From the NCBI GenBank assembly GCA_028282505.1, contig JANQHV010000411.1:1-56252 (forward strand): DNA of 56,252 nucleotides. Direction: 5' to 3'. The notes below the pieces were generated by a model. The model saw only the letters and a list, made by a program, of their open reading frames with translations, was not told the origin of the DNA and did no database searches. How positions within the stretch are numbered: position 1 is the first letter of the stretch; each line of letters opens with the position of its first letter. Positions 1-56,252 of this stretch are shown here, piece by piece. A program made the position numbers and the translations under genes. The DNA is from SAR324 cluster bacterium (GTDB lineage Bacteria; SAR324; NAC60-12).

Positions 1-10
1 ATAATCTTAA

Positions 11-92
11 TCTTGTTCTTACTCTTAATCCCTAAATTCCCAAAGATTTAAGATTAAGATTAGGATTAAGAGTAAGACTGTGACAACAAGAA
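11..92. repeat. Imperfect inverted repeat (arms ~11-35 and ~60-92) built from short TTAAGA/TAATC-like units at the window edge
   Basis: Reverse complement of 60-78 (gtcttactcttaatcctaa) matches 17-35 apart from one extra base. 11-17 pairs with 86-92 across a small bulge. Confidence 0.45.
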
Positions 93-120
93 TTTGAATG
101 CTTATTTCTGATTAGCGGTA

Positions 121-290
121 CTAAGAATTTATTTGGAGAAAGATGGTTTGTCACGAAAAATCGGTCTCGTTGAGCGAATTTTTGAGAAAATTTAAGGCCA
201 ATGGTCGACCTATTTAACGAAAATTTTCTCAAAACAGACGCCAATGAGGCAGCTTTGCAGCAGAATCGGTTGTTCAAACAGGTTCTTAGG
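121..290 (-). mobile_element. Foldback/MITE-like element, family B, copy 1 (inverted relative to copy 2 at 14352-14517)
   Basis: Reverse complement aligns along its length with 14352-14517, e.g. shared gcctcattggcgtctgttttgagaaaattt and ccttaaattttct..cgctcaacgaga.cgattttt. The right end caggttcttagg is the inverse of the ttaagaacctg terminus. The element is internally a long imperfect palindrome. Confidence 0.7.
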
Positions 291-334
291 CGACCACTAC
301 AAGTGAAAGGATTTTTGGTGATGCCCTAAGCTTA

Positions 335-526
335 ACGTCATGTGCGACTTTTTTTGTCATTCCGGTGGTCCGACATGTCGGCTTGCCTGGAACGCCAGCC
401 CGGTCGCAATCTAGGAGCTTACACACGTTTTCTGGATCCGATAGCGGCCCCACCGTCTCGAGTCCGGTATGACATGCTCTGTTATAGTAATATCAATCAC
501 TTATAAGAAAAAGTTGCACACGGCGT
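335..526. mobile_element. 192-bp MITE bounded by IS982-like terminal inverted repeats
   Basis: Left end acgtcatgtgcgacttttt (335-353) and right end aaaaagttgcacacggcgt (508-526) are inverted copies of each other. Both match the terminus found directly after the IS982-like transposase stop (1099-1117). Subterminal pair gtcattccgg / ccggtatgac. The interior is GC-richer and non-coding. Confidence 0.6.
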
Positions 527-546
527 TACAGTGTATAAGTAACGAA

Positions 547-1098
547 CTAGAAAACATCAGGAACCTTGGGCAATGACAACCACGGGGCAAACTTGTTATA
601 AAGCTTGGTCACTTTCCGTACCAGGGTAATAACGTTTTCCACCCCTTTAATGGCTTTGTGATAATCAGAGTTCTCATCAGCGACTTTTTCCAGAAAACGC
701 TTCATTTTATTCATTGGTTTCTTCAATTCTTTTTTATTGTCCTCCGCACTGACCTCATCCAGACCGTCTTCGATGCGCTGCACTTCTTCTTTCAAGTTTG
801 GATCAGCATTGCCCATCAATTGACTCAAAGCAGCAAAGTCATTCTGGATAGCTGGTAAATCCACCTGAACATTCAAATCCACCTCAACGTTTTGATGAAC
901 CTCCTGTTGGCTTGCTTGTCGCATTTCCTGTTTTAGTTCAGGGGCGACAATGATCTTGGGTTGAAAAACAATTTCCGTGTGCTCTCGTTGATACTTGCTT
1001 TGTATTCTTTCTTGCCGAACTCGGCTTTCCTCAAAACCATCCAGGAGGGTTGTGATATGAACTTCCTCAATATTTTTTTCACAAGTAATGGTTTCTTT
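547..1098 (-). pseudogene. 3' fragment of an unknown gene, N-terminally truncated by the IS982-like insertion
   Basis: The reading frame of ORF 547-924 stays open upstream, with no start codon, right up to the IS terminus at 1099. The acidic/lysine-rich helical C-terminus has no motif I recognise. Confidence 0.5.
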
Positions 1099-1830
1099 AC
1101 GCCGTGTGCAACTTTTTAGGCCTGAACCAATCCGTCAAATTGGAGAGGTTCTCTGCTCAATTGCTTATTAACAAAAGTAGTCACTGTATGGGCTAAAGTT
1201 TTTCGAGCAATTCGGCGGGTCAAATGCCATAGATCCAGAGCTTTAGTACGCTCAATGTAGAATCTCTCAGCTAGTTGACCGATAACAGTTTCGACAAGAC
1301 GTCGAGTTTTTTTCAAGAGTCTCAAGAAATTAGGATCACGATCTTCACTCATATTCTGACGCAGCGCCGTTTGAAGATCAATATTGGTTTTCAATAAATC
1401 TTCCTTGAGACTTGGACGAATAAAACCTTTATCACCGATTAAAAGTCCATGAATATTTCGTGTAATTTCGTAGAGAGAATCACGTTCGTCAACATTAGCG
1501 GCAGTCAGCGTGATTCCTGTGATGATACCATCGAAACTCATCACCATATTGCCTCGAAGTCCATAATGGATTCCATCTTTAGCCGCACATTAATCAAGGC
1601 CCCGCAGGCAAGGCCTTGATTAATAATGAGTTCCAACGGACTCGCTTCGCTCGCCGATGAACTCATTAATGTCGATAAGCAGAAACATCTAAATAATTGA
1701 CATCGACGAGCTCGCTTAAAATGGCAAACGGGCAAGGGAAATCCATCAACCATATGGATTGAATCGCTCCATGCTCTGCGCCCTTCGATAGAGCACAGAG
1801 ATTCCGGAGTGGTGCCGTACAATGATGGCC
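1099..1830 (-). mobile_element. IS982-like insertion sequence, copy 1 (5'-truncated; transposase interrupted by a 79-bp insert)
   Basis: ORF 1116-1547 plus the upstream piece read ..DGFPLPVCHFKRARRC.. and ..GITLTAANVDERD..GDKGF... This pattern fits IS982-family DDE transposases as I remember them. Terminal sequence acgccgtgtgcaacttttt lies at 1099-1117, directly after the stop. The second copy shares 66 of 67 aa over the common part. Confidence 0.6.
1590..1668. repeat. 79-bp double-hairpin miniature insertion inside IS982-like copy 1
   Basis: This segment is absent from the otherwise collinear copy at 5161-5470 (gccgcaca|atgtc.ataagcag junction). Hairpin 1 is ttaatcaaggcc (1590-1601) with ggccttgattaa (1612-1623). 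Hairpin 2 is taatgagttc (1624-1633) with gaactcatta (1659-1668). Confidence 0.7.
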
Positions 1831-1835
1831 AATAG

Positions 1836-3074
1836 TTATTGAGAAGCCCAATTCCGTTGTCCCCAATTCCCTTGTCCCCATATGAGATCAGTTACCAAAA
1901 GTTTAGAAGACCAGTTTTTTTCTCCCCAATTTCCATCACCCCACACCAAAACGTTGGAAGTTGCAATTGGATCACAGGTAATTGGATTATTATATAAACA
2001 TTCCACATCTACAGGGCTCAATTCCCCTTGAAAAATACGAACTTCATCAATCAATCCTTTAAAAGGTTGACCAGCACCATGATTATTATCACGTGCTCCA
2101 ATATTGCTAGAAGGAAGGTTGCTTTGGGTACTCTTTCCATTCAAATCATCTGCTACAATATGGGTATTGAGCGTATTGTCAATATACAGATGGATTCCAC
2201 TACTTTGTCCACTTCCATCGTAGGTTGCAACAATATGATGGAAGTCCCCTGATAACTCTGGATCGTAGGGAATCGGGATACCTTCTGTTTTTGCCTTCAC
2301 ACGCTTTCCAGGTTTATAGCGTAGGTTAAAGTAGACTTCTTGTTTTTGGAAAAACATCACCCAGCCGCTTTTCGGCTTACTAGAGGTATTTATTTTACCA
2401 ATAATGTTCCTCTTTGGCTTTTTCTCACTACGCTTGAGCCATAATGAAATGGAAAATGGCTCATGCCAATTAAAGGCAAGAGGTGATAATGACGTATTAT
2501 CATTCAAATCAACATACATATTGCCATCAAACACCAAGGCCTGTCCGCCATCGAAACCATTTACATATTGATCTACTCCATTTTGGGCAACACCATGGTT
2601 GTCATTTCCTGAAGAATCAAGCAGATTGTTATCGAACGACCATCGACCCACTTCTTTCAGGATGTTTGCATCCGTAGTGATTGTGATTTGCAGATCATTA
2701 TATGGCTTTTGTTTTTTTGCGGGATTACTCCCTTTTTTTAGACGAAACTGAACTGCTATGTTTTGGCCAATATAACTACCAAGATCAAACTCTAATTCAT
2801 TTTCTCCCGAGGAGGCAGGTTCTTCATGAATGAGCGTAAATTCGTTATTCTTTTTGGCATTTTCTGCACCTATTAGAATTTGCAGATATTCATGGTCGTA
2901 TTTCTGAAAATTATATTGCAGGTGCATGGTTGCTATTTCTGTTTCCCTCAGATCTAAAATATGAATTGATTTCCAAAACTTACTCGCATGCGCTGTTTGG
3001 GAAAAAACAAGGGACAGAAAAAGAAAACATGCCAACTTGAAACACAATAAATTTTTCTTTTGGATTAAGGACAT
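1836..3074 (-). CDS. Secreted LamG/concanavalin-A-like lectin domain protein
   Basis: ORF 1836-3134. The likely start is the internal Met (MSLIQKKNLL..FSQTAHA signal peptide). ..LVFDG..YVDL.. and ..HIVATYDG..IHLYIDN..GLIDEVRIF.. fit the LamG_3 pattern. The C-terminus carries two WGxGNWGxxNW repeats. Confidence 0.6.
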   Translation of the reverse strand: MSLIQKKNLLCFKLACFLFLSLVFSQTAHASKFWKSIHILDLRETEIATMHLQYNFQKYDHEYLQILIGAENAKKNNEFTLIHEEPASSGENELEFDLGSYIGQNIAVQFRLKKGSNPAKKQKPYNDLQITITTDANILKEVGRWSFDNNLLDSSGNDNHGVAQNGVDQYVNGFDGGQALVFDGNMYVDLNDNTSLSPLAFNWHEPFSISLWLKRSEKKPKRNIIGKINTSSKPKSGWVMFFQKQEVYFNLRYKPGKRVKAKTEGIPIPYDPELSGDFHHIVATYDGSGQSSGIHLYIDNTLNTHIVADDLNGKSTQSNLPSSNIGARDNNHGAGQPFKGLIDEVRIFQGELSPVDVECLYNNPITCDPIATSNVLVWGDGNWGEKNWSSKLLVTDLIWGQGNWGQRNWASQ

Positions 3075-3141
3075 GTCGTTGTTCCTGTTATTTAGTGAGT
3101 TAACATTAAATGACGGTGAGGAAAGAAAAAACAAGTTTCAC

Positions 3142-3765
3142 TTATTTTATTCTTATAATCCATACGACAGACATGTTCTTTGGCCGTGTTTCATCACCAT
3201 GACGAGGTTCTCCAGCCCCAGTTCCTGAGTCAGTGGGATCTCCTAAATTAGCATAACTAATATCTGACGACCAATAATATGTTTGTGCGGCCCAGTTATA
3301 TGCAGCGCCCGGATTAGCACTCCCTGCACCACCTGTTGGTAACGAATTCTGATGCTGGTGCCCGGAGTCATTATGTTTGTGACTTTGCATTTGATCTTCT
3401 TGATATTCTCCTGAAGTAGTTCCTCCCCGTAAAAATCTACCTTCTCCATTCAAATCAGGAATTGCTTGTCCATTGAAAGGACTATCTGTGTCACTAATTG
3501 TTTGCCCATTGCATTCTACCCATTGCTCAGGAAGGGTAATACTGAGATTGAGGGATTTGTGCCAAGGAATAATACTTCCTATTGGCGCAACAATGCTGTT
3601 GGATGCGTTAATTTTTGCATTCAATGCATCAAAGTTTGCATTAATTTGGTTTGCATCGGCTGGTGTTCCATTGGTGAAGGTATGAGGAAGATCTTCTGCG
3701 AAAACATAGCTTGCCAAAAAGATTGTCAAAACACTTAATATAGATTTAAGGTAAAATTGTTTCAT
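3142..3765 (-). CDS. Secreted phage-tail-collar domain protein (MdpB-like)
   Basis: Signal peptide MKQFYLKSILSVLTIFLASYVFA. GSIIPWHK..WVECNGQTISD..SPFNGQAIPDLNGEGRFLRGG matches the tail-collar domain signature (W..CdGq...LPDLrGrf.rg). Confidence 0.65.
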   Translation of the reverse strand: MKQFYLKSILSVLTIFLASYVFAEDLPHTFTNGTPADANQINANFDALNAKINASNSIVAPIGSIIPWHKSLNLSITLPEQWVECNGQTISDTDSPFNGQAIPDLNGEGRFLRGGTTSGEYQEDQMQSHKHNDSGHQHQNSLPTGGAGSANPGAAYNWAAQTYYWSSDISYANLGDPTDSGTGAGEPRHGDETRPKNMSVVWIIRIK

Positions 3766-3876
3766 GATACTCCTTGAAAAAATAGAATTAACATTAAAAT
3801 TTCAACAACAAATGAGAGATGATTTTCACTGAATGATTAAAAAAACGAATTTAAAATAACAAAAATATACCTTCTC

Positions 3877-4070
3877 GTATATGGGGACGAAGTACCCAAT
3901 TTGTCGGGGAAATGCATTTTTTTGAAAAAAATAGTAATGATGAAAATATTATTTGAATCATAAAAATTAAATTAGGGGGAAGAAAATATAAAATTTTTTA
4001 TTTTTCAACTTATTGAAATTATTGAGAAATAAAATCTCCCCGGAAAATTGGGTACTTCGTCCCCATATAC
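3877..4070. mobile_element. 194-bp MITE, family C, with 34-bp terminal inverted repeats
   Basis: gtatatggggacgaagtacccaatttgtcgggga (3877-3910) matches the reverse complement of tccccggaaaattgggtacttcgtccccatatac (4037-4070) with 2 mismatches. The interior is AT-rich and non-coding. Confidence 0.75.
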
Positions 4071-4341
4071 AAAAAAAATGTTTTTGCTATTTGGAAATAT
4101 GTTTTGTTAAGAAGCAAAGGCAATATCGACTTTTTTGTTCTTCAGATGGGTTGGCAGGAACGAAAAATACATTAGCTTTTATGCTGACAATGTCCGAATT
4201 TTTAGTAGCAACTCAGTTCATCATGATAAACGTTGTCTGGTAATGATAAAGGAAACACATGAAGCATCCCTCTCAACAGAAAATATTTCGGAGAGAATTT
4301 ATACACTTATTGGCTGTTGCTCAATGACACTCAAAATGTCT

Positions 4342-5160
4342 CTATCGCTTTTGTAGGGCATGCCACCACTGCTGAAAGACATACAATGAATAAACCAGTC
4401 TTTCACAGGGTACATTGTGATTGATGAATTGATCGAGAACCGATGTCATCACGTTCGCATTCAACAAGCCCCCCTGGCGCAATGTATTTGGATTTAATGT
4501 ATCCATGACCAGTTCTTTGAGATCTCCTCTGAGCCAGATATGCATTGGCAGATTAAATCCATGTTTTTCCCAATTGAGGATGGAAGCTGGTAGCAAATCT
4601 GTAAAACTCTCTCGTAATAACAATTTCACAATATCTCCTTGAATCTTTAATTCGTCTGGCAAAGTGAAGCTATACTCAATCAGACGATGGTCCAAAAAAG
4701 GAGCCCTGACTTCCAAAGAATTCGCCATTGACATTTTATCCACTTTCATCAGTAAGTCATCGAGGAGCCAAGTTTTGACATCATAATATTGTGCTTTAGC
4801 AAGGAGATGATTGGGAAAAACAGAACTATTTTGAGTCATTTCACGATGGTATGCAACCAACAGGTGTTCAGGAGAACATTCAGGGACTAACAATTGAGCA
4901 ATCATCGGGAATGGAATCGTCAAAGGAAATCCAGAAATGGGATCAGGCATGCCTTGCAATTCCAACGGAGGAGTATTCAAACCAAAGTATTGTTTTATTT
5001 TTTGTTTCCATGAAACAGGAGAGGTGGAAAGTGGTGGATACGGAATGTGGCGATAATAATCATAGCCTGCAAATAATTCGTCAGCACCTTCTCCAGTCAG
5101 AGCAACTTTGACAAATTTGCTGGATTCTTGACAAAGCCAATACGTGGGAATGGACGCAGC
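4342..5160 (-). pseudogene. asnB: Asparagine synthetase (glutamine-hydrolysing) C-terminal fragment, 5'-truncated at an IS982-like junction
   Basis: The open frame from ~5160 reads ..SKFVKVALTGEGADELFAGYDYY.. then ..KVDKMSMANSLEVRAPFLDHRLIEY... These are AsnB synthetase-domain motifs. The N-terminal amidotransferase half is missing, and homology stops where the IS copy begins (5161). Confidence 0.7.
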
Positions 5161-5470
5161 GCCCGTTTGCCATTTTAAGCGGGCTCGTTGATGTCAATTA
5201 TTTTCAGATGTTGCTGCTTATGGACATTGTGCGGCTAAAGATGAAACCTATTATGGACTTCGAGGCAATATGGTGATGAGTTTCGATGGTATCATTACAG
5301 GAATCACACTGACTGCCGCTAATGTTGATGAACGTGATTCTCTCTACGAAATTACACGAAATATCCATGGACTCTTAATCGGTGATAAAGGTTTTATTCG
5401 TCCAAGTCTCAAGGAAGATTTATTGAAAGCCAATATTGATCTTCAAACGGCTCTGCGTCAGAATATGAGT
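5161..5470 (+). mobile_element. IS982-like insertion sequence, copy 2 (internal fragment, truncated at both ends)
   Basis: Collinear with the reverse complement of 1380-1740 but lacking the 79-bp insert. ORF 5270-5584 shares MVMSFDGIITGITLTAANVDERD...ALRQNMS with copy 1, then diverges after 5470. Confidence 0.7.
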
Positions 5471-5599
5471 AAGGCGTTAAGTTTATTCAATAATATTACC
5501 AATACTGGACTTAAGTGGAAAATCAATAAATCAAAAGTTTTACAATGTACCCTGCTCAACGAGAGTTCTAATCGCCTGAAATGATTATTTAAAAAAATC

Positions 5600-5633
5600 T
5601 CCCCGGAAAAATAGGTACTCCTTCCCCATATAC
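5600..5633 (+). repeat. Solo family-C terminal repeat (right-end orientation) abutting the truncated IS982-like copy
   Basis: tccccggaaaaataggtactccttccccatatac closely matches 4037-4070. About 25 nt of subterminal sequence (tgaaatgattattt..aaaatc) also resembles the MITE interior. Confidence 0.65.
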
Positions 5634-5919
5634 AAAAATCTTCGATTCTGTTATGCCATGACTGAATGATTGACCTTGTTCAATATTCCGACTTGGAATC
5701 AATCAATTTCTTCTTGTCACATTCGTCATCTTGTCGGTCTTGCTCATCTTAAACCTTTTGGAATTTAGGGATTGTTTCTTTAGTTTTGAAATTCTTGTCA
5801 AAAGGGTAAGAAAACTTGAAGTTTCCGGTGAGAAACCTCGCTTGGCTTTTGGATTTATTCGTGAAAAAGTATGTATCTAGATATTTATATATATTAAAAT
5901 TATGTAATACAGGAGGATC

Positions 5920-6225
5920 ATGTTAGCAAACTGCGATGGTTTTGCATGGGATGAAAGGAATTCAATAAAGAATTGGGAAAAATATCAGGTCTCTACGGGA
6001 GAATGTGAACAGGTGTTTTTCAACAACCCTCTCGTTCTTCCCCCAACCCAGAAAAAAGATTTTGACGAGCCACGATTTGTGCTATTGTCCCAATCCGATC
6101 AAAAACGTTTGCTGACTGTTGTCTTTACGGTCAGGAAAACAAAAATCAGTGTAATTTCTGCTCGTGAGATGAGTAGAAGAGAAAGGAGAATCTATGTCAA
6201 AAAGAATTCCGAAATTCAAAGATGA
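5920..6225 (+). CDS. brnT: BrnT-family (DUF497) ribonuclease toxin
   Basis: FAWDERNSIKNWEKYQVSTGECEQVFFN..DEPRF..RLLTVVFTVRKTKISVISAREMSRRERRIY fits the BrnT pattern. RBS aggagg precedes the ATG. It overlaps the next ORF by 32 nt. Confidence 0.8.
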   Translation: MLANCDGFAWDERNSIKNWEKYQVSTGECEQVFFNNPLVLPPTQKKDFDEPRFVLLSQSDQKRLLTVVFTVRKTKISVISAREMSRRERRIYVKKNSEIQR

Positions 6226-6478
6226 AGAAGAGGAAAGAGAATTTTGGGCGGATCATGATGCTACCGATTATTTTGATATCAATCAGGCGGAGAACGTGAT
6301 GTTCCCGAAACTTAAATCTTCCACCAAAACCATTTCTATTCGAATTCCAGAAGCGATGCTCGATTCCATCAAAGTGTTGGCAAACAAAAGAGACATGCCT
6401 TACCAGTCTTTGATTAAAGTCTTGTTGCAAGAACAAATTGATATAGAATTTGAGAAGAGATCAATACAATCTAATTAA
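6194..6478 (+). CDS. brnA: BrnA-family antitoxin
   Basis: KFKDEEEEREFWADHDATDYFD...TISIRIPEAMLDSIKVLANKRDMPYQSLIKVLL is typical of BrnA antitoxins. It is paired with brnT. Confidence 0.8.
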   Translation: MSKRIPKFKDEEEEREFWADHDATDYFDINQAENVMFPKLKSSTKTISIRIPEAMLDSIKVLANKRDMPYQSLIKVLLQEQIDIEFEKRSIQSN

Positions 6479-6608
6479 CTTTGATATACAGAATGATATT
6501 TTTATGTTAAAATTGAATTTAAAATTTATTTAAACACCTGTAGTAATTAAAAATTTCCGGTATCCTGCCCATTTTTATCAAAACTATGGGAAAGAAGAGA
6601 CAGGAAAT

Positions 6609-9065
6609 ATGAAATACAACAAGCCATATCAATTTTTGAGAGCCTGGGGAAAATGGCTTTGTTTACTGATTTTGCTGGTTTTTCCCTTAAATTTCTTTCT
6701 GGCAGAAGAGCAAAAATATGAACTTTTGCTTATTTTTTTAGCAGTCGTGGGGATACTGGTTATCGGTTTTACTATTAAGATTTCCAGGACCCATCAAAAT
6801 TTGCAAACAGAAACCAAAAAAAGGGAGCATGCCAGGGAATTATTGCAAACCAGTGAAGAGCGTTTACACAGTTTTTTAGCCGCATTTCCAGACATTGTTT
6901 TTATTTTTGATGAAAAGGGCAAATACATTGATATTTGGACTTCCCAACACAATCCTCGGCATAAGCGTTTGCTTGAGATGAAAGGCAAATATATCCATGA
7001 ATTCTTTCCTGAAAAGGACGCCTCTCTCTTTTTGAATACGATCAAGCAAACTCTGGATACAGGAACCAACCAGGTCTTGGAATATCAAATCACTCTGCCT
7101 ATTGGGATACGATGGTATGAAGGCCGAACATCCTTGACCTCCCAGCGTGTTGATCAACAAAGGACGGTTGTTTGGATCGCAAGAGACATCACGGAACGTA
7201 AGAGAATAGAAGAAGTATTGGAGCATGAACGCAATCGCTTCATGAGTATTTTGGAATCCATGACAGATGGAGTGCACATCATCAATCAGGATTATATGAT
7301 TGAATATTTGAATCCTGTTATTATTAGAGATCTTGGTCCTTGGAGAGGAGAAAAATGTTATGAATATTTTCATGAACTGAAATCCCCTTGCCCCTGGTGC
7401 AGTTATCCCAAAGTTTTGTCAGGTGATACGGTTTGTGGAGAGGTGCAATACGCAAGGAGCACTAAGATATATGATTATGTGGACACCCCCTTTCAAAATA
7501 TTGATGGCAGTATTTCCAAATTAAAAATCATTCATGATATCACCCAACGTAAACAATTAGAAAAAGAGTTGCGTGTTGCCAAGGAACAGGCTGAGATTGC
7601 CAATCATGCGAAAAGTCGGTTTTTGGCAAACATGAGTCATGAAATCCGTTCTCCCCTCAATTCCATTGTGGGCTTTAGTCAAATTTTATTGAAGCGTGCT
7701 GATGCTCGTTTCTTGCCAGAGGAGGACTTGCAGTATTTAAAGAATATTGAAATCAGTAGTCAACATTTATCAGAATTGATCAATAATATTTTGAATTTGG
7801 CCAAAATTGAGTCCGGTCAGGCAAAAATCACAGAAGAGCCGATTCATTTAAAATTATTGGTGCAAGGCGTATTTCAGATTAATAAAGCACAGGCTGATAA
7901 GAAGTGTTTGCAATTCAATTATGAGTTCGATCCAGCGTTGCCTGAAATGATTTCTTCCGATCGGACCAAGCTGAACCAAATCATGATGAATTTGATCAGC
8001 AATGCCATCAAGTTCACACCTGAAGGGAAGAGTATTCGACTCAAAGCGATGCTGTATAAAACACAAGGACAATCCCATTTAGTGTTTCAGGTAATTGATG
8101 AAGGCATTGGTATTCCCCAACAACACCAAAACACAATTTTTGAGGCATTTAAACAAGCCGACAGTTCTATCAGTAAACGTTTTGGAGGTACCGGCTTGGG
8201 CTTGGCGATTACCAGAGACATGGTCAAACTGTTGGGAGGCACCATTGAGTTGGAAAGTGAGGAAGGAAAGGGTTCTACATTTTCGGTGACACTTCCTTTA
8301 ACCAAAACGATAATCAAGGCTGTAGAATCTGTTTCAGCAGAGTGGTACAATCGCAGTTTCTCACCAGATAATAAAATCCTGGTAGTTGAGGATGATCTGA
8401 TGAATCAGAAAATGATTCAGACCTTGTTTCGTGAATTGGGATTGAAAATCGATCTGGCAGAAGATGGCCAAACTGCAATTGCCAAGGTGGAGGCGTTGGA
8501 AAAGGAGCAATGCCTTCCTGATCTGATACTAATGGATATCCATATGCCTGGTATGGGCGGACTGGAAACCACTGAAAAGCTTCGTACCAATCCAGCATTT
8601 CAAAATATTCCGATTGTTGCTTTCTCAGCAGATGCCTTTGAAGAGAATCAGCAAACTGCTCTTCAAGCAGGTCTGTCTGGATATCTGACCAAACCCCTTG
8701 AGTTTAATAAATTGATTCCTGTTCTCTCTAAATTTCTTCGTCAAAATACGGAAGGAGTGGTCATTCGTTCTGCCCAACAAGGTTTACCTCCGTTATCCGA
8801 TCAACTCAGGAAACAAATACTGGAAGAATTTCAAGCACTTTCTGAAATTCCCTATTTCATGACCAGCCGACTGGATACACAAATCCAAAAAATGGTAGAA
8901 CTCTGTAAAGATTACCAATCTCCTTATTATGATCATCTGCTGCAAATCAGAGATGCCATTTTTGCCAAAAATCCGGAAAAAGCGACCGAGCTGATTCAAA
9001 ATACCTTCTCAATCGTTGAAGATTCAACCCTCACGGAGTCAGACGCATCACGCAGCGTACGCTGA
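6609..9065 (+). CDS. Membrane-anchored PAS/PAS hybrid sensor histidine kinase with a C-terminal receiver domain
   Basis: H-box SHEIRSPLNSIVGF, N-box NLISNAIKFT, G-boxes DEGIGI / GGTGLGLAI, and receiver KILVVEDD..DLILMDIHMPGMGG. Two PAS-like segments are present, the second with a Cys-rich insert (C-Y..CPWC). Confidence 0.85.
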   Translation: MKYNKPYQFLRAWGKWLCLLILLVFPLNFFLAEEQKYELLLIFLAVVGILVIGFTIKISRTHQNLQTETKKREHARELLQTSEERLHSFLAAFPDIVFIFDEKGKYIDIWTSQHNPRHKRLLEMKGKYIHEFFPEKDASLFLNTIKQTLDTGTNQVLEYQITLPIGIRWYEGRTSLTSQRVDQQRTVVWIARDITERKRIEEVLEHERNRFMSILESMTDGVHIINQDYMIEYLNPVIIRDLGPWRGEKCYEYFHELKSPCPWCSYPKVLSGDTVCGEVQYARSTKIYDYVDTPFQNIDGSISKLKIIHDITQRKQLEKELRVAKEQAEIANHAKSRFLANMSHEIRSPLNSIVGFSQILLKRADARFLPEEDLQYLKNIEISSQHLSELINNILNLAKIESGQAKITEEPIHLKLLVQGVFQINKAQADKKCLQFNYEFDPALPEMISSDRTKLNQIMMNLISNAIKFTPEGKSIRLKAMLYKTQGQSHLVFQVIDEGIGIPQQHQNTIFEAFKQADSSISKRFGGTGLGLAITRDMVKLLGGTIELESEEGKGSTFSVTLPLTKTIIKAVESVSAEWYNRSFSPDNKILVVEDDLMNQKMIQTLFRELGLKIDLAEDGQTAIAKVEALEKEQCLPDLILMDIHMPGMGGLETTEKLRTNPAFQNIPIVAFSADAFEENQQTALQAGLSGYLTKPLEFNKLIPVLSKFLRQNTEGVVIRSAQQGLPPLSDQLRKQILEEFQALSEIPYFMTSRLDTQIQKMVELCKDYQSPYYDHLLQIRDAIFAKNPEKATELIQNTFSIVEDSTLTESDASRSVR

Positions 9066-9978
9066 GTGTATCCGAGTTTGATTTTCCTATGGATTCTCCT
9101 GTTGCAAAATTGATTGCAAAGGACTGAGAACCAGTGAGTGTGTTACTGGACCAATAGTGGGTTGGAAAGCCTGTCGATACGGTACAAGCACCACTGTTAT
9201 CAACACAAAAGTTATTATTACTGACCGGTGAGCCCGTTCCTGCCTGCTCATACATCCATTCCAATTCGGTTGCACTGGGTAAATAAGGGTCTGCCCCAGA
9301 CGCTGTCCCTCCTGTACAAGTTGTTTTAGCATCAGTGAAATTAACACAATTTGCATAGGTATTGGTACTGCGGCATTCTGCTTTATCACTGGATTCCATG
9401 ATGACACATTCGGTATCGTCTACTTGTACCAAAATACCTCCTACTGAATCGGCAACATCACTGCAGGCCGAACTCAGTCCAGTGGTACCTGCTGATATTG
9501 CTGCAGCTGCGGCGGCTGACTCTTGGCCCGGTGAAGGATTGAGTGCTTTGCTGGTTAATCCATTGGTGGCAATCCAGACAGCATTAAAGAGGGTAGTGTT
9601 GGAGAAGGCAAGTTGCTCTACATCCTGTAATAAGAAACCTGACAGGGGAAGAGTCTCATTTTTGCTCTCAAATTGTGCTGCTGTTAGTGAAGTGTAGGCA
9701 AAAAATGCAAACGGGGCTGAAAAGTCTGCAAAGAGAGCCCGATATTCAATTTCATCATCGATACTGCGGCTTTGGATTTCTGCAGGGTATCGATTATTTT
9801 GGATTTCAGCAAACACTGCCCTGTCAAATTCAGAGAGTGACATCCACGAAGTAAATGGGGGGTCTGAAGAGGTTGATTTGTCAGAGCTACAAGTGACTAT
9901 CATGAATGATAATAAGCTTAACCATAGTGTGATCCAGGCAATTCTTTTGTTCATTTTCATAGTGAGAATAAGATTCAA
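9031..9978 (-). CDS. Lipoprotein with a C-terminal DUF1566 (Lcl C-terminal-like) domain
   Basis: Lipobox ..FMIVTCSS. The C-terminus ..PSATELEWMY..HYWSSNT..FAINFATGE..SVRCV fits the DUF1566 pattern. The start codon is uncertain because there are several Met in the first 10 aa. Confidence 0.6.
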   Translation of the reverse strand: MNLILTMKMNKRIAWITLWLSLLSFMIVTCSSDKSTSSDPPFTSWMSLSEFDRAVFAEIQNNRYPAEIQSRSIDDEIEYRALFADFSAPFAFFAYTSLTAAQFESKNETLPLSGFLLQDVEQLAFSNTTLFNAVWIATNGLTSKALNPSPGQESAAAAAAISAGTTGLSSACSDVADSVGGILVQVDDTECVIMESSDKAECRSTNTYANCVNFTDAKTTCTGGTASGADPYLPSATELEWMYEQAGTGSPVSNNNFCVDNSGACTVSTGFPTHYWSSNTLTGSQSFAINFATGESIGKSNSDTLSVRCVMRLTP

Positions 9979-9980
9979 CT

Positions 9981-11108
9981 TTACAAACGATCAATAAATG
10001 TAATTTTCTTGGTTTTCGGTTTGACCTCTAAAGCTCGACCAACACGTTCTCCAAATTGTACATTGAATGAAAATTTTGGGATAGTGATTTCAGTCACGGT
10101 TCCTTCATCGTCAGAGAGTTTAATGGTTTGTGTGCCAATTTTAATGGTTCCTATATAAATTGGCAACTGGAGACTCACCGTTTCTGTTCGTAGTGTGAGA
10201 GTTGCCAACTCTTCCTCCCGCACGCCATAGCTGATATCAATTAAAGGTGGCAGTGCATAACGGATGAGTCCTCCTTTCGTATTTCCTCCTTCTCCTGCCT
10301 CGCCTAAAAAATTTTTCTCTACTTTGGCAATGTTGCCTACATCTCCCAGGAATTGAAAAATGGAGTTTTCCAACTCGTATGAATATCCCATCCCATAAAT
10401 AACTTGTCCTGGTTCTTCAAAATCTTCGGTTGCTTCGATTTTGGTGTTTCCTTTTTTGATATCATACTCAATCACTCCTTGTTTGGCAGGAATGTAGGCG
10501 ATGCCTAGGTCAATGATATCCCAGATGTTTGGGATAATAATGCCAACATCAATGGAGTCCATCACTGCGTTTCCATCAAATTTAGCATCAGCATTATCTC
10601 CTGTGACATTAAAAAATTTGATGTCTTTCTCAGTAATTATGTCATGACGATTGAAACTGGCCCCAATGGTAAATAGATCGAAAGGCATACCAATCAAAAA
10701 ACCAGAAGTAATACGAGTGATCTTTTCAGTACTACTGCGACTGATATCTTCTACTAAATTCGATTTGCTGTCATAACGGTCATATTGACCAGATAATTTA
10801 ACGCCAACAGAAAACCAATCTTCTACAGGCATCGCAAAGATGATGGAGCCTTGAGTGACTACCCCATCTTCATATTCGGAATCAGAGACAAATGTTTGTC
10901 CTGTGGTTTCTGGAGCTTCATATTGCGCTCCGTCATATTGAAGATGGAACCGGTTGATCAAACCAACAGAAGCTGGATTGGTGGTGATTCTTGCTGTAGA
11001 GACACCTCCTACAAAATCTTCCAAGTTGGCAGCATGAACATCAAATGAGAAGAGTATCCATACACAATACAGGCAGAGGCTTAGTAATCTGAAGATTGGG
11101 TTGATCAA
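9981..11108 (-). CDS. Putative outer-membrane beta-barrel protein
   Basis: Signal peptide ..ILFSFDVHA. Alternating hydrophobic beta-strand pattern. Stop-to-start spacing to the next gene is 2 nt, so it is probably an operon with the DUF1566 lipoprotein. Confidence 0.45.
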   Translation of the reverse strand: MINPIFRLLSLCLYCVWILFSFDVHAANLEDFVGGVSTARITTNPASVGLINRFHLQYDGAQYEAPETTGQTFVSDSEYEDGVVTQGSIIFAMPVEDWFSVGVKLSGQYDRYDSKSNLVEDISRSSTEKITRITSGFLIGMPFDLFTIGASFNRHDIITEKDIKFFNVTGDNADAKFDGNAVMDSIDVGIIIPNIWDIIDLGIAYIPAKQGVIEYDIKKGNTKIEATEDFEEPGQVIYGMGYSYELENSIFQFLGDVGNIAKVEKNFLGEAGEGGNTKGGLIRYALPPLIDISYGVREEELATLTLRTETVSLQLPIYIGTIKIGTQTIKLSDDEGTVTEITIPKFSFNVQFGERVGRALEVKPKTKKITFIDRL

Positions 11109-11325
11109 ATTAAGCTCCTTTCCAGGTAGAATTTTCTTAGATTACAGTTTCTAAGCCTGCTCAATGGTGGTAAGCTGAAAGTAAATCAAAAATTGTTCCA
11201 TACACTGGATCATTTGACAATCTGTGGTTTTTCGTTTTTACAAAGTCACAGATCACATTATTCTATAAATTTACGTCTATCATCTTCCCAGAACTATTAA
11301 CAATATTGGCAACATAAAAATAAAT

Positions 11326-11550
11326 ATGGAAAAAACAGTAGTAATACGCACCTTTTCCAATGAGATAATTGCAAGAATTGCCTCTGCGCATTTAGAGGCA
11401 CAGGGAATAGAAGCGGTTGTCCACAAAGATGACTGTGGAGGTGCTTATCCTCAACTACAAATGTCAATGGGAGTGCGTTTACTGGTGGCTGATCATGATC
11501 AGGAACAAGCAGAAGCGATGCTCCAGGAAGTCGAAAACACCTCTACTTGA
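11326..11550 (+). CDS. DUF2007-like small putative signal-transducing protein
   Basis: The 74-aa protein ..IIARIASAHLEAQGIEAVVH.. resembles the DUF2007 fold pattern. Confidence 0.45.
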   Translation: MEKTVVIRTFSNEIIARIASAHLEAQGIEAVVHKDDCGGAYPQLQMSMGVRLLVADHDQEQAEAMLQEVENTST

Positions 11551-12679
11551 TGATCTCTTGAAGATATTGGTGCTGGCGAGGAGTAAAAGGAAGTTGTTTC
11601 TCCTGATTCAATTGCTGGATTTGATCCCGGTATTGTGGGTCAACTTGAAACTGGTATTCAAATTTAGGAGGGCGTACTCCTTTTTCTGACCAGTATTGTT
11701 GTCGATTTCCCCGTGATTGCCGTTGAGGCTGAGTGAATTGCTGTATTTGTTGCTGTAGGCTGGAAAGCTGCATTTGAACTTGCTTGAGTCGAATTTGAGT
11801 GAACCCGGCGGCACTATCCACCTGTCTTACAGGATGGGATGGAATTTGCTGCATGGTTCGTTGTGCTGCTTGTTGACTTTGTTGAATGAGCAAATCCAAT
11901 TGGTCCAAAGAAAGGAAGGGGGATGTGTCCATTTGCTTTAAATTTTGCTGCATCGCTTCAATCAACTGGAGCACCTGATCTTGCAGGTTGGCAATGTTGG
12001 GACTCAAATTTTTAGGTAATTGAGGCAGCGTCAATTTGCCTTGCAGTTGGGATCGCACTTGTTTTTCCTTTTCCAAGGCTTGTGCCGTCAGGTCTGAAAG
12101 CTGATTCAACTGACGAATTGTATCCCCAAATTGAGTGCTGTTGTACTGAGCAATGGATTGTTGCAATCTTTGTTGTTGCTGGTCAAATGCTGCCAGCATG
12201 CGGTTTAATAATTCTCGGGCTTCCTGAAATTGTTTGTTTTTTAATAACTCTTTTAACGCTTCCATTAAGGTGGATAGCGGCATGGATTGCATATTTTGTG
12301 AAAAGGAAGATTCTGGGAATTGTTCTGTCAGTTCTGTTTGTTTTTGCAGAATTTCTTTCATATGTGTTTCAAAATTTTCTAAGGCTGTGAACAATTGTTC
12401 AAATTCCTCTGTGCCCTGATGATTTTCCATTTTTTGAAGCCATTGTTCCAGATTCTGAAAACTGGTATACACATCATTGCCTTGCTGAAATATCTCCTCA
12501 AATTCTTGACGCTCCAGCAACTTTCTCAATTTGTGACGCATCTGGCTCATCACCTGATATTCTTGTGCCATTAAGCGGTGTTCTGGTGATGGAATGGTTT
12601 TTGTACCCCAGACAGTTTGGCTACCTAGGAGCAATAACCAACCAATTGTTACAAAATAAATCAAAGATTGTGCTTTCAT
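11543..12679 (-). CDS. Secreted glutamine-rich coiled-coil protein
   Basis: N-terminal signal/anchor MKAQSLIYFVTIGWLLLLGSQTVWG. The remainder is Q/L/E-rich with heptad character. No family recognised. Confidence 0.45.
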   Translation of the reverse strand: MKAQSLIYFVTIGWLLLLGSQTVWGTKTIPSPEHRLMAQEYQVMSQMRHKLRKLLERQEFEEIFQQGNDVYTSFQNLEQWLQKMENHQGTEEFEQLFTALENFETHMKEILQKQTELTEQFPESSFSQNMQSMPLSTLMEALKELLKNKQFQEARELLNRMLAAFDQQQQRLQQSIAQYNSTQFGDTIRQLNQLSDLTAQALEKEKQVRSQLQGKLTLPQLPKNLSPNIANLQDQVLQLIEAMQQNLKQMDTSPFLSLDQLDLLIQQSQQAAQRTMQQIPSHPVRQVDSAAGFTQIRLKQVQMQLSSLQQQIQQFTQPQRQSRGNRQQYWSEKGVRPPKFEYQFQVDPQYRDQIQQLNQEKQLPFTPRQHQYLQEIIK

Positions 12680-12771
12680 TGGACTTGTCTTTTTTTACTT
12701 TCCTGACTTAAGATTCTGCAATTATCTAAAATGATTAGTAGAATAACACTTTTATCCCCAAGAGGCGCTTT

Positions 12772-14250
12772 ATGATAACATTTGCAGCAGTCAGTGATTT
12801 GATTCCCATTATTCCTGAATTAATCTTAACGTTTGTTGCTATCCTCGTATTAATTGTCGACCTGGTGGGTAGTCAGACAAAATATCGCATGACTGCTGCT
12901 GTTCTTTCTGTTCTGGGGTTATGTATTGCTATTGTAGCAGAAATTCAGTTATTTGGAGAAAATTATACAGGTTTTTTTAATACAATCGTTGCTGATGAGT
13001 ATTCGATTTTATTCGAAATCATTTATATGATCACAGGTATCATCACTATCATGATTTCGTGGCATTACATTGCCGAAAATGAAATGAATTTCCGGGAATA
13101 TTATGCGCTAATCCTGTTTGCCATCATCGGTATGATGTTCATGACATCCAGCACGGACTTGCTCCTGATTTTTATTGGTTTGGAGATCATGTCCATTTCC
13201 AGCTACATTTTGGTAGGAATGATGCGTCAATCGACCAAATCCAATGAAGCGGCCTTGAAATATTTGATGTTGGGAGCCTTTTCTACCGGATTTTTGCTAT
13301 ATGGCATTTCTCTCCTGTATGGAGCGACAGCCAGCACCAGACTACCTCAAATTGTTGCTCATTTACAAGAGCATGGTGTTTTTGACAATCCATTGACAGG
13401 ATTTGGTTTAGCCTTACTCGTCATTGGAGTTGGCTTCAAAGTGGCCATTGTGCCTTTTCATATGTGGACACCCGATGTTTATTCAGGTGCTCCCACTCCT
13501 GTTACTGCATTCATGTCGGCTGCGGCAAAAGCTGCTGGTTTTGCGATGCTCATTCGTATTTTCCTGACAGGTATTCCTTATGCAGAAAGATGGGATAACT
13601 TGATGTGGTTAATTGCGGTGTTGACCATGACGGTTGGAAATGTAATGGCCTTACAGCAAAAAAGTATCAAGCGTATGTTGGCTTATTCGTCCATTGCTCA
13701 TGCCGGATATGTCATGGTTGCGGTGGTTGCTGGATCAGAAGCAGCAATCAGCGGAATCATCTTCTATTCTTTGGCGTATGCACTGATGGGCGTTGGCGCT
13801 TTTGGTGTGCTCGCCATCCAGTCCCAGGGAAGGACATTAGAAACTTATGATGATTTTACAGGATATGCTTTTCATGGACCCAAAGAGCAGGTCATGGCTT
13901 TCCTGATGAGCATTTTTATGTTGTCTTTGCTGGGCTTACCACTCACTGCCGGGTTTGTGGGCAAGTTTCAAATCTTTTATGCGGCATTGGATGCCGGCTG
14001 GGTTTGGTTGACCGTTCTTGCTGCCATGAACAGTGTTGTTTCTCTCTTTTATTACCTGCGAGTGATTGTTTGCATGTATATGAAAGAGCCTCTGAAATCT
14101 GTAAAAGAAGGTGATGGAGCCCCCACCCTTTCTTCTGTGTTTGCGATATCTGGACTATTAGGCACTGCAATTGCAGTCCTTTATCTGGGAGTTTTTCCAA
14201 ATGCATTTGTAGAATTGGCTCAACTTTCTGTAAAGACACTTTCTTTTTAA
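12772..14250 (+). CDS. nuoN: NADH-quinone oxidoreductase subunit N
   Basis: The 492-aa polytopic protein has ..REYYALILFAIIGMMFM.SSTDLLLIFIGLEIMSISSYILVG...SNEAALKYLMLGAFSTGFLLYG.., typical of NuoN/ND2. No other nuo genes are adjacent. Confidence 0.85.
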   Translation: MITFAAVSDLIPIIPELILTFVAILVLIVDLVGSQTKYRMTAAVLSVLGLCIAIVAEIQLFGENYTGFFNTIVADEYSILFEIIYMITGIITIMISWHYIAENEMNFREYYALILFAIIGMMFMTSSTDLLLIFIGLEIMSISSYILVGMMRQSTKSNEAALKYLMLGAFSTGFLLYGISLLYGATASTRLPQIVAHLQEHGVFDNPLTGFGLALLVIGVGFKVAIVPFHMWTPDVYSGAPTPVTAFMSAAAKAAGFAMLIRIFLTGIPYAERWDNLMWLIAVLTMTVGNVMALQQKSIKRMLAYSSIAHAGYVMVAVVAGSEAAISGIIFYSLAYALMGVGAFGVLAIQSQGRTLETYDDFTGYAFHGPKEQVMAFLMSIFMLSLLGLPLTAGFVGKFQIFYAALDAGWVWLTVLAAMNSVVSLFYYLRVIVCMYMKEPLKSVKEGDGAPTLSSVFAISGLLGTAIAVLYLGVFPNAFVELAQLSVKTLSF

Positions 14251-14351
14251 GCAATACTTCTAATAGTTTTGGAATGCGGATAACCGAGACATCGGACCGC
14301 TCTGATCAATCAGCGTGTATCTGCGTCCAATTAAATTGTCTGAACTATTGT

Positions 14352-14517
14352 TTAAGAACCTGTTTGAAAAACCTGATTTTGATGTAAAACCGCCTCATTG
14401 GCGTCTGTTTTGAGAAAATTTGCGTTAAAGAGACTGGCTATGCCTTAAATTTTCTTAAGAATCCGCTCAACGAGATCGATTTTTCACGACGAATCAGCTT
14501 TTCTAGACAGGTTCTAA
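14352..14517 (+). mobile_element. Foldback/MITE-like element, family B, copy 2
   Basis: Termini ttaagaacctgt (14352-14363) and acaggttctaa (14507-14517) are inverted. The two halves of the element pair as a long imperfect palindrome. Homologous to 121-290 in the opposite orientation. Confidence 0.7.
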
Positions 14518-14545
14518 TGGTAAATAATTCCTATCCGGTTTCAGA

Positions 14546-14950
14546 ATGAAAAAATCATTGGTTCGAGATCATCTTAAGTTGGGATTCAGTTTGATTGAAG
14601 TCATGATCGTTGTGGTGATCATTGGCATTTTAGCAACACTTGCCTATCCTCGACTGGAACGCTATTTGATTAGCTCTCGCCAAACAGAAGTAAAAACGAA
14701 CTTAATTGCCATCCATACCGCACAAAAAATTTATCACTCATCGAACCGAAAATACGCTGCCTCTCTCAATGAATTAGGAGTCGAAGTCCCACAAGGCGAA
14801 AATGCTCAATACAGTTATACGCTGGAAACGGATGGAAATTCTTTTACGGTTACAGCAACTGGTAATATTGACAGCGATGAAACAAAAGATGTTTGGACAA
14901 TCAATCAGGATAAAAATTTAATCAATGTAGAAAATGATGTCACCAATTGA
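14546..14950 (+). CDS. Type IV pilin / pseudopilin-like protein
   Basis: Prepilin signature ..KLG|FSLIEVMIVVVIIGILATLAYP with Glu at +5. 134 aa. Confidence 0.8.
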   Translation: MKKSLVRDHLKLGFSLIEVMIVVVIIGILATLAYPRLERYLISSRQTEVKTNLIAIHTAQKIYHSSNRKYAASLNELGVEVPQGENAQYSYTLETDGNSFTVTATGNIDSDETKDVWTINQDKNLINVENDVTN

Positions 14951-16385
14951 AATGCGAGACAGGCATTTTCCAGCAATTCCTTATTCACTGTGTCTGATCC
15001 CCCTTTTTCTTGCTTTTCTGACAGGATGTCTTTCCAAAAAAGTACATTATGAAATACCGCCTTCCCATCATGCATTAACTGGAATTTCCCAACTGCATGT
15101 GGATGAATTTTCTGGACAAAACGCACTTTTTTTTAAAGATATTTTAATCCAGGAGATCTATAAAATTCCTAATTTTGACTATCAGGAAACCTACCCCACT
15201 GGATCAGAATATGCTGCCGTTATTACAGGTAAAGTGACAGTCTATTCTGTTCGGAATGAAAAAGAACTGCGCGACCAGAATCGAGTCAAATTGATTCAAC
15301 GAGATATTGTTCAACGCCCCAAAGGTTCCAGTGAGCGAATCCGCAAACGAATATTTGACTTTGTGGAAGTTCCTTATAAAGAGCGTGCGATTCATCGAAC
15401 TTTGGATTTAAATATCCTGTTTACTGTGGTTTCTGCCAGAACGAATAAAGTCCTTTATAAAAATACAGAAAAAGTAAGTTTCCAGCAAAGTTATATTGAT
15501 GAAGAAGAAATTCTGTTGATGCCGTTATCTCAATATGAAATGGAACGTTTGGGACGTTTGTTGATTCGCAGGTTTCTCGAAAAAATCAATCCTTCTTTAT
15601 CCCGAAAAGCTTTGGCACTGGAAATTGGAACAGCACCATTACCACTCAGCCTGGGAATGGCGGATGTGGGACATCCACGTATCCTGAATGGTAATCGTTA
15701 TGCCGTGATACAAGACTATGAGAGGGCCATTAAAATCTGGAATTATGTGGTCTTCTCGCCTCAACCTTTTGTCCGTGCAGAAGTATTTGAGTTCACAGAT
15801 AAAGTATACGCTCGACTAAAATCAGCAAAACTGCCTCCAAGGATCATTCAATCTTTATTGGAATTGCATAATGACTCATTTAATCTGGAAGAGTTGAATG
15901 AGATTTTGCCGAAACTGATCGGCCAGCGAAATTATCAGATCTATAGCTCCATCATTAAAACTCATGCACGCACTTCCAGGAATAGAGACAGCTTGAATTT
16001 AGCAGCCGCTCATTATAATTTAGGTGCTGTTTATCAATTGCAAAATAAACTCTCACTGGCAGCCTACCACTTTGCTCAGGCAAATGCCTACAATCCTAAT
16101 GAAAAATATGCACAGGCCTGGACGGATGTGCAACATGAATTAGGAGATTTTAATCCTTTAGATACATTGATGGATCGGACTATTGAAGCGGCCAGTAAAC
16201 AATTGCCACCTTCGGATGCATTGGTTAAAGTTGAAAAGAGATTAGCTGGTCTTGAGGAAGAGGTCGATACACAAACAGATTATCCCCAACTCAAACACGT
16301 TGAGCTTCCTGTTTTGTTCGAAGAAAACGAAGATAAATCTGCTCCCTCCCCAACAGGCTCAACACCCATATTAGATCTGGATTAA
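14934..16385 (+). CDS. Lipoprotein with a TPR-like C-terminal half
   Basis: Lipobox LAFLTGC. Helical repeat segment ..AAHYNLGAVYQLQNKLSLAAYHFAQANAYNPNEKYA... Overlaps the pilin gene by 17 nt. Confidence 0.5.
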   Translation: MMSPIEMRDRHFPAIPYSLCLIPLFLAFLTGCLSKKVHYEIPPSHHALTGISQLHVDEFSGQNALFFKDILIQEIYKIPNFDYQETYPTGSEYAAVITGKVTVYSVRNEKELRDQNRVKLIQRDIVQRPKGSSERIRKRIFDFVEVPYKERAIHRTLDLNILFTVVSARTNKVLYKNTEKVSFQQSYIDEEEILLMPLSQYEMERLGRLLIRRFLEKINPSLSRKALALEIGTAPLPLSLGMADVGHPRILNGNRYAVIQDYERAIKIWNYVVFSPQPFVRAEVFEFTDKVYARLKSAKLPPRIIQSLLELHNDSFNLEELNEILPKLIGQRNYQIYSSIIKTHARTSRNRDSLNLAAAHYNLGAVYQLQNKLSLAAYHFAQANAYNPNEKYAQAWTDVQHELGDFNPLDTLMDRTIEAASKQLPPSDALVKVEKRLAGLEEEVDTQTDYPQLKHVELPVLFEENEDKSAPSPTGSTPILDLD

Positions 16386-16433
16386 ACATAAAATTTCTTG
16401 TACAAACTACTACCGAACAATAACTTTTACTTG

Positions 16434-17618
16434 ATGAAAAGAGGCTTTATGTGGAAACAAATGGTATTATGTGTATTCAGTTTACTCTTATCTGTCATTC
16501 CGGTTCATGCCAATCAAGTGATTGCCATAGGGTCTGCTGAAATTTACAGTGGAAATGTCGGTAGTGCTCGCAATCAGGCATTACAAAATGCACAGAGGCA
16601 AGCAGTAGAACAAGGAGTTGGCGCATTAATTGATTCAAACACCATCTCTGAAAATTTTCAAATCATCAAAGATGAGATCCTCAGCTCCAGTCGTGGATTT
16701 GTCACAAATTATGAAATACTGGAAGAAGGGCGTACGGAAGATGGTGCCGCATATCAAGTTAAGATTCGGGCAAATGTTTCGGACAAAGGGATTCGTGACA
16801 AATTGACCGCTCTACGGATCTTACATAAAAAAATGGGCAACAAGCGATTGATGATTGTTTATCATAAACGCGACCCCGAAGCGTCTTCCCGCAAATTTCA
16901 AACCATCCCATCGCTTTTGGGAACGTTGCGTGATGAATTCAATACAGCTGGTTTTCGTGTGTTTAATGACCAGGTGATGAATAATGTTTATAAAGCCATT
17001 GAAGTGGCGACGATCATCGACCGTCCCACAGAGAGTTTACTTGCTTTGGCCCTGGATCAACAAGCAGAGATTTTGGTAGAAGTGGAATTGGTCGCAGGCA
17101 AGCGTGGTAGACAGGGAGGTTCATTCAATGCTGTCAAAGCAGAAGTTAGATTGAGTGTTCATGATGTGAGCACTGGTCGGCAAATCGCTGATGTGATCGG
17201 ATCAGGAAAAAAACTTTCAACAGGACGCATGGGGGCATTTGATATCCATAAAGATCTCACAACTGCCAGTGGTACGGCAGCAAGAAGGGCTGCCAAAGAT
17301 GCCATCAGTAAGATTACAGATTATTATCAGTCCATAGGAGATCAGGGATTTGCTTATTTGATTGTACTGAGAAACTATACTCAAGATGAGGAAGATGAAA
17401 TTCTCGATTATCTGGAGAGTATACCAGGATTCAAAGATATCAGTGAGTTGAAAAATTCTCCCAATTACTTGGAAATTGAGTTGTTTTCCTCAGAATCAAA
17501 AAGTCGTTTGCGCAGGAAAATCCGTCGCGATTTACGACAAAAAAACATTGAACTGATTTCTCAGGAAACATCTGGAAATCGGTTACTTTTCATGAAGCCG
17601 GGTACGGAGAATAATTAA
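16434..17618 (+). CDS. Periplasmic LPP20/FlgT-like domain protein
   Basis: Signal peptide MKRGFMWKQMVLCVFSLLLSVIPVHA, using the internal ATG of ORF 16398-17618. AIGSAEI..ARNQALQNAQRQAVEQGVGALI...YQVKIRANV resembles the LPP20/FlgT N-domain pattern. The stop overlaps the mtaB start (TAATG). Confidence 0.45.
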   Translation: MKRGFMWKQMVLCVFSLLLSVIPVHANQVIAIGSAEIYSGNVGSARNQALQNAQRQAVEQGVGALIDSNTISENFQIIKDEILSSSRGFVTNYEILEEGRTEDGAAYQVKIRANVSDKGIRDKLTALRILHKKMGNKRLMIVYHKRDPEASSRKFQTIPSLLGTLRDEFNTAGFRVFNDQVMNNVYKAIEVATIIDRPTESLLALALDQQAEILVEVELVAGKRGRQGGSFNAVKAEVRLSVHDVSTGRQIADVIGSGKKLSTGRMGAFDIHKDLTTASGTAARRAAKDAISKITDYYQSIGDQGFAYLIVLRNYTQDEEDEILDYLESIPGFKDISELKNSPNYLEIELFSSESKSRLRRKIRRDLRQKNIELISQETSGNRLLFMKPGTENN

Positions 17619-18922
17619 TGCCTAAAAATCCAAGTGTCTCTTTTCATACTTTAGGCTGTCGCCTGAACCAGGCAGAGACTTCCACGATTCTCAAAAGTTT
17701 TGTAGAAAACAATTATAAAATCGTTCCTTCCTCAGAACCTGCTGATGTATGTGTGATCAATACATGTACTGTGACAGAGCACAGTGATGCCAAGAATCGT
17801 CAACTGATTCGGGCCATTCATCGTAAAAACCCCAAGGTATGTATTGCGGTCATTGGTTGTTATTCTCAAATGGCCGCAGAAGAAATTAAAAAACTGGATG
17901 GCGTGAAACTAGTCATTGGCAATGCAGAAAAACTGAATCTGGTTTCTTATATCAAACAGGCACAACAAAGACATGCTCCCCTGGTCATTAACCCTAAAAT
18001 CAAACGGGAAGTTTTCACAGAACCCGTCTTTCAACAAAACAATTACACTACAAGGGCTCATCTGAAGGTCCAGGATGGCTGTGATTTCATGTGCTCTTTT
18101 TGTATCATCCCCTTTTCCAGAGGACGTGGCCGTTCCAGAAACTTCGAAAACATTCGAGAAGAAGCAAAAGCATTAATCGAAACAGGAGCCAGGGAAATTG
18201 TGCTGACAGGAGTCAATGTGGGAACATATGAAGATGGCCTAAAAACACTGGTAGATGTCGTCGATATGTTGGCTGAGTTTTCGGATTTGGACAGAATTCG
18301 GATTAGTTCTATTGAGCCCACCACTGTTTCACATTCCCTTTTAACGAGAATGGCTAATGCTGATCACAAATTAGTACCCTATTTGCACTTGCCACTTCAA
18401 TCTGGCTCAGATGCCATTCTGATGGAGATGAAACGCCAATATAACAAAGAAAGCTATCGGATAGAAATGATGGAGGCATTTGAGCAGGTACCTGATCTTT
18501 GCATTGGTACTGATGTGATGGTTGGGTTTCCTGGAGAAACAGAAAAGGATTTTGAAAGCACACTTCACCTTTTGGACTCACTGCCGTTTGCTTATTTTCA
18601 TGTGTTTCCCTTTTCAGAAAGAAAAGGCACTCCAGCAATCAAGTTGAATCACAAAGTACACTCCAAAGCAAAAAAAGAGCGCAGTCAGATACTACGGCAG
18701 CTGAGCCAGGAAAAACGTGCTTCTTTTTATCAATCTTTTATTGGGAAAGTACGACCCGTTTTGTTTGAAACACCTAGAGTTACAGGAGAGCCGGTTGGCT
18801 ACACAGATAACTATATCAAAGTTTGTCTTTCTGACTCTCCAGGCAGAGTGTTAACAAACCAAATTGTACCAGTACAATTTTTAGAATACCAAGAAGAAGT
18901 GGTGGTTGGGCAATTAATTTAA
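17618..18922 (+). CDS. mtaB: Radical-SAM methylthiotransferase, MtaB-like
   Basis: The N-terminal domain SFHTLGCRLNQAET..VINTCTVT, the radical-SAM cluster motif CDFMCSFCIIP and a TRAM-like C-terminus are all present. Confidence 0.8.
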   Translation: MPKNPSVSFHTLGCRLNQAETSTILKSFVENNYKIVPSSEPADVCVINTCTVTEHSDAKNRQLIRAIHRKNPKVCIAVIGCYSQMAAEEIKKLDGVKLVIGNAEKLNLVSYIKQAQQRHAPLVINPKIKREVFTEPVFQQNNYTTRAHLKVQDGCDFMCSFCIIPFSRGRGRSRNFENIREEAKALIETGAREIVLTGVNVGTYEDGLKTLVDVVDMLAEFSDLDRIRISSIEPTTVSHSLLTRMANADHKLVPYLHLPLQSGSDAILMEMKRQYNKESYRIEMMEAFEQVPDLCIGTDVMVGFPGETEKDFESTLHLLDSLPFAYFHVFPFSERKGTPAIKLNHKVHSKAKKERSQILRQLSQEKRASFYQSFIGKVRPVLFETPRVTGEPVGYTDNYIKVCLSDSPGRVLTNQIVPVQFLEYQEEVVVGQLI

Positions 18923-18924
18923 AA

Positions 18925-19341
<417 letters not shown>

Positions 19342-19343
19342 CT

Positions 19344-20303
19344 ATGGATCAGTATGAACTAGAAGAAATCATAAGCCAATACCGAGTTTACTTGCAAGTT
19401 GAAAAAGGGCTCCAACCTGGCACATATACGGTTTATCTGAGTGCAGTCCAATACTTTGTTTCATTTTGCAAAAAACACTACGAACAATTGTTTTTGCCAG
19501 AAAATTGGCAACTTTCTGATCTTGGTACTCGCGAATTAGAGTTTTTTCTCAGAGAGCACCTCAAAGTCAGGAACTGGAAGACAAATACCGTCATCTCTTA
19601 CCTCAATAGCATTCGCTCATTCTTTCGGTTTCTGCATGAAAAAAAAATGATCCAAAAGAATCCAATTCGCCATTTTACCATGAAGCAGCAAATGCAGGAA
19701 TTGATTTTTTCTAATATCAGTGAAGAGGAGATCCAGCAATTGTTTCAAAAAACCCTTGAACCGACATTTGAAGGCTATCGGAACCGGTTGTTACTGGAAA
19801 TGTTTTATGGTTTAGGCATCACGCCTTCGAAGTTGGTGAAAATTGATCATGTTGAATTAGATAAAGAGAATGGGACTGTCAAAATCACTTCTGGAAAACA
19901 GACCAGGAAATTGCCCATTGCTCCACCTGCAGCTGAGGTTTTGCGACATTATCTGTTAGAGCGAAACGTTATTCTTGAGCAAACGCAGCAGCAAACTTCT
20001 GCTTTCCTGATCAATCATGCCGGTAAAAAACTGACAAGGAAAAAAGTTGGAGAGATTCTCAAACAAGAATTAGAGAGTATTGGATTGATTGGAGAACGTA
20101 TTCATATTCTTAGAAATCTTTCTACAAAACACTTTGCTGATCATGGTGCTGATGTCAGATCGTTGCAGATGCACAGAGACATGAAAAGAATTTCCACTTT
20201 GGAGGCTTTCAAGAATGAAACGTTTGATACGGTATTGGAACAATTTAAAAAATTACATATCCGAGAACATTCACCCCAGGAGAATGATCCTGATTATCAA
20301 TGA
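19344..20303 (+). CDS. Xer-like tyrosine-recombinase-fold protein with non-canonical active-site residues
   Basis: SAM-like N-domain, then RNRLLLEMFYGLGITPSKL / HILRNLSTKHF / MHRDMKRISTLEAF, aligned by eye to XerD ATGLRVSEL / HVLRHAFATHL / LGHSDLSTTQIYTHV. I used the internal ATG MDQYEL as the start. Confidence 0.6.
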   Translation: MDQYELEEIISQYRVYLQVEKGLQPGTYTVYLSAVQYFVSFCKKHYEQLFLPENWQLSDLGTRELEFFLREHLKVRNWKTNTVISYLNSIRSFFRFLHEKKMIQKNPIRHFTMKQQMQELIFSNISEEEIQQLFQKTLEPTFEGYRNRLLLEMFYGLGITPSKLVKIDHVELDKENGTVKITSGKQTRKLPIAPPAAEVLRHYLLERNVILEQTQQQTSAFLINHAGKKLTRKKVGEILKQELESIGLIGERIHILRNLSTKHFADHGADVRSLQMHRDMKRISTLEAFKNETFDTVLEQFKKLHIREHSPQENDPDYQ

Positions 20304-20995
20304 TCAAACAAACTGGTCTCCCATCCATCATCCGAATCTCCATATCCATTGATCAATAATTCAACCAAAGTGGGTAACACGGCCTGGGCTTTGGCATTTA
20401 AATCCATCAAAGACCCTCCTGTGGATAATTGGTTTCTCCGTTTCAGCATCTCTTGTAAAGATTGATAAATTTTGACAAGATACAACACATCACTGGCAGC
20501 ATACTTCAATTGCTTAGAACTTAAGTCGGAGCGTGACCAGTCTGTTTGTTGCTGCTGTTTTTCTATATTGATACCCAATAATTCTGCACAAAGATCTTTA
20601 AGGCCATGGGAATTCGTGTAAGTACGGATCAATTTACTCATTACTTTGGTACAACAAAATGGAGCAACATCGATCTTGAGAGATGTCTTGAAGAAGGCTA
20701 CATCTGTGAGGGCAAAATGGAATATTTTCAGAACTTGAGAAGCTTCCAATAGTTTTTTCAGATTGGGTGGGGGCGTCTCAGACTCAGGCTTCACGAGACA
20801 AACCGTAGATTGATCATCACACAATTGTACCAGGCAAATCTCATCCCGAAACAGACGTAGACCATGGAGCTCTGTATCGATTGCCATGATTTCTTGTTTC
20901 ATATAATGAGACATTAATTCATCAGGGATATCTGGTAGTGTTTTGTATTCTGTTGCATCAGACATAATAATTCTCAGGTGATTGTTGAATAACAT
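20297..20995 (-). CDS. DEDDy 3'-5' exonuclease, RNase D-like
   Basis: Exo motifs AIDTE, HFALTDVAFF and YAASDVLYL. An alternative start MSDATEY lies at 20965. Confidence 0.7.
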   Translation of the reverse strand: MLFNNHLRIIMSDATEYKTLPDIPDELMSHYMKQEIMAIDTELHGLRLFRDEICLVQLCDDQSTVCLVKPESETPPPNLKKLLEASQVLKIFHFALTDVAFFKTSLKIDVAPFCCTKVMSKLIRTYTNSHGLKDLCAELLGINIEKQQQQTDWSRSDLSSKQLKYAASDVLYLVKIYQSLQEMLKRRNQLSTGGSLMDLNAKAQAVLPTLVELLINGYGDSDDGWETSLFDH

Positions 20996-21054
20996 CTATT
21001 GACTGTTCTTTACTTCTCTCATGGTGAAATGTCAACTTTCTCAATCGTTTTCTA

Positions 21055-22389
21055 TTACATTGGTAGAGAAGCAGGAGGTAGGCCAAATTCGAGAAAGTTT
21101 TCACAGCGTTCAATATAAATCTGAATTATTTTGTCTGTTGGATTTTTTGCCAAGCATTTCTGAAACAAAGGTAAGGCATCAAAATAATTCTGAGATTGGT
21201 ATAAAAGCCAGCCTTGTTCGAAAATATCTTTGGTTGCCAGTTTTTTATCTCGAATTTCAGGAGGATCTTTATCAAATACCTCATAGATCAACATTGGAAG
21301 TGATTTTCCTTTGACCTGGACATAGTCCATAATGCGGATCGAATGCTCCAAAGGATTTTTTAACTTTAAGAAGGTTTCGTTACCAATTAATAATTGTGTA
21401 TCATACACCCGATTCAATTGTTCAATGCGGGCAGTGACATTGACGGCATCACTGATTACTGTACTTTCCATCCGTTCTGCGCTTCCCAATGTCCCGAGCA
21501 TCAGATCCCCCGTATTGATCCCAATACCAATTTTGATAGGGACATAACCTGCTCGTTGTCGGCCTTCATTGTACTGCAGCAAAAGATCCTGCATTTCGAG
21601 AGCGGTCTGAAGTGCATCTTCAGGCTCTTTATCAAATAGCGCCATGATGGAATCACCAATGTATTTATCCACAAAACCATTATTTTTTCTCACAATTGGG
21701 GCCATTTGCCGGAGATAGGAATTTAAAAAATTAAAATTTTCCTGGGCAGACAGTTTTCCGGAAAGAACTCCGAACGTCGAAATATCAGAAAAAAAGATGG
21801 TCATGTTTTTTTGAATATGGTCTCCCAGCTTGATATCTAAGATGCTTTCTTTATCAAGTAATTTTAAAAACTCATGGGGAACAAATTTGCCATAGATGTC
21901 TGTCAGCTCTTTTTGGTGTTCTAATGTCTTTTGCAATAAATGCTCTTTTTCAGCAAGCAACCGTAGGTATTCTTTGTGTTCTCTGACAGCGAGGTAGGTT
22001 TTTTCAATGGTAATTTTTAAGTCTTCTATATCAACCGGTTTAATCAGAAAATCATGGGCTCCTCGGTTCATGGAACCTCGAATTTTCTCCATATCCCCAT
22101 AAGCTGAGATAACAACCGTTTTGATAGTAGGATGTAATTGCTGTATTTTCTCCAACAAGGTGATGCCATCCATCTGTGGCATGTTAATATCGGTCAGGAC
22201 AATATCAGTGTCTGGAGCATCTGCTAACTTTTCTAAAGCTTCCACACCATTCAGAGCAAATTCAAATGACAGTTCCTTTGCTTTAATTTGTTGCCTGAAT
22301 TGCATTTGAATGAGATCGGATACCGTTGATTCATCATCAACAACTAAGATTTTTGGGCCCATTTTCGCACCATTCTCCATCACCACCAT
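21055..22389 (-). CDS. Response-regulator receiver fused to a class III adenylate/guanylate cyclase with a TPR-like tail
   Basis: KILVVDDEST..VLTDINMPQMDG (REC). MTIFFSDISTFG...KYIGDSIMALF...GINTGDLMLG..ISDAVNVTARIE (cyclase). The likely true start is MGPKIL at 22362. Confidence 0.85.
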   Translation of the reverse strand: MVVMENGAKMGPKILVVDDESTVSDLIQMQFRQQIKAKELSFEFALNGVEALEKLADAPDTDIVLTDINMPQMDGITLLEKIQQLHPTIKTVVISAYGDMEKIRGSMNRGAHDFLIKPVDIEDLKITIEKTYLAVREHKEYLRLLAEKEHLLQKTLEHQKELTDIYGKFVPHEFLKLLDKESILDIKLGDHIQKNMTIFFSDISTFGVLSGKLSAQENFNFLNSYLRQMAPIVRKNNGFVDKYIGDSIMALFDKEPEDALQTALEMQDLLLQYNEGRQRAGYVPIKIGIGINTGDLMLGTLGSAERMESTVISDAVNVTARIEQLNRVYDTQLLIGNETFLKLKNPLEHSIRIMDYVQVKGKSLPMLIYEVFDKDPPEIRDKKLATKDIFEQGWLLYQSQNYFDALPLFQKCLAKNPTDKIIQIYIERCENFLEFGLPPASLPM

Positions 22390-22518
22390 TCAACATTCCG
22401 CTACAAATTGACAGAATGATGAAAGAAGATTCTCCTTAACTGGTAATTCTTAATTTTGCAACAGCGACTAATTAGCGTAGGGTTTACTGAGGAGAGTGTC
22501 AAGAGAAGAGATAGATCT

Positions 22519-22923
22519 TTATTTTGGCCATTGTGATCGTTCTGTGTGGATGACTTGTAACGAAATTCCTTTCTGTCCTTGCAAATGAGTTCTCAGCAGC
22601 TCTGCTTGATACACAGAACGGTGCTGACCTCCTGTACATCCAAATGAAACCATCAAGTTGGTAAATTGTCTTTCCAGATAGTTAGCAACGGTTAGCTGGA
22701 CAAGAGAGTGACAAGAGTCCGCAAAGGCTTGTACGACAGGAAATTTCTTTAAATACTCTTGGACTGGAGCATCCAACCCAGTCACTGACTGATAGATTTC
22801 TTCTCTTCCAGGGTTTGGTAAACCCCGGCAATCAAAGACAAATCCTCCCCCGTTCTCTGATGAATCCGCAGGGATTCCAGAGCGTCGGTAACCAAAACTA
22901 TAAATACGAATAGCAAGTGTCAT
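22519..22923 (-). CDS. Stand-alone RapZ C-terminal-domain protein
   Basis: IYSFGYRRSGIPAD..FVFDCRGLPNPGRE...VTGLDAPVQEYL...VSFGCTGGQHRSVY aligns by eye with the C-terminal half of E. coli RapZ. No P-loop N-domain is present, and pheS ends 14 nt upstream. Confidence 0.7.
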   Translation of the reverse strand: MTLAIRIYSFGYRRSGIPADSSENGGGFVFDCRGLPNPGREEIYQSVTGLDAPVQEYLKKFPVVQAFADSCHSLVQLTVANYLERQFTNLMVSFGCTGGQHRSVYQAELLRTHLQGQKGISLQVIHTERSQWPK

Positions 22924-22937
22924 GAAATAGATAATGT

Positions 22938-23960
22938 TTAAAATTGTTGGAGGAAATCCAGATCATTGCTATAAAAACTGCGAATATCATTAATCCCATG
23001 CTTCAACATAGCCGGTCTTTCGACTCCCAGACCAAAAGCAAAACCACTCCATTCGTCTGGATCATAACCTCCATTTTTCAAAACAACAGGATGAACCATA
23101 CCTGCTCCACCCACTTCCAGCCAGCCTGTATGTTTACATACCCGGCATCCGTTACCCTTACACAAGATACAATCCATATCAATTTCAATGCTGGGTTCTG
23201 TGAATGGAAAATAGCTCCCACGAATTCGGATTTTTCGGGTCGAGCCATACAGTTTATGGGCAAACTCGGCCATCACTCCGATCAGATCCGTCATTTTGAT
23301 ATTATGTCCAACTGCGAGACCTTCCACCTGGTAAAATTGATGTTCGGAGCGTGGTGTGATTTGTTCATAACGGTAGACTTTCCCTGGTAAAATAACCCGG
23401 ATTGGTTTGGGATAATACTCCTTCATTGCTCGAATTTGCCCAGGAGACGTGTGAGTGCGTAAGACAACCTGGTCATTAATCCAAAAAGTATCCCACATGT
23501 CGCGAGCGGGATGATAGGCCGGGATGTTCAGCAGTTGAAAATTGTACTCGTCGCTTTCGACTTCGGGTGCATCATACACTTGAAATCCCATTTGGCTGAA
23601 AATTTCATTGATTCTCCGTAACATTTGTGTGCTGATGTGTAGCCGTCCACGGTGGTAACGACGGCCTGGCAGAGAAATATCAATCTCATCGGATTCTAAT
23701 GCTTGATTCAACTTCGCTTCCTGCAAATTTTCCTGATACGCATCAAAATGTTCTTTCAAAGCTTGCTTGACTTCATTGGCCGCCTTGCCAACCGCAGGCC
23801 GTTCTTCAGCAGAAAGTTGACCCAATTGTTTCAGAAACTGGGTCAGTTCTCCTTTTTTAGAAAGATATTGGCGGTGCCATTCAGGGAGTTGGGTGACTTC
23901 TGTTAATTCATTTAATTCGCAAAGTGCTTTTTCTTTTAATGTATTCAGTTGATCTAACAT
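22938..23960 (-). CDS. pheS: Phenylalanine--tRNA ligase alpha subunit
   Basis: 340 aa. ..YLSKKGELT..ERPAVGKAANE.., HPARDMWDTF, class II motifs ..FRYEQITPRSEHQFYQVEG.. and ..GAGMVHP..GFAFGLGVER... Confidence 0.95.
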   Translation of the reverse strand: MLDQLNTLKEKALCELNELTEVTQLPEWHRQYLSKKGELTQFLKQLGQLSAEERPAVGKAANEVKQALKEHFDAYQENLQEAKLNQALESDEIDISLPGRRYHRGRLHISTQMLRRINEIFSQMGFQVYDAPEVESDEYNFQLLNIPAYHPARDMWDTFWINDQVVLRTHTSPGQIRAMKEYYPKPIRVILPGKVYRYEQITPRSEHQFYQVEGLAVGHNIKMTDLIGVMAEFAHKLYGSTRKIRIRGSYFPFTEPSIEIDMDCILCKGNGCRVCKHTGWLEVGGAGMVHPVVLKNGGYDPDEWSGFAFGLGVERPAMLKHGINDIRSFYSNDLDFLQQF

Positions 23961-24123
23961 AATTTCATTCTATTCAAGGGCAATCTTCAGACAATAATGA
24001 ATTTGAATCTCTTTGATCCTGGTTTTGTCAGTGTCCTATAAAGTTGTGTACCAAAATATTATTTCGAGAACTGTATTTCATATTTGGTAAAAACTCAAAC
24101 TTCTATGCAGGTGGTTTACAAGG

Positions 24124-25290
24124 TTATTCTGCTTGAATGGCATTTCGAAAGCCTTCAACATCATCCAGAAAGCGTTCGACACGTCTACAAAACTGGATGA
24201 AAGAGATTTTGCGGTTACTTTGTTCTGCCAGTACTTTCGGGGTAGAGGATTCTGAAATGAATTGATGTGGATCGATTCCTTGTTCTCTCAACCAGCCCAG
24301 CCAGTCATTGAATTTTTTATACATTTCCTGGGAAGGGGGTTGGAAAGGTTCGCTTGAAAAAGTATCCCTGGATGAGACTTCAGGCAAATGGTGCTGTGGT
24401 GTCGGAATTTCCTTTTCTTTTGGCGATTCCCCAGAGCTTTTCTGTTTGCTCACTGCCTTTGGATAAAACCCATTGGCATACATGTCTGCAAATTTTTGCA
24501 GAGTTGCTCGAAACAGTTTTTTATTGTCTACTTTCCTTTCCATGCGATGTCCAAATTGCTGGAAAGAAATGCGTCGCTTGCTGTTTGTCTGAATGGCTGA
24601 AGTCGTGAACTCCTGTAGATTCATTCCATTTTGTGCAAATTGTTCACACCAGTCATTAAATGAAAGGTATATGTCGCTCAGCTTTTTGAGAGACGATTCT
24701 TCCAGGGAGGTTTGTTTGGCATGGGGCGGTTCATTTTTTGAAAGTGAAGCAACCAGTTGATTGGTGGTAGACAATTGATGAGCGGCTAATTCTTTTTCCA
24801 AATGTTGGTGTTTGGGTATGGCTGCTTTTTTTAAATTACCAGCAGGGGTTAAAGAAGAAGCTTTTCCTGCCGTTGTTTGGGCACTGAGAATGGCCTGAGC
24901 ATTGGCATTGGTACGACTTTCCAAATGTATCACCTGTTGTTGTAATTTTTTCAAATCACTGGAAAGTTGGAAGACTTGTTCCCTTAAAGAATTTTGACTG
25001 CTTTCAGAAGAAAAATTTGTAGGCAGGACAATAATGTTTTGCTCATGTAACCAACGGGGAGTTGTTAGTTTTTTAAGCCATTCCGGATGGTTGTCTAAAC
25101 TGTCTTCACACAAACTGAGGAAGAGTTGGTAATTGATTTTTTCACTTGGAACAATTTTTGTTTTTGGTACTAAGGGGATGGATAATCCAGCATCCTGGAG
25201 CCATTTTTTCCACTGGTCCCAACTTTTTTTTGTTTCTAAATTTTGCCAATGTTCTGGCAACTGATCTTCCAGTATGCCAACTGCCTTCAT
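24124..25290 (-). CDS. Hypothetical protein with three copies of a ~55-aa FNDW...KISFxQF module
   Basis: Repeats: SWDQWKKWLQDAGL.., LSFNDWCEQFAQNGMNLQEF..RRISFQQFGHRMER.., KKFNDWLGWLREQGIDPHQF..RKISFIQFCRRVER... The start overlaps the lpxA stop (TAATG). Confidence 0.5.
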   Translation of the reverse strand: MKAVGILEDQLPEHWQNLETKKSWDQWKKWLQDAGLSIPLVPKTKIVPSEKINYQLFLSLCEDSLDNHPEWLKKLTTPRWLHEQNIIVLPTNFSSESSQNSLREQVFQLSSDLKKLQQQVIHLESRTNANAQAILSAQTTAGKASSLTPAGNLKKAAIPKHQHLEKELAAHQLSTTNQLVASLSKNEPPHAKQTSLEESSLKKLSDIYLSFNDWCEQFAQNGMNLQEFTTSAIQTNSKRRISFQQFGHRMERKVDNKKLFRATLQKFADMYANGFYPKAVSKQKSSGESPKEKEIPTPQHHLPEVSSRDTFSSEPFQPPSQEMYKKFNDWLGWLREQGIDPHQFISESSTPKVLAEQSNRKISFIQFCRRVERFLDDVEGFRNAIQAE

Positions 25291-26066
25291 TATTTTTTCA
25301 CTCCTCCCTCAACTGAACGAGCAAAATCAATGAAAAGCCGAATTTCTTCAAAATGGCCATATTGTTCTTCAATGGTACGCAACGCATCTTTTTCATTCAT
25401 TTCAGAGCGGAAAAAAATACGGTGGACATCCAGGATGTTATTAATGGCATCCCTGGAATATCCCTGGCGTTTCAATCCTACAATATTGATCCCTTTGATC
25501 TGTACTCGGTTTCCGTAGCCAGTTGTATAGGGAGCAATATGCTTATCGACCATCGTTCCTGCACCAAAGTAACTGTAGGACCCGATGCGAACAAATTGGG
25601 TGACTCCATTTTGTCCACCCAATGTCACATGATCGTCCAGAATCACATGACCACTCAGCCCAGTATAATTTGGCAAAATATTGTGATTGCCGATTTGACA
25701 GTCGTGGGCAACGTGAACGTATCCCATGAATAAATTATTGTTTCCAATGCGCGTTTCCCCGTGACCCACCGCAGTCCCTCGATGTATTGAGACACCTTCT
25801 CGAAATGTGTTTTGATCACCAATCGTCAATAAAGAATCTTCCTGTTTGTATTTCAAGTCCTGGGGTTCAGAACCAATAGTCGCAAATTGGAAAAAAGCAT
25901 TTTGCTTGCCGATGGTGGTGTTTCCTTCTATGACGACATGAGAACGTACAAGGCATTCGTCATCTAACGTAACCTGGGGACCGATGATGCTATATGGTCC
26001 AATTTCTACATTGTTTCCAATTTCGGCACCTTTTTCAATAATTGCTGTTGGGTGTATCTTGTTCAT
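25290..26066 (-). CDS. lpxA: Acyl-ACP--UDP-N-acetylglucosamine O-acyltransferase
   Basis: Left-handed beta-helix hexapeptide repeats from IHPTAIIEKGAEIGNNVEIGP.., and a helical C-domain ..GINIVGLKRQGYSRDAINNILDVHRIFF... Confidence 0.9.
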   Translation of the reverse strand: MNKIHPTAIIEKGAEIGNNVEIGPYSIIGPQVTLDDECLVRSHVVIEGNTTIGKQNAFFQFATIGSEPQDLKYKQEDSLLTIGDQNTFREGVSIHRGTAVGHGETRIGNNNLFMGYVHVAHDCQIGNHNILPNYTGLSGHVILDDHVTLGGQNGVTQFVRIGSYSYFGAGTMVDKHIAPYTTGYGNRVQIKGINIVGLKRQGYSRDAINNILDVHRIFFRSEMNEKDALRTIEEQYGHFEEIRLFIDFARSVEGGVKK

Positions 26067-26097
26067 AATCTTAACAATATTTTGTAATTTAAAATCA

Positions 26098-26127
26098 TTG
26101 ACTCCTGGAGCCTTGAAACATTATAGT
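26098..26127 (+). promoter_or_regulatory. Sigma70-like promoter candidate
   Basis: TTGACT (26098-26103), an 18-nt spacer, then TATAGT (26122-26127). An 8-bp-arm palindrome gacaatct-N5-agattgtc follows at 26147-26167. Confidence 0.35.
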
Positions 26128-26350
26128 GACACATTCCTGGTGCGTTGACAATCTTCTCCAGATTGTCTCCAAAGTAGTTTAAAATACGGGAAAGTCAAGA
26201 GCATCCTGGACTTTTTCTTGAGTTCTCAACAAAAAATGAATAACTCGGTTTACGATTTGCATTTCTTGAATGACACTCCCATGTATTTTCAGAAGTGACA
26301 GGAAGGTTCATTATCGATCCTGGCCTAAATGATGAGTCTATAGAGGGTAT

Positions 26351-27025
26351 ATGAAATTAATGATTTACCAGATAATTTTTGTAGTATTTTTCTTTTTTAC
26401 CTCCAATGTGTATGCGGCTAAAATTCATCTCAACAGTGGAGAGTCGCTCAGTGGAAAAATCCAGGGAATGGATGACCAGACTTTGTCGCTTGAGTCAGAT
26501 CGTGGTTTTGGAGTCCTGCAGATTGATAAGGCCGACATGCGTTTGATCGAGTTTGATGGCAATCAACGTGATCTCTCTCGTAAATTTGGGTTAGGATATT
26601 ACCAAAGAGGACCCGTTGCCCAGGAATTCAGTATTGGGGCTGCATCTCTCAAATATTGGCTGAATTCAACAGATGCTGTTGATATGCTGGTGGGTTATGG
26701 TGGTACTGTTGAAGGGGGAGATAAGCTGGAAGAAATTTTTAACTTGGAAGTGCGCTTCAGCCGGGTGGTACTGCAGGAAGGCAACCATGACTTGTACTGG
26801 GGAGGAGGCTTAGGCTTTATCAGTGTGACCGATGAAGAAACCAAGACCGACGATACAGGGATTACGTTGCGTGGATTGTTGGGAGTCGAATTTTTCTTTG
26901 TCAGTTTCCCCAATCTGGGTATATCTGCTGAATTGGGAGTGAGCAATCAAACAGTGGGAGGCCGTACTACGATGGGAATCTTCAGTTCCGGCTTTCCCAC
27001 CATGGCTGTACGGTATTATTTCTAA
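26351..27025 (+). CDS. Small outer-membrane beta-barrel protein
   Basis: Signal peptide ..FFFFTSNVYA. Alternating beta-strand pattern, with a terminal aromatic ..MAVRYYF typical of OMP C-termini. Confidence 0.55.
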   Translation: MKLMIYQIIFVVFFFFTSNVYAAKIHLNSGESLSGKIQGMDDQTLSLESDRGFGVLQIDKADMRLIEFDGNQRDLSRKFGLGYYQRGPVAQEFSIGAASLKYWLNSTDAVDMLVGYGGTVEGGDKLEEIFNLEVRFSRVVLQEGNHDLYWGGGLGFISVTDEETKTDDTGITLRGLLGVEFFFVSFPNLGISAELGVSNQTVGGRTTMGIFSSGFPTMAVRYYF

Positions 27026-27061
27026 TTATAACAGCCATCTTCTTATATTTCGCAACAGAGA

Positions 27062-29236
27062 CTAAATGATCCGGCTGGATTCCAGCGGAATTTTAATGAG
27101 AAACACACTACCTTTGCCTTGTTCACTGGCCATGACAATCTTACCATCGAGTTCTTTAATCGTATTTTTTACCGCATCCATCCCCACTCCTCGTCCAGAA
27201 ATTTGGGTGACCTGTTCTGCTGAAGAAAAACCAGGTAAAAAAAGAATTTTCCAAAATTTTTCTCCCGCAATGTATTTATCAACGAGGATTTGATCCAGGT
27301 GTGACTTACTTTTTGCGATTTTCGCAATTTTTGTATTATTCAGTCCAGCCCCATCATCTTTGAGAATGATCATCAGGTGGTGTCCTTCTAAATGAATTTT
27401 AACAGTAATCACCCCTGTCATCTCTTTCCCTGCTTCTAAACGTTCCTCAGGAGTTTCTATACCGTGATCAATGCTGTTTCGATAAAGATGGCCAAGGACA
27501 ACATTCAAGGATTTGGCAATTTCAGTAGGAATTAACAAATCTTCTTGTACTTCCAGTTTGAATTCAATTTGCTTGTCCAGGCGTTCAGCCAGGCGAATAA
27601 TATCATTTTCCCAATTATCGACAATCTTTTCAGCAGGGACACTGGCTTTTTTCAAAATCAGTGGCCGTATTGACTCAAAGTCGTTTTCGATGGTGGCCTT
27701 CAAGAGAGACTGGAATTCATCTTGTGAGAAAGAAACACCTTCTAAAATTTCAACAATTTCAGTTCCCAGGTTTTCTTTGAAAGACAACGCATAATTGTAT
27801 TCTGTTTCAAATTCCATAAACAGTTTAAAAAATTTATCCGTGTACCGCCCCAAGTTCTGTTGATCATCTATATTGCGTAAACAATCTTCCAGTTTGTGAA
27901 CGACTGTCTTCAGATTATTGAATTCAAACTGTCCACTGAGTCCTTTGGAACCATGTAACTTCCGCATGGCACCACTAATGAATTCAGAATCAGGCTGTTG
28001 TCCTGCTTCGACGTAGTTTTCTGAAAATTCTTCCATCAGGCGAAATGAGCTTTTTAAATCGGACAACATGTTCAAAAAACCACCAATATTTTGACGCATT
28101 TTATCCAGAATCAGCTTTTCCTGTTCTTCTTTGGCTGCCAGTTGTCGTTCCAGGGTGACTTCCGTCATTCTCACAAAGACCGATAAGACATACCCGTTGC
28201 TATCTTGCACAAAAAAGTAGTTCAGTTTAAAAATGCGTTTTTTAATGGTAACCTCATTGGGCAACATGCTCAGAATCAAGTCAGGATCAAATTGATTGCC
28301 TCCAAATAACATATGCAGCGCACGGTAATATTCCTTCAGGGCTTTCCGATTTTTACGAAAAACAATATCAGCAAATGGTGCCCCTGCCAGGTTTCGGCGT
28401 CGTAAATAATCTTTTGCTACAGAAGAGTAGTTACCAATTTCACCGGCCTGGTTGATGGAAAAAGACCCTTGCCCAATATGATCGAGAATTTCTTGAGTCA
28501 GTTTGCGCTGCTCTTCTGCACGCTCTTTCGCATCTTGAGCCATTTTCTGCTGGTATTTGGAGCGATCAATGATCATTTGAAAGACTCTTGCTTGCAGCCC
28601 TGGTATGCGCATGGTGTGGATGAGAAACTTCTCTCGTGGGATATAAAAGATTGTACAATCTTTAACCGGGGACACTGTGGCAGAAGCATTCATCACATCA
28701 GTAGCACAGGCTTCCTCTCCAAAAATACCACTACGGGTGAGAATCGGTTCGTCTTTACCTTCAACGTAAACATTGGCTTTTTCTTTGAGCAAAAAAACGC
28801 CTGTGACTGGATTATTTTCAATCAAAAAGGGTTCTTTGGCCTGATATTGTTTCTCTTCCATGTCTCCACTGATTCTCATCAAATCAAAATCGGAGGATTC
28901 TGCAAACAACGGAAATTCCCGCAAAGTATCCAGCTTTTCCTGCCACACTTCGGGTTCTTCTTGCAGTCGCTGACTGGCAAGGTGTATTTCGTTAAAAAAT
29001 AAATTTTCTAAAGCCGAATGAATGGCATTGAAGGTATTTTCCATGGAGGAAATCAACACAGGCAAGAAAACGTGTCTACTCAGTTGGTAGCACTCCCTGG
29101 CTAATTTTGCCCTTTTTTCTGGAGTGAGCTGCTCGATATCTTCCAAGATAGTGGATGGGTTTTGATTTTGAAAAAGTTTTACTAATTCCGATATATCTTC
29201 CAATGTCATATCAACGATCAATGATGTTTTATACAA
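27062..29236 (-). CDS. CheA-type histidine kinase (HPt + HATPase core, no CheW-like domain) with an N-terminal cNMP-binding-like domain
   Basis: cNMP-like: ..GIFGEEACATDVMNASATVSP... HPt: ..MRKLHGSKGLSGQFEF..HKLED... Kinase: ..LGHLYRNSIDHGIE..DDGAGL..SGRGVGMDAVK..GKGSVFLIKIPL, ending right after the ATPase domain. Confidence 0.7.
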   Translation of the reverse strand: MYKTSLIVDMTLEDISELVKLFQNQNPSTILEDIEQLTPEKRAKLARECYQLSRHVFLPVLISSMENTFNAIHSALENLFFNEIHLASQRLQEEPEVWQEKLDTLREFPLFAESSDFDLMRISGDMEEKQYQAKEPFLIENNPVTGVFLLKEKANVYVEGKDEPILTRSGIFGEEACATDVMNASATVSPVKDCTIFYIPREKFLIHTMRIPGLQARVFQMIIDRSKYQQKMAQDAKERAEEQRKLTQEILDHIGQGSFSINQAGEIGNYSSVAKDYLRRRNLAGAPFADIVFRKNRKALKEYYRALHMLFGGNQFDPDLILSMLPNEVTIKKRIFKLNYFFVQDSNGYVLSVFVRMTEVTLERQLAAKEEQEKLILDKMRQNIGGFLNMLSDLKSSFRLMEEFSENYVEAGQQPDSEFISGAMRKLHGSKGLSGQFEFNNLKTVVHKLEDCLRNIDDQQNLGRYTDKFFKLFMEFETEYNYALSFKENLGTEIVEILEGVSFSQDEFQSLLKATIENDFESIRPLILKKASVPAEKIVDNWENDIIRLAERLDKQIEFKLEVQEDLLIPTEIAKSLNVVLGHLYRNSIDHGIETPEERLEAGKEMTGVITVKIHLEGHHLMIILKDDGAGLNNTKIAKIAKSKSHLDQILVDKYIAGEKFWKILFLPGFSSAEQVTQISGRGVGMDAVKNTIKELDGKIVMASEQGKGSVFLIKIPLESSRII

Positions 29237-29313
29237 TTGAATTTAATGTTTTTTTATCGCAAGCAACTGTCAAAAACCAATCAAATGTTCATTCTTTTTA
29301 ATTATTTAACAAA

Positions 29314-29757
29314 TTACACGTGATGTGCCAAAATTTTATCGAGGCTGAACCGTCCTGTTTCATGATTGATGAGATGGAAGCATGCTCCCAACAGGCAAAG
29401 ATTTTTCACGAAATTGCTGCGTTGATACACATCCCACAGCCAATGCCACTGCTCTGGCAGATTGTCAGGGTAAGCAATGAGAGATGGGGCATGGATGAGA
29501 ACCGTCACCACAATCAGGAATACTCCGAGCACAGCAGCTCCCAATTGAGTTCGATATCCGAGCATGACAGATCCACCCCCCAACAATAGCACCAGTCCTG
29601 CCATGATAGAAGCCAGTCGTTTGAAGACAAACCAGTCGGGCATCATAGTTTGAATAATCTGATCTGCAAATAGGTGTTCGGCACCAAGTCCCAAAAAAAT
29701 AATACTGAACAGGAGGCGAAACAAAAGATCGGTAATGTCATAGTTTATTTTTATCAT
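29314..29757 (-). CDS. DoxX-family membrane protein
   Basis: 147 aa with four hydrophobic segments. ..FLGLGAEHLF.. and ..LLLGGGSVMLGYRTQLGAAVL.. fit the DoxX pattern. Confidence 0.55.
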   Translation of the reverse strand: MIKINYDITDLLFRLLFSIIFLGLGAEHLFADQIIQTMMPDWFVFKRLASIMAGLVLLLGGGSVMLGYRTQLGAAVLGVFLIVVTVLIHAPSLIAYPDNLPEQWHWLWDVYQRSNFVKNLCLLGACFHLINHETGRFSLDKILAHHV

Positions 29758-30631
29758 CGTCTACCCATTTTTGAATATGTGGTAAGCAGCGGTAAAGCAA
29801 GTGGTGGTATACATATCTTGGTAAGATACGACGAAGGATATGAAAAACCCATGCGTCGATTGTGGCCGGTATGCGCAGTGGAGGCTTGTCTTGATTCATG
29901 ACTTTGATAATTCTTGCGGCAATGTTGTCTGGTGTTGCCCAGGCACCATTCATCATTTTGGCGATCATGCGACTCATGTGCTGATAATAGTAATAATAGG
30001 GAGAGGATTGATTTGAAAGAGCATCATGACTCCTTTCTGTGAAGCGCACATTGGTAAAAGAATTGGAATGGATGAATCCAGGAGCGACCAGAGATACGTT
30101 GATGCCCCAGGAACGCATTTCATACCACAACGCCTCTGAAGCTCCCTCCAGTGCAAATTTAGAAGCACTGTAGGAGCCCATAGTAGGCATTGCCATCATG
30201 CCACCTACCGAAGACACATTGATGATATGTCCTCGTCTTTTCTTTCTCATAGAGGGCAAAACCAGCCGCGTCAAGTGCATAGGGCCAAAATAATTCACCC
30301 GCAGTTGTTCCATTTCATCTTCAGGAGTCATGTGCTCCACGACAGAGCGGAATGAAATGCCTGCATTATTGACCAGCACATCCACTCCTCCCCAGGCTGC
30401 CTCAATTTCATCAATGACAGGTTTTTGAGACTCAAAATCAGTCACATTCAGAGGGCGAATGAGAAAATTGTCAGCCTCTGTTAATCCTTCTTTGGAAAAA
30501 CGGACAAGGGAACTTTTTCGGGCTGTAATCACAGTGCGGAAATTGGACCGCTGAAGTTGACGTGCCAGGGCCAGCCCAATGCCTGTACTGGCTCCTGTGA
30601 CTAACACCACTCGATTTTTGATATTTCTCAC
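29738..30631 (-). CDS. Short-chain dehydrogenase/reductase
   Basis: VVLVTGASTGIGLALA (TGxxxGxG), NNAG, and catalytic YSASKFAL (YxxxK). Confidence 0.85.
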   Translation of the reverse strand: MRNIKNRVVLVTGASTGIGLALARQLQRSNFRTVITARKSSLVRFSKEGLTEADNFLIRPLNVTDFESQKPVIDEIEAAWGGVDVLVNNAGISFRSVVEHMTPEDEMEQLRVNYFGPMHLTRLVLPSMRKKRRGHIINVSSVGGMMAMPTMGSYSASKFALEGASEALWYEMRSWGINVSLVAPGFIHSNSFTNVRFTERSHDALSNQSSPYYYYYQHMSRMIAKMMNGAWATPDNIAARIIKVMNQDKPPLRIPATIDAWVFHILRRILPRYVYHHLLYRCLPHIQKWVDDDKNKL

Positions 30632-30913
30632 TTTTTTTAACTTTCTTTTGATTGTACTCTTAATTCTACTTTTGGAGATTAGTAAAAATATAATGGTAGG
30701 GTGGGGTTAAGCTGCGAGAAACGAACAGCGAGCCCACCAAAAGACTGATACGTTATCCAGCCTACCCACAAAACTTACAAATGAAAAAGATTACTTCTTT
30801 ACTTTATACTGTATTGAAATTATGATTACATAAAATTTTCAACATATCCTGCCAATGCATTTTTTCCCGTATTTTGGGGATTTTTTCATAGTTTCATCCA
30901 AATATTTATGGTC

Positions 30914-30939
30914 ACACCGCTTGACATGGCGGTGTTTTT
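30914..30939 (+). terminator. Intrinsic-terminator-like hairpin plus T-run in the purC upstream region
   Basis: acaccgc (30914-30920) pairs with gcggtgt (30929-30935) around an 8-nt loop, followed by tttt. No upstream plus-strand gene exists, so this may be a leader attenuator or the end of a small transcript. Confidence 0.35.
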
Positions 30940-30947
30940 GATAGTTT

Positions 30948-31004
30948 TGTCGGTATGTAGACCGACGCTGGCATGGCTCAACTGTCGGTACACAGACCGA
31001 CGCT
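30948..31004 (+). promoter_or_regulatory. Two direct copies of a 22-nt unit, each containing the palindrome GTCGGT-N6-ACCGAC
   Basis: tgtcggtatgtagaccgacgct (30948-30969) and tgtcggtacacagaccgacgct (30983-31004) lie about 100 nt upstream of the purC ATG. Confidence 0.45.
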
Positions 31005-31103
31005 ACCATAGTGGTGGATGAGTGATCAACCCCAATATCGGCTTTTTCAGAAAACTCCAATGCAGAAATTTTTATCAAACCTTTCAAAAGTTCAAGGATA
31101 ATT

Positions 31104-31997
31104 ATGGTCATCGAAGGAAAAACCAAACGAATCACGCCCGCTGCTGAAGCTGGGACCGTCATTATGGAAACAAAAGATGAATTGACTGGAGGGGATGCCG
31201 CCAAAAAAGCCACCATTGCCGGCATTGCCGCACACAAAACGCTGCAAACGGCCAATGTCTTCAATTTGCTCAAAAAACACGACATCCCTGTGGCTTTCAT
31301 CGAACAACAAACAGAAACGTCTCTCTTGTGTTTTGACTGTGACATGCTGCCGTTGGAATTGGTGATGCGGCGTTATGCCTGGGGAAGTTTTTTAAAACGA
31401 GAACCCTCCTTTCAACAGCCTGATGGGACGCCTTATCGTTTTGATACCATTCAGTGTGATTTGTACCACAAATGGACTGCTGTTGTCCCCCCATTGGTTA
31501 AAGAACCTGAACAAATGGATGAAAATAAAGCAAGAGAACTCTATCTCCGAGATGGCAAATGGCAAGAAGGCACGTATACAGACCCTTATCTGTATATCGA
31601 GAACAATCAGTGGCAGGTGCATCCCCCCAAAGCGCCGTTTGATGCTTCTAAACCATTGATGACCATTGATCCGGTTTGCACAGAAGCAGAACGAGAGGAT
31701 ATTTTGAATCAGCTCATGTTTCCTTGTTTTGAAGCATTGGAAAACGCCTGGAATCAAGTCGAAACACAATTTGGCCCTGTTGCCCTGGCTGATATAAAAA
31801 TTGAGGCAGGACGCCGCAAGACTGATGGAAAAATAGTGATTGCCGATGTGATCGATAATGACAGTTGGAGAATTTGGCCGGGATGTGATCCTAGCAAACA
31901 GTTGGATAAGCAAAATTTCCGGGATGGCCATCCTTTGAGTACGATTGCAGATAACTATGCCCTAGTTGCTGAACTCACACGGGAATTTCTCAAATAG
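31104..31997 (+). CDS. purC: Phosphoribosylaminoimidazole-succinocarboxamide (SAICAR) synthase
   Basis: N-terminus ..EGKTKRI...ETKDELTGGDAAKK..IAGIAA.KT..TANVFNLLKKHDIPVAFIE fits the PurC pattern. 297 aa. Confidence 0.8.
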   Translation: MVIEGKTKRITPAAEAGTVIMETKDELTGGDAAKKATIAGIAAHKTLQTANVFNLLKKHDIPVAFIEQQTETSLLCFDCDMLPLELVMRRYAWGSFLKREPSFQQPDGTPYRFDTIQCDLYHKWTAVVPPLVKEPEQMDENKARELYLRDGKWQEGTYTDPYLYIENNQWQVHPPKAPFDASKPLMTIDPVCTEAEREDILNQLMFPCFEALENAWNQVETQFGPVALADIKIEAGRRKTDGKIVIADVIDNDSWRIWPGCDPSKQLDKQNFRDGHPLSTIADNYALVAELTREFLK

Positions 31998-32195
31998 TCA
32001 TCACAATTTCTTTCCCCTCACCTTACTCCTCTCCCCAATGAGAGGAGGTGGTGTATTCGTATCATTTCGTGGTTAAATATAGTGATCCAGACAGGTTTTT
32101 TCCCGAAGTTCCCCCTTTTTTTCAAAGGGGGGTAGGGGGATTTCGAAAAATTTTTTTTGGAGCACTATACTTGCAAATTTTCCAATAAATAAAGC

Positions 32196-33494
32196 ATGGA
32201 ACATCCAACCTGTGACTTGAGGAATACCGCATTTTTCCCATTGACCGGCAACCCAACCGGATTTCATCACTTACTCCTGGCAGAATGTGTGCTGCGCCAG
32301 TTTCCAGAAATCCAACGGATTGTCTTCATCCTTTCCAATGGAAAACACCCAGATCCCACCAAAGAACAAGCCATTGTCAACAAACAGACACGCCTGGAGA
32401 TACTGGAAAAAGCCCTGCAAGAGTTCAATGATCCTCAAAGCAGTTGTGTTGCAAAAATGGCCCAACAATCTCAGAAACCGTTGCAGTTCAATGCTCAAAA
32501 CACTTCTATTTCCACAGCAGAGTTTACCCAGGACCAGCCTGTCCGTCTATATGAACATCTAAAAACGCTGCAACAGCAAACAGTGCCAGCCTCCATCTCA
32601 TATCCGTTGATGTTGATTATTGGAGGTGATCTGATTCAACGGATGAGCAGTCCAGAGATTTTTTCGGATGCTGATCTCCAGGAACTGGCAAAACATTGTC
32701 GATTTCTAGCCGCACCACGTGGAGAATATGAGACGGAAAAAACACTTTCACAACTGGAGGAAACTCGTCAAGTGTCATTGAATCATCAAACCATTCAAAT
32801 TGAACAACTGCCAGCAGCCTTGCATCCTTTTCTGGAGTTGTCCTCCACCATTATCAGGCAAATGGTACAAGCACAGCATGCCTTGACCTGTTGCTTGCCA
32901 GACGGTGCCGCAAAGATGATTCATCACCATCAACTGTATCAGGAGCGTACTATCACTCGTGAAGAAAATGAGTGGCAACACCAATGTTATTTGCAAGAGC
33001 AGCAGTTGGACCAACGGGCCCGTCAGTTACAGAAAGTGCTGGATTGGCGTGCTGATCAAAACCTGGCTCACACACTGGCCATTGTGGAGACCAGTACGGG
33101 AGGTCAACTTGCCACCACATTGGCATCTTTGCCAGGGATTTCCAGACATTTTAAGGAAAGCACAGTGGTTTATGATCAAGCAGCAAAAAATCGTTTGTTG
33201 GGGCAAGCTGTGGAAAAATCATCAGTTTCCCCGGCTATGGCAACAGAGCTGGCAAAAAAATACCATCAGCAAACCGGAGCTGATTTTGTACTCTCAGAAA
33301 CGGGTATGGCCGGTCCCTTGGAAGGAGTGAGGCGCAGCAATAAGCAGGGGCTTTGTTATTTTGCCGTTGCCACTCCCACCACTATCCAAAATTTTTCTCA
33401 CCAAAGCAATCCTTTCTTCAGTAAAAAAGAACATCAATTCATTTTTGCCATTGTTCTCTTAGAATCGTTCATTCAGCTTTTGAAAAACCAGTGA
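32196..33494 (+). CDS. Fusion of a NadD-like nucleotidyltransferase with a PncC/CinA-C NMN deamidase domain
   Basis: N-half: ..FPLTGNPTGFHHLLLAE.. (divergent HxGH region) and ..LSSTIIRQ.. (ISSTxIR-like). C-half: ..VETSTGGQLATTLASLPGISRHFKESTVVYDQAAKNRLLG.. (ESCTGG...pGsS..f.gg.v.Y...K of the CinA C-domain). Confidence 0.6.
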   Translation: MEHPTCDLRNTAFFPLTGNPTGFHHLLLAECVLRQFPEIQRIVFILSNGKHPDPTKEQAIVNKQTRLEILEKALQEFNDPQSSCVAKMAQQSQKPLQFNAQNTSISTAEFTQDQPVRLYEHLKTLQQQTVPASISYPLMLIIGGDLIQRMSSPEIFSDADLQELAKHCRFLAAPRGEYETEKTLSQLEETRQVSLNHQTIQIEQLPAALHPFLELSSTIIRQMVQAQHALTCCLPDGAAKMIHHHQLYQERTITREENEWQHQCYLQEQQLDQRARQLQKVLDWRADQNLAHTLAIVETSTGGQLATTLASLPGISRHFKESTVVYDQAAKNRLLGQAVEKSSVSPAMATELAKKYHQQTGADFVLSETGMAGPLEGVRRSNKQGLCYFAVATPTTIQNFSHQSNPFFSKKEHQFIFAIVLLESFIQLLKNQ

Positions 33495-33645
33495 GGCCGA
33501 ATGAGTATGTTGGGCAATTCTACCCCTAACCTCTGGGTGGCAATCTGCTCCTCAGGGAGAGAGAGCTGTCTTGGAATAAGTACATAGTCATTATATGCAT
33601 TTTTTTCTTTTTTTTAACTATTTGAATTCATTGCATAAAAAAATC

Positions 33646-33679
33646 TCCCCGGAAAAATAGGTAGTCCTTCCCCATATAC
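33646..33679 (+). repeat. Solo family-C terminal repeat
   Basis: tccccggaaaaataggtagtccttccccatatac matches 5600-5633 and 4037-4070. Upstream atgcattttttt / tatttgaattca resemble the MITE interior, but no left repeat is present. Confidence 0.65.
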
Positions 33680-33929
33680 AACTTTTTTGTTTTGCGGTAT
33701 GAGTTTTTGGATCAGAAGAAAAGTAGCAGCAGGGCTGGTACTAAAGCAGATCCCATATTGTGAAATAGAATGTTTTTCTAAGAAAAGCTTTGCAATTTGT
33801 CACTCGAAACAAATGTGAAAGGTTTTGAAGATCTCTCGCTATGCTCGAGATGACAACGTACAGCGCAAAACAATATTTTTTAAGATTTTGTTTAAAAACC
33901 ATTCATCTTTATATTAAGGAGGAAAGCAA

Positions 33930-34964
33930 ATGAGAAAAATCTCTTATACCCAAAAAACAACCACCTGGCTCAAATTTGTTGCCTTTATTGCAATATTCAT
34001 GGTGGCAACAGCATTAGTGATGGCTGAAAATCAAACATCTATGAGTTTCATTGCCATTGGCGATACTCCCTATTCTGAAAAAGAAAACACACGCATTAAA
34101 ACCGAGATTGCCAAAGCAATCAAAGAGAAAAATCCACCCTTTGTGGTGCATTATGGGGATTTTAAAGGGGGTGGAGAAACCTGTACGGAAGAACTCTTGA
34201 CAGAACGGCGAAATGACATTTATGGTCTGTTGCCCGGAAAGGTTTTCTACACGCCTGGGGACAATGAATGGACCGATTGTGATCGTTCTTTTTTGAAACC
34301 TCCGGTCTCCGAACTAGGAAAATTGGACTTTTTGCGGCAACTGTTTTTTGAAAAACCAATGGATTTGCCAGAAAGCTGGCATTATGCCCGTCAAGCCAAT
34401 TTCCCAGAAAACGCCCGTTGGATGAAAGACGGTGTGTTTTTCATGACTGTCCATTTGGTATCAACCAACAATGGGCGTATAGACATTCTGAAAGATGACA
34501 TTGAAGCCGCCCTGGCGTTGGTGGATGCACGGGATCAAGCCAATCGTGTCTGGATGGAGGAAACGTTCAGTGTGGCATTGAGAACAGGTGCTAAAGCGAT
34601 GGTGATTGTCACTCAAGCCGATGTGACTTCTCCAGATGGCGGCGGTCCCTGTACGGCTACCAACCGTATGAATTGTGACGCATTCCAGAGTTTTCGCAGC
34701 AATCTGCAACTCAATGCCGGTGGTTTTGCAAAGCGAGGCGAATCATTGAAGCCGGTTTTGTTATTACATGGAGATACCAACCCCTATTGTATGGATAAAA
34801 AATTTGGAGGCAAACGTGCTCCTAACTTGTGGCGACTGAATGCCTGGGGAGATTTTAAAGATCCAGCAGATGCCACAGTGGTTACTGTTCAGCCGGACGA
34901 CCAACAAACTCCGTTTAAAGCAGAAACATTGCTGGGGCATGAAATTCCAGCAGACGGATGTTAG
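33930..34964 (+). CDS. Secreted calcineurin-like metallophosphoesterase
   Basis: Signal/anchor ..FVAFIAIFMVATALVMA. Motifs IGDTPY, YGDFKGG, GDNEW and LLHGDTN. Confidence 0.7.
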   Translation: MRKISYTQKTTTWLKFVAFIAIFMVATALVMAENQTSMSFIAIGDTPYSEKENTRIKTEIAKAIKEKNPPFVVHYGDFKGGGETCTEELLTERRNDIYGLLPGKVFYTPGDNEWTDCDRSFLKPPVSELGKLDFLRQLFFEKPMDLPESWHYARQANFPENARWMKDGVFFMTVHLVSTNNGRIDILKDDIEAALALVDARDQANRVWMEETFSVALRTGAKAMVIVTQADVTSPDGGGPCTATNRMNCDAFQSFRSNLQLNAGGFAKRGESLKPVLLLHGDTNPYCMDKKFGGKRAPNLWRLNAWGDFKDPADATVVTVQPDDQQTPFKAETLLGHEIPADGC

Positions 34965-34999
34965 TAAAAAAGATTGCCACAGAGACGCAGAAACCCTCG

Positions 35000-35034
35000 C
35001 CCCTCCTTGGCAAGGAGGGGAAATTGTTTTTTTT
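35000..35034 (+). terminator. Rho-independent terminator
   Basis: cccctcctt (35000-35008) pairs with aaggagggg (35012-35020), followed by aaattgtttttttt. It lies 36 nt after the stop of the preceding gene. Confidence 0.6.
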
Positions 35035-35091
35035 GCAAAACTGACCGGAAATATGATCAACTCTCAAAAAACAAAGAAAGGATGGTGAATT

Positions 35092-36927
35092 ATGATTGAT
35101 TTAAACGTGGTGGGTGCTCATGTCGGTCGAGCATTTCCTGACGAATTGTATCTGGGCATTTTGATGCCAAACATCACCCCGGCCAAGCAGTACCACCTTT
35201 TTGCAGATATCATTCATGCCAATGACCAGTTCAACCCCGACATTGGACCGGTTTCGGTAGAGTTGCATGGAGATGACAGCGGCATGTGGAGTTATGGAGG
35301 CAGCTTGGGGGCTTTGAACGGAGGAGCTGGCAGTCACTTTGGTGATGTAGGCCGCTACCTTTACCGCTATCGGCTGTTGCGAAACAATGTCACCATCATT
35401 GACTATTTTGCGGATCCTTACGCCACCACTAGTGGTCCTGGCACCAACTCGGCTTTTGACTACCCCCCACTACCGAATCACCAATGGCAGGATCAAGGCT
35501 TTGTGGTGCCCAGTCTCGATGACGTGATCATGTACGAATTGATGGTGGATGACTTTGCAGAAAATTTTGAAGGCGTGATGGGGCGTCTGCCTTACCTGAA
35601 AAGCCTGGGAGTCAATTGCATTGAACTGATGCCGATTACCAATATTCCAGAGCCGTATCGTTGGGGTTATATGCCCATGAGTTATTTTGCCATTGAAGAG
35701 CGTTATGGAGGTAAGGAAAAGCTGAAACCACTGGTCGATGCCTGTCATGGTGAGGGAATTGCCGTCATACATGATGCGGTGTATGCTCACATGCATGAGG
35801 AATTCTGTTTCCGCAATGTTTACTGGGCAGCAGGTGAAGAGAATCCTATGATTGGTCCCTTTGCCGGTGACATGTTTGGGGTTGGTCCTGATTTCAATAA
35901 GGACTTTGCCTACGATTACTTCATGGCGGTCAATCATTATTTCATCAATGAGTTGCACATGGATGGCTTCCGCTATGATTATGTGCCAGGTTTCTATGAC
36001 GGCCCTGTTGGCAGTGGTTACGCCCGAATTGTTCACGACACCTACCAGACCACCAAACACATTGCTCGCTTCAATGGAGGAAATTACAACCGCATCATTC
36101 AGGCCGCTGAATATCTGGACAAACCGAAAGAAGTGTTGCAGGAAACGTATACCACTGCCAGCAAACGATGGTGGCCCATGCTCAAAGCACAGGACATGGT
36201 ACGCGAGGGTGGCAATGTGATGGAGGGGTTTGTCCATGACATGCTTTTGATCGATTTCACTTCACCCTGGCCCACGGAATATCATAACGGTCAGGACAGT
36301 TTTCCAGTCGCCCCCTTGCAATTCATCGAATCCCATGACAAGAGCCGCTTGATGTATCTGCTCAGTGGGGAACATTCTCCTTATCATGGTGGTTTTGACC
36401 TCTTCAACCGCAACCGTACCCATTGGTATCGCCTGCAACCCTATGCCATTGCCCTCATGAGCTCGGTTGGTGTTCCTTTGCTGTGGCAGGGACAGGAATT
36501 TGGAGAAATCTATGGCAAACACGATGATGGTGGTTCCAGGGTGTTGGCTGCTCGTCCATTGCACTGGAACTATTTTTATGAAAGGGGAGGCCGGGATCTG
36601 GTCAATATTTACCGTCGCATGGGCCAACTGCGCCACCAGTATCAAGCCCTGCGCAGCCGCCTTTCTTATTATTTCCATGAGCACTCCAATCTGGACTGGG
36701 GGCTGGTTGCCTATCAACGCAGCCCCGATAACAACAATGACCCCACGGTGATGATCTTGCTGAACTTCGGCAGTTTCAATGGCACACTCCATGTCCCTTT
36801 CCCGAAAGGTGGACGTTGGCATGAACAGATCAATGATCATGGAGAGATTCTGGACGTGCCTCACGATTCTGCGGTGATGGGCATCGAGATTCCTTCCAAC
36901 TATGGCAAAGTGTTCATTTCCGCATAG
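35092..36927 (+). CDS. GH13 alpha-amylase-family glycoside hydrolase with an N-terminal E-set/CBM48-like region
   Basis: GVNCIELMPI.., DAVYAH.., MDGFRYDYVPGF (nucleophile region) and QFIESHDKSR (region IV). Confidence 0.75.
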   Translation: MIDLNVVGAHVGRAFPDELYLGILMPNITPAKQYHLFADIIHANDQFNPDIGPVSVELHGDDSGMWSYGGSLGALNGGAGSHFGDVGRYLYRYRLLRNNVTIIDYFADPYATTSGPGTNSAFDYPPLPNHQWQDQGFVVPSLDDVIMYELMVDDFAENFEGVMGRLPYLKSLGVNCIELMPITNIPEPYRWGYMPMSYFAIEERYGGKEKLKPLVDACHGEGIAVIHDAVYAHMHEEFCFRNVYWAAGEENPMIGPFAGDMFGVGPDFNKDFAYDYFMAVNHYFINELHMDGFRYDYVPGFYDGPVGSGYARIVHDTYQTTKHIARFNGGNYNRIIQAAEYLDKPKEVLQETYTTASKRWWPMLKAQDMVREGGNVMEGFVHDMLLIDFTSPWPTEYHNGQDSFPVAPLQFIESHDKSRLMYLLSGEHSPYHGGFDLFNRNRTHWYRLQPYAIALMSSVGVPLLWQGQEFGEIYGKHDDGGSRVLAARPLHWNYFYERGGRDLVNIYRRMGQLRHQYQALRSRLSYYFHEHSNLDWGLVAYQRSPDNNNDPTVMILLNFGSFNGTLHVPFPKGGRWHEQINDHGEILDVPHDSAVMGIEIPSNYGKVFISA

Positions 36928-37093
36928 AGCATGGTGTTGTTTGCCACGCAGGCACAAAGACACAGAAATATAAATTCCTTTTCCTTAGGGAGAATTTCCT
37001 TTCCCTGGGGAGAAGGCCAGGATGGGGGAAAAAAGGCTCCCTTCTCCTAATGTGAAAAGTGGTTTAATTTTTGGTTCAATAAGAGAGAAGGTG

Positions 37094-39955
37094 ATGAAAA
37101 AAATTATCAGTTTATTTGTAATCGGTTTAGTGTGTTTTTCAACGAATTCCTTTTGTCAGGAAAGTTTTACGATTGGGGTTGCAGGACCGCTCTCCCAAAA
37201 ATACGGTCAGAGTATTATCAATGCGGTTCAGCTTTATTTTGATCAGGTCAATGAAAACGGTGGTATTGATGGACAAAAGTTAATGATTGAACGGTTTGAT
37301 GATCAAAACGATGCTGATATAGCCAAACAGCATGCAGAAAAAATTGCTCAAAGTGATGTATTGTCTGTGATTGGCCATTGGTATAGCTCGGCTTCACTGG
37401 CTGCAGGGCAGGTATATCTGGAAAATCAAATACCTGCTATTAGCCCTGGGTCCACTAATATCAATGTGACCAAAAATAATGAATGGTATTTTCGAACTAT
37501 ATACAATGATACGTTAACTGCGGCATTCTCTGCTAAATATGTTCATGATGTTTTTAAAGCAAAGAAGGTCAGCGTTGTTTCAGATAATCAAGCATTTGGC
37601 AAATTTCTCAGTGACACTTTTATCAAGGATGCACAGCAGCAGGGGTTGAATGTCGTTTATCAACATACATTTGATATTAACAATCCTCAGTTTGATCGTA
37701 TCGTACAACAGATGCAGCAGATAGACCCTGGAGTCATTTTTCTTGGCATGCAGGGGAAAGAAGCAGCTGAATTGCTTTTCAAGCTCAGAAGTGCTGAAAT
37801 TAAGAATAACATTGTTGGCGGCTCCTCTCTTTCCGGGCAGAGTTTCATGGGACAACTGACTGAACTGACAGAAAAATCCAATAAACGGGTGAACTTTTTT
37901 TTACAAAATACGTATGTAGCCGCACCTTTAATATATGATACAGCGAATTACGGTGCTCAGATTTTTAAAGAAAAATACTTCAAAACTTATAAGACAGAAA
38001 GTGACTGGGGAGCCGCTTATAGCTATGATGCGGCAAAAGTGATTGTAGCGGCCATACGAAGATCGGGAATCAATGCTTCTACAGATATAAAAGAGGCGCG
38101 TCTTAGGTTGCGGGATACCTTATCTGAGATGCATAGTCAGGTCAAAGCAGTCAAAGGCATTACAGGCCTGAACTATTTTAATGCTGATGGCGATGCTGTT
38201 AAACCCGTATCTATGGGAATCTATAAAGGGGCTCACTTGGTTTCGGCCATGATTCAATATCAACCTGTCCCTAATCCTAGTGAACTTTACAATATTGAAG
38301 AGCAAATTAAAAAGAACCAGATTGTTCAGGTTGGTGATTTGTACCTCTATAAAACCAAAGTTGTCAATACTGGAATCATGCTCCATAAAGTCTCCAATAT
38401 CGACTTTAAAGAAGGGCTGTACGATCTGGATTTTTCTCTATGGTTCAGATATCGGGGCGATTTTGATGTTAAGGAAATCGAATTCCAGAATAGCCTCAGT
38501 CCGATTGAATTGGATAGCCCCCTTAAAGTAGAACGAGATGGAGACACCCAGTACCAGCTTTTTAAACTGAAAGGGAGGTTCAAGCTGGAGACAAAACCGG
38601 ATCTTTTAGGACGATATACCTATGAACTGAGTTTTAAGCATAAAATACTGGCTCGTCATAAAATTATTCTGGTCCCTGATGAAGTCGGTATGGGAATTGA
38701 CAGCGTGAGCGAGTTCATTAATCAGCTGAATGAGAGAAAAGTTATTGCAGCGAGATATGATAGGATCATTGATCAAATTGCTGTATATGAGAAAATAACT
38801 TTTGAACCTGGTTTGGGAGCTCTGGAACACTCAGCAGCCAATGTCAATTACTCCAATTTTTCCTTTTCCTTTCGAATAACAAAAACAGGGATTGGCTTAA
38901 TGCTGGATAATAAAATTTATATGCTGATCGCAGCGGTTATTTTAACACTGTTCGTTAGTTATCTGGTGGGAGGGCCTGGTTACCGTCTAATGTACCGCTT
39001 TGTCAAGAAAACAGAAACAAGATTTGATGATGACCTGCTGGAACTGATGCATTATCCCGTTCAAATTATTATTATCTTAATCGGTTTTTATTTTATCAAT
39101 GAAACCCTGGAGGGCCTTATTTCAAAGACCATGTATGACATTTTTGACAAAATGATCGAGCTCGGTATTGTCGTCACTATCTTTATGGGCATTGTTTATC
39201 GCAGTAGCTCAATGGTGAAATTTTATTTCGAGCAAATGGCAGAAAATACAGAATCTCAGTTGGACGATTTATTTGTTCCCTACATCTCCAAAATAATCAA
39301 AACGATTTCTGTGATATTAGTGTTGATGAAATTCGCCGAAATCATTTTCGGACTGTCAGCCACCGCCTTTCTGGGCGTACTTGGTGGTTTAAGTCTGGCC
39401 TTTGGTTTGTTATTTAAAGATATCATTGCTGAAGTGGCTGCGTGTCTGATGATCTTTCTGGATGATCTGTATCATGAAGGAGATACGGTTCGTGTGGGGG
39501 GTGGAGCGAAAGGAGTGGTTGAAAAAATTGGTCTAAGGACAACCAGAATTCGTCTTTTTAAAGGGCCTATTGTTAAAATTGCCAATACCAAGATTGTTCA
39601 GGAGCATGTTGAAAATTATTCCCGTTCAGAACTGTTGATGTGTAATTATAAATTGAAAATCAATGGTATCTCCAGCTTGGAATTAAGCTCACTGGTGCAA
39701 AGCATTCGAGACATTCTGGAGCAGGATGAAAATGTGCGCAAGGACTTCGGGAGACTGGTCAATTTCCAAAGTTTGGAAGGCAACAAACGTGTGATTGCCA
39801 TTGTATTCAGAACAGAGCCGGATTGGGAGGTGAACCAATATACGCTGGAAAGAGTGAATTACCGCATTTTAAATCTGCTGGAAGCCAACAATATCAGTAA
39901 ACTGGATTACCAGTTTGTCTACATGCAGGCCCTTGAAGCAAAAGCTGCGAATTAA
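37094..39955 (+). CDS. Periplasmic type-1 binding-protein (LivK-like) domain fused to an MscS-family channel
   Basis: I used the internal ATG MKKIISLFVIGLVCFSTNSFC (signal peptide, RBS gagaaggtg). FTIGVAGPLS..YGQS..NAVQLYFDQVNENGGIDGQKL..FDDQND is Peripla_BP_6-like. The C-terminus ..FKDIIAEVAACLMIFLDDLYHEGDTVRVGG.KGVVEKIGLRTTRIRLF.G..VKIANTKI.. is the MscS signature. Confidence 0.7.
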   Translation: MKKIISLFVIGLVCFSTNSFCQESFTIGVAGPLSQKYGQSIINAVQLYFDQVNENGGIDGQKLMIERFDDQNDADIAKQHAEKIAQSDVLSVIGHWYSSASLAAGQVYLENQIPAISPGSTNINVTKNNEWYFRTIYNDTLTAAFSAKYVHDVFKAKKVSVVSDNQAFGKFLSDTFIKDAQQQGLNVVYQHTFDINNPQFDRIVQQMQQIDPGVIFLGMQGKEAAELLFKLRSAEIKNNIVGGSSLSGQSFMGQLTELTEKSNKRVNFFLQNTYVAAPLIYDTANYGAQIFKEKYFKTYKTESDWGAAYSYDAAKVIVAAIRRSGINASTDIKEARLRLRDTLSEMHSQVKAVKGITGLNYFNADGDAVKPVSMGIYKGAHLVSAMIQYQPVPNPSELYNIEEQIKKNQIVQVGDLYLYKTKVVNTGIMLHKVSNIDFKEGLYDLDFSLWFRYRGDFDVKEIEFQNSLSPIELDSPLKVERDGDTQYQLFKLKGRFKLETKPDLLGRYTYELSFKHKILARHKIILVPDEVGMGIDSVSEFINQLNERKVIAARYDRIIDQIAVYEKITFEPGLGALEHSAANVNYSNFSFSFRITKTGIGLMLDNKIYMLIAAVILTLFVSYLVGGPGYRLMYRFVKKTETRFDDDLLELMHYPVQIIIILIGFYFINETLEGLISKTMYDIFDKMIELGIVVTIFMGIVYRSSSMVKFYFEQMAENTESQLDDLFVPYISKIIKTISVILVLMKFAEIIFGLSATAFLGVLGGLSLAFGLLFKDIIAEVAACLMIFLDDLYHEGDTVRVGGGAKGVVEKIGLRTTRIRLFKGPIVKIANTKIVQEHVENYSRSELLMCNYKLKINGISSLELSSLVQSIRDILEQDENVRKDFGRLVNFQSLEGNKRVIAIVFRTEPDWEVNQYTLERVNYRILNLLEANNISKLDYQFVYMQALEAKAAN

Positions 39956-40040
39956 CTGCTTTTAAAAAAATTCTCTGTGCCCTCTGAGACTCTGTGGCAA
40001 CCTTTTTGGTTTCGGCTATGCCGAGTTAGGATATGGAAAT

Positions 40041-40190
40041 ATGAAAATTTTAATCGCAGAAGACGACCCCCTTCTTCAAGAGTTGACGAAAATGATAGAG
40101 GGTTGGGGATACGAATTCGACCTTGTTTCTGATGGTCAAGCGGGATACATAGATCCGTTAGAGGGCTATTCACTAAAGTCTAGATGGTAG
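40041..40190 (+). pseudogene. Remnant of a response-regulator receiver gene (first ~33 aa only)
   Basis: MKILIAEDDPLLQELTKMIEGWGYEFDLVSDGQ is a canonical REC N-terminus. The sequence then degenerates and stops after 49 codons. Confidence 0.6.
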
Positions 40191-40318
40191 GATGGGTTTA
40201 CCCATCAACAAAGATATGAACTCATTCATGGGTAATGGGCTACAGGGTGACTCACTGAATTTTACACTTTGGGCGCAGGTACCAGGCAGACCAACCACGC
40301 ACAGAAGAAACCCCAACA

Positions 40319-42970
40319 ATGACAATTGATAGTGAATTAGTTGAACAAAGACTGCAAGGATTGGATCGGGACTCAGTAGTCGCCTTTGCCTACCGGTGTG
40401 CTTTGAGGGTGGTGCCAATTCTTGGAGCCAAAGGGAATTTCAACTATTGGGAAGAAAAGCAAGAAAACCATCTCTTTGCAGTCTTTCATGCCCTGGATGT
40501 AACGGGGAGATTTTTATATGAAATAAAGTCTGCCGCCTATGCCGGTGCCTACGTCACCGCCTATGCCGCCTCCTATGCCGCCGCCGACACTGCCGCCGCC
40601 GCCGCCGACACTGCCTACGCCTACGCTGCCGCCGCCGCCGCCGCTGACACCGTCTACTTTGCTGCTAGATCTGCTGTTAGAGCCGTTGATGCCACTACCT
40701 TTTTTAAAAAAAATCTTTCCGAAGTCATTGAGCGAATGATTAACCGAGATTTAGATTACTTTGCTACCACTAACAAAAGCAAAAAAAATGCAAGGGATTT
40801 GTTAACTCTGCCCTTATGGAATGAGGTTCCAGAGTCCTGGACAGATCTGCTTGACCAATTTAAAAAAGCCTTAAAAGGCATCGACTGTGATTTTTGGTAC
40901 CCCATTTTTGAGAAACGTTTTCATAATGAACAACCTGATCTTGATGCCTTGAAACAAAGAGTAGAGCTGCCTCCAGAAATCAAGGAACAGGGACACCTGG
41001 CCATCATCCGATACCTGGAATCTCTTCAGAGGGAAGGAGAAAAACGCTTGAAAGAAGTGAAAGTGGTTTTTTTAGGGGATGGTGGAGCGGGCAAGACCTC
41101 TCTGGTTAACAAAATATTAGATCCTCAAGCAGACCTGGCTGAAGATGAAAAGCCCACTCCGGGAGTGGATATCCACAGATGGGAGCTGGAAGAAGAGATT
41201 CAAGCCCACTTATGGGATTTTGGCGGGCAGGTTATTATGCATGCTACCCATCAATTTTTCATGTCCAGGCGCTCAGTTTATGTGATTGTGCTGGATGGCA
41301 GGAAAGAACAGAATCCGGATTACTGGCTGCATCATGCCAAGACATTTGGTGGTGACTCACCGGTCCTGATCGTCATGAACAAGATCGACCAACATTATCA
41401 TGAGCTGGAGAGAAATACTCTGATGCACAAATACTCCCAAATTAAAGGTTTTTTTCCCCTGTCTTGTAAAGACAACAGAGGTCTGAAACACTTCACTGAT
41501 CAATTGAGCCAAACATTGAAAGAGACAGAAGCATGGGATTCCTCCTTGCCAGTTAACTGGTATAATGTCAAAGACCGCTTGCAGGAGAAAAATGAAGATT
41601 ATATCACTCTGGAAGCCTATCAAAAGGTTTGTCAGGGGCAAAAGATCCAGGAAGCAGAGACTTGTGAGGTACTATTGGAGCATTTGAATGATTTGGGCAT
41701 TGTTGTTTATTTTGAAAAACTGTTGCATCTGAATACCTATGTGCTCAATCCCCGCTGGTTGACCAATGCGGTCTACCGGGTGATCAACTCCGATGAATTG
41801 AAAGAAAAAAAAGGAATCATTACTTTTGATGAGTTGGAGGGTATTTTTCAAAAAAATAAGAATCCGTATCCTGTTCCGAAGGACAAATATGGCTTCATTA
41901 TGGAGGCCATGCGGGAATTTGAATTAGCTTATATCCTCAATAAAGATCAACCGACTGTGGAGATGATTTATCTCATCCCAGATCTGCTGGAATCGGATGA
42001 GCCTGCTGATTTGAACTTTGATAAGACAGGAGCTTTGATACGTTTCCGTTTTTCCTTCCCCTTTTTGCCAACCTCCATCATGGCTCGCTTTATTGTGCGG
42101 ATGGCCGACGATATCGATGGAGATTTACGTTGGCGGTCCGGAGTTGTCCTTTCGAACAGCACCTTTGAGAGCAGGGCACTGGTCACCGCCAATAACGATC
42201 AACGGTTGATTCATGTCTGGGCCAAAGGGGGGCAACAAAGGGACTACTTTGCAGTGATTCGAAATCATTTTCATCGGATATTCTCCAGTTACGCCAATTT
42301 TGAATATGATGAACAAGTTCCCTTAACCGAGAATGAAGCAGTTGTTGAAGACTATCAGCAATTGATTGGCCTGGAGAAAATGGGAGAAGCAACCTATTCA
42401 TCCGGTAAATTACAGCAAACCTTTGACCTCAAGGCCCTTTTGAATGGCATCGAAGCTGAAGAAAAAAGGAGAACAAAAGCAAACAGTGCAAAGGAAAAGA
42501 GAGAACAATGGGTAGACTTAGAAGGAAAAGACGATATTGTGCACCGTTCAGCAAAGCAGATATTTATCAGCTATAGCCGTCATGATAAAGAATGGCTGGA
42601 TCAACTGCTGGTCCATTTGGGGGCACTGGAACATGGGGGAATTGGCTATTGGTATGACGAAGATATCATGGCCGGTGATCGCTGGAATGAGAAAATAAAG
42701 ACGGCTATCCAGTGTTGTCAGATGGCAATATGTTTAATTTCCAAGGAGTTTCTCAATTCTAAATTCATTCGGGAAAGAGAAATACCAGTATTTTTAGAAA
42801 AAGATGTCACAATAATACCAATTCTCTTAGAACCATGCGGATGGAAAGTCGTATCGTGGCTCAAGGAACGTCAATTCATCAATGACATTCCCCTGTCTAA
42901 AATAAAAGCTGAGGAGTATGATGACATTTTTAGTAGCCTTATGGAGCAGATTGTTGAGCACTTTGAGTGA
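40319..42970 (+). CDS. ROCO-type protein: Ala/Tyr-rich helical N-domain, Roc GTPase, COR-like region and a C-terminal TIR domain
   Basis: GDGGAGKT (aa 253-260), DFGGQ (300-304) and NKID (354-357). A ~300-aa COR-like region follows. FISYSRHDKEW..YWYDEDIMAGDRW..ICLISKEFLNSKFIREREI (aa 749-822) is a TIR_2-type domain. Confidence 0.8.
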   Translation: MTIDSELVEQRLQGLDRDSVVAFAYRCALRVVPILGAKGNFNYWEEKQENHLFAVFHALDVTGRFLYEIKSAAYAGAYVTAYAASYAAADTAAAAADTAYAYAAAAAAADTVYFAARSAVRAVDATTFFKKNLSEVIERMINRDLDYFATTNKSKKNARDLLTLPLWNEVPESWTDLLDQFKKALKGIDCDFWYPIFEKRFHNEQPDLDALKQRVELPPEIKEQGHLAIIRYLESLQREGEKRLKEVKVVFLGDGGAGKTSLVNKILDPQADLAEDEKPTPGVDIHRWELEEEIQAHLWDFGGQVIMHATHQFFMSRRSVYVIVLDGRKEQNPDYWLHHAKTFGGDSPVLIVMNKIDQHYHELERNTLMHKYSQIKGFFPLSCKDNRGLKHFTDQLSQTLKETEAWDSSLPVNWYNVKDRLQEKNEDYITLEAYQKVCQGQKIQEAETCEVLLEHLNDLGIVVYFEKLLHLNTYVLNPRWLTNAVYRVINSDELKEKKGIITFDELEGIFQKNKNPYPVPKDKYGFIMEAMREFELAYILNKDQPTVEMIYLIPDLLESDEPADLNFDKTGALIRFRFSFPFLPTSIMARFIVRMADDIDGDLRWRSGVVLSNSTFESRALVTANNDQRLIHVWAKGGQQRDYFAVIRNHFHRIFSSYANFEYDEQVPLTENEAVVEDYQQLIGLEKMGEATYSSGKLQQTFDLKALLNGIEAEEKRRTKANSAKEKREQWVDLEGKDDIVHRSAKQIFISYSRHDKEWLDQLLVHLGALEHGGIGYWYDEDIMAGDRWNEKIKTAIQCCQMAICLISKEFLNSKFIREREIPVFLEKDVTIIPILLEPCGWKVVSWLKERQFINDIPLSKIKAEEYDDIFSSLMEQIVEHFE

Positions 42971-43112
42971 ATTCAAAAGGTGAATCATAGATTGGGGCTG
43001 AACAAAGGTCGATGGCTTGTTTGCCAGTATCATGTGTGCTACTCTAAATGATTAGGAGATTTATAGGTACTTTTTCCTTGAGGTGCGAAGAAAAAAGACG
43101 ATGGGAGGAAAT

Positions 43113-43502
43113 ATGATTACTACTGAAGGACTGATAAATCCAGAAGATCTGAGTGAATCTAATCTTTTAGAAACAACACGCAAAATGCTGGAGGTCGTTC
43201 ACGAGATTGCTGATAAATACCCCACACGAGATATGGAACTGATGGAACAGCTAGTGGATGGACAAGGCCGTGTTGAACAAAGGATTGGAGAGGTTGAGAG
43301 TTCCATACAGACTCTCAGTTCTGACATTGATGCTGGTTTTGGAAGGCTTGAGAAAAAGCTAGAAACCGAAATTGGCAGTTTGCGTGACGAAATGGAAGGA
43401 TTACGTGACGAAATGGGGGGATTGCGTAATGATGTAAACCAGCAACTCAACGAACAAACGGAATTGTTACGCACAATCGCCCGTAATACTCAACGTGATT
43501 GA
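43113..43502 (+). CDS. Small coiled-coil protein
   Basis: I used the internal ATG after RBS gggagg. Heptad-like repeats ..LRDEMEGLRDEMGGLRNDV... No family recognised. Confidence 0.45.
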   Translation: MITTEGLINPEDLSESNLLETTRKMLEVVHEIADKYPTRDMELMEQLVDGQGRVEQRIGEVESSIQTLSSDIDAGFGRLEKKLETEIGSLRDEMEGLRDEMGGLRNDVNQQLNEQTELLRTIARNTQRD

Positions 43503-43570
43503 GTGAAGGAACAACTGATTAGGAAATAATGATAAACTGGCAAGAGGTTTGTGCGATACCTCAAACAACG

Positions 43571-44152
43571 TCAAAGCACTTTCAAGGTATTGACCCCTCT
43601 GGAAACAAATTCTCTGCGGAGTTTGTAGCGGGTACGATACAGCAAGACAGAAAAATTAGAAACCGAGAGGTCCATCTTTTCACAAATACTTTCTGTGGAT
43701 TCTCCATCAATTTCACGCAAGATAAAAAGCAGTCGCATCCTTTCTGGAAGCGCATCAATGCATTCCCACAATAACTCCTGAGCTTCCTTGTTTTCCAGAA
43801 TTTGTTCAGGCGTGAAATGCCATTCCTGGGGTTTGCTGCGCCACCCTCCTTCTGAAGTAAAATCAGAGGGCCCCAGGCTATCCAATTCAATGGCTTCTAA
43901 ATTACTTTCCTTTTGTTTTTGCCGAAAATGATCCATGATCTTGTGTTTCAAAATGCCCAGAAGCCAAGTGCGGATGGATGATTTTCCCTGGAATGAATCT
44001 TTGGCTCCAATGGCTGCAATAAAAGTGTTTTGTACCAGGTCGGCAGCCAGATCCTCATTAGAAACCCTCACTAAAGCGAAGCGATACAGCATATCGCCAT
44101 GTTGTTCAACCCATTCTTCAATATTGTGTATGTTTTCTTTGTTTGATTCCAT
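43571..44152 (-). CDS. ECF-type RNA polymerase sigma-70 family factor
   Basis: Region 2 ..HGDMLYRFALVRV.N.DLAADLVQNTFIAA.. and region 4 ..LPERMRLLFILREIDGESTESICEKMDLSVSNFSVLLYRTRYKLR... Confidence 0.85.
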   Translation of the reverse strand: MESNKENIHNIEEWVEQHGDMLYRFALVRVSNEDLAADLVQNTFIAAIGAKDSFQGKSSIRTWLLGILKHKIMDHFRQKQKESNLEAIELDSLGPSDFTSEGGWRSKPQEWHFTPEQILENKEAQELLWECIDALPERMRLLFILREIDGESTESICEKMDLSVSNFSVLLYRTRYKLRREFVSRGVNTLKVL

Positions 44153-44245
44153 GATTCGTTTTTATTCACAGAATGAAGTGTAAGGCGATTTAATGGTCCA
44201 AACGATTATTGAGTTTATATAAAGATAATGGATAAATTGGTTAAA

Positions 44246-44917
44246 TCAATTCTTTTTATAAGGTTTGCCATATTTGTTGAGGTGAGAACTGGGCAGACGC
44301 AACACCTGTATCTCAAAATTATGGGTTTCCTGGGAATTAGGGGCGGTTGTTATTTTTTTAGAAGTGAGCTTGGTGCCTTCTACCCAAACCCGCAATTTGT
44401 AGTTGCCTGCGGGGATTCCTGTGATCCTATAGTTTCCATCCGTTTTGGTGAGAGCATACTTGTTGTTTTTGAGCACCAATAAATTGGAGATCATTTGTGG
44501 ATGGATATTGCAGAAAATTTTAACCAACCCTGGTTTATCAAAAACTATGGATTTTTCGACAGGTGCTTTGAACAACCCCAAATCAAACTTTTTTGCTTTG
44601 GACAGTGAGAAAACATTGTGATTGAAAGGGTCCTGGTTTCTAAAAACAACAGTATCCCCCTTCGTAAGCGGGAGGACTCTTTGAGAGAAAGTTTTATTGA
44701 CCTGATCGTGGTGCAGTGGTTTTTTCTTAGTACTCGACTCTTCTAAACCTGTAATAAAGACAACCGCATTTTCATTGCTGGGAGCGAGCCTCCAGTCCTC
44801 TTCATTGGAAGTGCGTTCCCAAATGGTAATTTTACCGTTTATTTCTCCTGCAAACAAAGTTGCTGTTATCAGCATGGATGCAATGCATGGCAGAAGAGAT
44901 TTCAGATTGAACATCAT
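44246..44917 (-). CDS. Secreted cupredoxin-like plus carboxypeptidase-regulatory-like domain protein
   Basis: ..GDTVVFRNQDPFNHNVFS...FDLG...IFCNIHPQM.. is cupredoxin-like. ..TDGNYRITGIPAGNYKLRVW.. is CarboxypepD_reg-like. Confidence 0.45.
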   Translation of the reverse strand: MMFNLKSLLPCIASMLITATLFAGEINGKITIWERTSNEEDWRLAPSNENAVVFITGLEESSTKKKPLHHDQVNKTFSQRVLPLTKGDTVVFRNQDPFNHNVFSLSKAKKFDLGLFKAPVEKSIVFDKPGLVKIFCNIHPQMISNLLVLKNNKYALTKTDGNYRITGIPAGNYKLRVWVEGTKLTSKKITTAPNSQETHNFEIQVLRLPSSHLNKYGKPYKKN

Positions 44918-44994
44918 AAAGAATTCCCATTCAAATCTTTTGTACCGTATTATTGGTGTATAACGATTTCTTCATCAAAAGGCAATTTAATCAG

Positions 44995-45056
44995 AAAAAT
45001 GAGGGGACATAATACTAATTTAAAAATATAAATTAGTATTATGTCCCCTCATTTTT
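44995..45056 (-). terminator. Perfect 28-bp-stem hairpin with flanking A/T runs (probable bidirectional terminator)
   Basis: aaaaatgaggggacataatactaattta (44995-45022) is the exact reverse complement of 45029-45056. The loop is 6 nt. It lies 28 nt downstream of the stop of the 45085-46317 gene. Confidence 0.6.
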
Positions 45057-45084
45057 CTCCCCTTATTTTACCAACAGCAGTACG

Positions 45085-46317
45085 TTAGAAATGATATAAT
45101 AACTCTAGTGATGTAATTAAGTCAACACTCAATGGTTTTTGGCTCTTGATTCCGTTAAATTCTTCTTCCACGATAAATACACGCCACTCTCCTGCAGCAC
45201 TGAATTCCAGTGTTTCTCCCAGGTAACTCACACGCAGCAAACCTCCTGAAAAAAAAATAGGAGCTGAGCGGGCAAAAAGGGTGGTTACTTCCTCAGTGCT
45301 GCCTGCAGCAAGGAGCTCATTCACCCGTTCATTGCTTTCTCCAATGCTGATATTGCCATGACCAAATTTTAAATATCCACTAGCGTCGAACCCTTCTTCT
45401 GTGCTTTTGAACCATTCTACCATCAAGCCAACTGCGGAAAATCGAGGAAAAATGATCACGGCATCAACGGTGGAGGTGACTCCATCATCTGTAACCATAG
45501 CAGACTGGGCCAGAGGCAGGAAAATCGGTTTTTGGAAATTCAACTCAAAATAGCCAAAAAAGCCAACAGGAATTTCTGTGCCTGGGATATTAAAATTAGC
45601 AATACCAGTCATCCTGTCTTCAAAACTGGTTTCAAGATGGATTTTAACCCCCTCTTCGATCAAGGCTTCGGCAGCAGAAAAGCTGATAAACAACGTGTCT
45701 TTGCTTGGAGTTACCTGGGACACAAAGTTTTCTTCACTGAAGCGAAATACCAAATCTAATAACTCTGGTAAATTCAATAATTTGATTTGGGAGGAAAGCC
45801 GAGAAGCCTGAGTTGTTTCGCTGGTCAGGTTACTCTCCACATTATTTTGCTCACTGCTTTCTTCCACTCGGCTGACAAATGGATTCAACCGGGCTGGATC
45901 AAATCCTTCGGTCAGGTCCAGATGCAAATTATCAATATAGTCCTGTCCTCCCAGTTCTATCGACACAATAGCAACGGGTTCAGTGGAAACCTCATCTAAC
46001 GTTTCGTCGGCATTTTCTCCAGAAGGTTCACTGACCAGCCCAGTGAATTCACCAGCACCAGCCACATCGCCAAGCACGGAGGAAGTGACTTCCGTAAAAG
46101 GGGACCAATATTGAAAGGTCACTCCAACTGAAAAATAAGCTTCGCCCGCAGGTGGGCCAGCAGGAACTTGTCCTTCCTGTGACACTTCATCTGCGAGAAT
46201 TTCTTCAGGAACCTCTGTGTCTTCCACACTGTCCACTGCTTGTTCTCCGGTGTCCTCTTGCCCATGACACAAGGAGGGCAAAGAAAAAAAGAAAAAATAC
46301 AGGAGAATCAAAGTCAT
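45085..46317 (-). CDS. Secreted acidic hypothetical protein
   Basis: I used the internal Met with signal peptide MTLILLYFFFFSLPSLCHG. An E/D/V-rich N-terminal region is followed by a beta-rich C-terminal half. No family recognised. Confidence 0.45.
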   Translation of the reverse strand: MTLILLYFFFFSLPSLCHGQEDTGEQAVDSVEDTEVPEEILADEVSQEGQVPAGPPAGEAYFSVGVTFQYWSPFTEVTSSVLGDVAGAGEFTGLVSEPSGENADETLDEVSTEPVAIVSIELGGQDYIDNLHLDLTEGFDPARLNPFVSRVEESSEQNNVESNLTSETTQASRLSSQIKLLNLPELLDLVFRFSEENFVSQVTPSKDTLFISFSAAEALIEEGVKIHLETSFEDRMTGIANFNIPGTEIPVGFFGYFELNFQKPIFLPLAQSAMVTDDGVTSTVDAVIIFPRFSAVGLMVEWFKSTEEGFDASGYLKFGHGNISIGESNERVNELLAAGSTEEVTTLFARSAPIFFSGGLLRVSYLGETLEFSAAGEWRVFIVEEEFNGIKSQKPLSVDLITSLELLYHF

Positions 46318-46532
46318 TCCTGCTACAATTCGCAGTCCTGAAATAGTGTTATTATTGATTGGGATGGCCACGAAAACACACAAAGCTGGAAAATTTGATT
46401 AATAGAATTGATTTATTCACACACTCAATGAGTGGTGGGTGAGGGCATTGGTTCAATAATACGCAGAATTACCAGGTACCTTCAGACAGCTTTTCATCAT
46501 CAGTTATTGATTCCATCAACCCTGCGATATTT

Positions 46533-47780
46533 ATGTCCCATTTTACTGTGAATCGCAATAGTAACCTGCATTATGGCTGGTTTATCGTGCTTGCAGGAAT
46601 GCTGTGTTTGTTTGGCTGCATTGGCTTGGGACGGTTTGCGCTTGGTATGCTGCTTCCTGCTATGGGAACTGCATTGAATCTATCTTATTCACAAATGGGG
46701 TTAATCAGCACTTCTAATTTTATTGGCTACCTCCTCTCGGTTTTGCTGTGTGGGCCCCTTGCTATCCGGTTTGGAATTCGAAAATTGATCTTTGTCGCCC
46801 TTTTACTGGTTGGGGTGTCCATGATGATAATTGGTATGACCAGCAATCTTTATACAATCATTCTATTGTATTTATTGACAGGGATGGGAAGTGGAGCTGC
46901 CAATGTTCCCATGATGAGCCTTGTTTCTCAATGGTTCGTCAACCAACAAAGGGGAAAAGCGGCAGGATTTATTGTTTCTGGCAGTGGGTTTGCCATTCTT
47001 TTTTCTGGCAAATTGATACCTGTTTTGAACCAATGGAGTGCCTATGGATGGCGTCTCAGTTGGTTTTGTCTGGGGCTTGTGGTCCTGGCAATTGCAGTAG
47101 TGTGTGTGTTGGTCTTGCGCAATCATCCAAAAGAATTGGGTTTATCTCCCGTAGGCAGCAAAAAAATGTCAGATGTTCCTAAGGTATCTTTAAATGCTGC
47201 TTCCGTTCCAATAGAAAATAAAGGTTTTCCCACCATTATTTATCACTGTGCCGCTATTTATTTTTTATTTGGTTATACTTATGTGATATATGCGACCTTT
47301 ATTGTCACCACAATGATTCAAGAACATGGATTTTCTGAGGCTGCGGCAGGCAACTTGTGGTCTTGGGTGGGAGTTTTGAGCTTGTTTTCTGGACCTGTAT
47401 TGGGAACTTTCTCGGATAAACTGGGGAGAAAGACGGGCCTAATCCTTGTCTTTTCTATTCAAACGCTTGCCTATTTGCTGGTAGCACTCCCACTGCCCAG
47501 TATTTTTTTATACCTGTCGATTGGTTGTTATGGTGTGGTTGCCTGGAGTATTCCCACTATCATAACGGCATTAATCAGTGATTATGTGGGGCCCGGTAAA
47601 GTAGTCAAAGTATTCGGTTTGGTGACCTTTATTTTTGCCATCGGACAAATTGCGGGTCCCTATCTGGCAGGAGCGCTGGCAGAACAAACAGGAAATTTCT
47701 CCAGTAGCTTTTTGATGTCTGCTGTTATGACTGGAATTGCTGCGATCCTGTCTATTCTTTTAAAAGAAAAATTACGATAA
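46533..47780 (+). CDS. MFS transporter (YbfB/YjiJ-like)
   Basis: 415 aa with about 12 predicted TM segments. ..GPLAIRFGIRK.. loop motif between TM2 and TM3. Confidence 0.75.
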   Translation: MSHFTVNRNSNLHYGWFIVLAGMLCLFGCIGLGRFALGMLLPAMGTALNLSYSQMGLISTSNFIGYLLSVLLCGPLAIRFGIRKLIFVALLLVGVSMMIIGMTSNLYTIILLYLLTGMGSGAANVPMMSLVSQWFVNQQRGKAAGFIVSGSGFAILFSGKLIPVLNQWSAYGWRLSWFCLGLVVLAIAVVCVLVLRNHPKELGLSPVGSKKMSDVPKVSLNAASVPIENKGFPTIIYHCAAIYFLFGYTYVIYATFIVTTMIQEHGFSEAAAGNLWSWVGVLSLFSGPVLGTFSDKLGRKTGLILVFSIQTLAYLLVALPLPSIFLYLSIGCYGVVAWSIPTIITALISDYVGPGKVVKVFGLVTFIFAIGQIAGPYLAGALAEQTGNFSSSFLMSAVMTGIAAILSILLKEKLR

Positions 47781-47902
47781 TGAACAAGTATTCCATAATG
47801 GACGCTATTGCCAGTGAACTGAATATTAGTCGCCAAGCTCTTATTAAAACCTATGTCTGTCAATCCCTGGATAAGCACTATCTGGCCCGTGCAGCAAACC
47901 AC
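47780..47902 (+). CDS. Possible 40-aa ORF translationally coupled to the MFS gene
   Basis: The ATG overlaps the MFS stop (TAATG). MNKYSIMDAIASELNISRQALIKTYVCQSLDKHYL.. resembles the C-terminal helix region of small DNA-binding antitoxin-like proteins. Support is weak. Confidence 0.2.
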
Positions 47903-47920
47903 TAGTCAGGGTTATAACCT

Positions 47921-48379
47921 TCAGATTTGTTTACCCAGTTGTGATCCCCCCTTAAAATCAATGAATTTGGGGGCAAAAGTGAACTGGATTTTGTCTTTAT
48001 GCACAAATTCTCCCTCATGTGACTGTAAAACAGAATAATCGACACTAATCCTCAACTTCAAAACTTCTTTGGAACGAACGGTTTCCTGGTGCCTGAACCG
48101 GGCTTTCTGGGCAGGTTCTCCAGATGGTTTCAAAATAATCAAATCTCCCTGGAAATGGCTGATATCTTGATTCGTATGGTTTGTAAATCCAAGATCAAAG
48201 ATCAACACACTCCCCTTGTTTTGACTGGCAAACGTGCTGGAATATACTTGAACCGTCAACGATTGCTGCAATTGTTGTTCGGTTGTTTGCCGTTGAGGAG
48301 AGCATCCTACTAAAAAAATCGGAGTGATTAGCACAATAAAAATGACTGCAAATAGGTAAAATTTCTGCTGATTTTTCAT
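47921..48379 (-). CDS. Lipoprotein of unknown function
   Basis: I used the internal Met MKNQQKFYLFAVIFIVLITPIFLVGC (lipobox). The mature part is beta-rich. Confidence 0.45.
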   Translation of the reverse strand: MKNQQKFYLFAVIFIVLITPIFLVGCSPQRQTTEQQLQQSLTVQVYSSTFASQNKGSVLIFDLGFTNHTNQDISHFQGDLIILKPSGEPAQKARFRHQETVRSKEVLKLRISVDYSVLQSHEGEFVHKDKIQFTFAPKFIDFKGGSQLGKQI

Positions 48380-48423
48380 AAAAAACTCGTTTGGGCTATA
48401 GAAAAATAAAAGAAACTCAACAC

Positions 48424-49143
48424 TCACAAGAAGTTGTTGAACCATTGGATCAATTCCTCCCAGCAGCGTTCCCAGTCTTCAGGAAGCATAAAATGCTCCG
48501 AATCTGGATACTCAATGTACTTTTGGCGTTCTGGTGCTGTTTGATAGTGATCCTCCAGTTGTTGATGAAATTCTCTTGCAAAGGAAGGAGGAACAATGGT
48601 GTCTCTTCCAGCAGTTTGGGAAAGTAAGGCCACTGGAAAAAATCGATGAATGTGATGATGTGGACTTTCTGGATGCTCGATTCTCCATTTTGGAGAACCT
48701 AAAATAACAGCAACTACGGTGAATCGGGGTTCTTCTAATAAAGCCGAATAGGTGATGAATCCTCCCAGAGAAACTCCAGCAATCCCTAGTTTTTTTAACT
48801 GAATCTGCTTCTTTGTTTCTAAGGCGACTATGATTTGGGGTACTTCTTTTTTGGTTTGGAGAATGACCTCCAGGAATTCCTGATCTCTTTGGGGATTGTT
48901 TGCTGAAAAGCGTTCATCAAAATTAGGATACCGTCGTTCGCCGTGTCCCACGTTGTCAATAGCAACTACCAAAAATCCATTTGCAGCGAGGAGACGAAGT
49001 TCCGGGATATGTTCCTCTTTGGATGCACCCAAGCCATGAAAAAAGAAAATACAACCTCGATCTACTGCTTTTTCAAATGGAGACTGGTACATCAAAAGTA
49101 CAGGGGCTGAGGCTAAAGAATCTGATTCCTGGATAATTTTCAT
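48424..49143 (-). CDS. Alpha/beta-hydrolase (dienelactone hydrolase / S9-like)
   Basis: ..FFHGLG.., nucleophile elbow GVSLGG, and C-terminal ..EYPDSEHF... Confidence 0.65.
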   Translation of the reverse strand: MKIIQESDSLASAPVLLMYQSPFEKAVDRGCIFFFHGLGASKEEHIPELRLLAANGFLVVAIDNVGHGERRYPNFDERFSANNPQRDQEFLEVILQTKKEVPQIIVALETKKQIQLKKLGIAGVSLGGFITYSALLEEPRFTVVAVILGSPKWRIEHPESPHHHIHRFFPVALLSQTAGRDTIVPPSFAREFHQQLEDHYQTAPERQKYIEYPDSEHFMLPEDWERCWEELIQWFNNFL

Positions 49144-49170
49144 ACTATTGATTGAATGGCCTGTTGATCA

Positions 49171-49608
49171 TTACTGGGAAAGGTGTGAAATTTCTTTTTT
49201 AATAAGATTTTTGATTTGGTGCTTTTGGTTAGATGAATAAGAATGCCAATTGGCTCGGATTTGCTCAAAAAATTGTTCCAATCTCTGACCTGGTTCAAAG
49301 TCACAATATCGAATTTCTAAAGATTTTTCCTGAAGGTGGAAGAGGAATTCATAGTTCTGAGATTGGACATGAAATTTGAGATTTCCCCCACCAGAGAAAA
49401 GAATCCAGCTTTCTTCTTCACGAATGGGTGGTGCATCAAAGGCAGTTCCATAATTTTCATCCCAGTTGACACTACCTATTTTAAATTCTTGAAATCCTTC
49501 TGGCAAGTGTACCACCAGCCGTAATTGAGCATCATTTCCTGTAAATTGATAAAATGAGTTGGCTTGCCACTGATTGAAGGTGCCTCTTAAGAAAAATGCT
49601 GGTCTCAT
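49171..49608 (-). CDS. Small protein with a carbohydrate-binding-module-like N-domain
   Basis: FLRGTFNQWQ...FKIGSVNWDENYG resembles starch/glycogen-binding E-set modules. Support is weak. Confidence 0.3.
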   Translation of the reverse strand: MRPAFFLRGTFNQWQANSFYQFTGNDAQLRLVVHLPEGFQEFKIGSVNWDENYGTAFDAPPIREEESWILFSGGGNLKFHVQSQNYEFLFHLQEKSLEIRYCDFEPGQRLEQFFEQIRANWHSYSSNQKHQIKNLIKKEISHLSQ

Positions 49609-49903
49609 GAGCCCCCTCTATCAATACCAGTGAAGTACTTCATGTTTATCCAATCGCTTCAGAAAAAGTCGTAAAACTATGAGAAAAATTTAAAAATACG
49701 AGTTTTTGAAGGCACATGCAAACGAAAAGGTGCTTGGTGTGCGGCAAGAAAAGATCACATTTGGATGTGCTATTTTTTATGTGTTATGTTATCTTTTCTA
49801 AGTAATCATTCAAAATTTTATTGTTTTCTTTTTTGTTCTCACTACAATAAGAGGTTGAGAAAAACCTAAAAATGGATCTCATTTTTGATTATGAAATAAG
49901 GCA

Positions 49904-51133
49904 ATGTCAGTATCGACACAAGCATCTTCTTCGATTAAAGAATTAAAATCTGATGACATATCTCAACTGGATCCCAGCAAAGGGTTGCCTCTTTCTGTTG
50001 TGCGAATGGATGATTTGTCGAGTATTCCCGGTTTATTGCCTCACTGGAAGGGAGAAGTTGAGAAACGGAAAAAAGAAATTCTGGCACTGCAGAATGTCAG
50101 CTTTCTCAAACGAGCAAAGCAGCTCTTAAAATCGGGCAATAGCTCTGACACGGTCACTGGGATGGAACTATTGCGTATTCTGGACGCAAACAGTAAAGAA
50201 AATAAATCCACAAAAGCCCTTCAAGCTGACCCTCTCAACTGTGATGAGCGGGCTCATTTGATTTCATACATCATGAAACGGACAACGAGTATGGGCAAAG
50301 AGATCAACCTCTTGGACATGCGTGCCTTGTTGTTGCAGGCATTCGTTGCCAACTCATTTGGAGAACGCTCACTCAACAGTCTTTTAGCATTATACCAAGC
50401 CCATGTCTCTTATCTGGAATTAGCCGTCAAGCGTAATGAAATTACTATTTCTGAATTGAAAACAAAGAACCATCCAAGAGAGATACAACAAAAAGCACAA
50501 TTGAACAAAAACATGCTGTCTGTGTATCGGAATTTCATTATACGCAGAATACAAAAACTCATCCCTCAAATCAAGCAACTGCATTTAGACAATAACCGTC
50601 TCAAAAAATTTGACAATAATCAGGAAAACGCAGCACAGAAAAAAACCATCATGCTGCGTTCCGCGTATTATGCGGTTTGTATCATGCGGTGTTTTCCGAT
50701 GTTGAAAAATGAAACGATGGAAATTGTGGATCTGGTCGTGAAGCTGGACCAATCAGATCCATTAGGCTGGTTTCTGAAAGGGCATGTTCTGGCCGCAGAA
50801 GGAGAATTGAAATTTGATCAAGATCGAGCAGGTTTCCGTTCTCAAAATATTAAAGGAGAGATGGTGCGCTCCATTAAAGAAAGTTTAGAAAATTATGGCC
50901 AGGCGCTGACTAAAATTCCGGGAAACCGTTATGAAGGCTTGAACTACAATATTTTGGCAGAATATATTAATTTTCTTATCTTCGTTTGCAAATTTATTCA
51001 GGCTCCCATCGCCTGGAAAAAAACGTACCTCAACAAAGCGATAGGCACCCTGGAACGTTCCGATTCCAAAAATGGTGAGAAAATCATCGTCATGCAAAAT
51101 CGCGTTCAAACGGTTTTAGATAATCTGTATTGA
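49904..51133 (+). CDS. All-alpha hypothetical protein
   Basis: 409-aa ORF with no recognised motif. The STAS gene starts 30 nt downstream of its stop. Confidence 0.45.
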   Translation: MSVSTQASSSIKELKSDDISQLDPSKGLPLSVVRMDDLSSIPGLLPHWKGEVEKRKKEILALQNVSFLKRAKQLLKSGNSSDTVTGMELLRILDANSKENKSTKALQADPLNCDERAHLISYIMKRTTSMGKEINLLDMRALLLQAFVANSFGERSLNSLLALYQAHVSYLELAVKRNEITISELKTKNHPREIQQKAQLNKNMLSVYRNFIIRRIQKLIPQIKQLHLDNNRLKKFDNNQENAAQKKTIMLRSAYYAVCIMRCFPMLKNETMEIVDLVVKLDQSDPLGWFLKGHVLAAEGELKFDQDRAGFRSQNIKGEMVRSIKESLENYGQALTKIPGNRYEGLNYNILAEYINFLIFVCKFIQAPIAWKKTYLNKAIGTLERSDSKNGEKIIVMQNRVQTVLDNLY

Positions 51134-51162
51134 GAACTGGATCTCTTTTGAATGGATTCTTC

Positions 51163-51504
51163 ATGAAGCCAATACACCGCATCGAGAATAATGTTGGTAT
51201 TGTGTCAATTGGAAACGATTCCACTGCAAAAGAAGTCAATATCATTGTTGAACCTTTGTTGAGGGATGCCAGCCTCAAAGGATTAGTCCTCAATCTGGCA
51301 GAAATGACCTGGATTAATTCTTCCATAGTCGGTGTGATTGTAGATGCTTTTTTAGAGTTGAAAAAGCATCAAAAAAAATTACTGTTGTGCCAGCTGAGTC
51401 AAAAAGTTCACAATACTTTTACACTGATCCGTCTGGATGCCACCATTGGGATTTGTGAGACAGAACAGGAGGCATTGGCGAGTTTACAATCAGAGCTGGA
51501 ATAA
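51163..51504 (+). CDS. STAS-domain protein (anti-sigma-factor-antagonist-like)
   Basis: ..VGIVSIGNDSTAKEVNIIVEPLL...GLVLNLAEMTWINSSIVGVIVDAFLELKK..KKLLLCQLS.KV..TF.LIRLD.. fits the SpoIIAA/STAS layout. I used the ATG at MKPIH as the start. Confidence 0.65.
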   Translation: MKPIHRIENNVGIVSIGNDSTAKEVNIIVEPLLRDASLKGLVLNLAEMTWINSSIVGVIVDAFLELKKHQKKLLLCQLSQKVHNTFTLIRLDATIGICETEQEALASLQSELE

Positions 51505-51750
51505 TAAGGAACGTAAAAATTGTACCCCAAGGAGCACAATCAAAACAGACCAGTCCATTCCCATAATTGGAGGAATAACACGACGTACTGGTGCTAAAAC
51601 GGGTTCTGTGATTCGATGTAAGAATTGCACGATTTTGTTGTAAGGATCAGGATTGACCCAGGAGATCAAAGCACGTGCGATCAAAATGAATGTATATAAA
51701 TCAAGAATTGCTGTAAGGACTTCAATGAGTGCGTAAGGGACGTTAGACAT
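51490..51750 (-). CDS. yggT: YggT-family membrane protein
   Basis: ..ILDLYTFILIARALISWVNPDPYN.IVQFLHRITEPVLAPVRR.IP..GMDWS... Confidence 0.8.
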   Translation of the reverse strand: MSNVPYALIEVLTAILDLYTFILIARALISWVNPDPYNKIVQFLHRITEPVLAPVRRVIPPIMGMDWSVLIVLLGVQFLRSLLFQL

Positions 51751-51767
51751 ATTAATGAGCTCCGAGT

Positions 51768-52622
51768 TTATTCAGATTGTGAATGTTTTTGCGCTTCCAG
51801 TGCCGCATATTCAATTGCATGAGCAATGATACCACGAATTCCTGCTTCTTCCAAACTCATCAATCCTGAAAGAGGAACCCCTTTTTTTTCAATGGAATGA
51901 TCCCGTAAAATTCCAGGATGTGTTTCCGATTCTAAAAAAGTTCGAGTGGCTCCAAAAAGAGCATGGGCGGCCAGGAGTAGCCCTGTTTTCCGTGGAACTC
52001 CCATTTTGAGTACACCATCTGCCAGTGCGTCAATGATGGTATACCCAATGGCGGGGCCTGTACTGATCAATCCATGCACTGCTTCTAACTGAGATTCAGA
52101 TTCTACTTGAAAATGGACTGGCAATCCATCCAGCACTTGGAGAAACATCGACAATTCTTCTTTTGTGACCAGTTCGGAAGGTGTGAAGACCAAGGAGATA
52201 TCTACAAAACGCTGGATGGGACTGGCCAAACAGCGAATCATTTTCCGTTCATTGATTTGTTGGGTCACTTTGTTGAAAGAAACATCTGCCCCTAGCAATA
52301 CCAGAATATGTGCATCAGAGACCAGTAAACGGATACGGGGAAATAGTGGTTTGAGTTCGTCATAGGAGGCCTCTAAAAAAATGAGATTGCTTTGCTGAAA
52401 CAATTGATCCAGGTCGACCAGTGTTTTCCAGTCGCCAGCTTCTGTTGGTGGAGAACCGAGAGGATAAATTTTTCCAGTTTTGGAGAAGGAAGAATTTCTA
52501 CTTTGCAAGTAAAGACATAAACCCTGACCAAACACTCCCCAACCAATAAACCCTAAACGAATGTCTTGTTGTGGCACCGTTTCTTCTCTTTTCAATTCAA
52601 CGACGTTCTCCAAAAATGGCAC
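51768..52622 (-). CDS. Divergent pyrroline-5-carboxylate reductase-like protein
   Basis: Rossmann-like ..LGFIGWGVFGQG.. and ..STGPAIGYTIIDALADG..HPGILRDHS... Gene order yggS-proC-yggT is conserved in many bacteria. The SPGGTT-type motif is not conserved here. Confidence 0.55.
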   Translation of the reverse strand: MPFLENVVELKREETVPQQDIRLGFIGWGVFGQGLCLYLQSRNSSFSKTGKIYPLGSPPTEAGDWKTLVDLDQLFQQSNLIFLEASYDELKPLFPRIRLLVSDAHILVLLGADVSFNKVTQQINERKMIRCLASPIQRFVDISLVFTPSELVTKEELSMFLQVLDGLPVHFQVESESQLEAVHGLISTGPAIGYTIIDALADGVLKMGVPRKTGLLLAAHALFGATRTFLESETHPGILRDHSIEKKGVPLSGLMSLEEAGIRGIIAHAIEYAALEAQKHSQSE

Positions 52623-53298
52623 TCCCGATTCGAATTAATGTAGCTCCTTCTTCAATGGCCCAGCCATAGTCAGACGACATGCCCATTGATAATTCTGTAC
52701 AATCTTTTTGATTACCAAACTCCTGCACCAGTTTTTCTTTCCACTGATACAATGTTGAAAAAGTGCGACGAATTTCTGTTTCACCAGCCTTGGGAGCCGC
52801 AATAGTCATTAAACCTTTCCATTCCAGCCACTGACAAGATAAAAGATTTTCGGCAAGATGACGGAGCGCTTCCCATTCCCATACACCGCCTTTGGTTGAT
52901 TCCTTGGAGAGATTGACCTGAACCAAAGCCTTCATTTTTTGCTGCGTATTTGCGCATCTTTTTTCCAGCATTTGTACCAGTTCAGCCGAGTCAACCGAGT
53001 GAATCCATTGGAATTTTCCTGGACAGTAGCGTGCTTTGTTCTTTTGGAGATGACCAATGAAGTGCCATTCCAGAGAAGCAGGCAGGGCGGGTATTTTTTT
53101 CAAAGCTTCTTGCATCCGATTTTCTCCAAAAATCACTTGCCCAGCACCAACTGCCTGTTCAATGGTGGAAACCGGATGTGTTTTGGAAACAGCAACCACC
53201 TGGATTTCTTCAGGAGTTCTTCCTGATTTATGAGCAGCTTGTAGGATATTTTCTTGGAGAATGGTTAAACTATTCTGGATTTGTTCTTGAGTCTGCAT
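52597..53298 (-). CDS. yggS: YggS-family pyridoxal-phosphate homeostasis protein
   Basis: ..VVAVSKTHP...FGENRMQEA..K....WHFIGHLQKNKA...HSVDS... Confidence 0.85.
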   Translation of the reverse strand: MQTQEQIQNSLTILQENILQAAHKSGRTPEEIQVVAVSKTHPVSTIEQAVGAGQVIFGENRMQEALKKIPALPASLEWHFIGHLQKNKARYCPGKFQWIHSVDSAELVQMLEKRCANTQQKMKALVQVNLSKESTKGGVWEWEALRHLAENLLSCQWLEWKGLMTIAAPKAGETEIRRTFSTLYQWKEKLVQEFGNQKDCTELSMGMSSDYGWAIEEGATLIRIGSAIFGERR

Positions 53299-53328
53299 GA
53301 ATGGAGTGATTTCTTTAAGAATTCAATA

Positions 53329-53943
53329 TCATTTTGTATCATCAACGGCTTTCCATAAGCCCAGTTTATTTTGTTGAGCATATTGCTCTGCAGCCACAAA
53401 ATCTTGATGAAATGGAGATTCTCCCTGTTCAATCAAATAAAAAGACCAGCCGTTGCGAACCAGCCAGGTATTGATATTCACATCTCCCGTCCATAGCATT
53501 CCTTCCAGACGGTATACTCTTTCCAGAAGCTTATAACTGACACGGACTCGACGATTGTGAAAGCTCTTTCCTATCTCATAAGCCACCTTTTTTTTAAACC
53601 AGTCGTTGTATTTTTTACCACGACTGATCGAGCGTTTGGGAGAAACATAACGAAGCCAGATGCGCACCTCTTGACGGTCTACATCTAAATTACTTTTGGA
53701 TAATTTGTAGGTCCAGCGAATAAAATCCCTCTTATTTTCAAGGTGTACCCAAATGCTTTCTGAATCAGTGATGCGGCTGACCACCCCTTCAAACGACTTA
53801 TCCAGTTGATTGTATTTTTTGGATTTATCAGCCCGGGCAGACAGCTTACCACGAATCGATTCGGTACTGAAAAAGCCTTGACTCCATCCAACGTGTGGAG
53901 CAAGCAGGCCGGTGAATAAGAGAATGAGCAGAAAACGCATCAT
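53329..53943 (-). CDS. Secreted SNase-like (thermonuclease-fold) protein, catalytic motif apparently degenerate
   Basis: Signal peptide, then ..VVSRITDSESIWV.. and ..NTWLVRNGWSF...AAEQYAQQNKLGLW. The usual RL.GID.PE stretch reads RIWLRYVSPKR. Confidence 0.5.
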   Translation of the reverse strand: MMRFLLILLFTGLLAPHVGWSQGFFSTESIRGKLSARADKSKKYNQLDKSFEGVVSRITDSESIWVHLENKRDFIRWTYKLSKSNLDVDRQEVRIWLRYVSPKRSISRGKKYNDWFKKKVAYEIGKSFHNRRVRVSYKLLERVYRLEGMLWTGDVNINTWLVRNGWSFYLIEQGESPFHQDFVAAEQYAQQNKLGLWKAVDDTK

Positions 53944-54080
53944 AGATTATACCCAGATAAACTCAAACAAAGATGATTTTGTTACCTTCATCAAGTAGCA
54001 CACGTCAGGTGTGTTGACAAGGCGAACTCAATGGGAAGCATTCTTTGAAGAATAGACACCCTGTTTGCAAAGAAGGTTCG

Positions 54081-55169
54081 TCAGCATTCATCTGTTCGAT
54101 TGCAGACGATATTCATTTCAATCGGAGGAGGAGATTTGGGCAGGTTTTCAGGAATGGTCAGGGCTATTTCCAGGAAAAGATCTTCTGTGATTTGGTTTTT
54201 GACGGGGAGACTGTGATCCTGTTGAAACTTATTGAGAACGTTTAAAAGTGCCGTGTCCATTACACCATCTGTCATTTTACTGTCATATCCACGCTTTCGC
54301 AAAGTTTGCTGAATTAAAAAAATTCGTTGTTTGTTGGCTAAAGAACGGTAGTGTTGCTGCAAACTTTCGATGACGATGGGATCACGTTCACTATGAACAG
54401 GAGAGCACTTCCACCACGGCAGAGTCAAATAACGTCCTAAAGTTTGAATCACGCCCAAGTCCAGCAATGAACGAATGGCCTGATGACGAGCGGCCAGCCC
54501 CTTGGCTTTTGCACTCAAATCGATGCCTGTGCCAAAAATCGCCACATCAAAATCACCGCTGACATTAGAATCTTTCATTTCCAGGCTATTCACAGACTGA
54601 ACTTTTTGGACCATCACCATGCTGGGGATTTTTACCTAATTCAAATCTACAGTGACGACAGAAGACGTGATGCTTCGATCCACACTAAGGCCGCCATCTT
54701 CTCCATCCACCCCTACTCCAATATCATCATTCACAATGGCACGGTCATAGGCAGAAATTGTGGCATCCAAATAAATGGTGGGTTGTGGGATATTTTTGTC
54801 GGTTTTCGGAATGGGCATCCCATACAGTTTGAATAAATTGGACAAGAGGACGGGATAGTTGGCAACATAATAAACTTGCCCGCCAATACCAACCACCGAG
54901 CTTTGTAGCATGGGAGTCGCATCAGTTGGAATTTCCCCCCCGGAAGAACGGGCAACTCCTGTAGCATCTTCTACTTTAGAAGACATGATATAAAGAGGAG
55001 GACGCTGATATGCCTGGGTCAATCGCCCAAAGCAACTCAGGGCCTCTGTAAAATCGGTACGGGTTCTGACCGGTTTATTGGGAATGGGAGGTTCTAAATA
55101 TTTTTTGGGAGTGAGATAACTACACGAAGATAATACAAAAATAGCAACAGAAAATAAAAACAGCTTCAT
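54081..55169 (-). pseudogene. CsgG/HfaB-family lipoprotein with a C-terminal PG_binding_1-like domain, split by one in-frame TAG (54636-54638)
   Basis: Lipobox VLSSC. ..YIMSSKVEDATG..TDATPMLQSS.. and ..YLDATISAYDRAIVNDDIGVGVDG...SSVVTVDLN*V.. align by eye with CsgG VYNIQDETGQ / SATAMLVTAL / IIGYESNVKSGGVGA..QIAVNLRVVNV. ORFs 54636-55169 and 54081-54620 are in the same frame, separated by TAG plus 5 sense codons. The tail ..GYDSKMTDGVMDTALLNVLNKFQQDHSLPV.. is like a peptidoglycan-binding domain. Confidence 0.65.
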
Positions 55170-55194
55170 AGGTATTGCTGGCAGTATGAGGAGG

Positions 55195-55509
55195 TCATTT
55201 CACAATGAATGTGATGTCTCTTGTGGTCAATGTGATATTTAACTCTTCAACTCTGGCTCCTTTTTCAATAATAGGACTGGCAATCAGCAAGGAAGATTTG
55301 TCTCCTTCTTCACTCAAAATAATATCTTCTGCTTTGGAGATCTTATCTTTTAAACGACGCCGTCTTGCTTTTTTGCGCAATGTATCCGTTGATTGTGGTT
55401 TTTCATAGTAACTCAGCTTAGGGATTTTAGGAGAATCTTTGTGAATACTTTCCTCGGCAAATACCGTCACAGACCAAATACAACACAAGATCAATCCAAG
55501 CAAACGCAT
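55195..55509 (-). CDS. Small secreted basic protein upstream of the CsgG-like gene
   Basis: Signal peptide MRLLGLILCCIWSVTVFA. 104 aa, with a KKARRRRLKDK stretch. No family recognised. Confidence 0.45.
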   Translation of the reverse strand: MRLLGLILCCIWSVTVFAEESIHKDSPKIPKLSYYEKPQSTDTLRKKARRRRLKDKISKAEDIILSEEGDKSSLLIASPIIEKGARVEELNITLTTRDITFIVK

Positions 55510-55690
55510 ATTAGTTCCCTTCTGTAATTATTTTCAAGTGGAAAGCGTCCTTCCCAAATTTATAGATCATTGATTATACTGTCTACTTATAACAGCTTTG
55601 ACTCCTCTTGAGAAGTCTTTAAAAGTCATGTAAACGAGGAATCGCAGAGAGGTGTTTGGCAGGATGCGGCTTTAAGAAGCTAAATGGCAA

Positions 55691-55720
55691 GTGAGGCTGC
55701 AATCAGATTGTCAGCCTCAC
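55691..55720 (-). terminator. Hairpin (about 14-bp stem with one bulge) between the small-secreted-protein genes
   Basis: gtgaggctgcaatc / gattgtcagcctcac. On the minus strand it is followed by ttgccattt. Confidence 0.35.
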
Positions 55721-55814
55721 CAGGAGACGCCACGCAGAAAAAGAGATTTAGATGTTTAGACGGCAACTGATATTTTCAGAATATGAGCAAGAACTTCTTG
55801 CTGAGCTGCTTGAA

Positions 55815-56134
55815 TTATTTGACAGTGGTTTTTGTATTCTCACCAAGTTGTACTCCACCGAGCATGAGTCCTGCCTGCCCTGTAATTGTATTGACCTTTA
55901 TCGGATTTGCATCCACCTGGATGGCCACATCTCCTTCGATCTCGCTATTGTCTATTGCCGTCACTTGCCCGATAAAGGTAGTTACTTTCCCAATAAAGGA
56001 ACCTTTATTGATTGTAATGCATTGAAGATAATATTATTTTCATTAAGATCAAAATCGTCTGCATAGACAGTCGAAAAGGCTCCTACCAATAAACACACCG
56101 TTAATAGTATTTTAAGAGTTCTTGAATATTTCAT
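55815..56134 (-). pseudogene. Small secreted repeat protein, apparently frameshifted (signal peptide in one frame, mature domain in another)
   Basis: MKYSRTLKILLTVCLLVGAFSTVYADD.. (RBS gaggga) stops at 55982. The frame open from 56033 to 55815 reads ..ITINKGSFIGKVTTFIGQVTAIDNSEIEGDVAIQVDANPIKVNTITGQAGLMLGGVQLGENTKTTVK*, which is homologous to the upstream partial paralog. Confidence 0.5.
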
Positions 56135-56154
56135 GATTTCCCTCGCTTCAAGAA

Positions 56155-56252
56155 TTAATACCACCAGTTATTGCTGTTTTCACCCATCTTGACTCCACCG
56201 ATGGAGAGCTTGGTGTGTCCATTATTTGTGTCAACATCCACTTGCTCAGCTT
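56155..56252 (-). CDS. 3' end of a paralogous small secreted repeat protein (5' end beyond the window)
   Basis: Reads ..AEQVDVDTNNGHTKLSIGGVKMGENSNNWWY*. It shares the QVD...L..GGV..GEN motif with the next gene. Confidence 0.45.
   Translation of the reverse strand, partial: AEQVDVDTNNGHTKLSIGGVKMGENSNNWWY

Follow-up and report, generated by a model that had tools for sequence, protein, structure and literature searches.

The Roco family is that of LRRK2 (Parkinson's disease) and DAPK1, and the role of its prokaryotic members is, to our knowledge, a question that has been standing since 2003. It is raised again by a locus in a SAR324 cluster bacterium, where a 56,252-nucleotide stretch of contig JANQHV010000411.1 (the window) carries an 883-aa ORF (ATG start, stop codon at 42968-42970): what would a GTPase switch that ends in a TIR domain do for its host? 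Judged by its sequence this protein is a bacterial relative of human LRRK2, in which the GTPase switch is fused to TIR, and it is probably an anti-virus defence protein of a kind predicted in 2021. Its modules, each of which occurs in one copy within the window, are given below.

40319..42970, forward strand: complete gene for the 883-aa protein, in the order N-module, Roc, COR-A, COR-B, TIR (ORF list, Pfam).
40319..40963, forward strand: N-terminal helical module (N-module), aa 1-215, a putative sensor or regulatory part (AlphaFold all-alpha; family alignments).
40964..41053, forward strand: pre-Roc linker helix, aa 216-245 ('ELPPEIKEQGHLAIIRYLESL...'), which aligns with 4WNR from residue 11 and with the CtRoco equivalent.
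41054..41533, forward strand: Roc G domain, aa 246-405 (Pfam Roc, TIGR00231 small_GTP, motifs, PDB matches, pLDDT 85-95).
41549..41989, forward strand: COR-A, aa 411-557 (Pfam COR-A, E = 7e-34; 4WNR alignment).
42038..42448, forward strand: COR-B, aa 574-710 (Pfam COR-B, E = 8.5e-27; matches to 3DPT, 3DPU and 6HLU).
42557..42967, forward strand: TIR domain, aa 747-883, with candidate catalytic Glu821 at codon 42779-42781 (Pfam, PADLOC, AbTir/7UXR alignment).

Roc, COR-A, COR-B and TIR_2 each exceeded their curated Pfam cut-offs, and neither Pfam nor NCBIfam found an NB-ARC, NACHT or AAA_16 domain in the protein, leaving the Ras-like Roc as its sole NTPase. The Roc match spans aa 248-357 (E = 1e-27, 97 bits versus a cut-off of 27), with TIGR00231 small_GTP also above its cut-off in this region. 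The P-loop GDGGAGKT (253-260; DNA 41075-41098), switch II DFGGQ (300-304) and NKID (354-357) were all found at the residues that an earlier, sequence-only reading of this DNA had assigned to them, and are followed by SCK (G5) at 382-384; the G1, G3, G4 and G5 motifs are intact, and the family alignment shows next to no variation at K355, D357, S382 and C383. The COR-like region of roughly 300 aa that the same reading placed after the G domain is matched by both COR-A and COR-B, so its assignment of Roc, COR and TIR was borne out by strong Pfam matches, and the Roc-COR core of the AlphaFold model matched solved Roco folds when searched with Foldseek. In solved Roco proteins COR-B is the portion of COR that mediates dimerisation.

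The closest solved proteins are Methanosarcina barkeri Roco2 (4WNR; sequence E = 4e-91) and Chlorobium tepidum Roco (CtRoco; 3DPU, 6HLU and 8R4B; sequence E about 1e-79), prokaryotic Roco proteins characterised by structure and biochemistry, which share Roc-COR-A-COR-B and the pre-Roc linker helix with the 883-aa protein at 30-41% identity over 326-522 aligned columns, the alignment to CtRoco running unbroken across residues 217-718. In the AlphaFold model, where pLDDT is mostly 85-95 across Roc-COR, Foldseek returned 6HLU at E = 8e-32, with TM-scores on the target of 0.83 for 3DPU and 0.85 for 4WNR. The core is, by sequence and predicted fold, a bona fide Roco, for which nucleotide cycling is predicted. 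Likeness extends to the human proteins (LRRK2 Roc sequence E about 1e-15; Foldseek E about 1e-17 to 1e-20 for LRRK1 and LRRK2), although outside the G domain identity to eukaryotic Roco proteins is 14-17%, and the effector of LRRK and DAPK is a kinase. It is at the two ends that the relatives part company: CtRoco and Roco2 have N-terminal LRRs and lack a TIR, whereas the 883-aa protein carries a different N-module and a C-terminal TIR; eukaryotic Roco proteins (LRRK2/LRRK1, DAPK1, the brown-alga LRR-ROCO candidate immune receptors and the TPR-ROCO-TIR of Chondrus crispus) use ANK, LRR, WD40 or TPR repeat sensors.

The N-module opens with a conserved head (aa 1-70; 'vvaFAYRCALRvvPiLg..GNFnYW..hLFAVFHALD'), continues as a low-complexity Ala/Tyr/Asp/Thr array (aa 71-128; DNA 40529-40702), within which lies the DNA repeat D1 (40534-40665), and ends in a conserved tail (aa 129-215). 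AlphaFold modelled it as all-alpha (pTM 0.79). No LRR was matched by Pfam in the protein and residues 1-215 are unrelated to LRRs, unlike most of the homologues recovered, which carry LRR_8, LRR_4 or LRR_14. The N-module matched no family in Pfam, NCBIfam or PADLOC and no fold in PDB or BFVD, and no sequence or structure relative with an assigned function was found. A BFVD 'Imm-5-like' protein came up in the fold search, at a non-significant rank. The helical N-terminus of about 240 aa described previously holds as all-helical and free of Pfam matches up to about residue 215; its last stretch, 216-245, is the pre-Roc linker.

At the other end the TIR_2 match at aa 748-855 (E = 5.5e-17, 62.8 bits versus a cut-off of 28) agrees with the TIR_2-type domain that the earlier reading put at about aa 749-880, and Pfam TIR was matched as well (E = 1e-5, 25.8 bits versus 21.3). 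With AbTir (7UWG/8G83), the TIR of 7UXR and ThsB the domain shares the TIR_2 type, the 'FISYS' beta-A strand (749-753), 'WYDE', a Gly-Asp BB-loop segment and the conserved Glu; those TIRs are standalone or belong to two-gene systems, whereas this one is tethered to a GTPase switch. The REREI motif (818-822) offers two glutamates, both of which had been named as catalytic candidates. Only one of them held: Glu821 does not vary across the 10 related TIR domains aligned and falls in one column with the 'YEL' Glu of the solved TIR 7UXR ('TEYELNG'), while position 819 varies. Glu821 and not Glu819 is, on this alignment evidence, the conserved TIR catalytic position, which lies where helix alpha-C begins, and NADase activity is predicted. 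Solved TIR NADases match this TIR weakly (E about 1e-3), and Phe816 stands where AbTir-type TIRs have a Trp before the catalytic Glu. In the AlphaFold model the TIR part has a TIR-like beta/alpha order at a low pLDDT of 40-60, with few TIR-bearing sequences in the alignment, and pLDDT falls below 50 in the BB-loop region (779-790).

How might these parts work together? We think it reasonably likely that the 883-aa protein is a Roco-class (AP-GTPase+COR) counter-invader, single-chain and NLR-like, and that it probably counters phage through abortive infection. The N-module with its fast-evolving, length-variable array would take the place of an LRR sensor, either recognising an invader-derived cue or keeping the protein autoinhibited. 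Sensing would be relayed to the Roc-COR unit, whose altered oligomeric state would draw the TIR domains together; once assembled, the TIRs could form a composite active site centred on Glu821, where NAD+ would be hydrolysed, starving the infected cell and aborting the infection. In characterised Roco proteins Roc-COR cycles between a COR-mediated dimer and a monomer with nucleotide state, CtRoco being a dimer when GDP-bound or nucleotide-free and a monomer when GTP-bound. A GTP-bound monomer beside a TIR that needs to assemble is a point against the proposal.

The TIR might instead, once triggered, make a nucleotide messenger (a cADPR isomer or related ADPR adduct) for a separate effector encoded elsewhere, much as in Thoeris and with no depletion of NAD+. 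The top PADLOC matches of the TIR region are indeed ThsB-type (E = 2.4e-12) and SAVED-TIR models, which match this region only, no PADLOC model spanning the whole protein, and in bacterial and plant TIRs the same conserved Glu serves both NADase and cyclase chemistries. In Thoeris, however, the ThsB-type TIR pairs with a ThsA effector gene, and among the window neighbours PADLOC and Pfam found no ThsA-type, SIR2, SLOG, SAVED or Macro gene, nor was a conserved partner gene seen beside those homologues with readable surroundings. Single-chain NTPase-TIR proteins are, moreover, generally regarded as self-contained effectors. We consider messenger signalling improbable, and favour direct NAD+ depletion over signal production because no ThsA-like partner gene lies nearby.

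The architecture itself is already recognised. Kaur, Iyer, Burroughs & Aravind (2021; eLife 10:e70394, PMC8195603) predicted prokaryotic AP-GTPase(Roc)+COR proteins to be counter-invader systems and listed TIR as one of at least 24 C-terminal alternatives; their source data hold about 567 'AP-GTPase+COR+TIR' strings from roughly 280 proteins. The statement of the sequence-only reading that the arrangement had not been tested experimentally agrees with our literature searches, which turned up no experimental test of a prokaryotic Roc-COR-TIR as a defence; the counter-invader role of the class is itself a computational prediction. The 883-aa protein shares with the class a central Roc-COR switch, a C-terminal TIR effector and the logic of sensor, NTPase switch and effector. 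What differs is the N-terminus: about 85% of the AP-GTPase strings in PMC8195603 are 'LRR-repeats+AP-GTPase', and the rapidly evolving N-terminal LRRs of the class give way in this protein to a helical module that bears an Ala/Tyr/Asp array and has yet to be named. For 'AP-GTPase+COR' entries of like size (843-916 aa) the catalogue annotates no domain at the N-terminus. A ROCO-TIR combination has also been reported in the red alga C. crispus, as the TPR-ROCO-TIR mentioned above. STAND/NLR-like TIR defence proteins of the Avs/bNACHT type, and other NTPase-TIR fusions, likewise combine sensor, NTPase switch and TIR effector in a single chain and share the accessory distribution. The STAND switch, though, is an AAA+-type ATPase, where the 883-aa protein has a Ras-like GTPase that is joined to COR for dimerisation, so the geometry of oligomerisation is likely to be different.

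Comparison of the 883-aa protein with its relatives points to a switch that is conserved and ends that vary. Against the homologue P0002, identity is 91% in Roc and 80-81% in COR, and falls to 73% in the N-head, 64% in the N-tail, 61% in TIR and 48% in the array. In two others, P0004 and P0005, the N-module and Roc-COR are retained (44-47% identity) ahead of unrelated C-terminal domains, and further Roc-COR relatives end in an Mrr-type nuclease (Mrr_cat) or DUF4263; this variability of the effector, with Mrr_cat, DUF4263, EAD11, TRADD-like_N and PNP_UDP_1 among those borne by relatives, is a further likeness to the 2021 class, as is a patchy accessory distribution.

That distribution is seen in the window, where the gene lies in a segment absent from the closest SAR324 relatives and is neighboured by two small ORFs.

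33495..43570, no strand: window-specific 10.1-kb segment containing the gene, context and not part of the system (tblastn and blastn synteny).
40041..40190, forward strand: 49-aa ORF, possible receiver-gene remnant, context only (Pfam Response_reg, E = 0.15, 12.6 bits, below threshold).
43083..43502, forward strand: 139-aa coiled-coil ORF downstream, of doubtful membership in the system (weak coiled-coil-type Pfam matches only).

The segment also contains unk344, a GH13 amylase, a PBP-MscS fusion, the receiver-like fragment and the 139-aa ORF. In the two SAR324 MAGs compared (L012 and L013) cinA and an ECF sigma gene stand about 20 nt apart in its place; these MAGs are near-identical to each other, so that the comparison is effectively with one lineage. 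The closest homologue (L001; 76.5% nucleotide identity) has flanks unrelated to those of the window, and a further copy (L018) is split and adjoins an IS200 transposase. The gene is accessory, patchily distributed and sometimes decayed, in keeping with the accessory insertion that had been proposed and at odds with a core gene kept in synteny among relatives. With the domain matches above, the sequence-only interpretation withstood both of the computational checks it had set for itself. At the segment neither junction repeats nor an integrase or tRNA were found. Other elements of the context fared less well than the insertion itself: the decayed receiver remnant is plausible over the first 33 residues of the 49-aa ORF, which resemble the N-terminus of a response-regulator receiver, though its Pfam match is not significant; the dispersed repeat motif said to lie just upstream amounts to chance 10-12-mers, the sole real dispersed repeat (D2) being at 33603-33681, 6.6 kb upstream of the gene; and the small coiled-coil gene does exist downstream, yet it has no PADLOC match and is not a companion of homologues with readable surroundings, being found neither beside those in L001 and L002 nor beside P0005.

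Does this setting speak for a defence role? PADLOC matched no defence gene among the window neighbours, which are housekeeping or transport genes, and so the defence-island argument rests on two homologues. P0004 is neighboured by a second LRR-Roc-COR gene, an AAA_21/AAA_15 ATPase and a Schlafen/AlbA_2 protein, and P0005 by an AlwI-type restriction enzyme, an N6/N4 methyltransferase and a Fic protein; defence-type neighbours, as in the 2021 class, are thus found for these two and not for the window gene. One could read the protein, then, as a regulatory Roco in stress, developmental or cell-cell signalling, its TIR acting, like those of animal TLR pathways, as an adaptor between proteins and its accessory status reflecting niche adaptation. 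The window gene does sit among transport and regulatory genes (the PBP-MscS fusion, the receiver-like fragment and the ECF sigma factor) in place of defence genes, and the literature searched holds no experimental establishment of what prokaryotic Roco proteins do. Yet the invariance of the catalytic Glu across related TIRs argues for an enzyme, and the exchange of the C-terminal domain for nucleases and other effector-type domains, the restriction-modification, AAA_21 and Schlafen genes beside P0004 and P0005, and the patchy and sometimes decayed distribution also count against a non-immune role, which we hold to be unlikely, slightly more so than messenger signalling.

The N-module reaches well beyond this protein. 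Its family comprises at least 2,255 clusters at 50% identity, all unannotated, with a common layout of a 'FAYRCALRxLP...GNFDYW...HLFAVFHALD' head, an Ala/Tyr/Asp/Ser/Thr array whose length ranges from 49 to 121 aa, and a tail that is again conserved. Roc-COR is its partner in 44 of the 58 long family members; other partners, fused or adjacent, are TIR_2, EAD11, TRADD-like_N, DUF4062, PNP_UDP_1, Metallophos, KAP, STAND and AAA_21, with direct N-module-TIR fusions in P0155 and P0233 and one standalone N-module gene directly upstream of a KAP NTPase. Almost all fusion partners are conflict-system domains. The idea of an N-terminal sensor feeding an NTPase switch and a TIR, put forward in the sequence-only reading, fits this repertoire, as it does the swapped C-termini and the defence-type neighbours of two relatives. 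That the cue read by the N-module is a toxin, a plasmid or another mobile element, in inter-bacterial or intragenomic rather than antiviral conflict, or that the protein is an addiction or toxin module, we regard as very unlikely: the standalone N-module gene P0125 adjoins an Ntox10/Imm27 polymorphic-toxin pair and a DDE transposase, one family member has a weak Imm5 match (E = 2.6e-5) and the 'Imm-5-like' BFVD protein may be counted alongside, but P0125 and the toxin pair are on opposite strands, a scan of 48 standalone members at E <= 0.01 did not reproduce the Imm5 link, and the restriction-modification neighbours of P0005 suggest settings directed against DNA invaders.

Returning to the favoured counter-invader reading, a more far-reaching version of it is tentative and, as one joint claim, somewhat doubtful: the N-module may be a widespread, previously unnamed sensor or bait domain of prokaryotic immune NTPases and a functional stand-in for LRRs, plugging interchangeably into Roc-COR, KAP, STAND or AAA_21, or straight onto TIR, while its repeat-encoded, slippage-prone array would supply fast-diversifying recognition surfaces. 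With intact GTPase motifs, a conserved Glu and a clear accessory distribution, the 883-aa protein is a compact Roc-COR-TIR test case. It could address whether a Ras-like GTPase, instead of a STAND ATPase, gates a TIR NADase, and how the monomer-dimer cycle of Roc-COR is coupled to effector assembly, an answer to which would bear on LRRK2 regulation. Naming and characterising the N-module would allow many defence loci to be better annotated, and if the sensor or bait interpretation is true, the protein would be a tractable way into a new receptor class and into an ancestral immune role of LRRK2-type GTPases.

The gene at the centre of this analysis is a single unbroken ORF in the ORF listing of the window, and its product carries four Pfam domains, all well over the curated cut-offs; the NCBIfam small_GTP profile also matches over its own cut-off.

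Features of the Roco-TIR protein
40319-42970, + strand: ORF, 883 aa
aa 248-357: Roc (Pfam E = 1e-27)
aa 253-260: P-loop, GDGGAGKT
aa 300-304: DFGGQ
aa 354-357: NKID
aa 382-384: SCK, G5-like
aa 411-557: COR-A (Pfam E = 7e-34)
aa 574-710: COR-B (Pfam E = 8.5e-27)
aa 748-855: TIR_2 (Pfam E = 5.5e-17)
aa 749-753: FISYS
aa 818-822: REREI

The GTPase motifs are intact, and the positions that the sequence-only reading had given for the GDGGAGKT, DFGGQ and NKID motifs were exact; the profile check it proposed for Roc, COR and TIR was likewise borne out. We regard the finding as real, correctly read and biologically plausible. The Roc-COR core is a genuine Roco. In phmmer searches of PDB sequences it matched the RocCOR unit of Methanosarcina barkeri Roco2 (4WNR) at E = 4e-91 and Chlorobium tepidum Roco (3DPU, 6HLU, 8R4B) at E ~1e-79, with the Roc of LRRK2 at ~1e-15, and the alignment to the solved Roco proteins runs as one continuous stretch over residues 217-718. 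An AlphaFold model of the whole protein, built from an alignment of 42 sequences, reached a pLDDT of 77.6 and a pTM of 0.71, with Roc-COR mostly at 85-95; Foldseek placed 6HLU at the top (E = 8e-32), followed by 3DPU, 4WNR, LRRK1 and LRRK2.

The TIR domain has weak but consistent matches to solved TIRs, at E ~1e-3 to TRR-2, AbTir (7UWG, 8G83) and the 7UXR TIR. The catalytic Glu had been assigned to either 819 or 821, of which only the latter stands: the 7UXR segment TEYELNG aligns onto REREIPV, which puts the catalytic position at Glu821, and when the TIRs of ten Roco- or N-module-associated relatives are aligned with MAFFT, the 821 column is invariant, whereas column 819 holds E, K, N, D, S, L or Q. 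Phe816 replaces the Trp of AbTir-type TIRs. In the AlphaFold model the TIR part has the expected beta/alpha order at a pLDDT of only 40-60; it is the profiles, and not the model, that support the predicted TIR fold. PADLOC matches were confined to the TIR region (ThsB, 2.4e-12; SAVED-TIR, 3.2e-11), and no catalogued defence system in PADLOC spans the whole protein.

Comparison with homologues reveals a conserved switch between variable ends. The closest full-length homologue (P0002) is 71% identical overall, identity being highest in Roc (91%), followed by COR-A and COR-B (80% and 81%), the head of the N-terminal module (73%), its tail (64%), the TIR (61%) and finally the Ala-rich array between head and tail (48%). 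The effector is swapped among relatives: P0004 and P0005 (44-47% overall identity) keep the N-terminal module and Roc-COR, but end in ~150 aa that bear no relation to TIR. Among other Roc-COR homologues a C-terminal TIR_2 is found in P0048, P0079, P0083 and P0110, an Mrr-type nuclease ends P0076, P0103, P0112 and P0117, DUF4263 ends P0055, and P0104 carries TIRs at its N-terminus. Direct searches of GTDB representative genomes and JGI metagenome contigs returned no close relatives of the 883-aa protein, and exact look-ups found P0002 only on a 3.1-kb contig and no record for P0003, a further homologue.

The first ~240 residues had been read as a helical-repeat module, which holds for its character (an all-alpha model with an array) but not for its extent: in alignments to solved Roco proteins, residues 216-245 already correspond to the pre-Roc linker, so that the module without a family covers about residues 1-215. 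This N-module has three parts: a head that is conserved (vvaFAYRCALRvvPiLg..GNFnYW..hLFAVFHALD), then an Ala-rich array (aa 71-128) whose coding DNA carries 9/12-nt repeats (40534-40665), and a conserved tail. Across 138 family members the array varies in length between 49 and 121 aa, with a median of 72, and is 35% Ala, with Asp, Ser, Thr and Tyr at ~7% each. The HMMER profile of the module, searched exhaustively against 1.84 billion representative proteins, recovered 2,255 clusters at E <= 1e-3, of which 734 reached 1e-10 or better and 48 reached 1e-30 or better. Some of these E-values may be inflated by the Ala-rich composition; most matches nonetheless cover head and tail across the full profile length, counter to a composition artefact. 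A dedicated AlphaFold model of the module is all-alpha with 12 helices (pTM 0.79, the array at low confidence). Foldseek found nothing significant for it (best E = 0.66 in PDB, 1.0 in BFVD), its profile retrieved only poly-Ala artefacts from PDB sequences, Pfam matched neither the window's N-module nor 48 standalone members, and the sole NCBIfam or PADLOC match was a non-significant one to AbiEi (E = 0.008). A link to Imm5/DUF416 was also considered and rejected as unsupported, since its single matches, in 1 of 58 long members, did not replicate.

The company that the N-module keeps is that of conflict-system domains. Among the 152 best-scoring family proteins it is N-terminal in 139, stands alone (<= 340 aa) in 65 and is joined to Roc-COR in 69, with two or three tandem copies in a few. 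A Pfam scan of 58 long members found Roc in 44, TIR_2 in 4, EAD11 and AAA_16 in 2 each, and DUF4062, Metallophos, KAP_NTPase, AAA_21/15, PNP_UDP_1 and TRADD-like_N in one case each. Individual Pfam scans identified P0155 and P0233 as direct N-module-TIR_2 fusions without a GTPase and P0202 as an N-module-KAP fusion, and confirmed a Metallophos-N-module protein and a STAND/DUF4062/TIR giant. At one locus (L010, 8001-10492) the gene for a standalone N-module protein (P0124, 300 aa) stands 48 nt ahead of that for a KAP-family NTPase (513 aa), a pair that looks like the two-gene counterpart of the N-module-NTPase fusions.

The gene is accessory, as the earlier reading had supposed from its surroundings. 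Synteny was compared through homologues of the window's PurC, which is 86% identical to PurC of SAR324-cluster MAGs and makes a SAR324 bacterium the most likely host. Two such MAG contigs (L012 and L013) share the order histidine kinase, purC, cinA, ECF sigma, a 428-aa gene and an MFS transporter, at 67-88% protein identity to the window counterparts; they are nearly identical to each other and thus amount to one independent comparison. In both, cinA and the ECF sigma gene lie ~20 nt apart, and in the window they are split by 10.1 kb (33495-43570) that contain a 344-aa ORF, a GC-rich GH13 amylase gene, a fusion of a periplasmic-binding-type domain to MscS, a receiver-like fragment, the Roco-TIR gene and a 139-aa ORF. 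The Roco-TIR gene is accordingly missing from the syntenic locus in these relatives; the gene order differs in three more distant SAR324 relatives (L014-L016), which give no information on the locus. For the closest Roco-TIR homologue gene (L001), with 76.5% nt identity, the match to the window is limited to 40313-42902, and its flanks are unrelated to those in the window. Two further genes, a short-chain dehydrogenase (29738-30631) and a CarboxypepD_reg protein (44246-44917), are also missing from the syntenic region of L012/L013, indicating that the neighbourhood took up several small insertions. The 10.1-kb segment looks mosaic; its borders showed no tRNA and no shared junction 9-mers, and neither an integrase nor a transposase was found among the ORFs scanned. 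In a separate observation, GC-rich hairpin-type repeats (TTTCCCCTCCTT...AAGGAGGGGTTAAGGGAGGTT) flank the L001 homologue gene at 1-340 and 3023-3134 and are reminiscent of REP/MITE-like elements. Another family member (L018, 8004-11321) has an N-module-Roc ORF (489 aa) apart from its COR part (364 aa) and adjoins an IS200-type transposase inside a housekeeping region (pheT, peptidase M3); it is either decaying or split.

Other features of the window
35092-36927: GH13 alpha-amylase-family gene, GC 49.7% against ~41% for the window
37022-39955: 977-aa fusion of Peripla_BP_6 / ANF_receptor (periplasmic amino-acid-binding-type) to an MscS-type mechanosensitive channel
3994-4072, 5557-5635, 33603-33681: D2, three intergenic copies with a ~45-nt conserved core, AAATCTCCCCGGAAAAATAGGTAnTCCTTCCCCATATACAA
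1347-1589 / 5228-5470: inverted repeat, 243 nt, 96% complementary, arms 3.6 kb apart
1691-1733 / 5161-5203: second inverted pair, 43 nt
139-288 / 14353-14501: three adjacent inverted-repeat pairs (I3, I4, I16), ~14 kb apart, 60-65 nt at 85% and 21 nt at 95%

The amylase shares 81% identity with a protein from a Thermodesulfobacteriota MAG and 76% with a Thiohalomonadales counterpart, and was apparently gained by horizontal transfer; none of the seven loci found through it was syntenic. The 977-aa fusion, also inside the window-specific segment, suggests a ligand-gated MscS-like channel. The gene context described in the sequence-only reading survived in part. A 49-aa ORF (40041-40190) is receiver-like over its first 33 residues, but at a Pfam E of only 0.15 for the proposed decayed receiver remnant; a 139-aa ORF with weak coiled-coil-type matches does exist downstream, but is absent beside the homologues whose surroundings could be read; and the dispersed repeat said to lie just upstream dissolved into chance 10-12-mers. 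D2, for which Rfam has no match, is the sole dispersed element of the window and may act as a regulatory site or represent a small mobile element; its third copy lies at the left edge of the 10-kb segment. Promoter/terminator and Rfam scans gave nothing above background. The arms of the 243-nt inverted repeat overlap small ORFs (1116..1547, - strand; 5270..5584, + strand) and enclose a 432-aa LamG/Toxin_R_bind_N-like ORF, a 207-aa ORF and an asparagine synthase C-terminal fragment, a possible invertible or duplicated cassette.

No defence matches were found among the window neighbours of the Roco-TIR gene. Two homologues with readable neighbourhoods do sit among defence-type genes: P0004 beside a second LRR-Roc-COR gene, an AAA_21/15 ATPase and a Schlafen/AlbA_2 protein, and P0005 beside an AlwI restriction enzyme, an N6/N4 methyltransferase and Fic. 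We consider it reasonably probable that the protein works as an abortive-infection switch, in which the N-module would sense an invader cue or hold the protein autoinhibited, the Roc-COR unit would turn that signal into an altered nucleotide and oligomeric state, and the TIR domains would in turn come together and cleave NAD+, using Glu821, with abortive infection as the outcome. A Thoeris-like arrangement, with the TIR producing a signal for a distant effector, seems unlikely, and a non-immune signalling role with the TIR as an adaptor somewhat more so. That the trigger would be toxins or other mobile elements instead of phage we regard as improbable.

The Roc-COR-TIR combination is itself already known as a prediction. 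The prokaryotic survey of Kaur et al. 2021 (PMC8195603, eLife e70394) described an AP-GTPase (Roc) class that combines COR with fast-evolving LRRs at the N-terminus and, at the C-terminus, at least 24 alternative domains, TIR among them. Its source data hold about 567 'AP-GTPase+COR+TIR' strings, which at two per entry is roughly 280 proteins (e.g. Npun_F6039), and 'LRR-repeats+AP-GTPase' makes up about 85% of AP-GTPase strings. Entries of 843-916 aa are annotated there only as 'AP-GTPase+COR', which suggests that this size class had already been seen and its N-terminal domain left without a name. A TPR-ROCO-TIR protein has also been reported in Chondrus crispus. The novelty of the finding is smaller than the sequence-only reading had taken it to be. 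Our literature search, which had most subscription papers outside its scope, turned up no experiment that tests a bacterial Roco in defence. The Roco-TIR protein differs from the class of Kaur et al. in falling outside its LRR definition, with an undescribed N-module in place of the LRRs. Compact and apparently intact, it offers a way to test whether LRRK2-type GTPases began as immune switches, and its gene exposes a large unannotated family of N-terminal modules tied to conflict-system NTPases and effectors.
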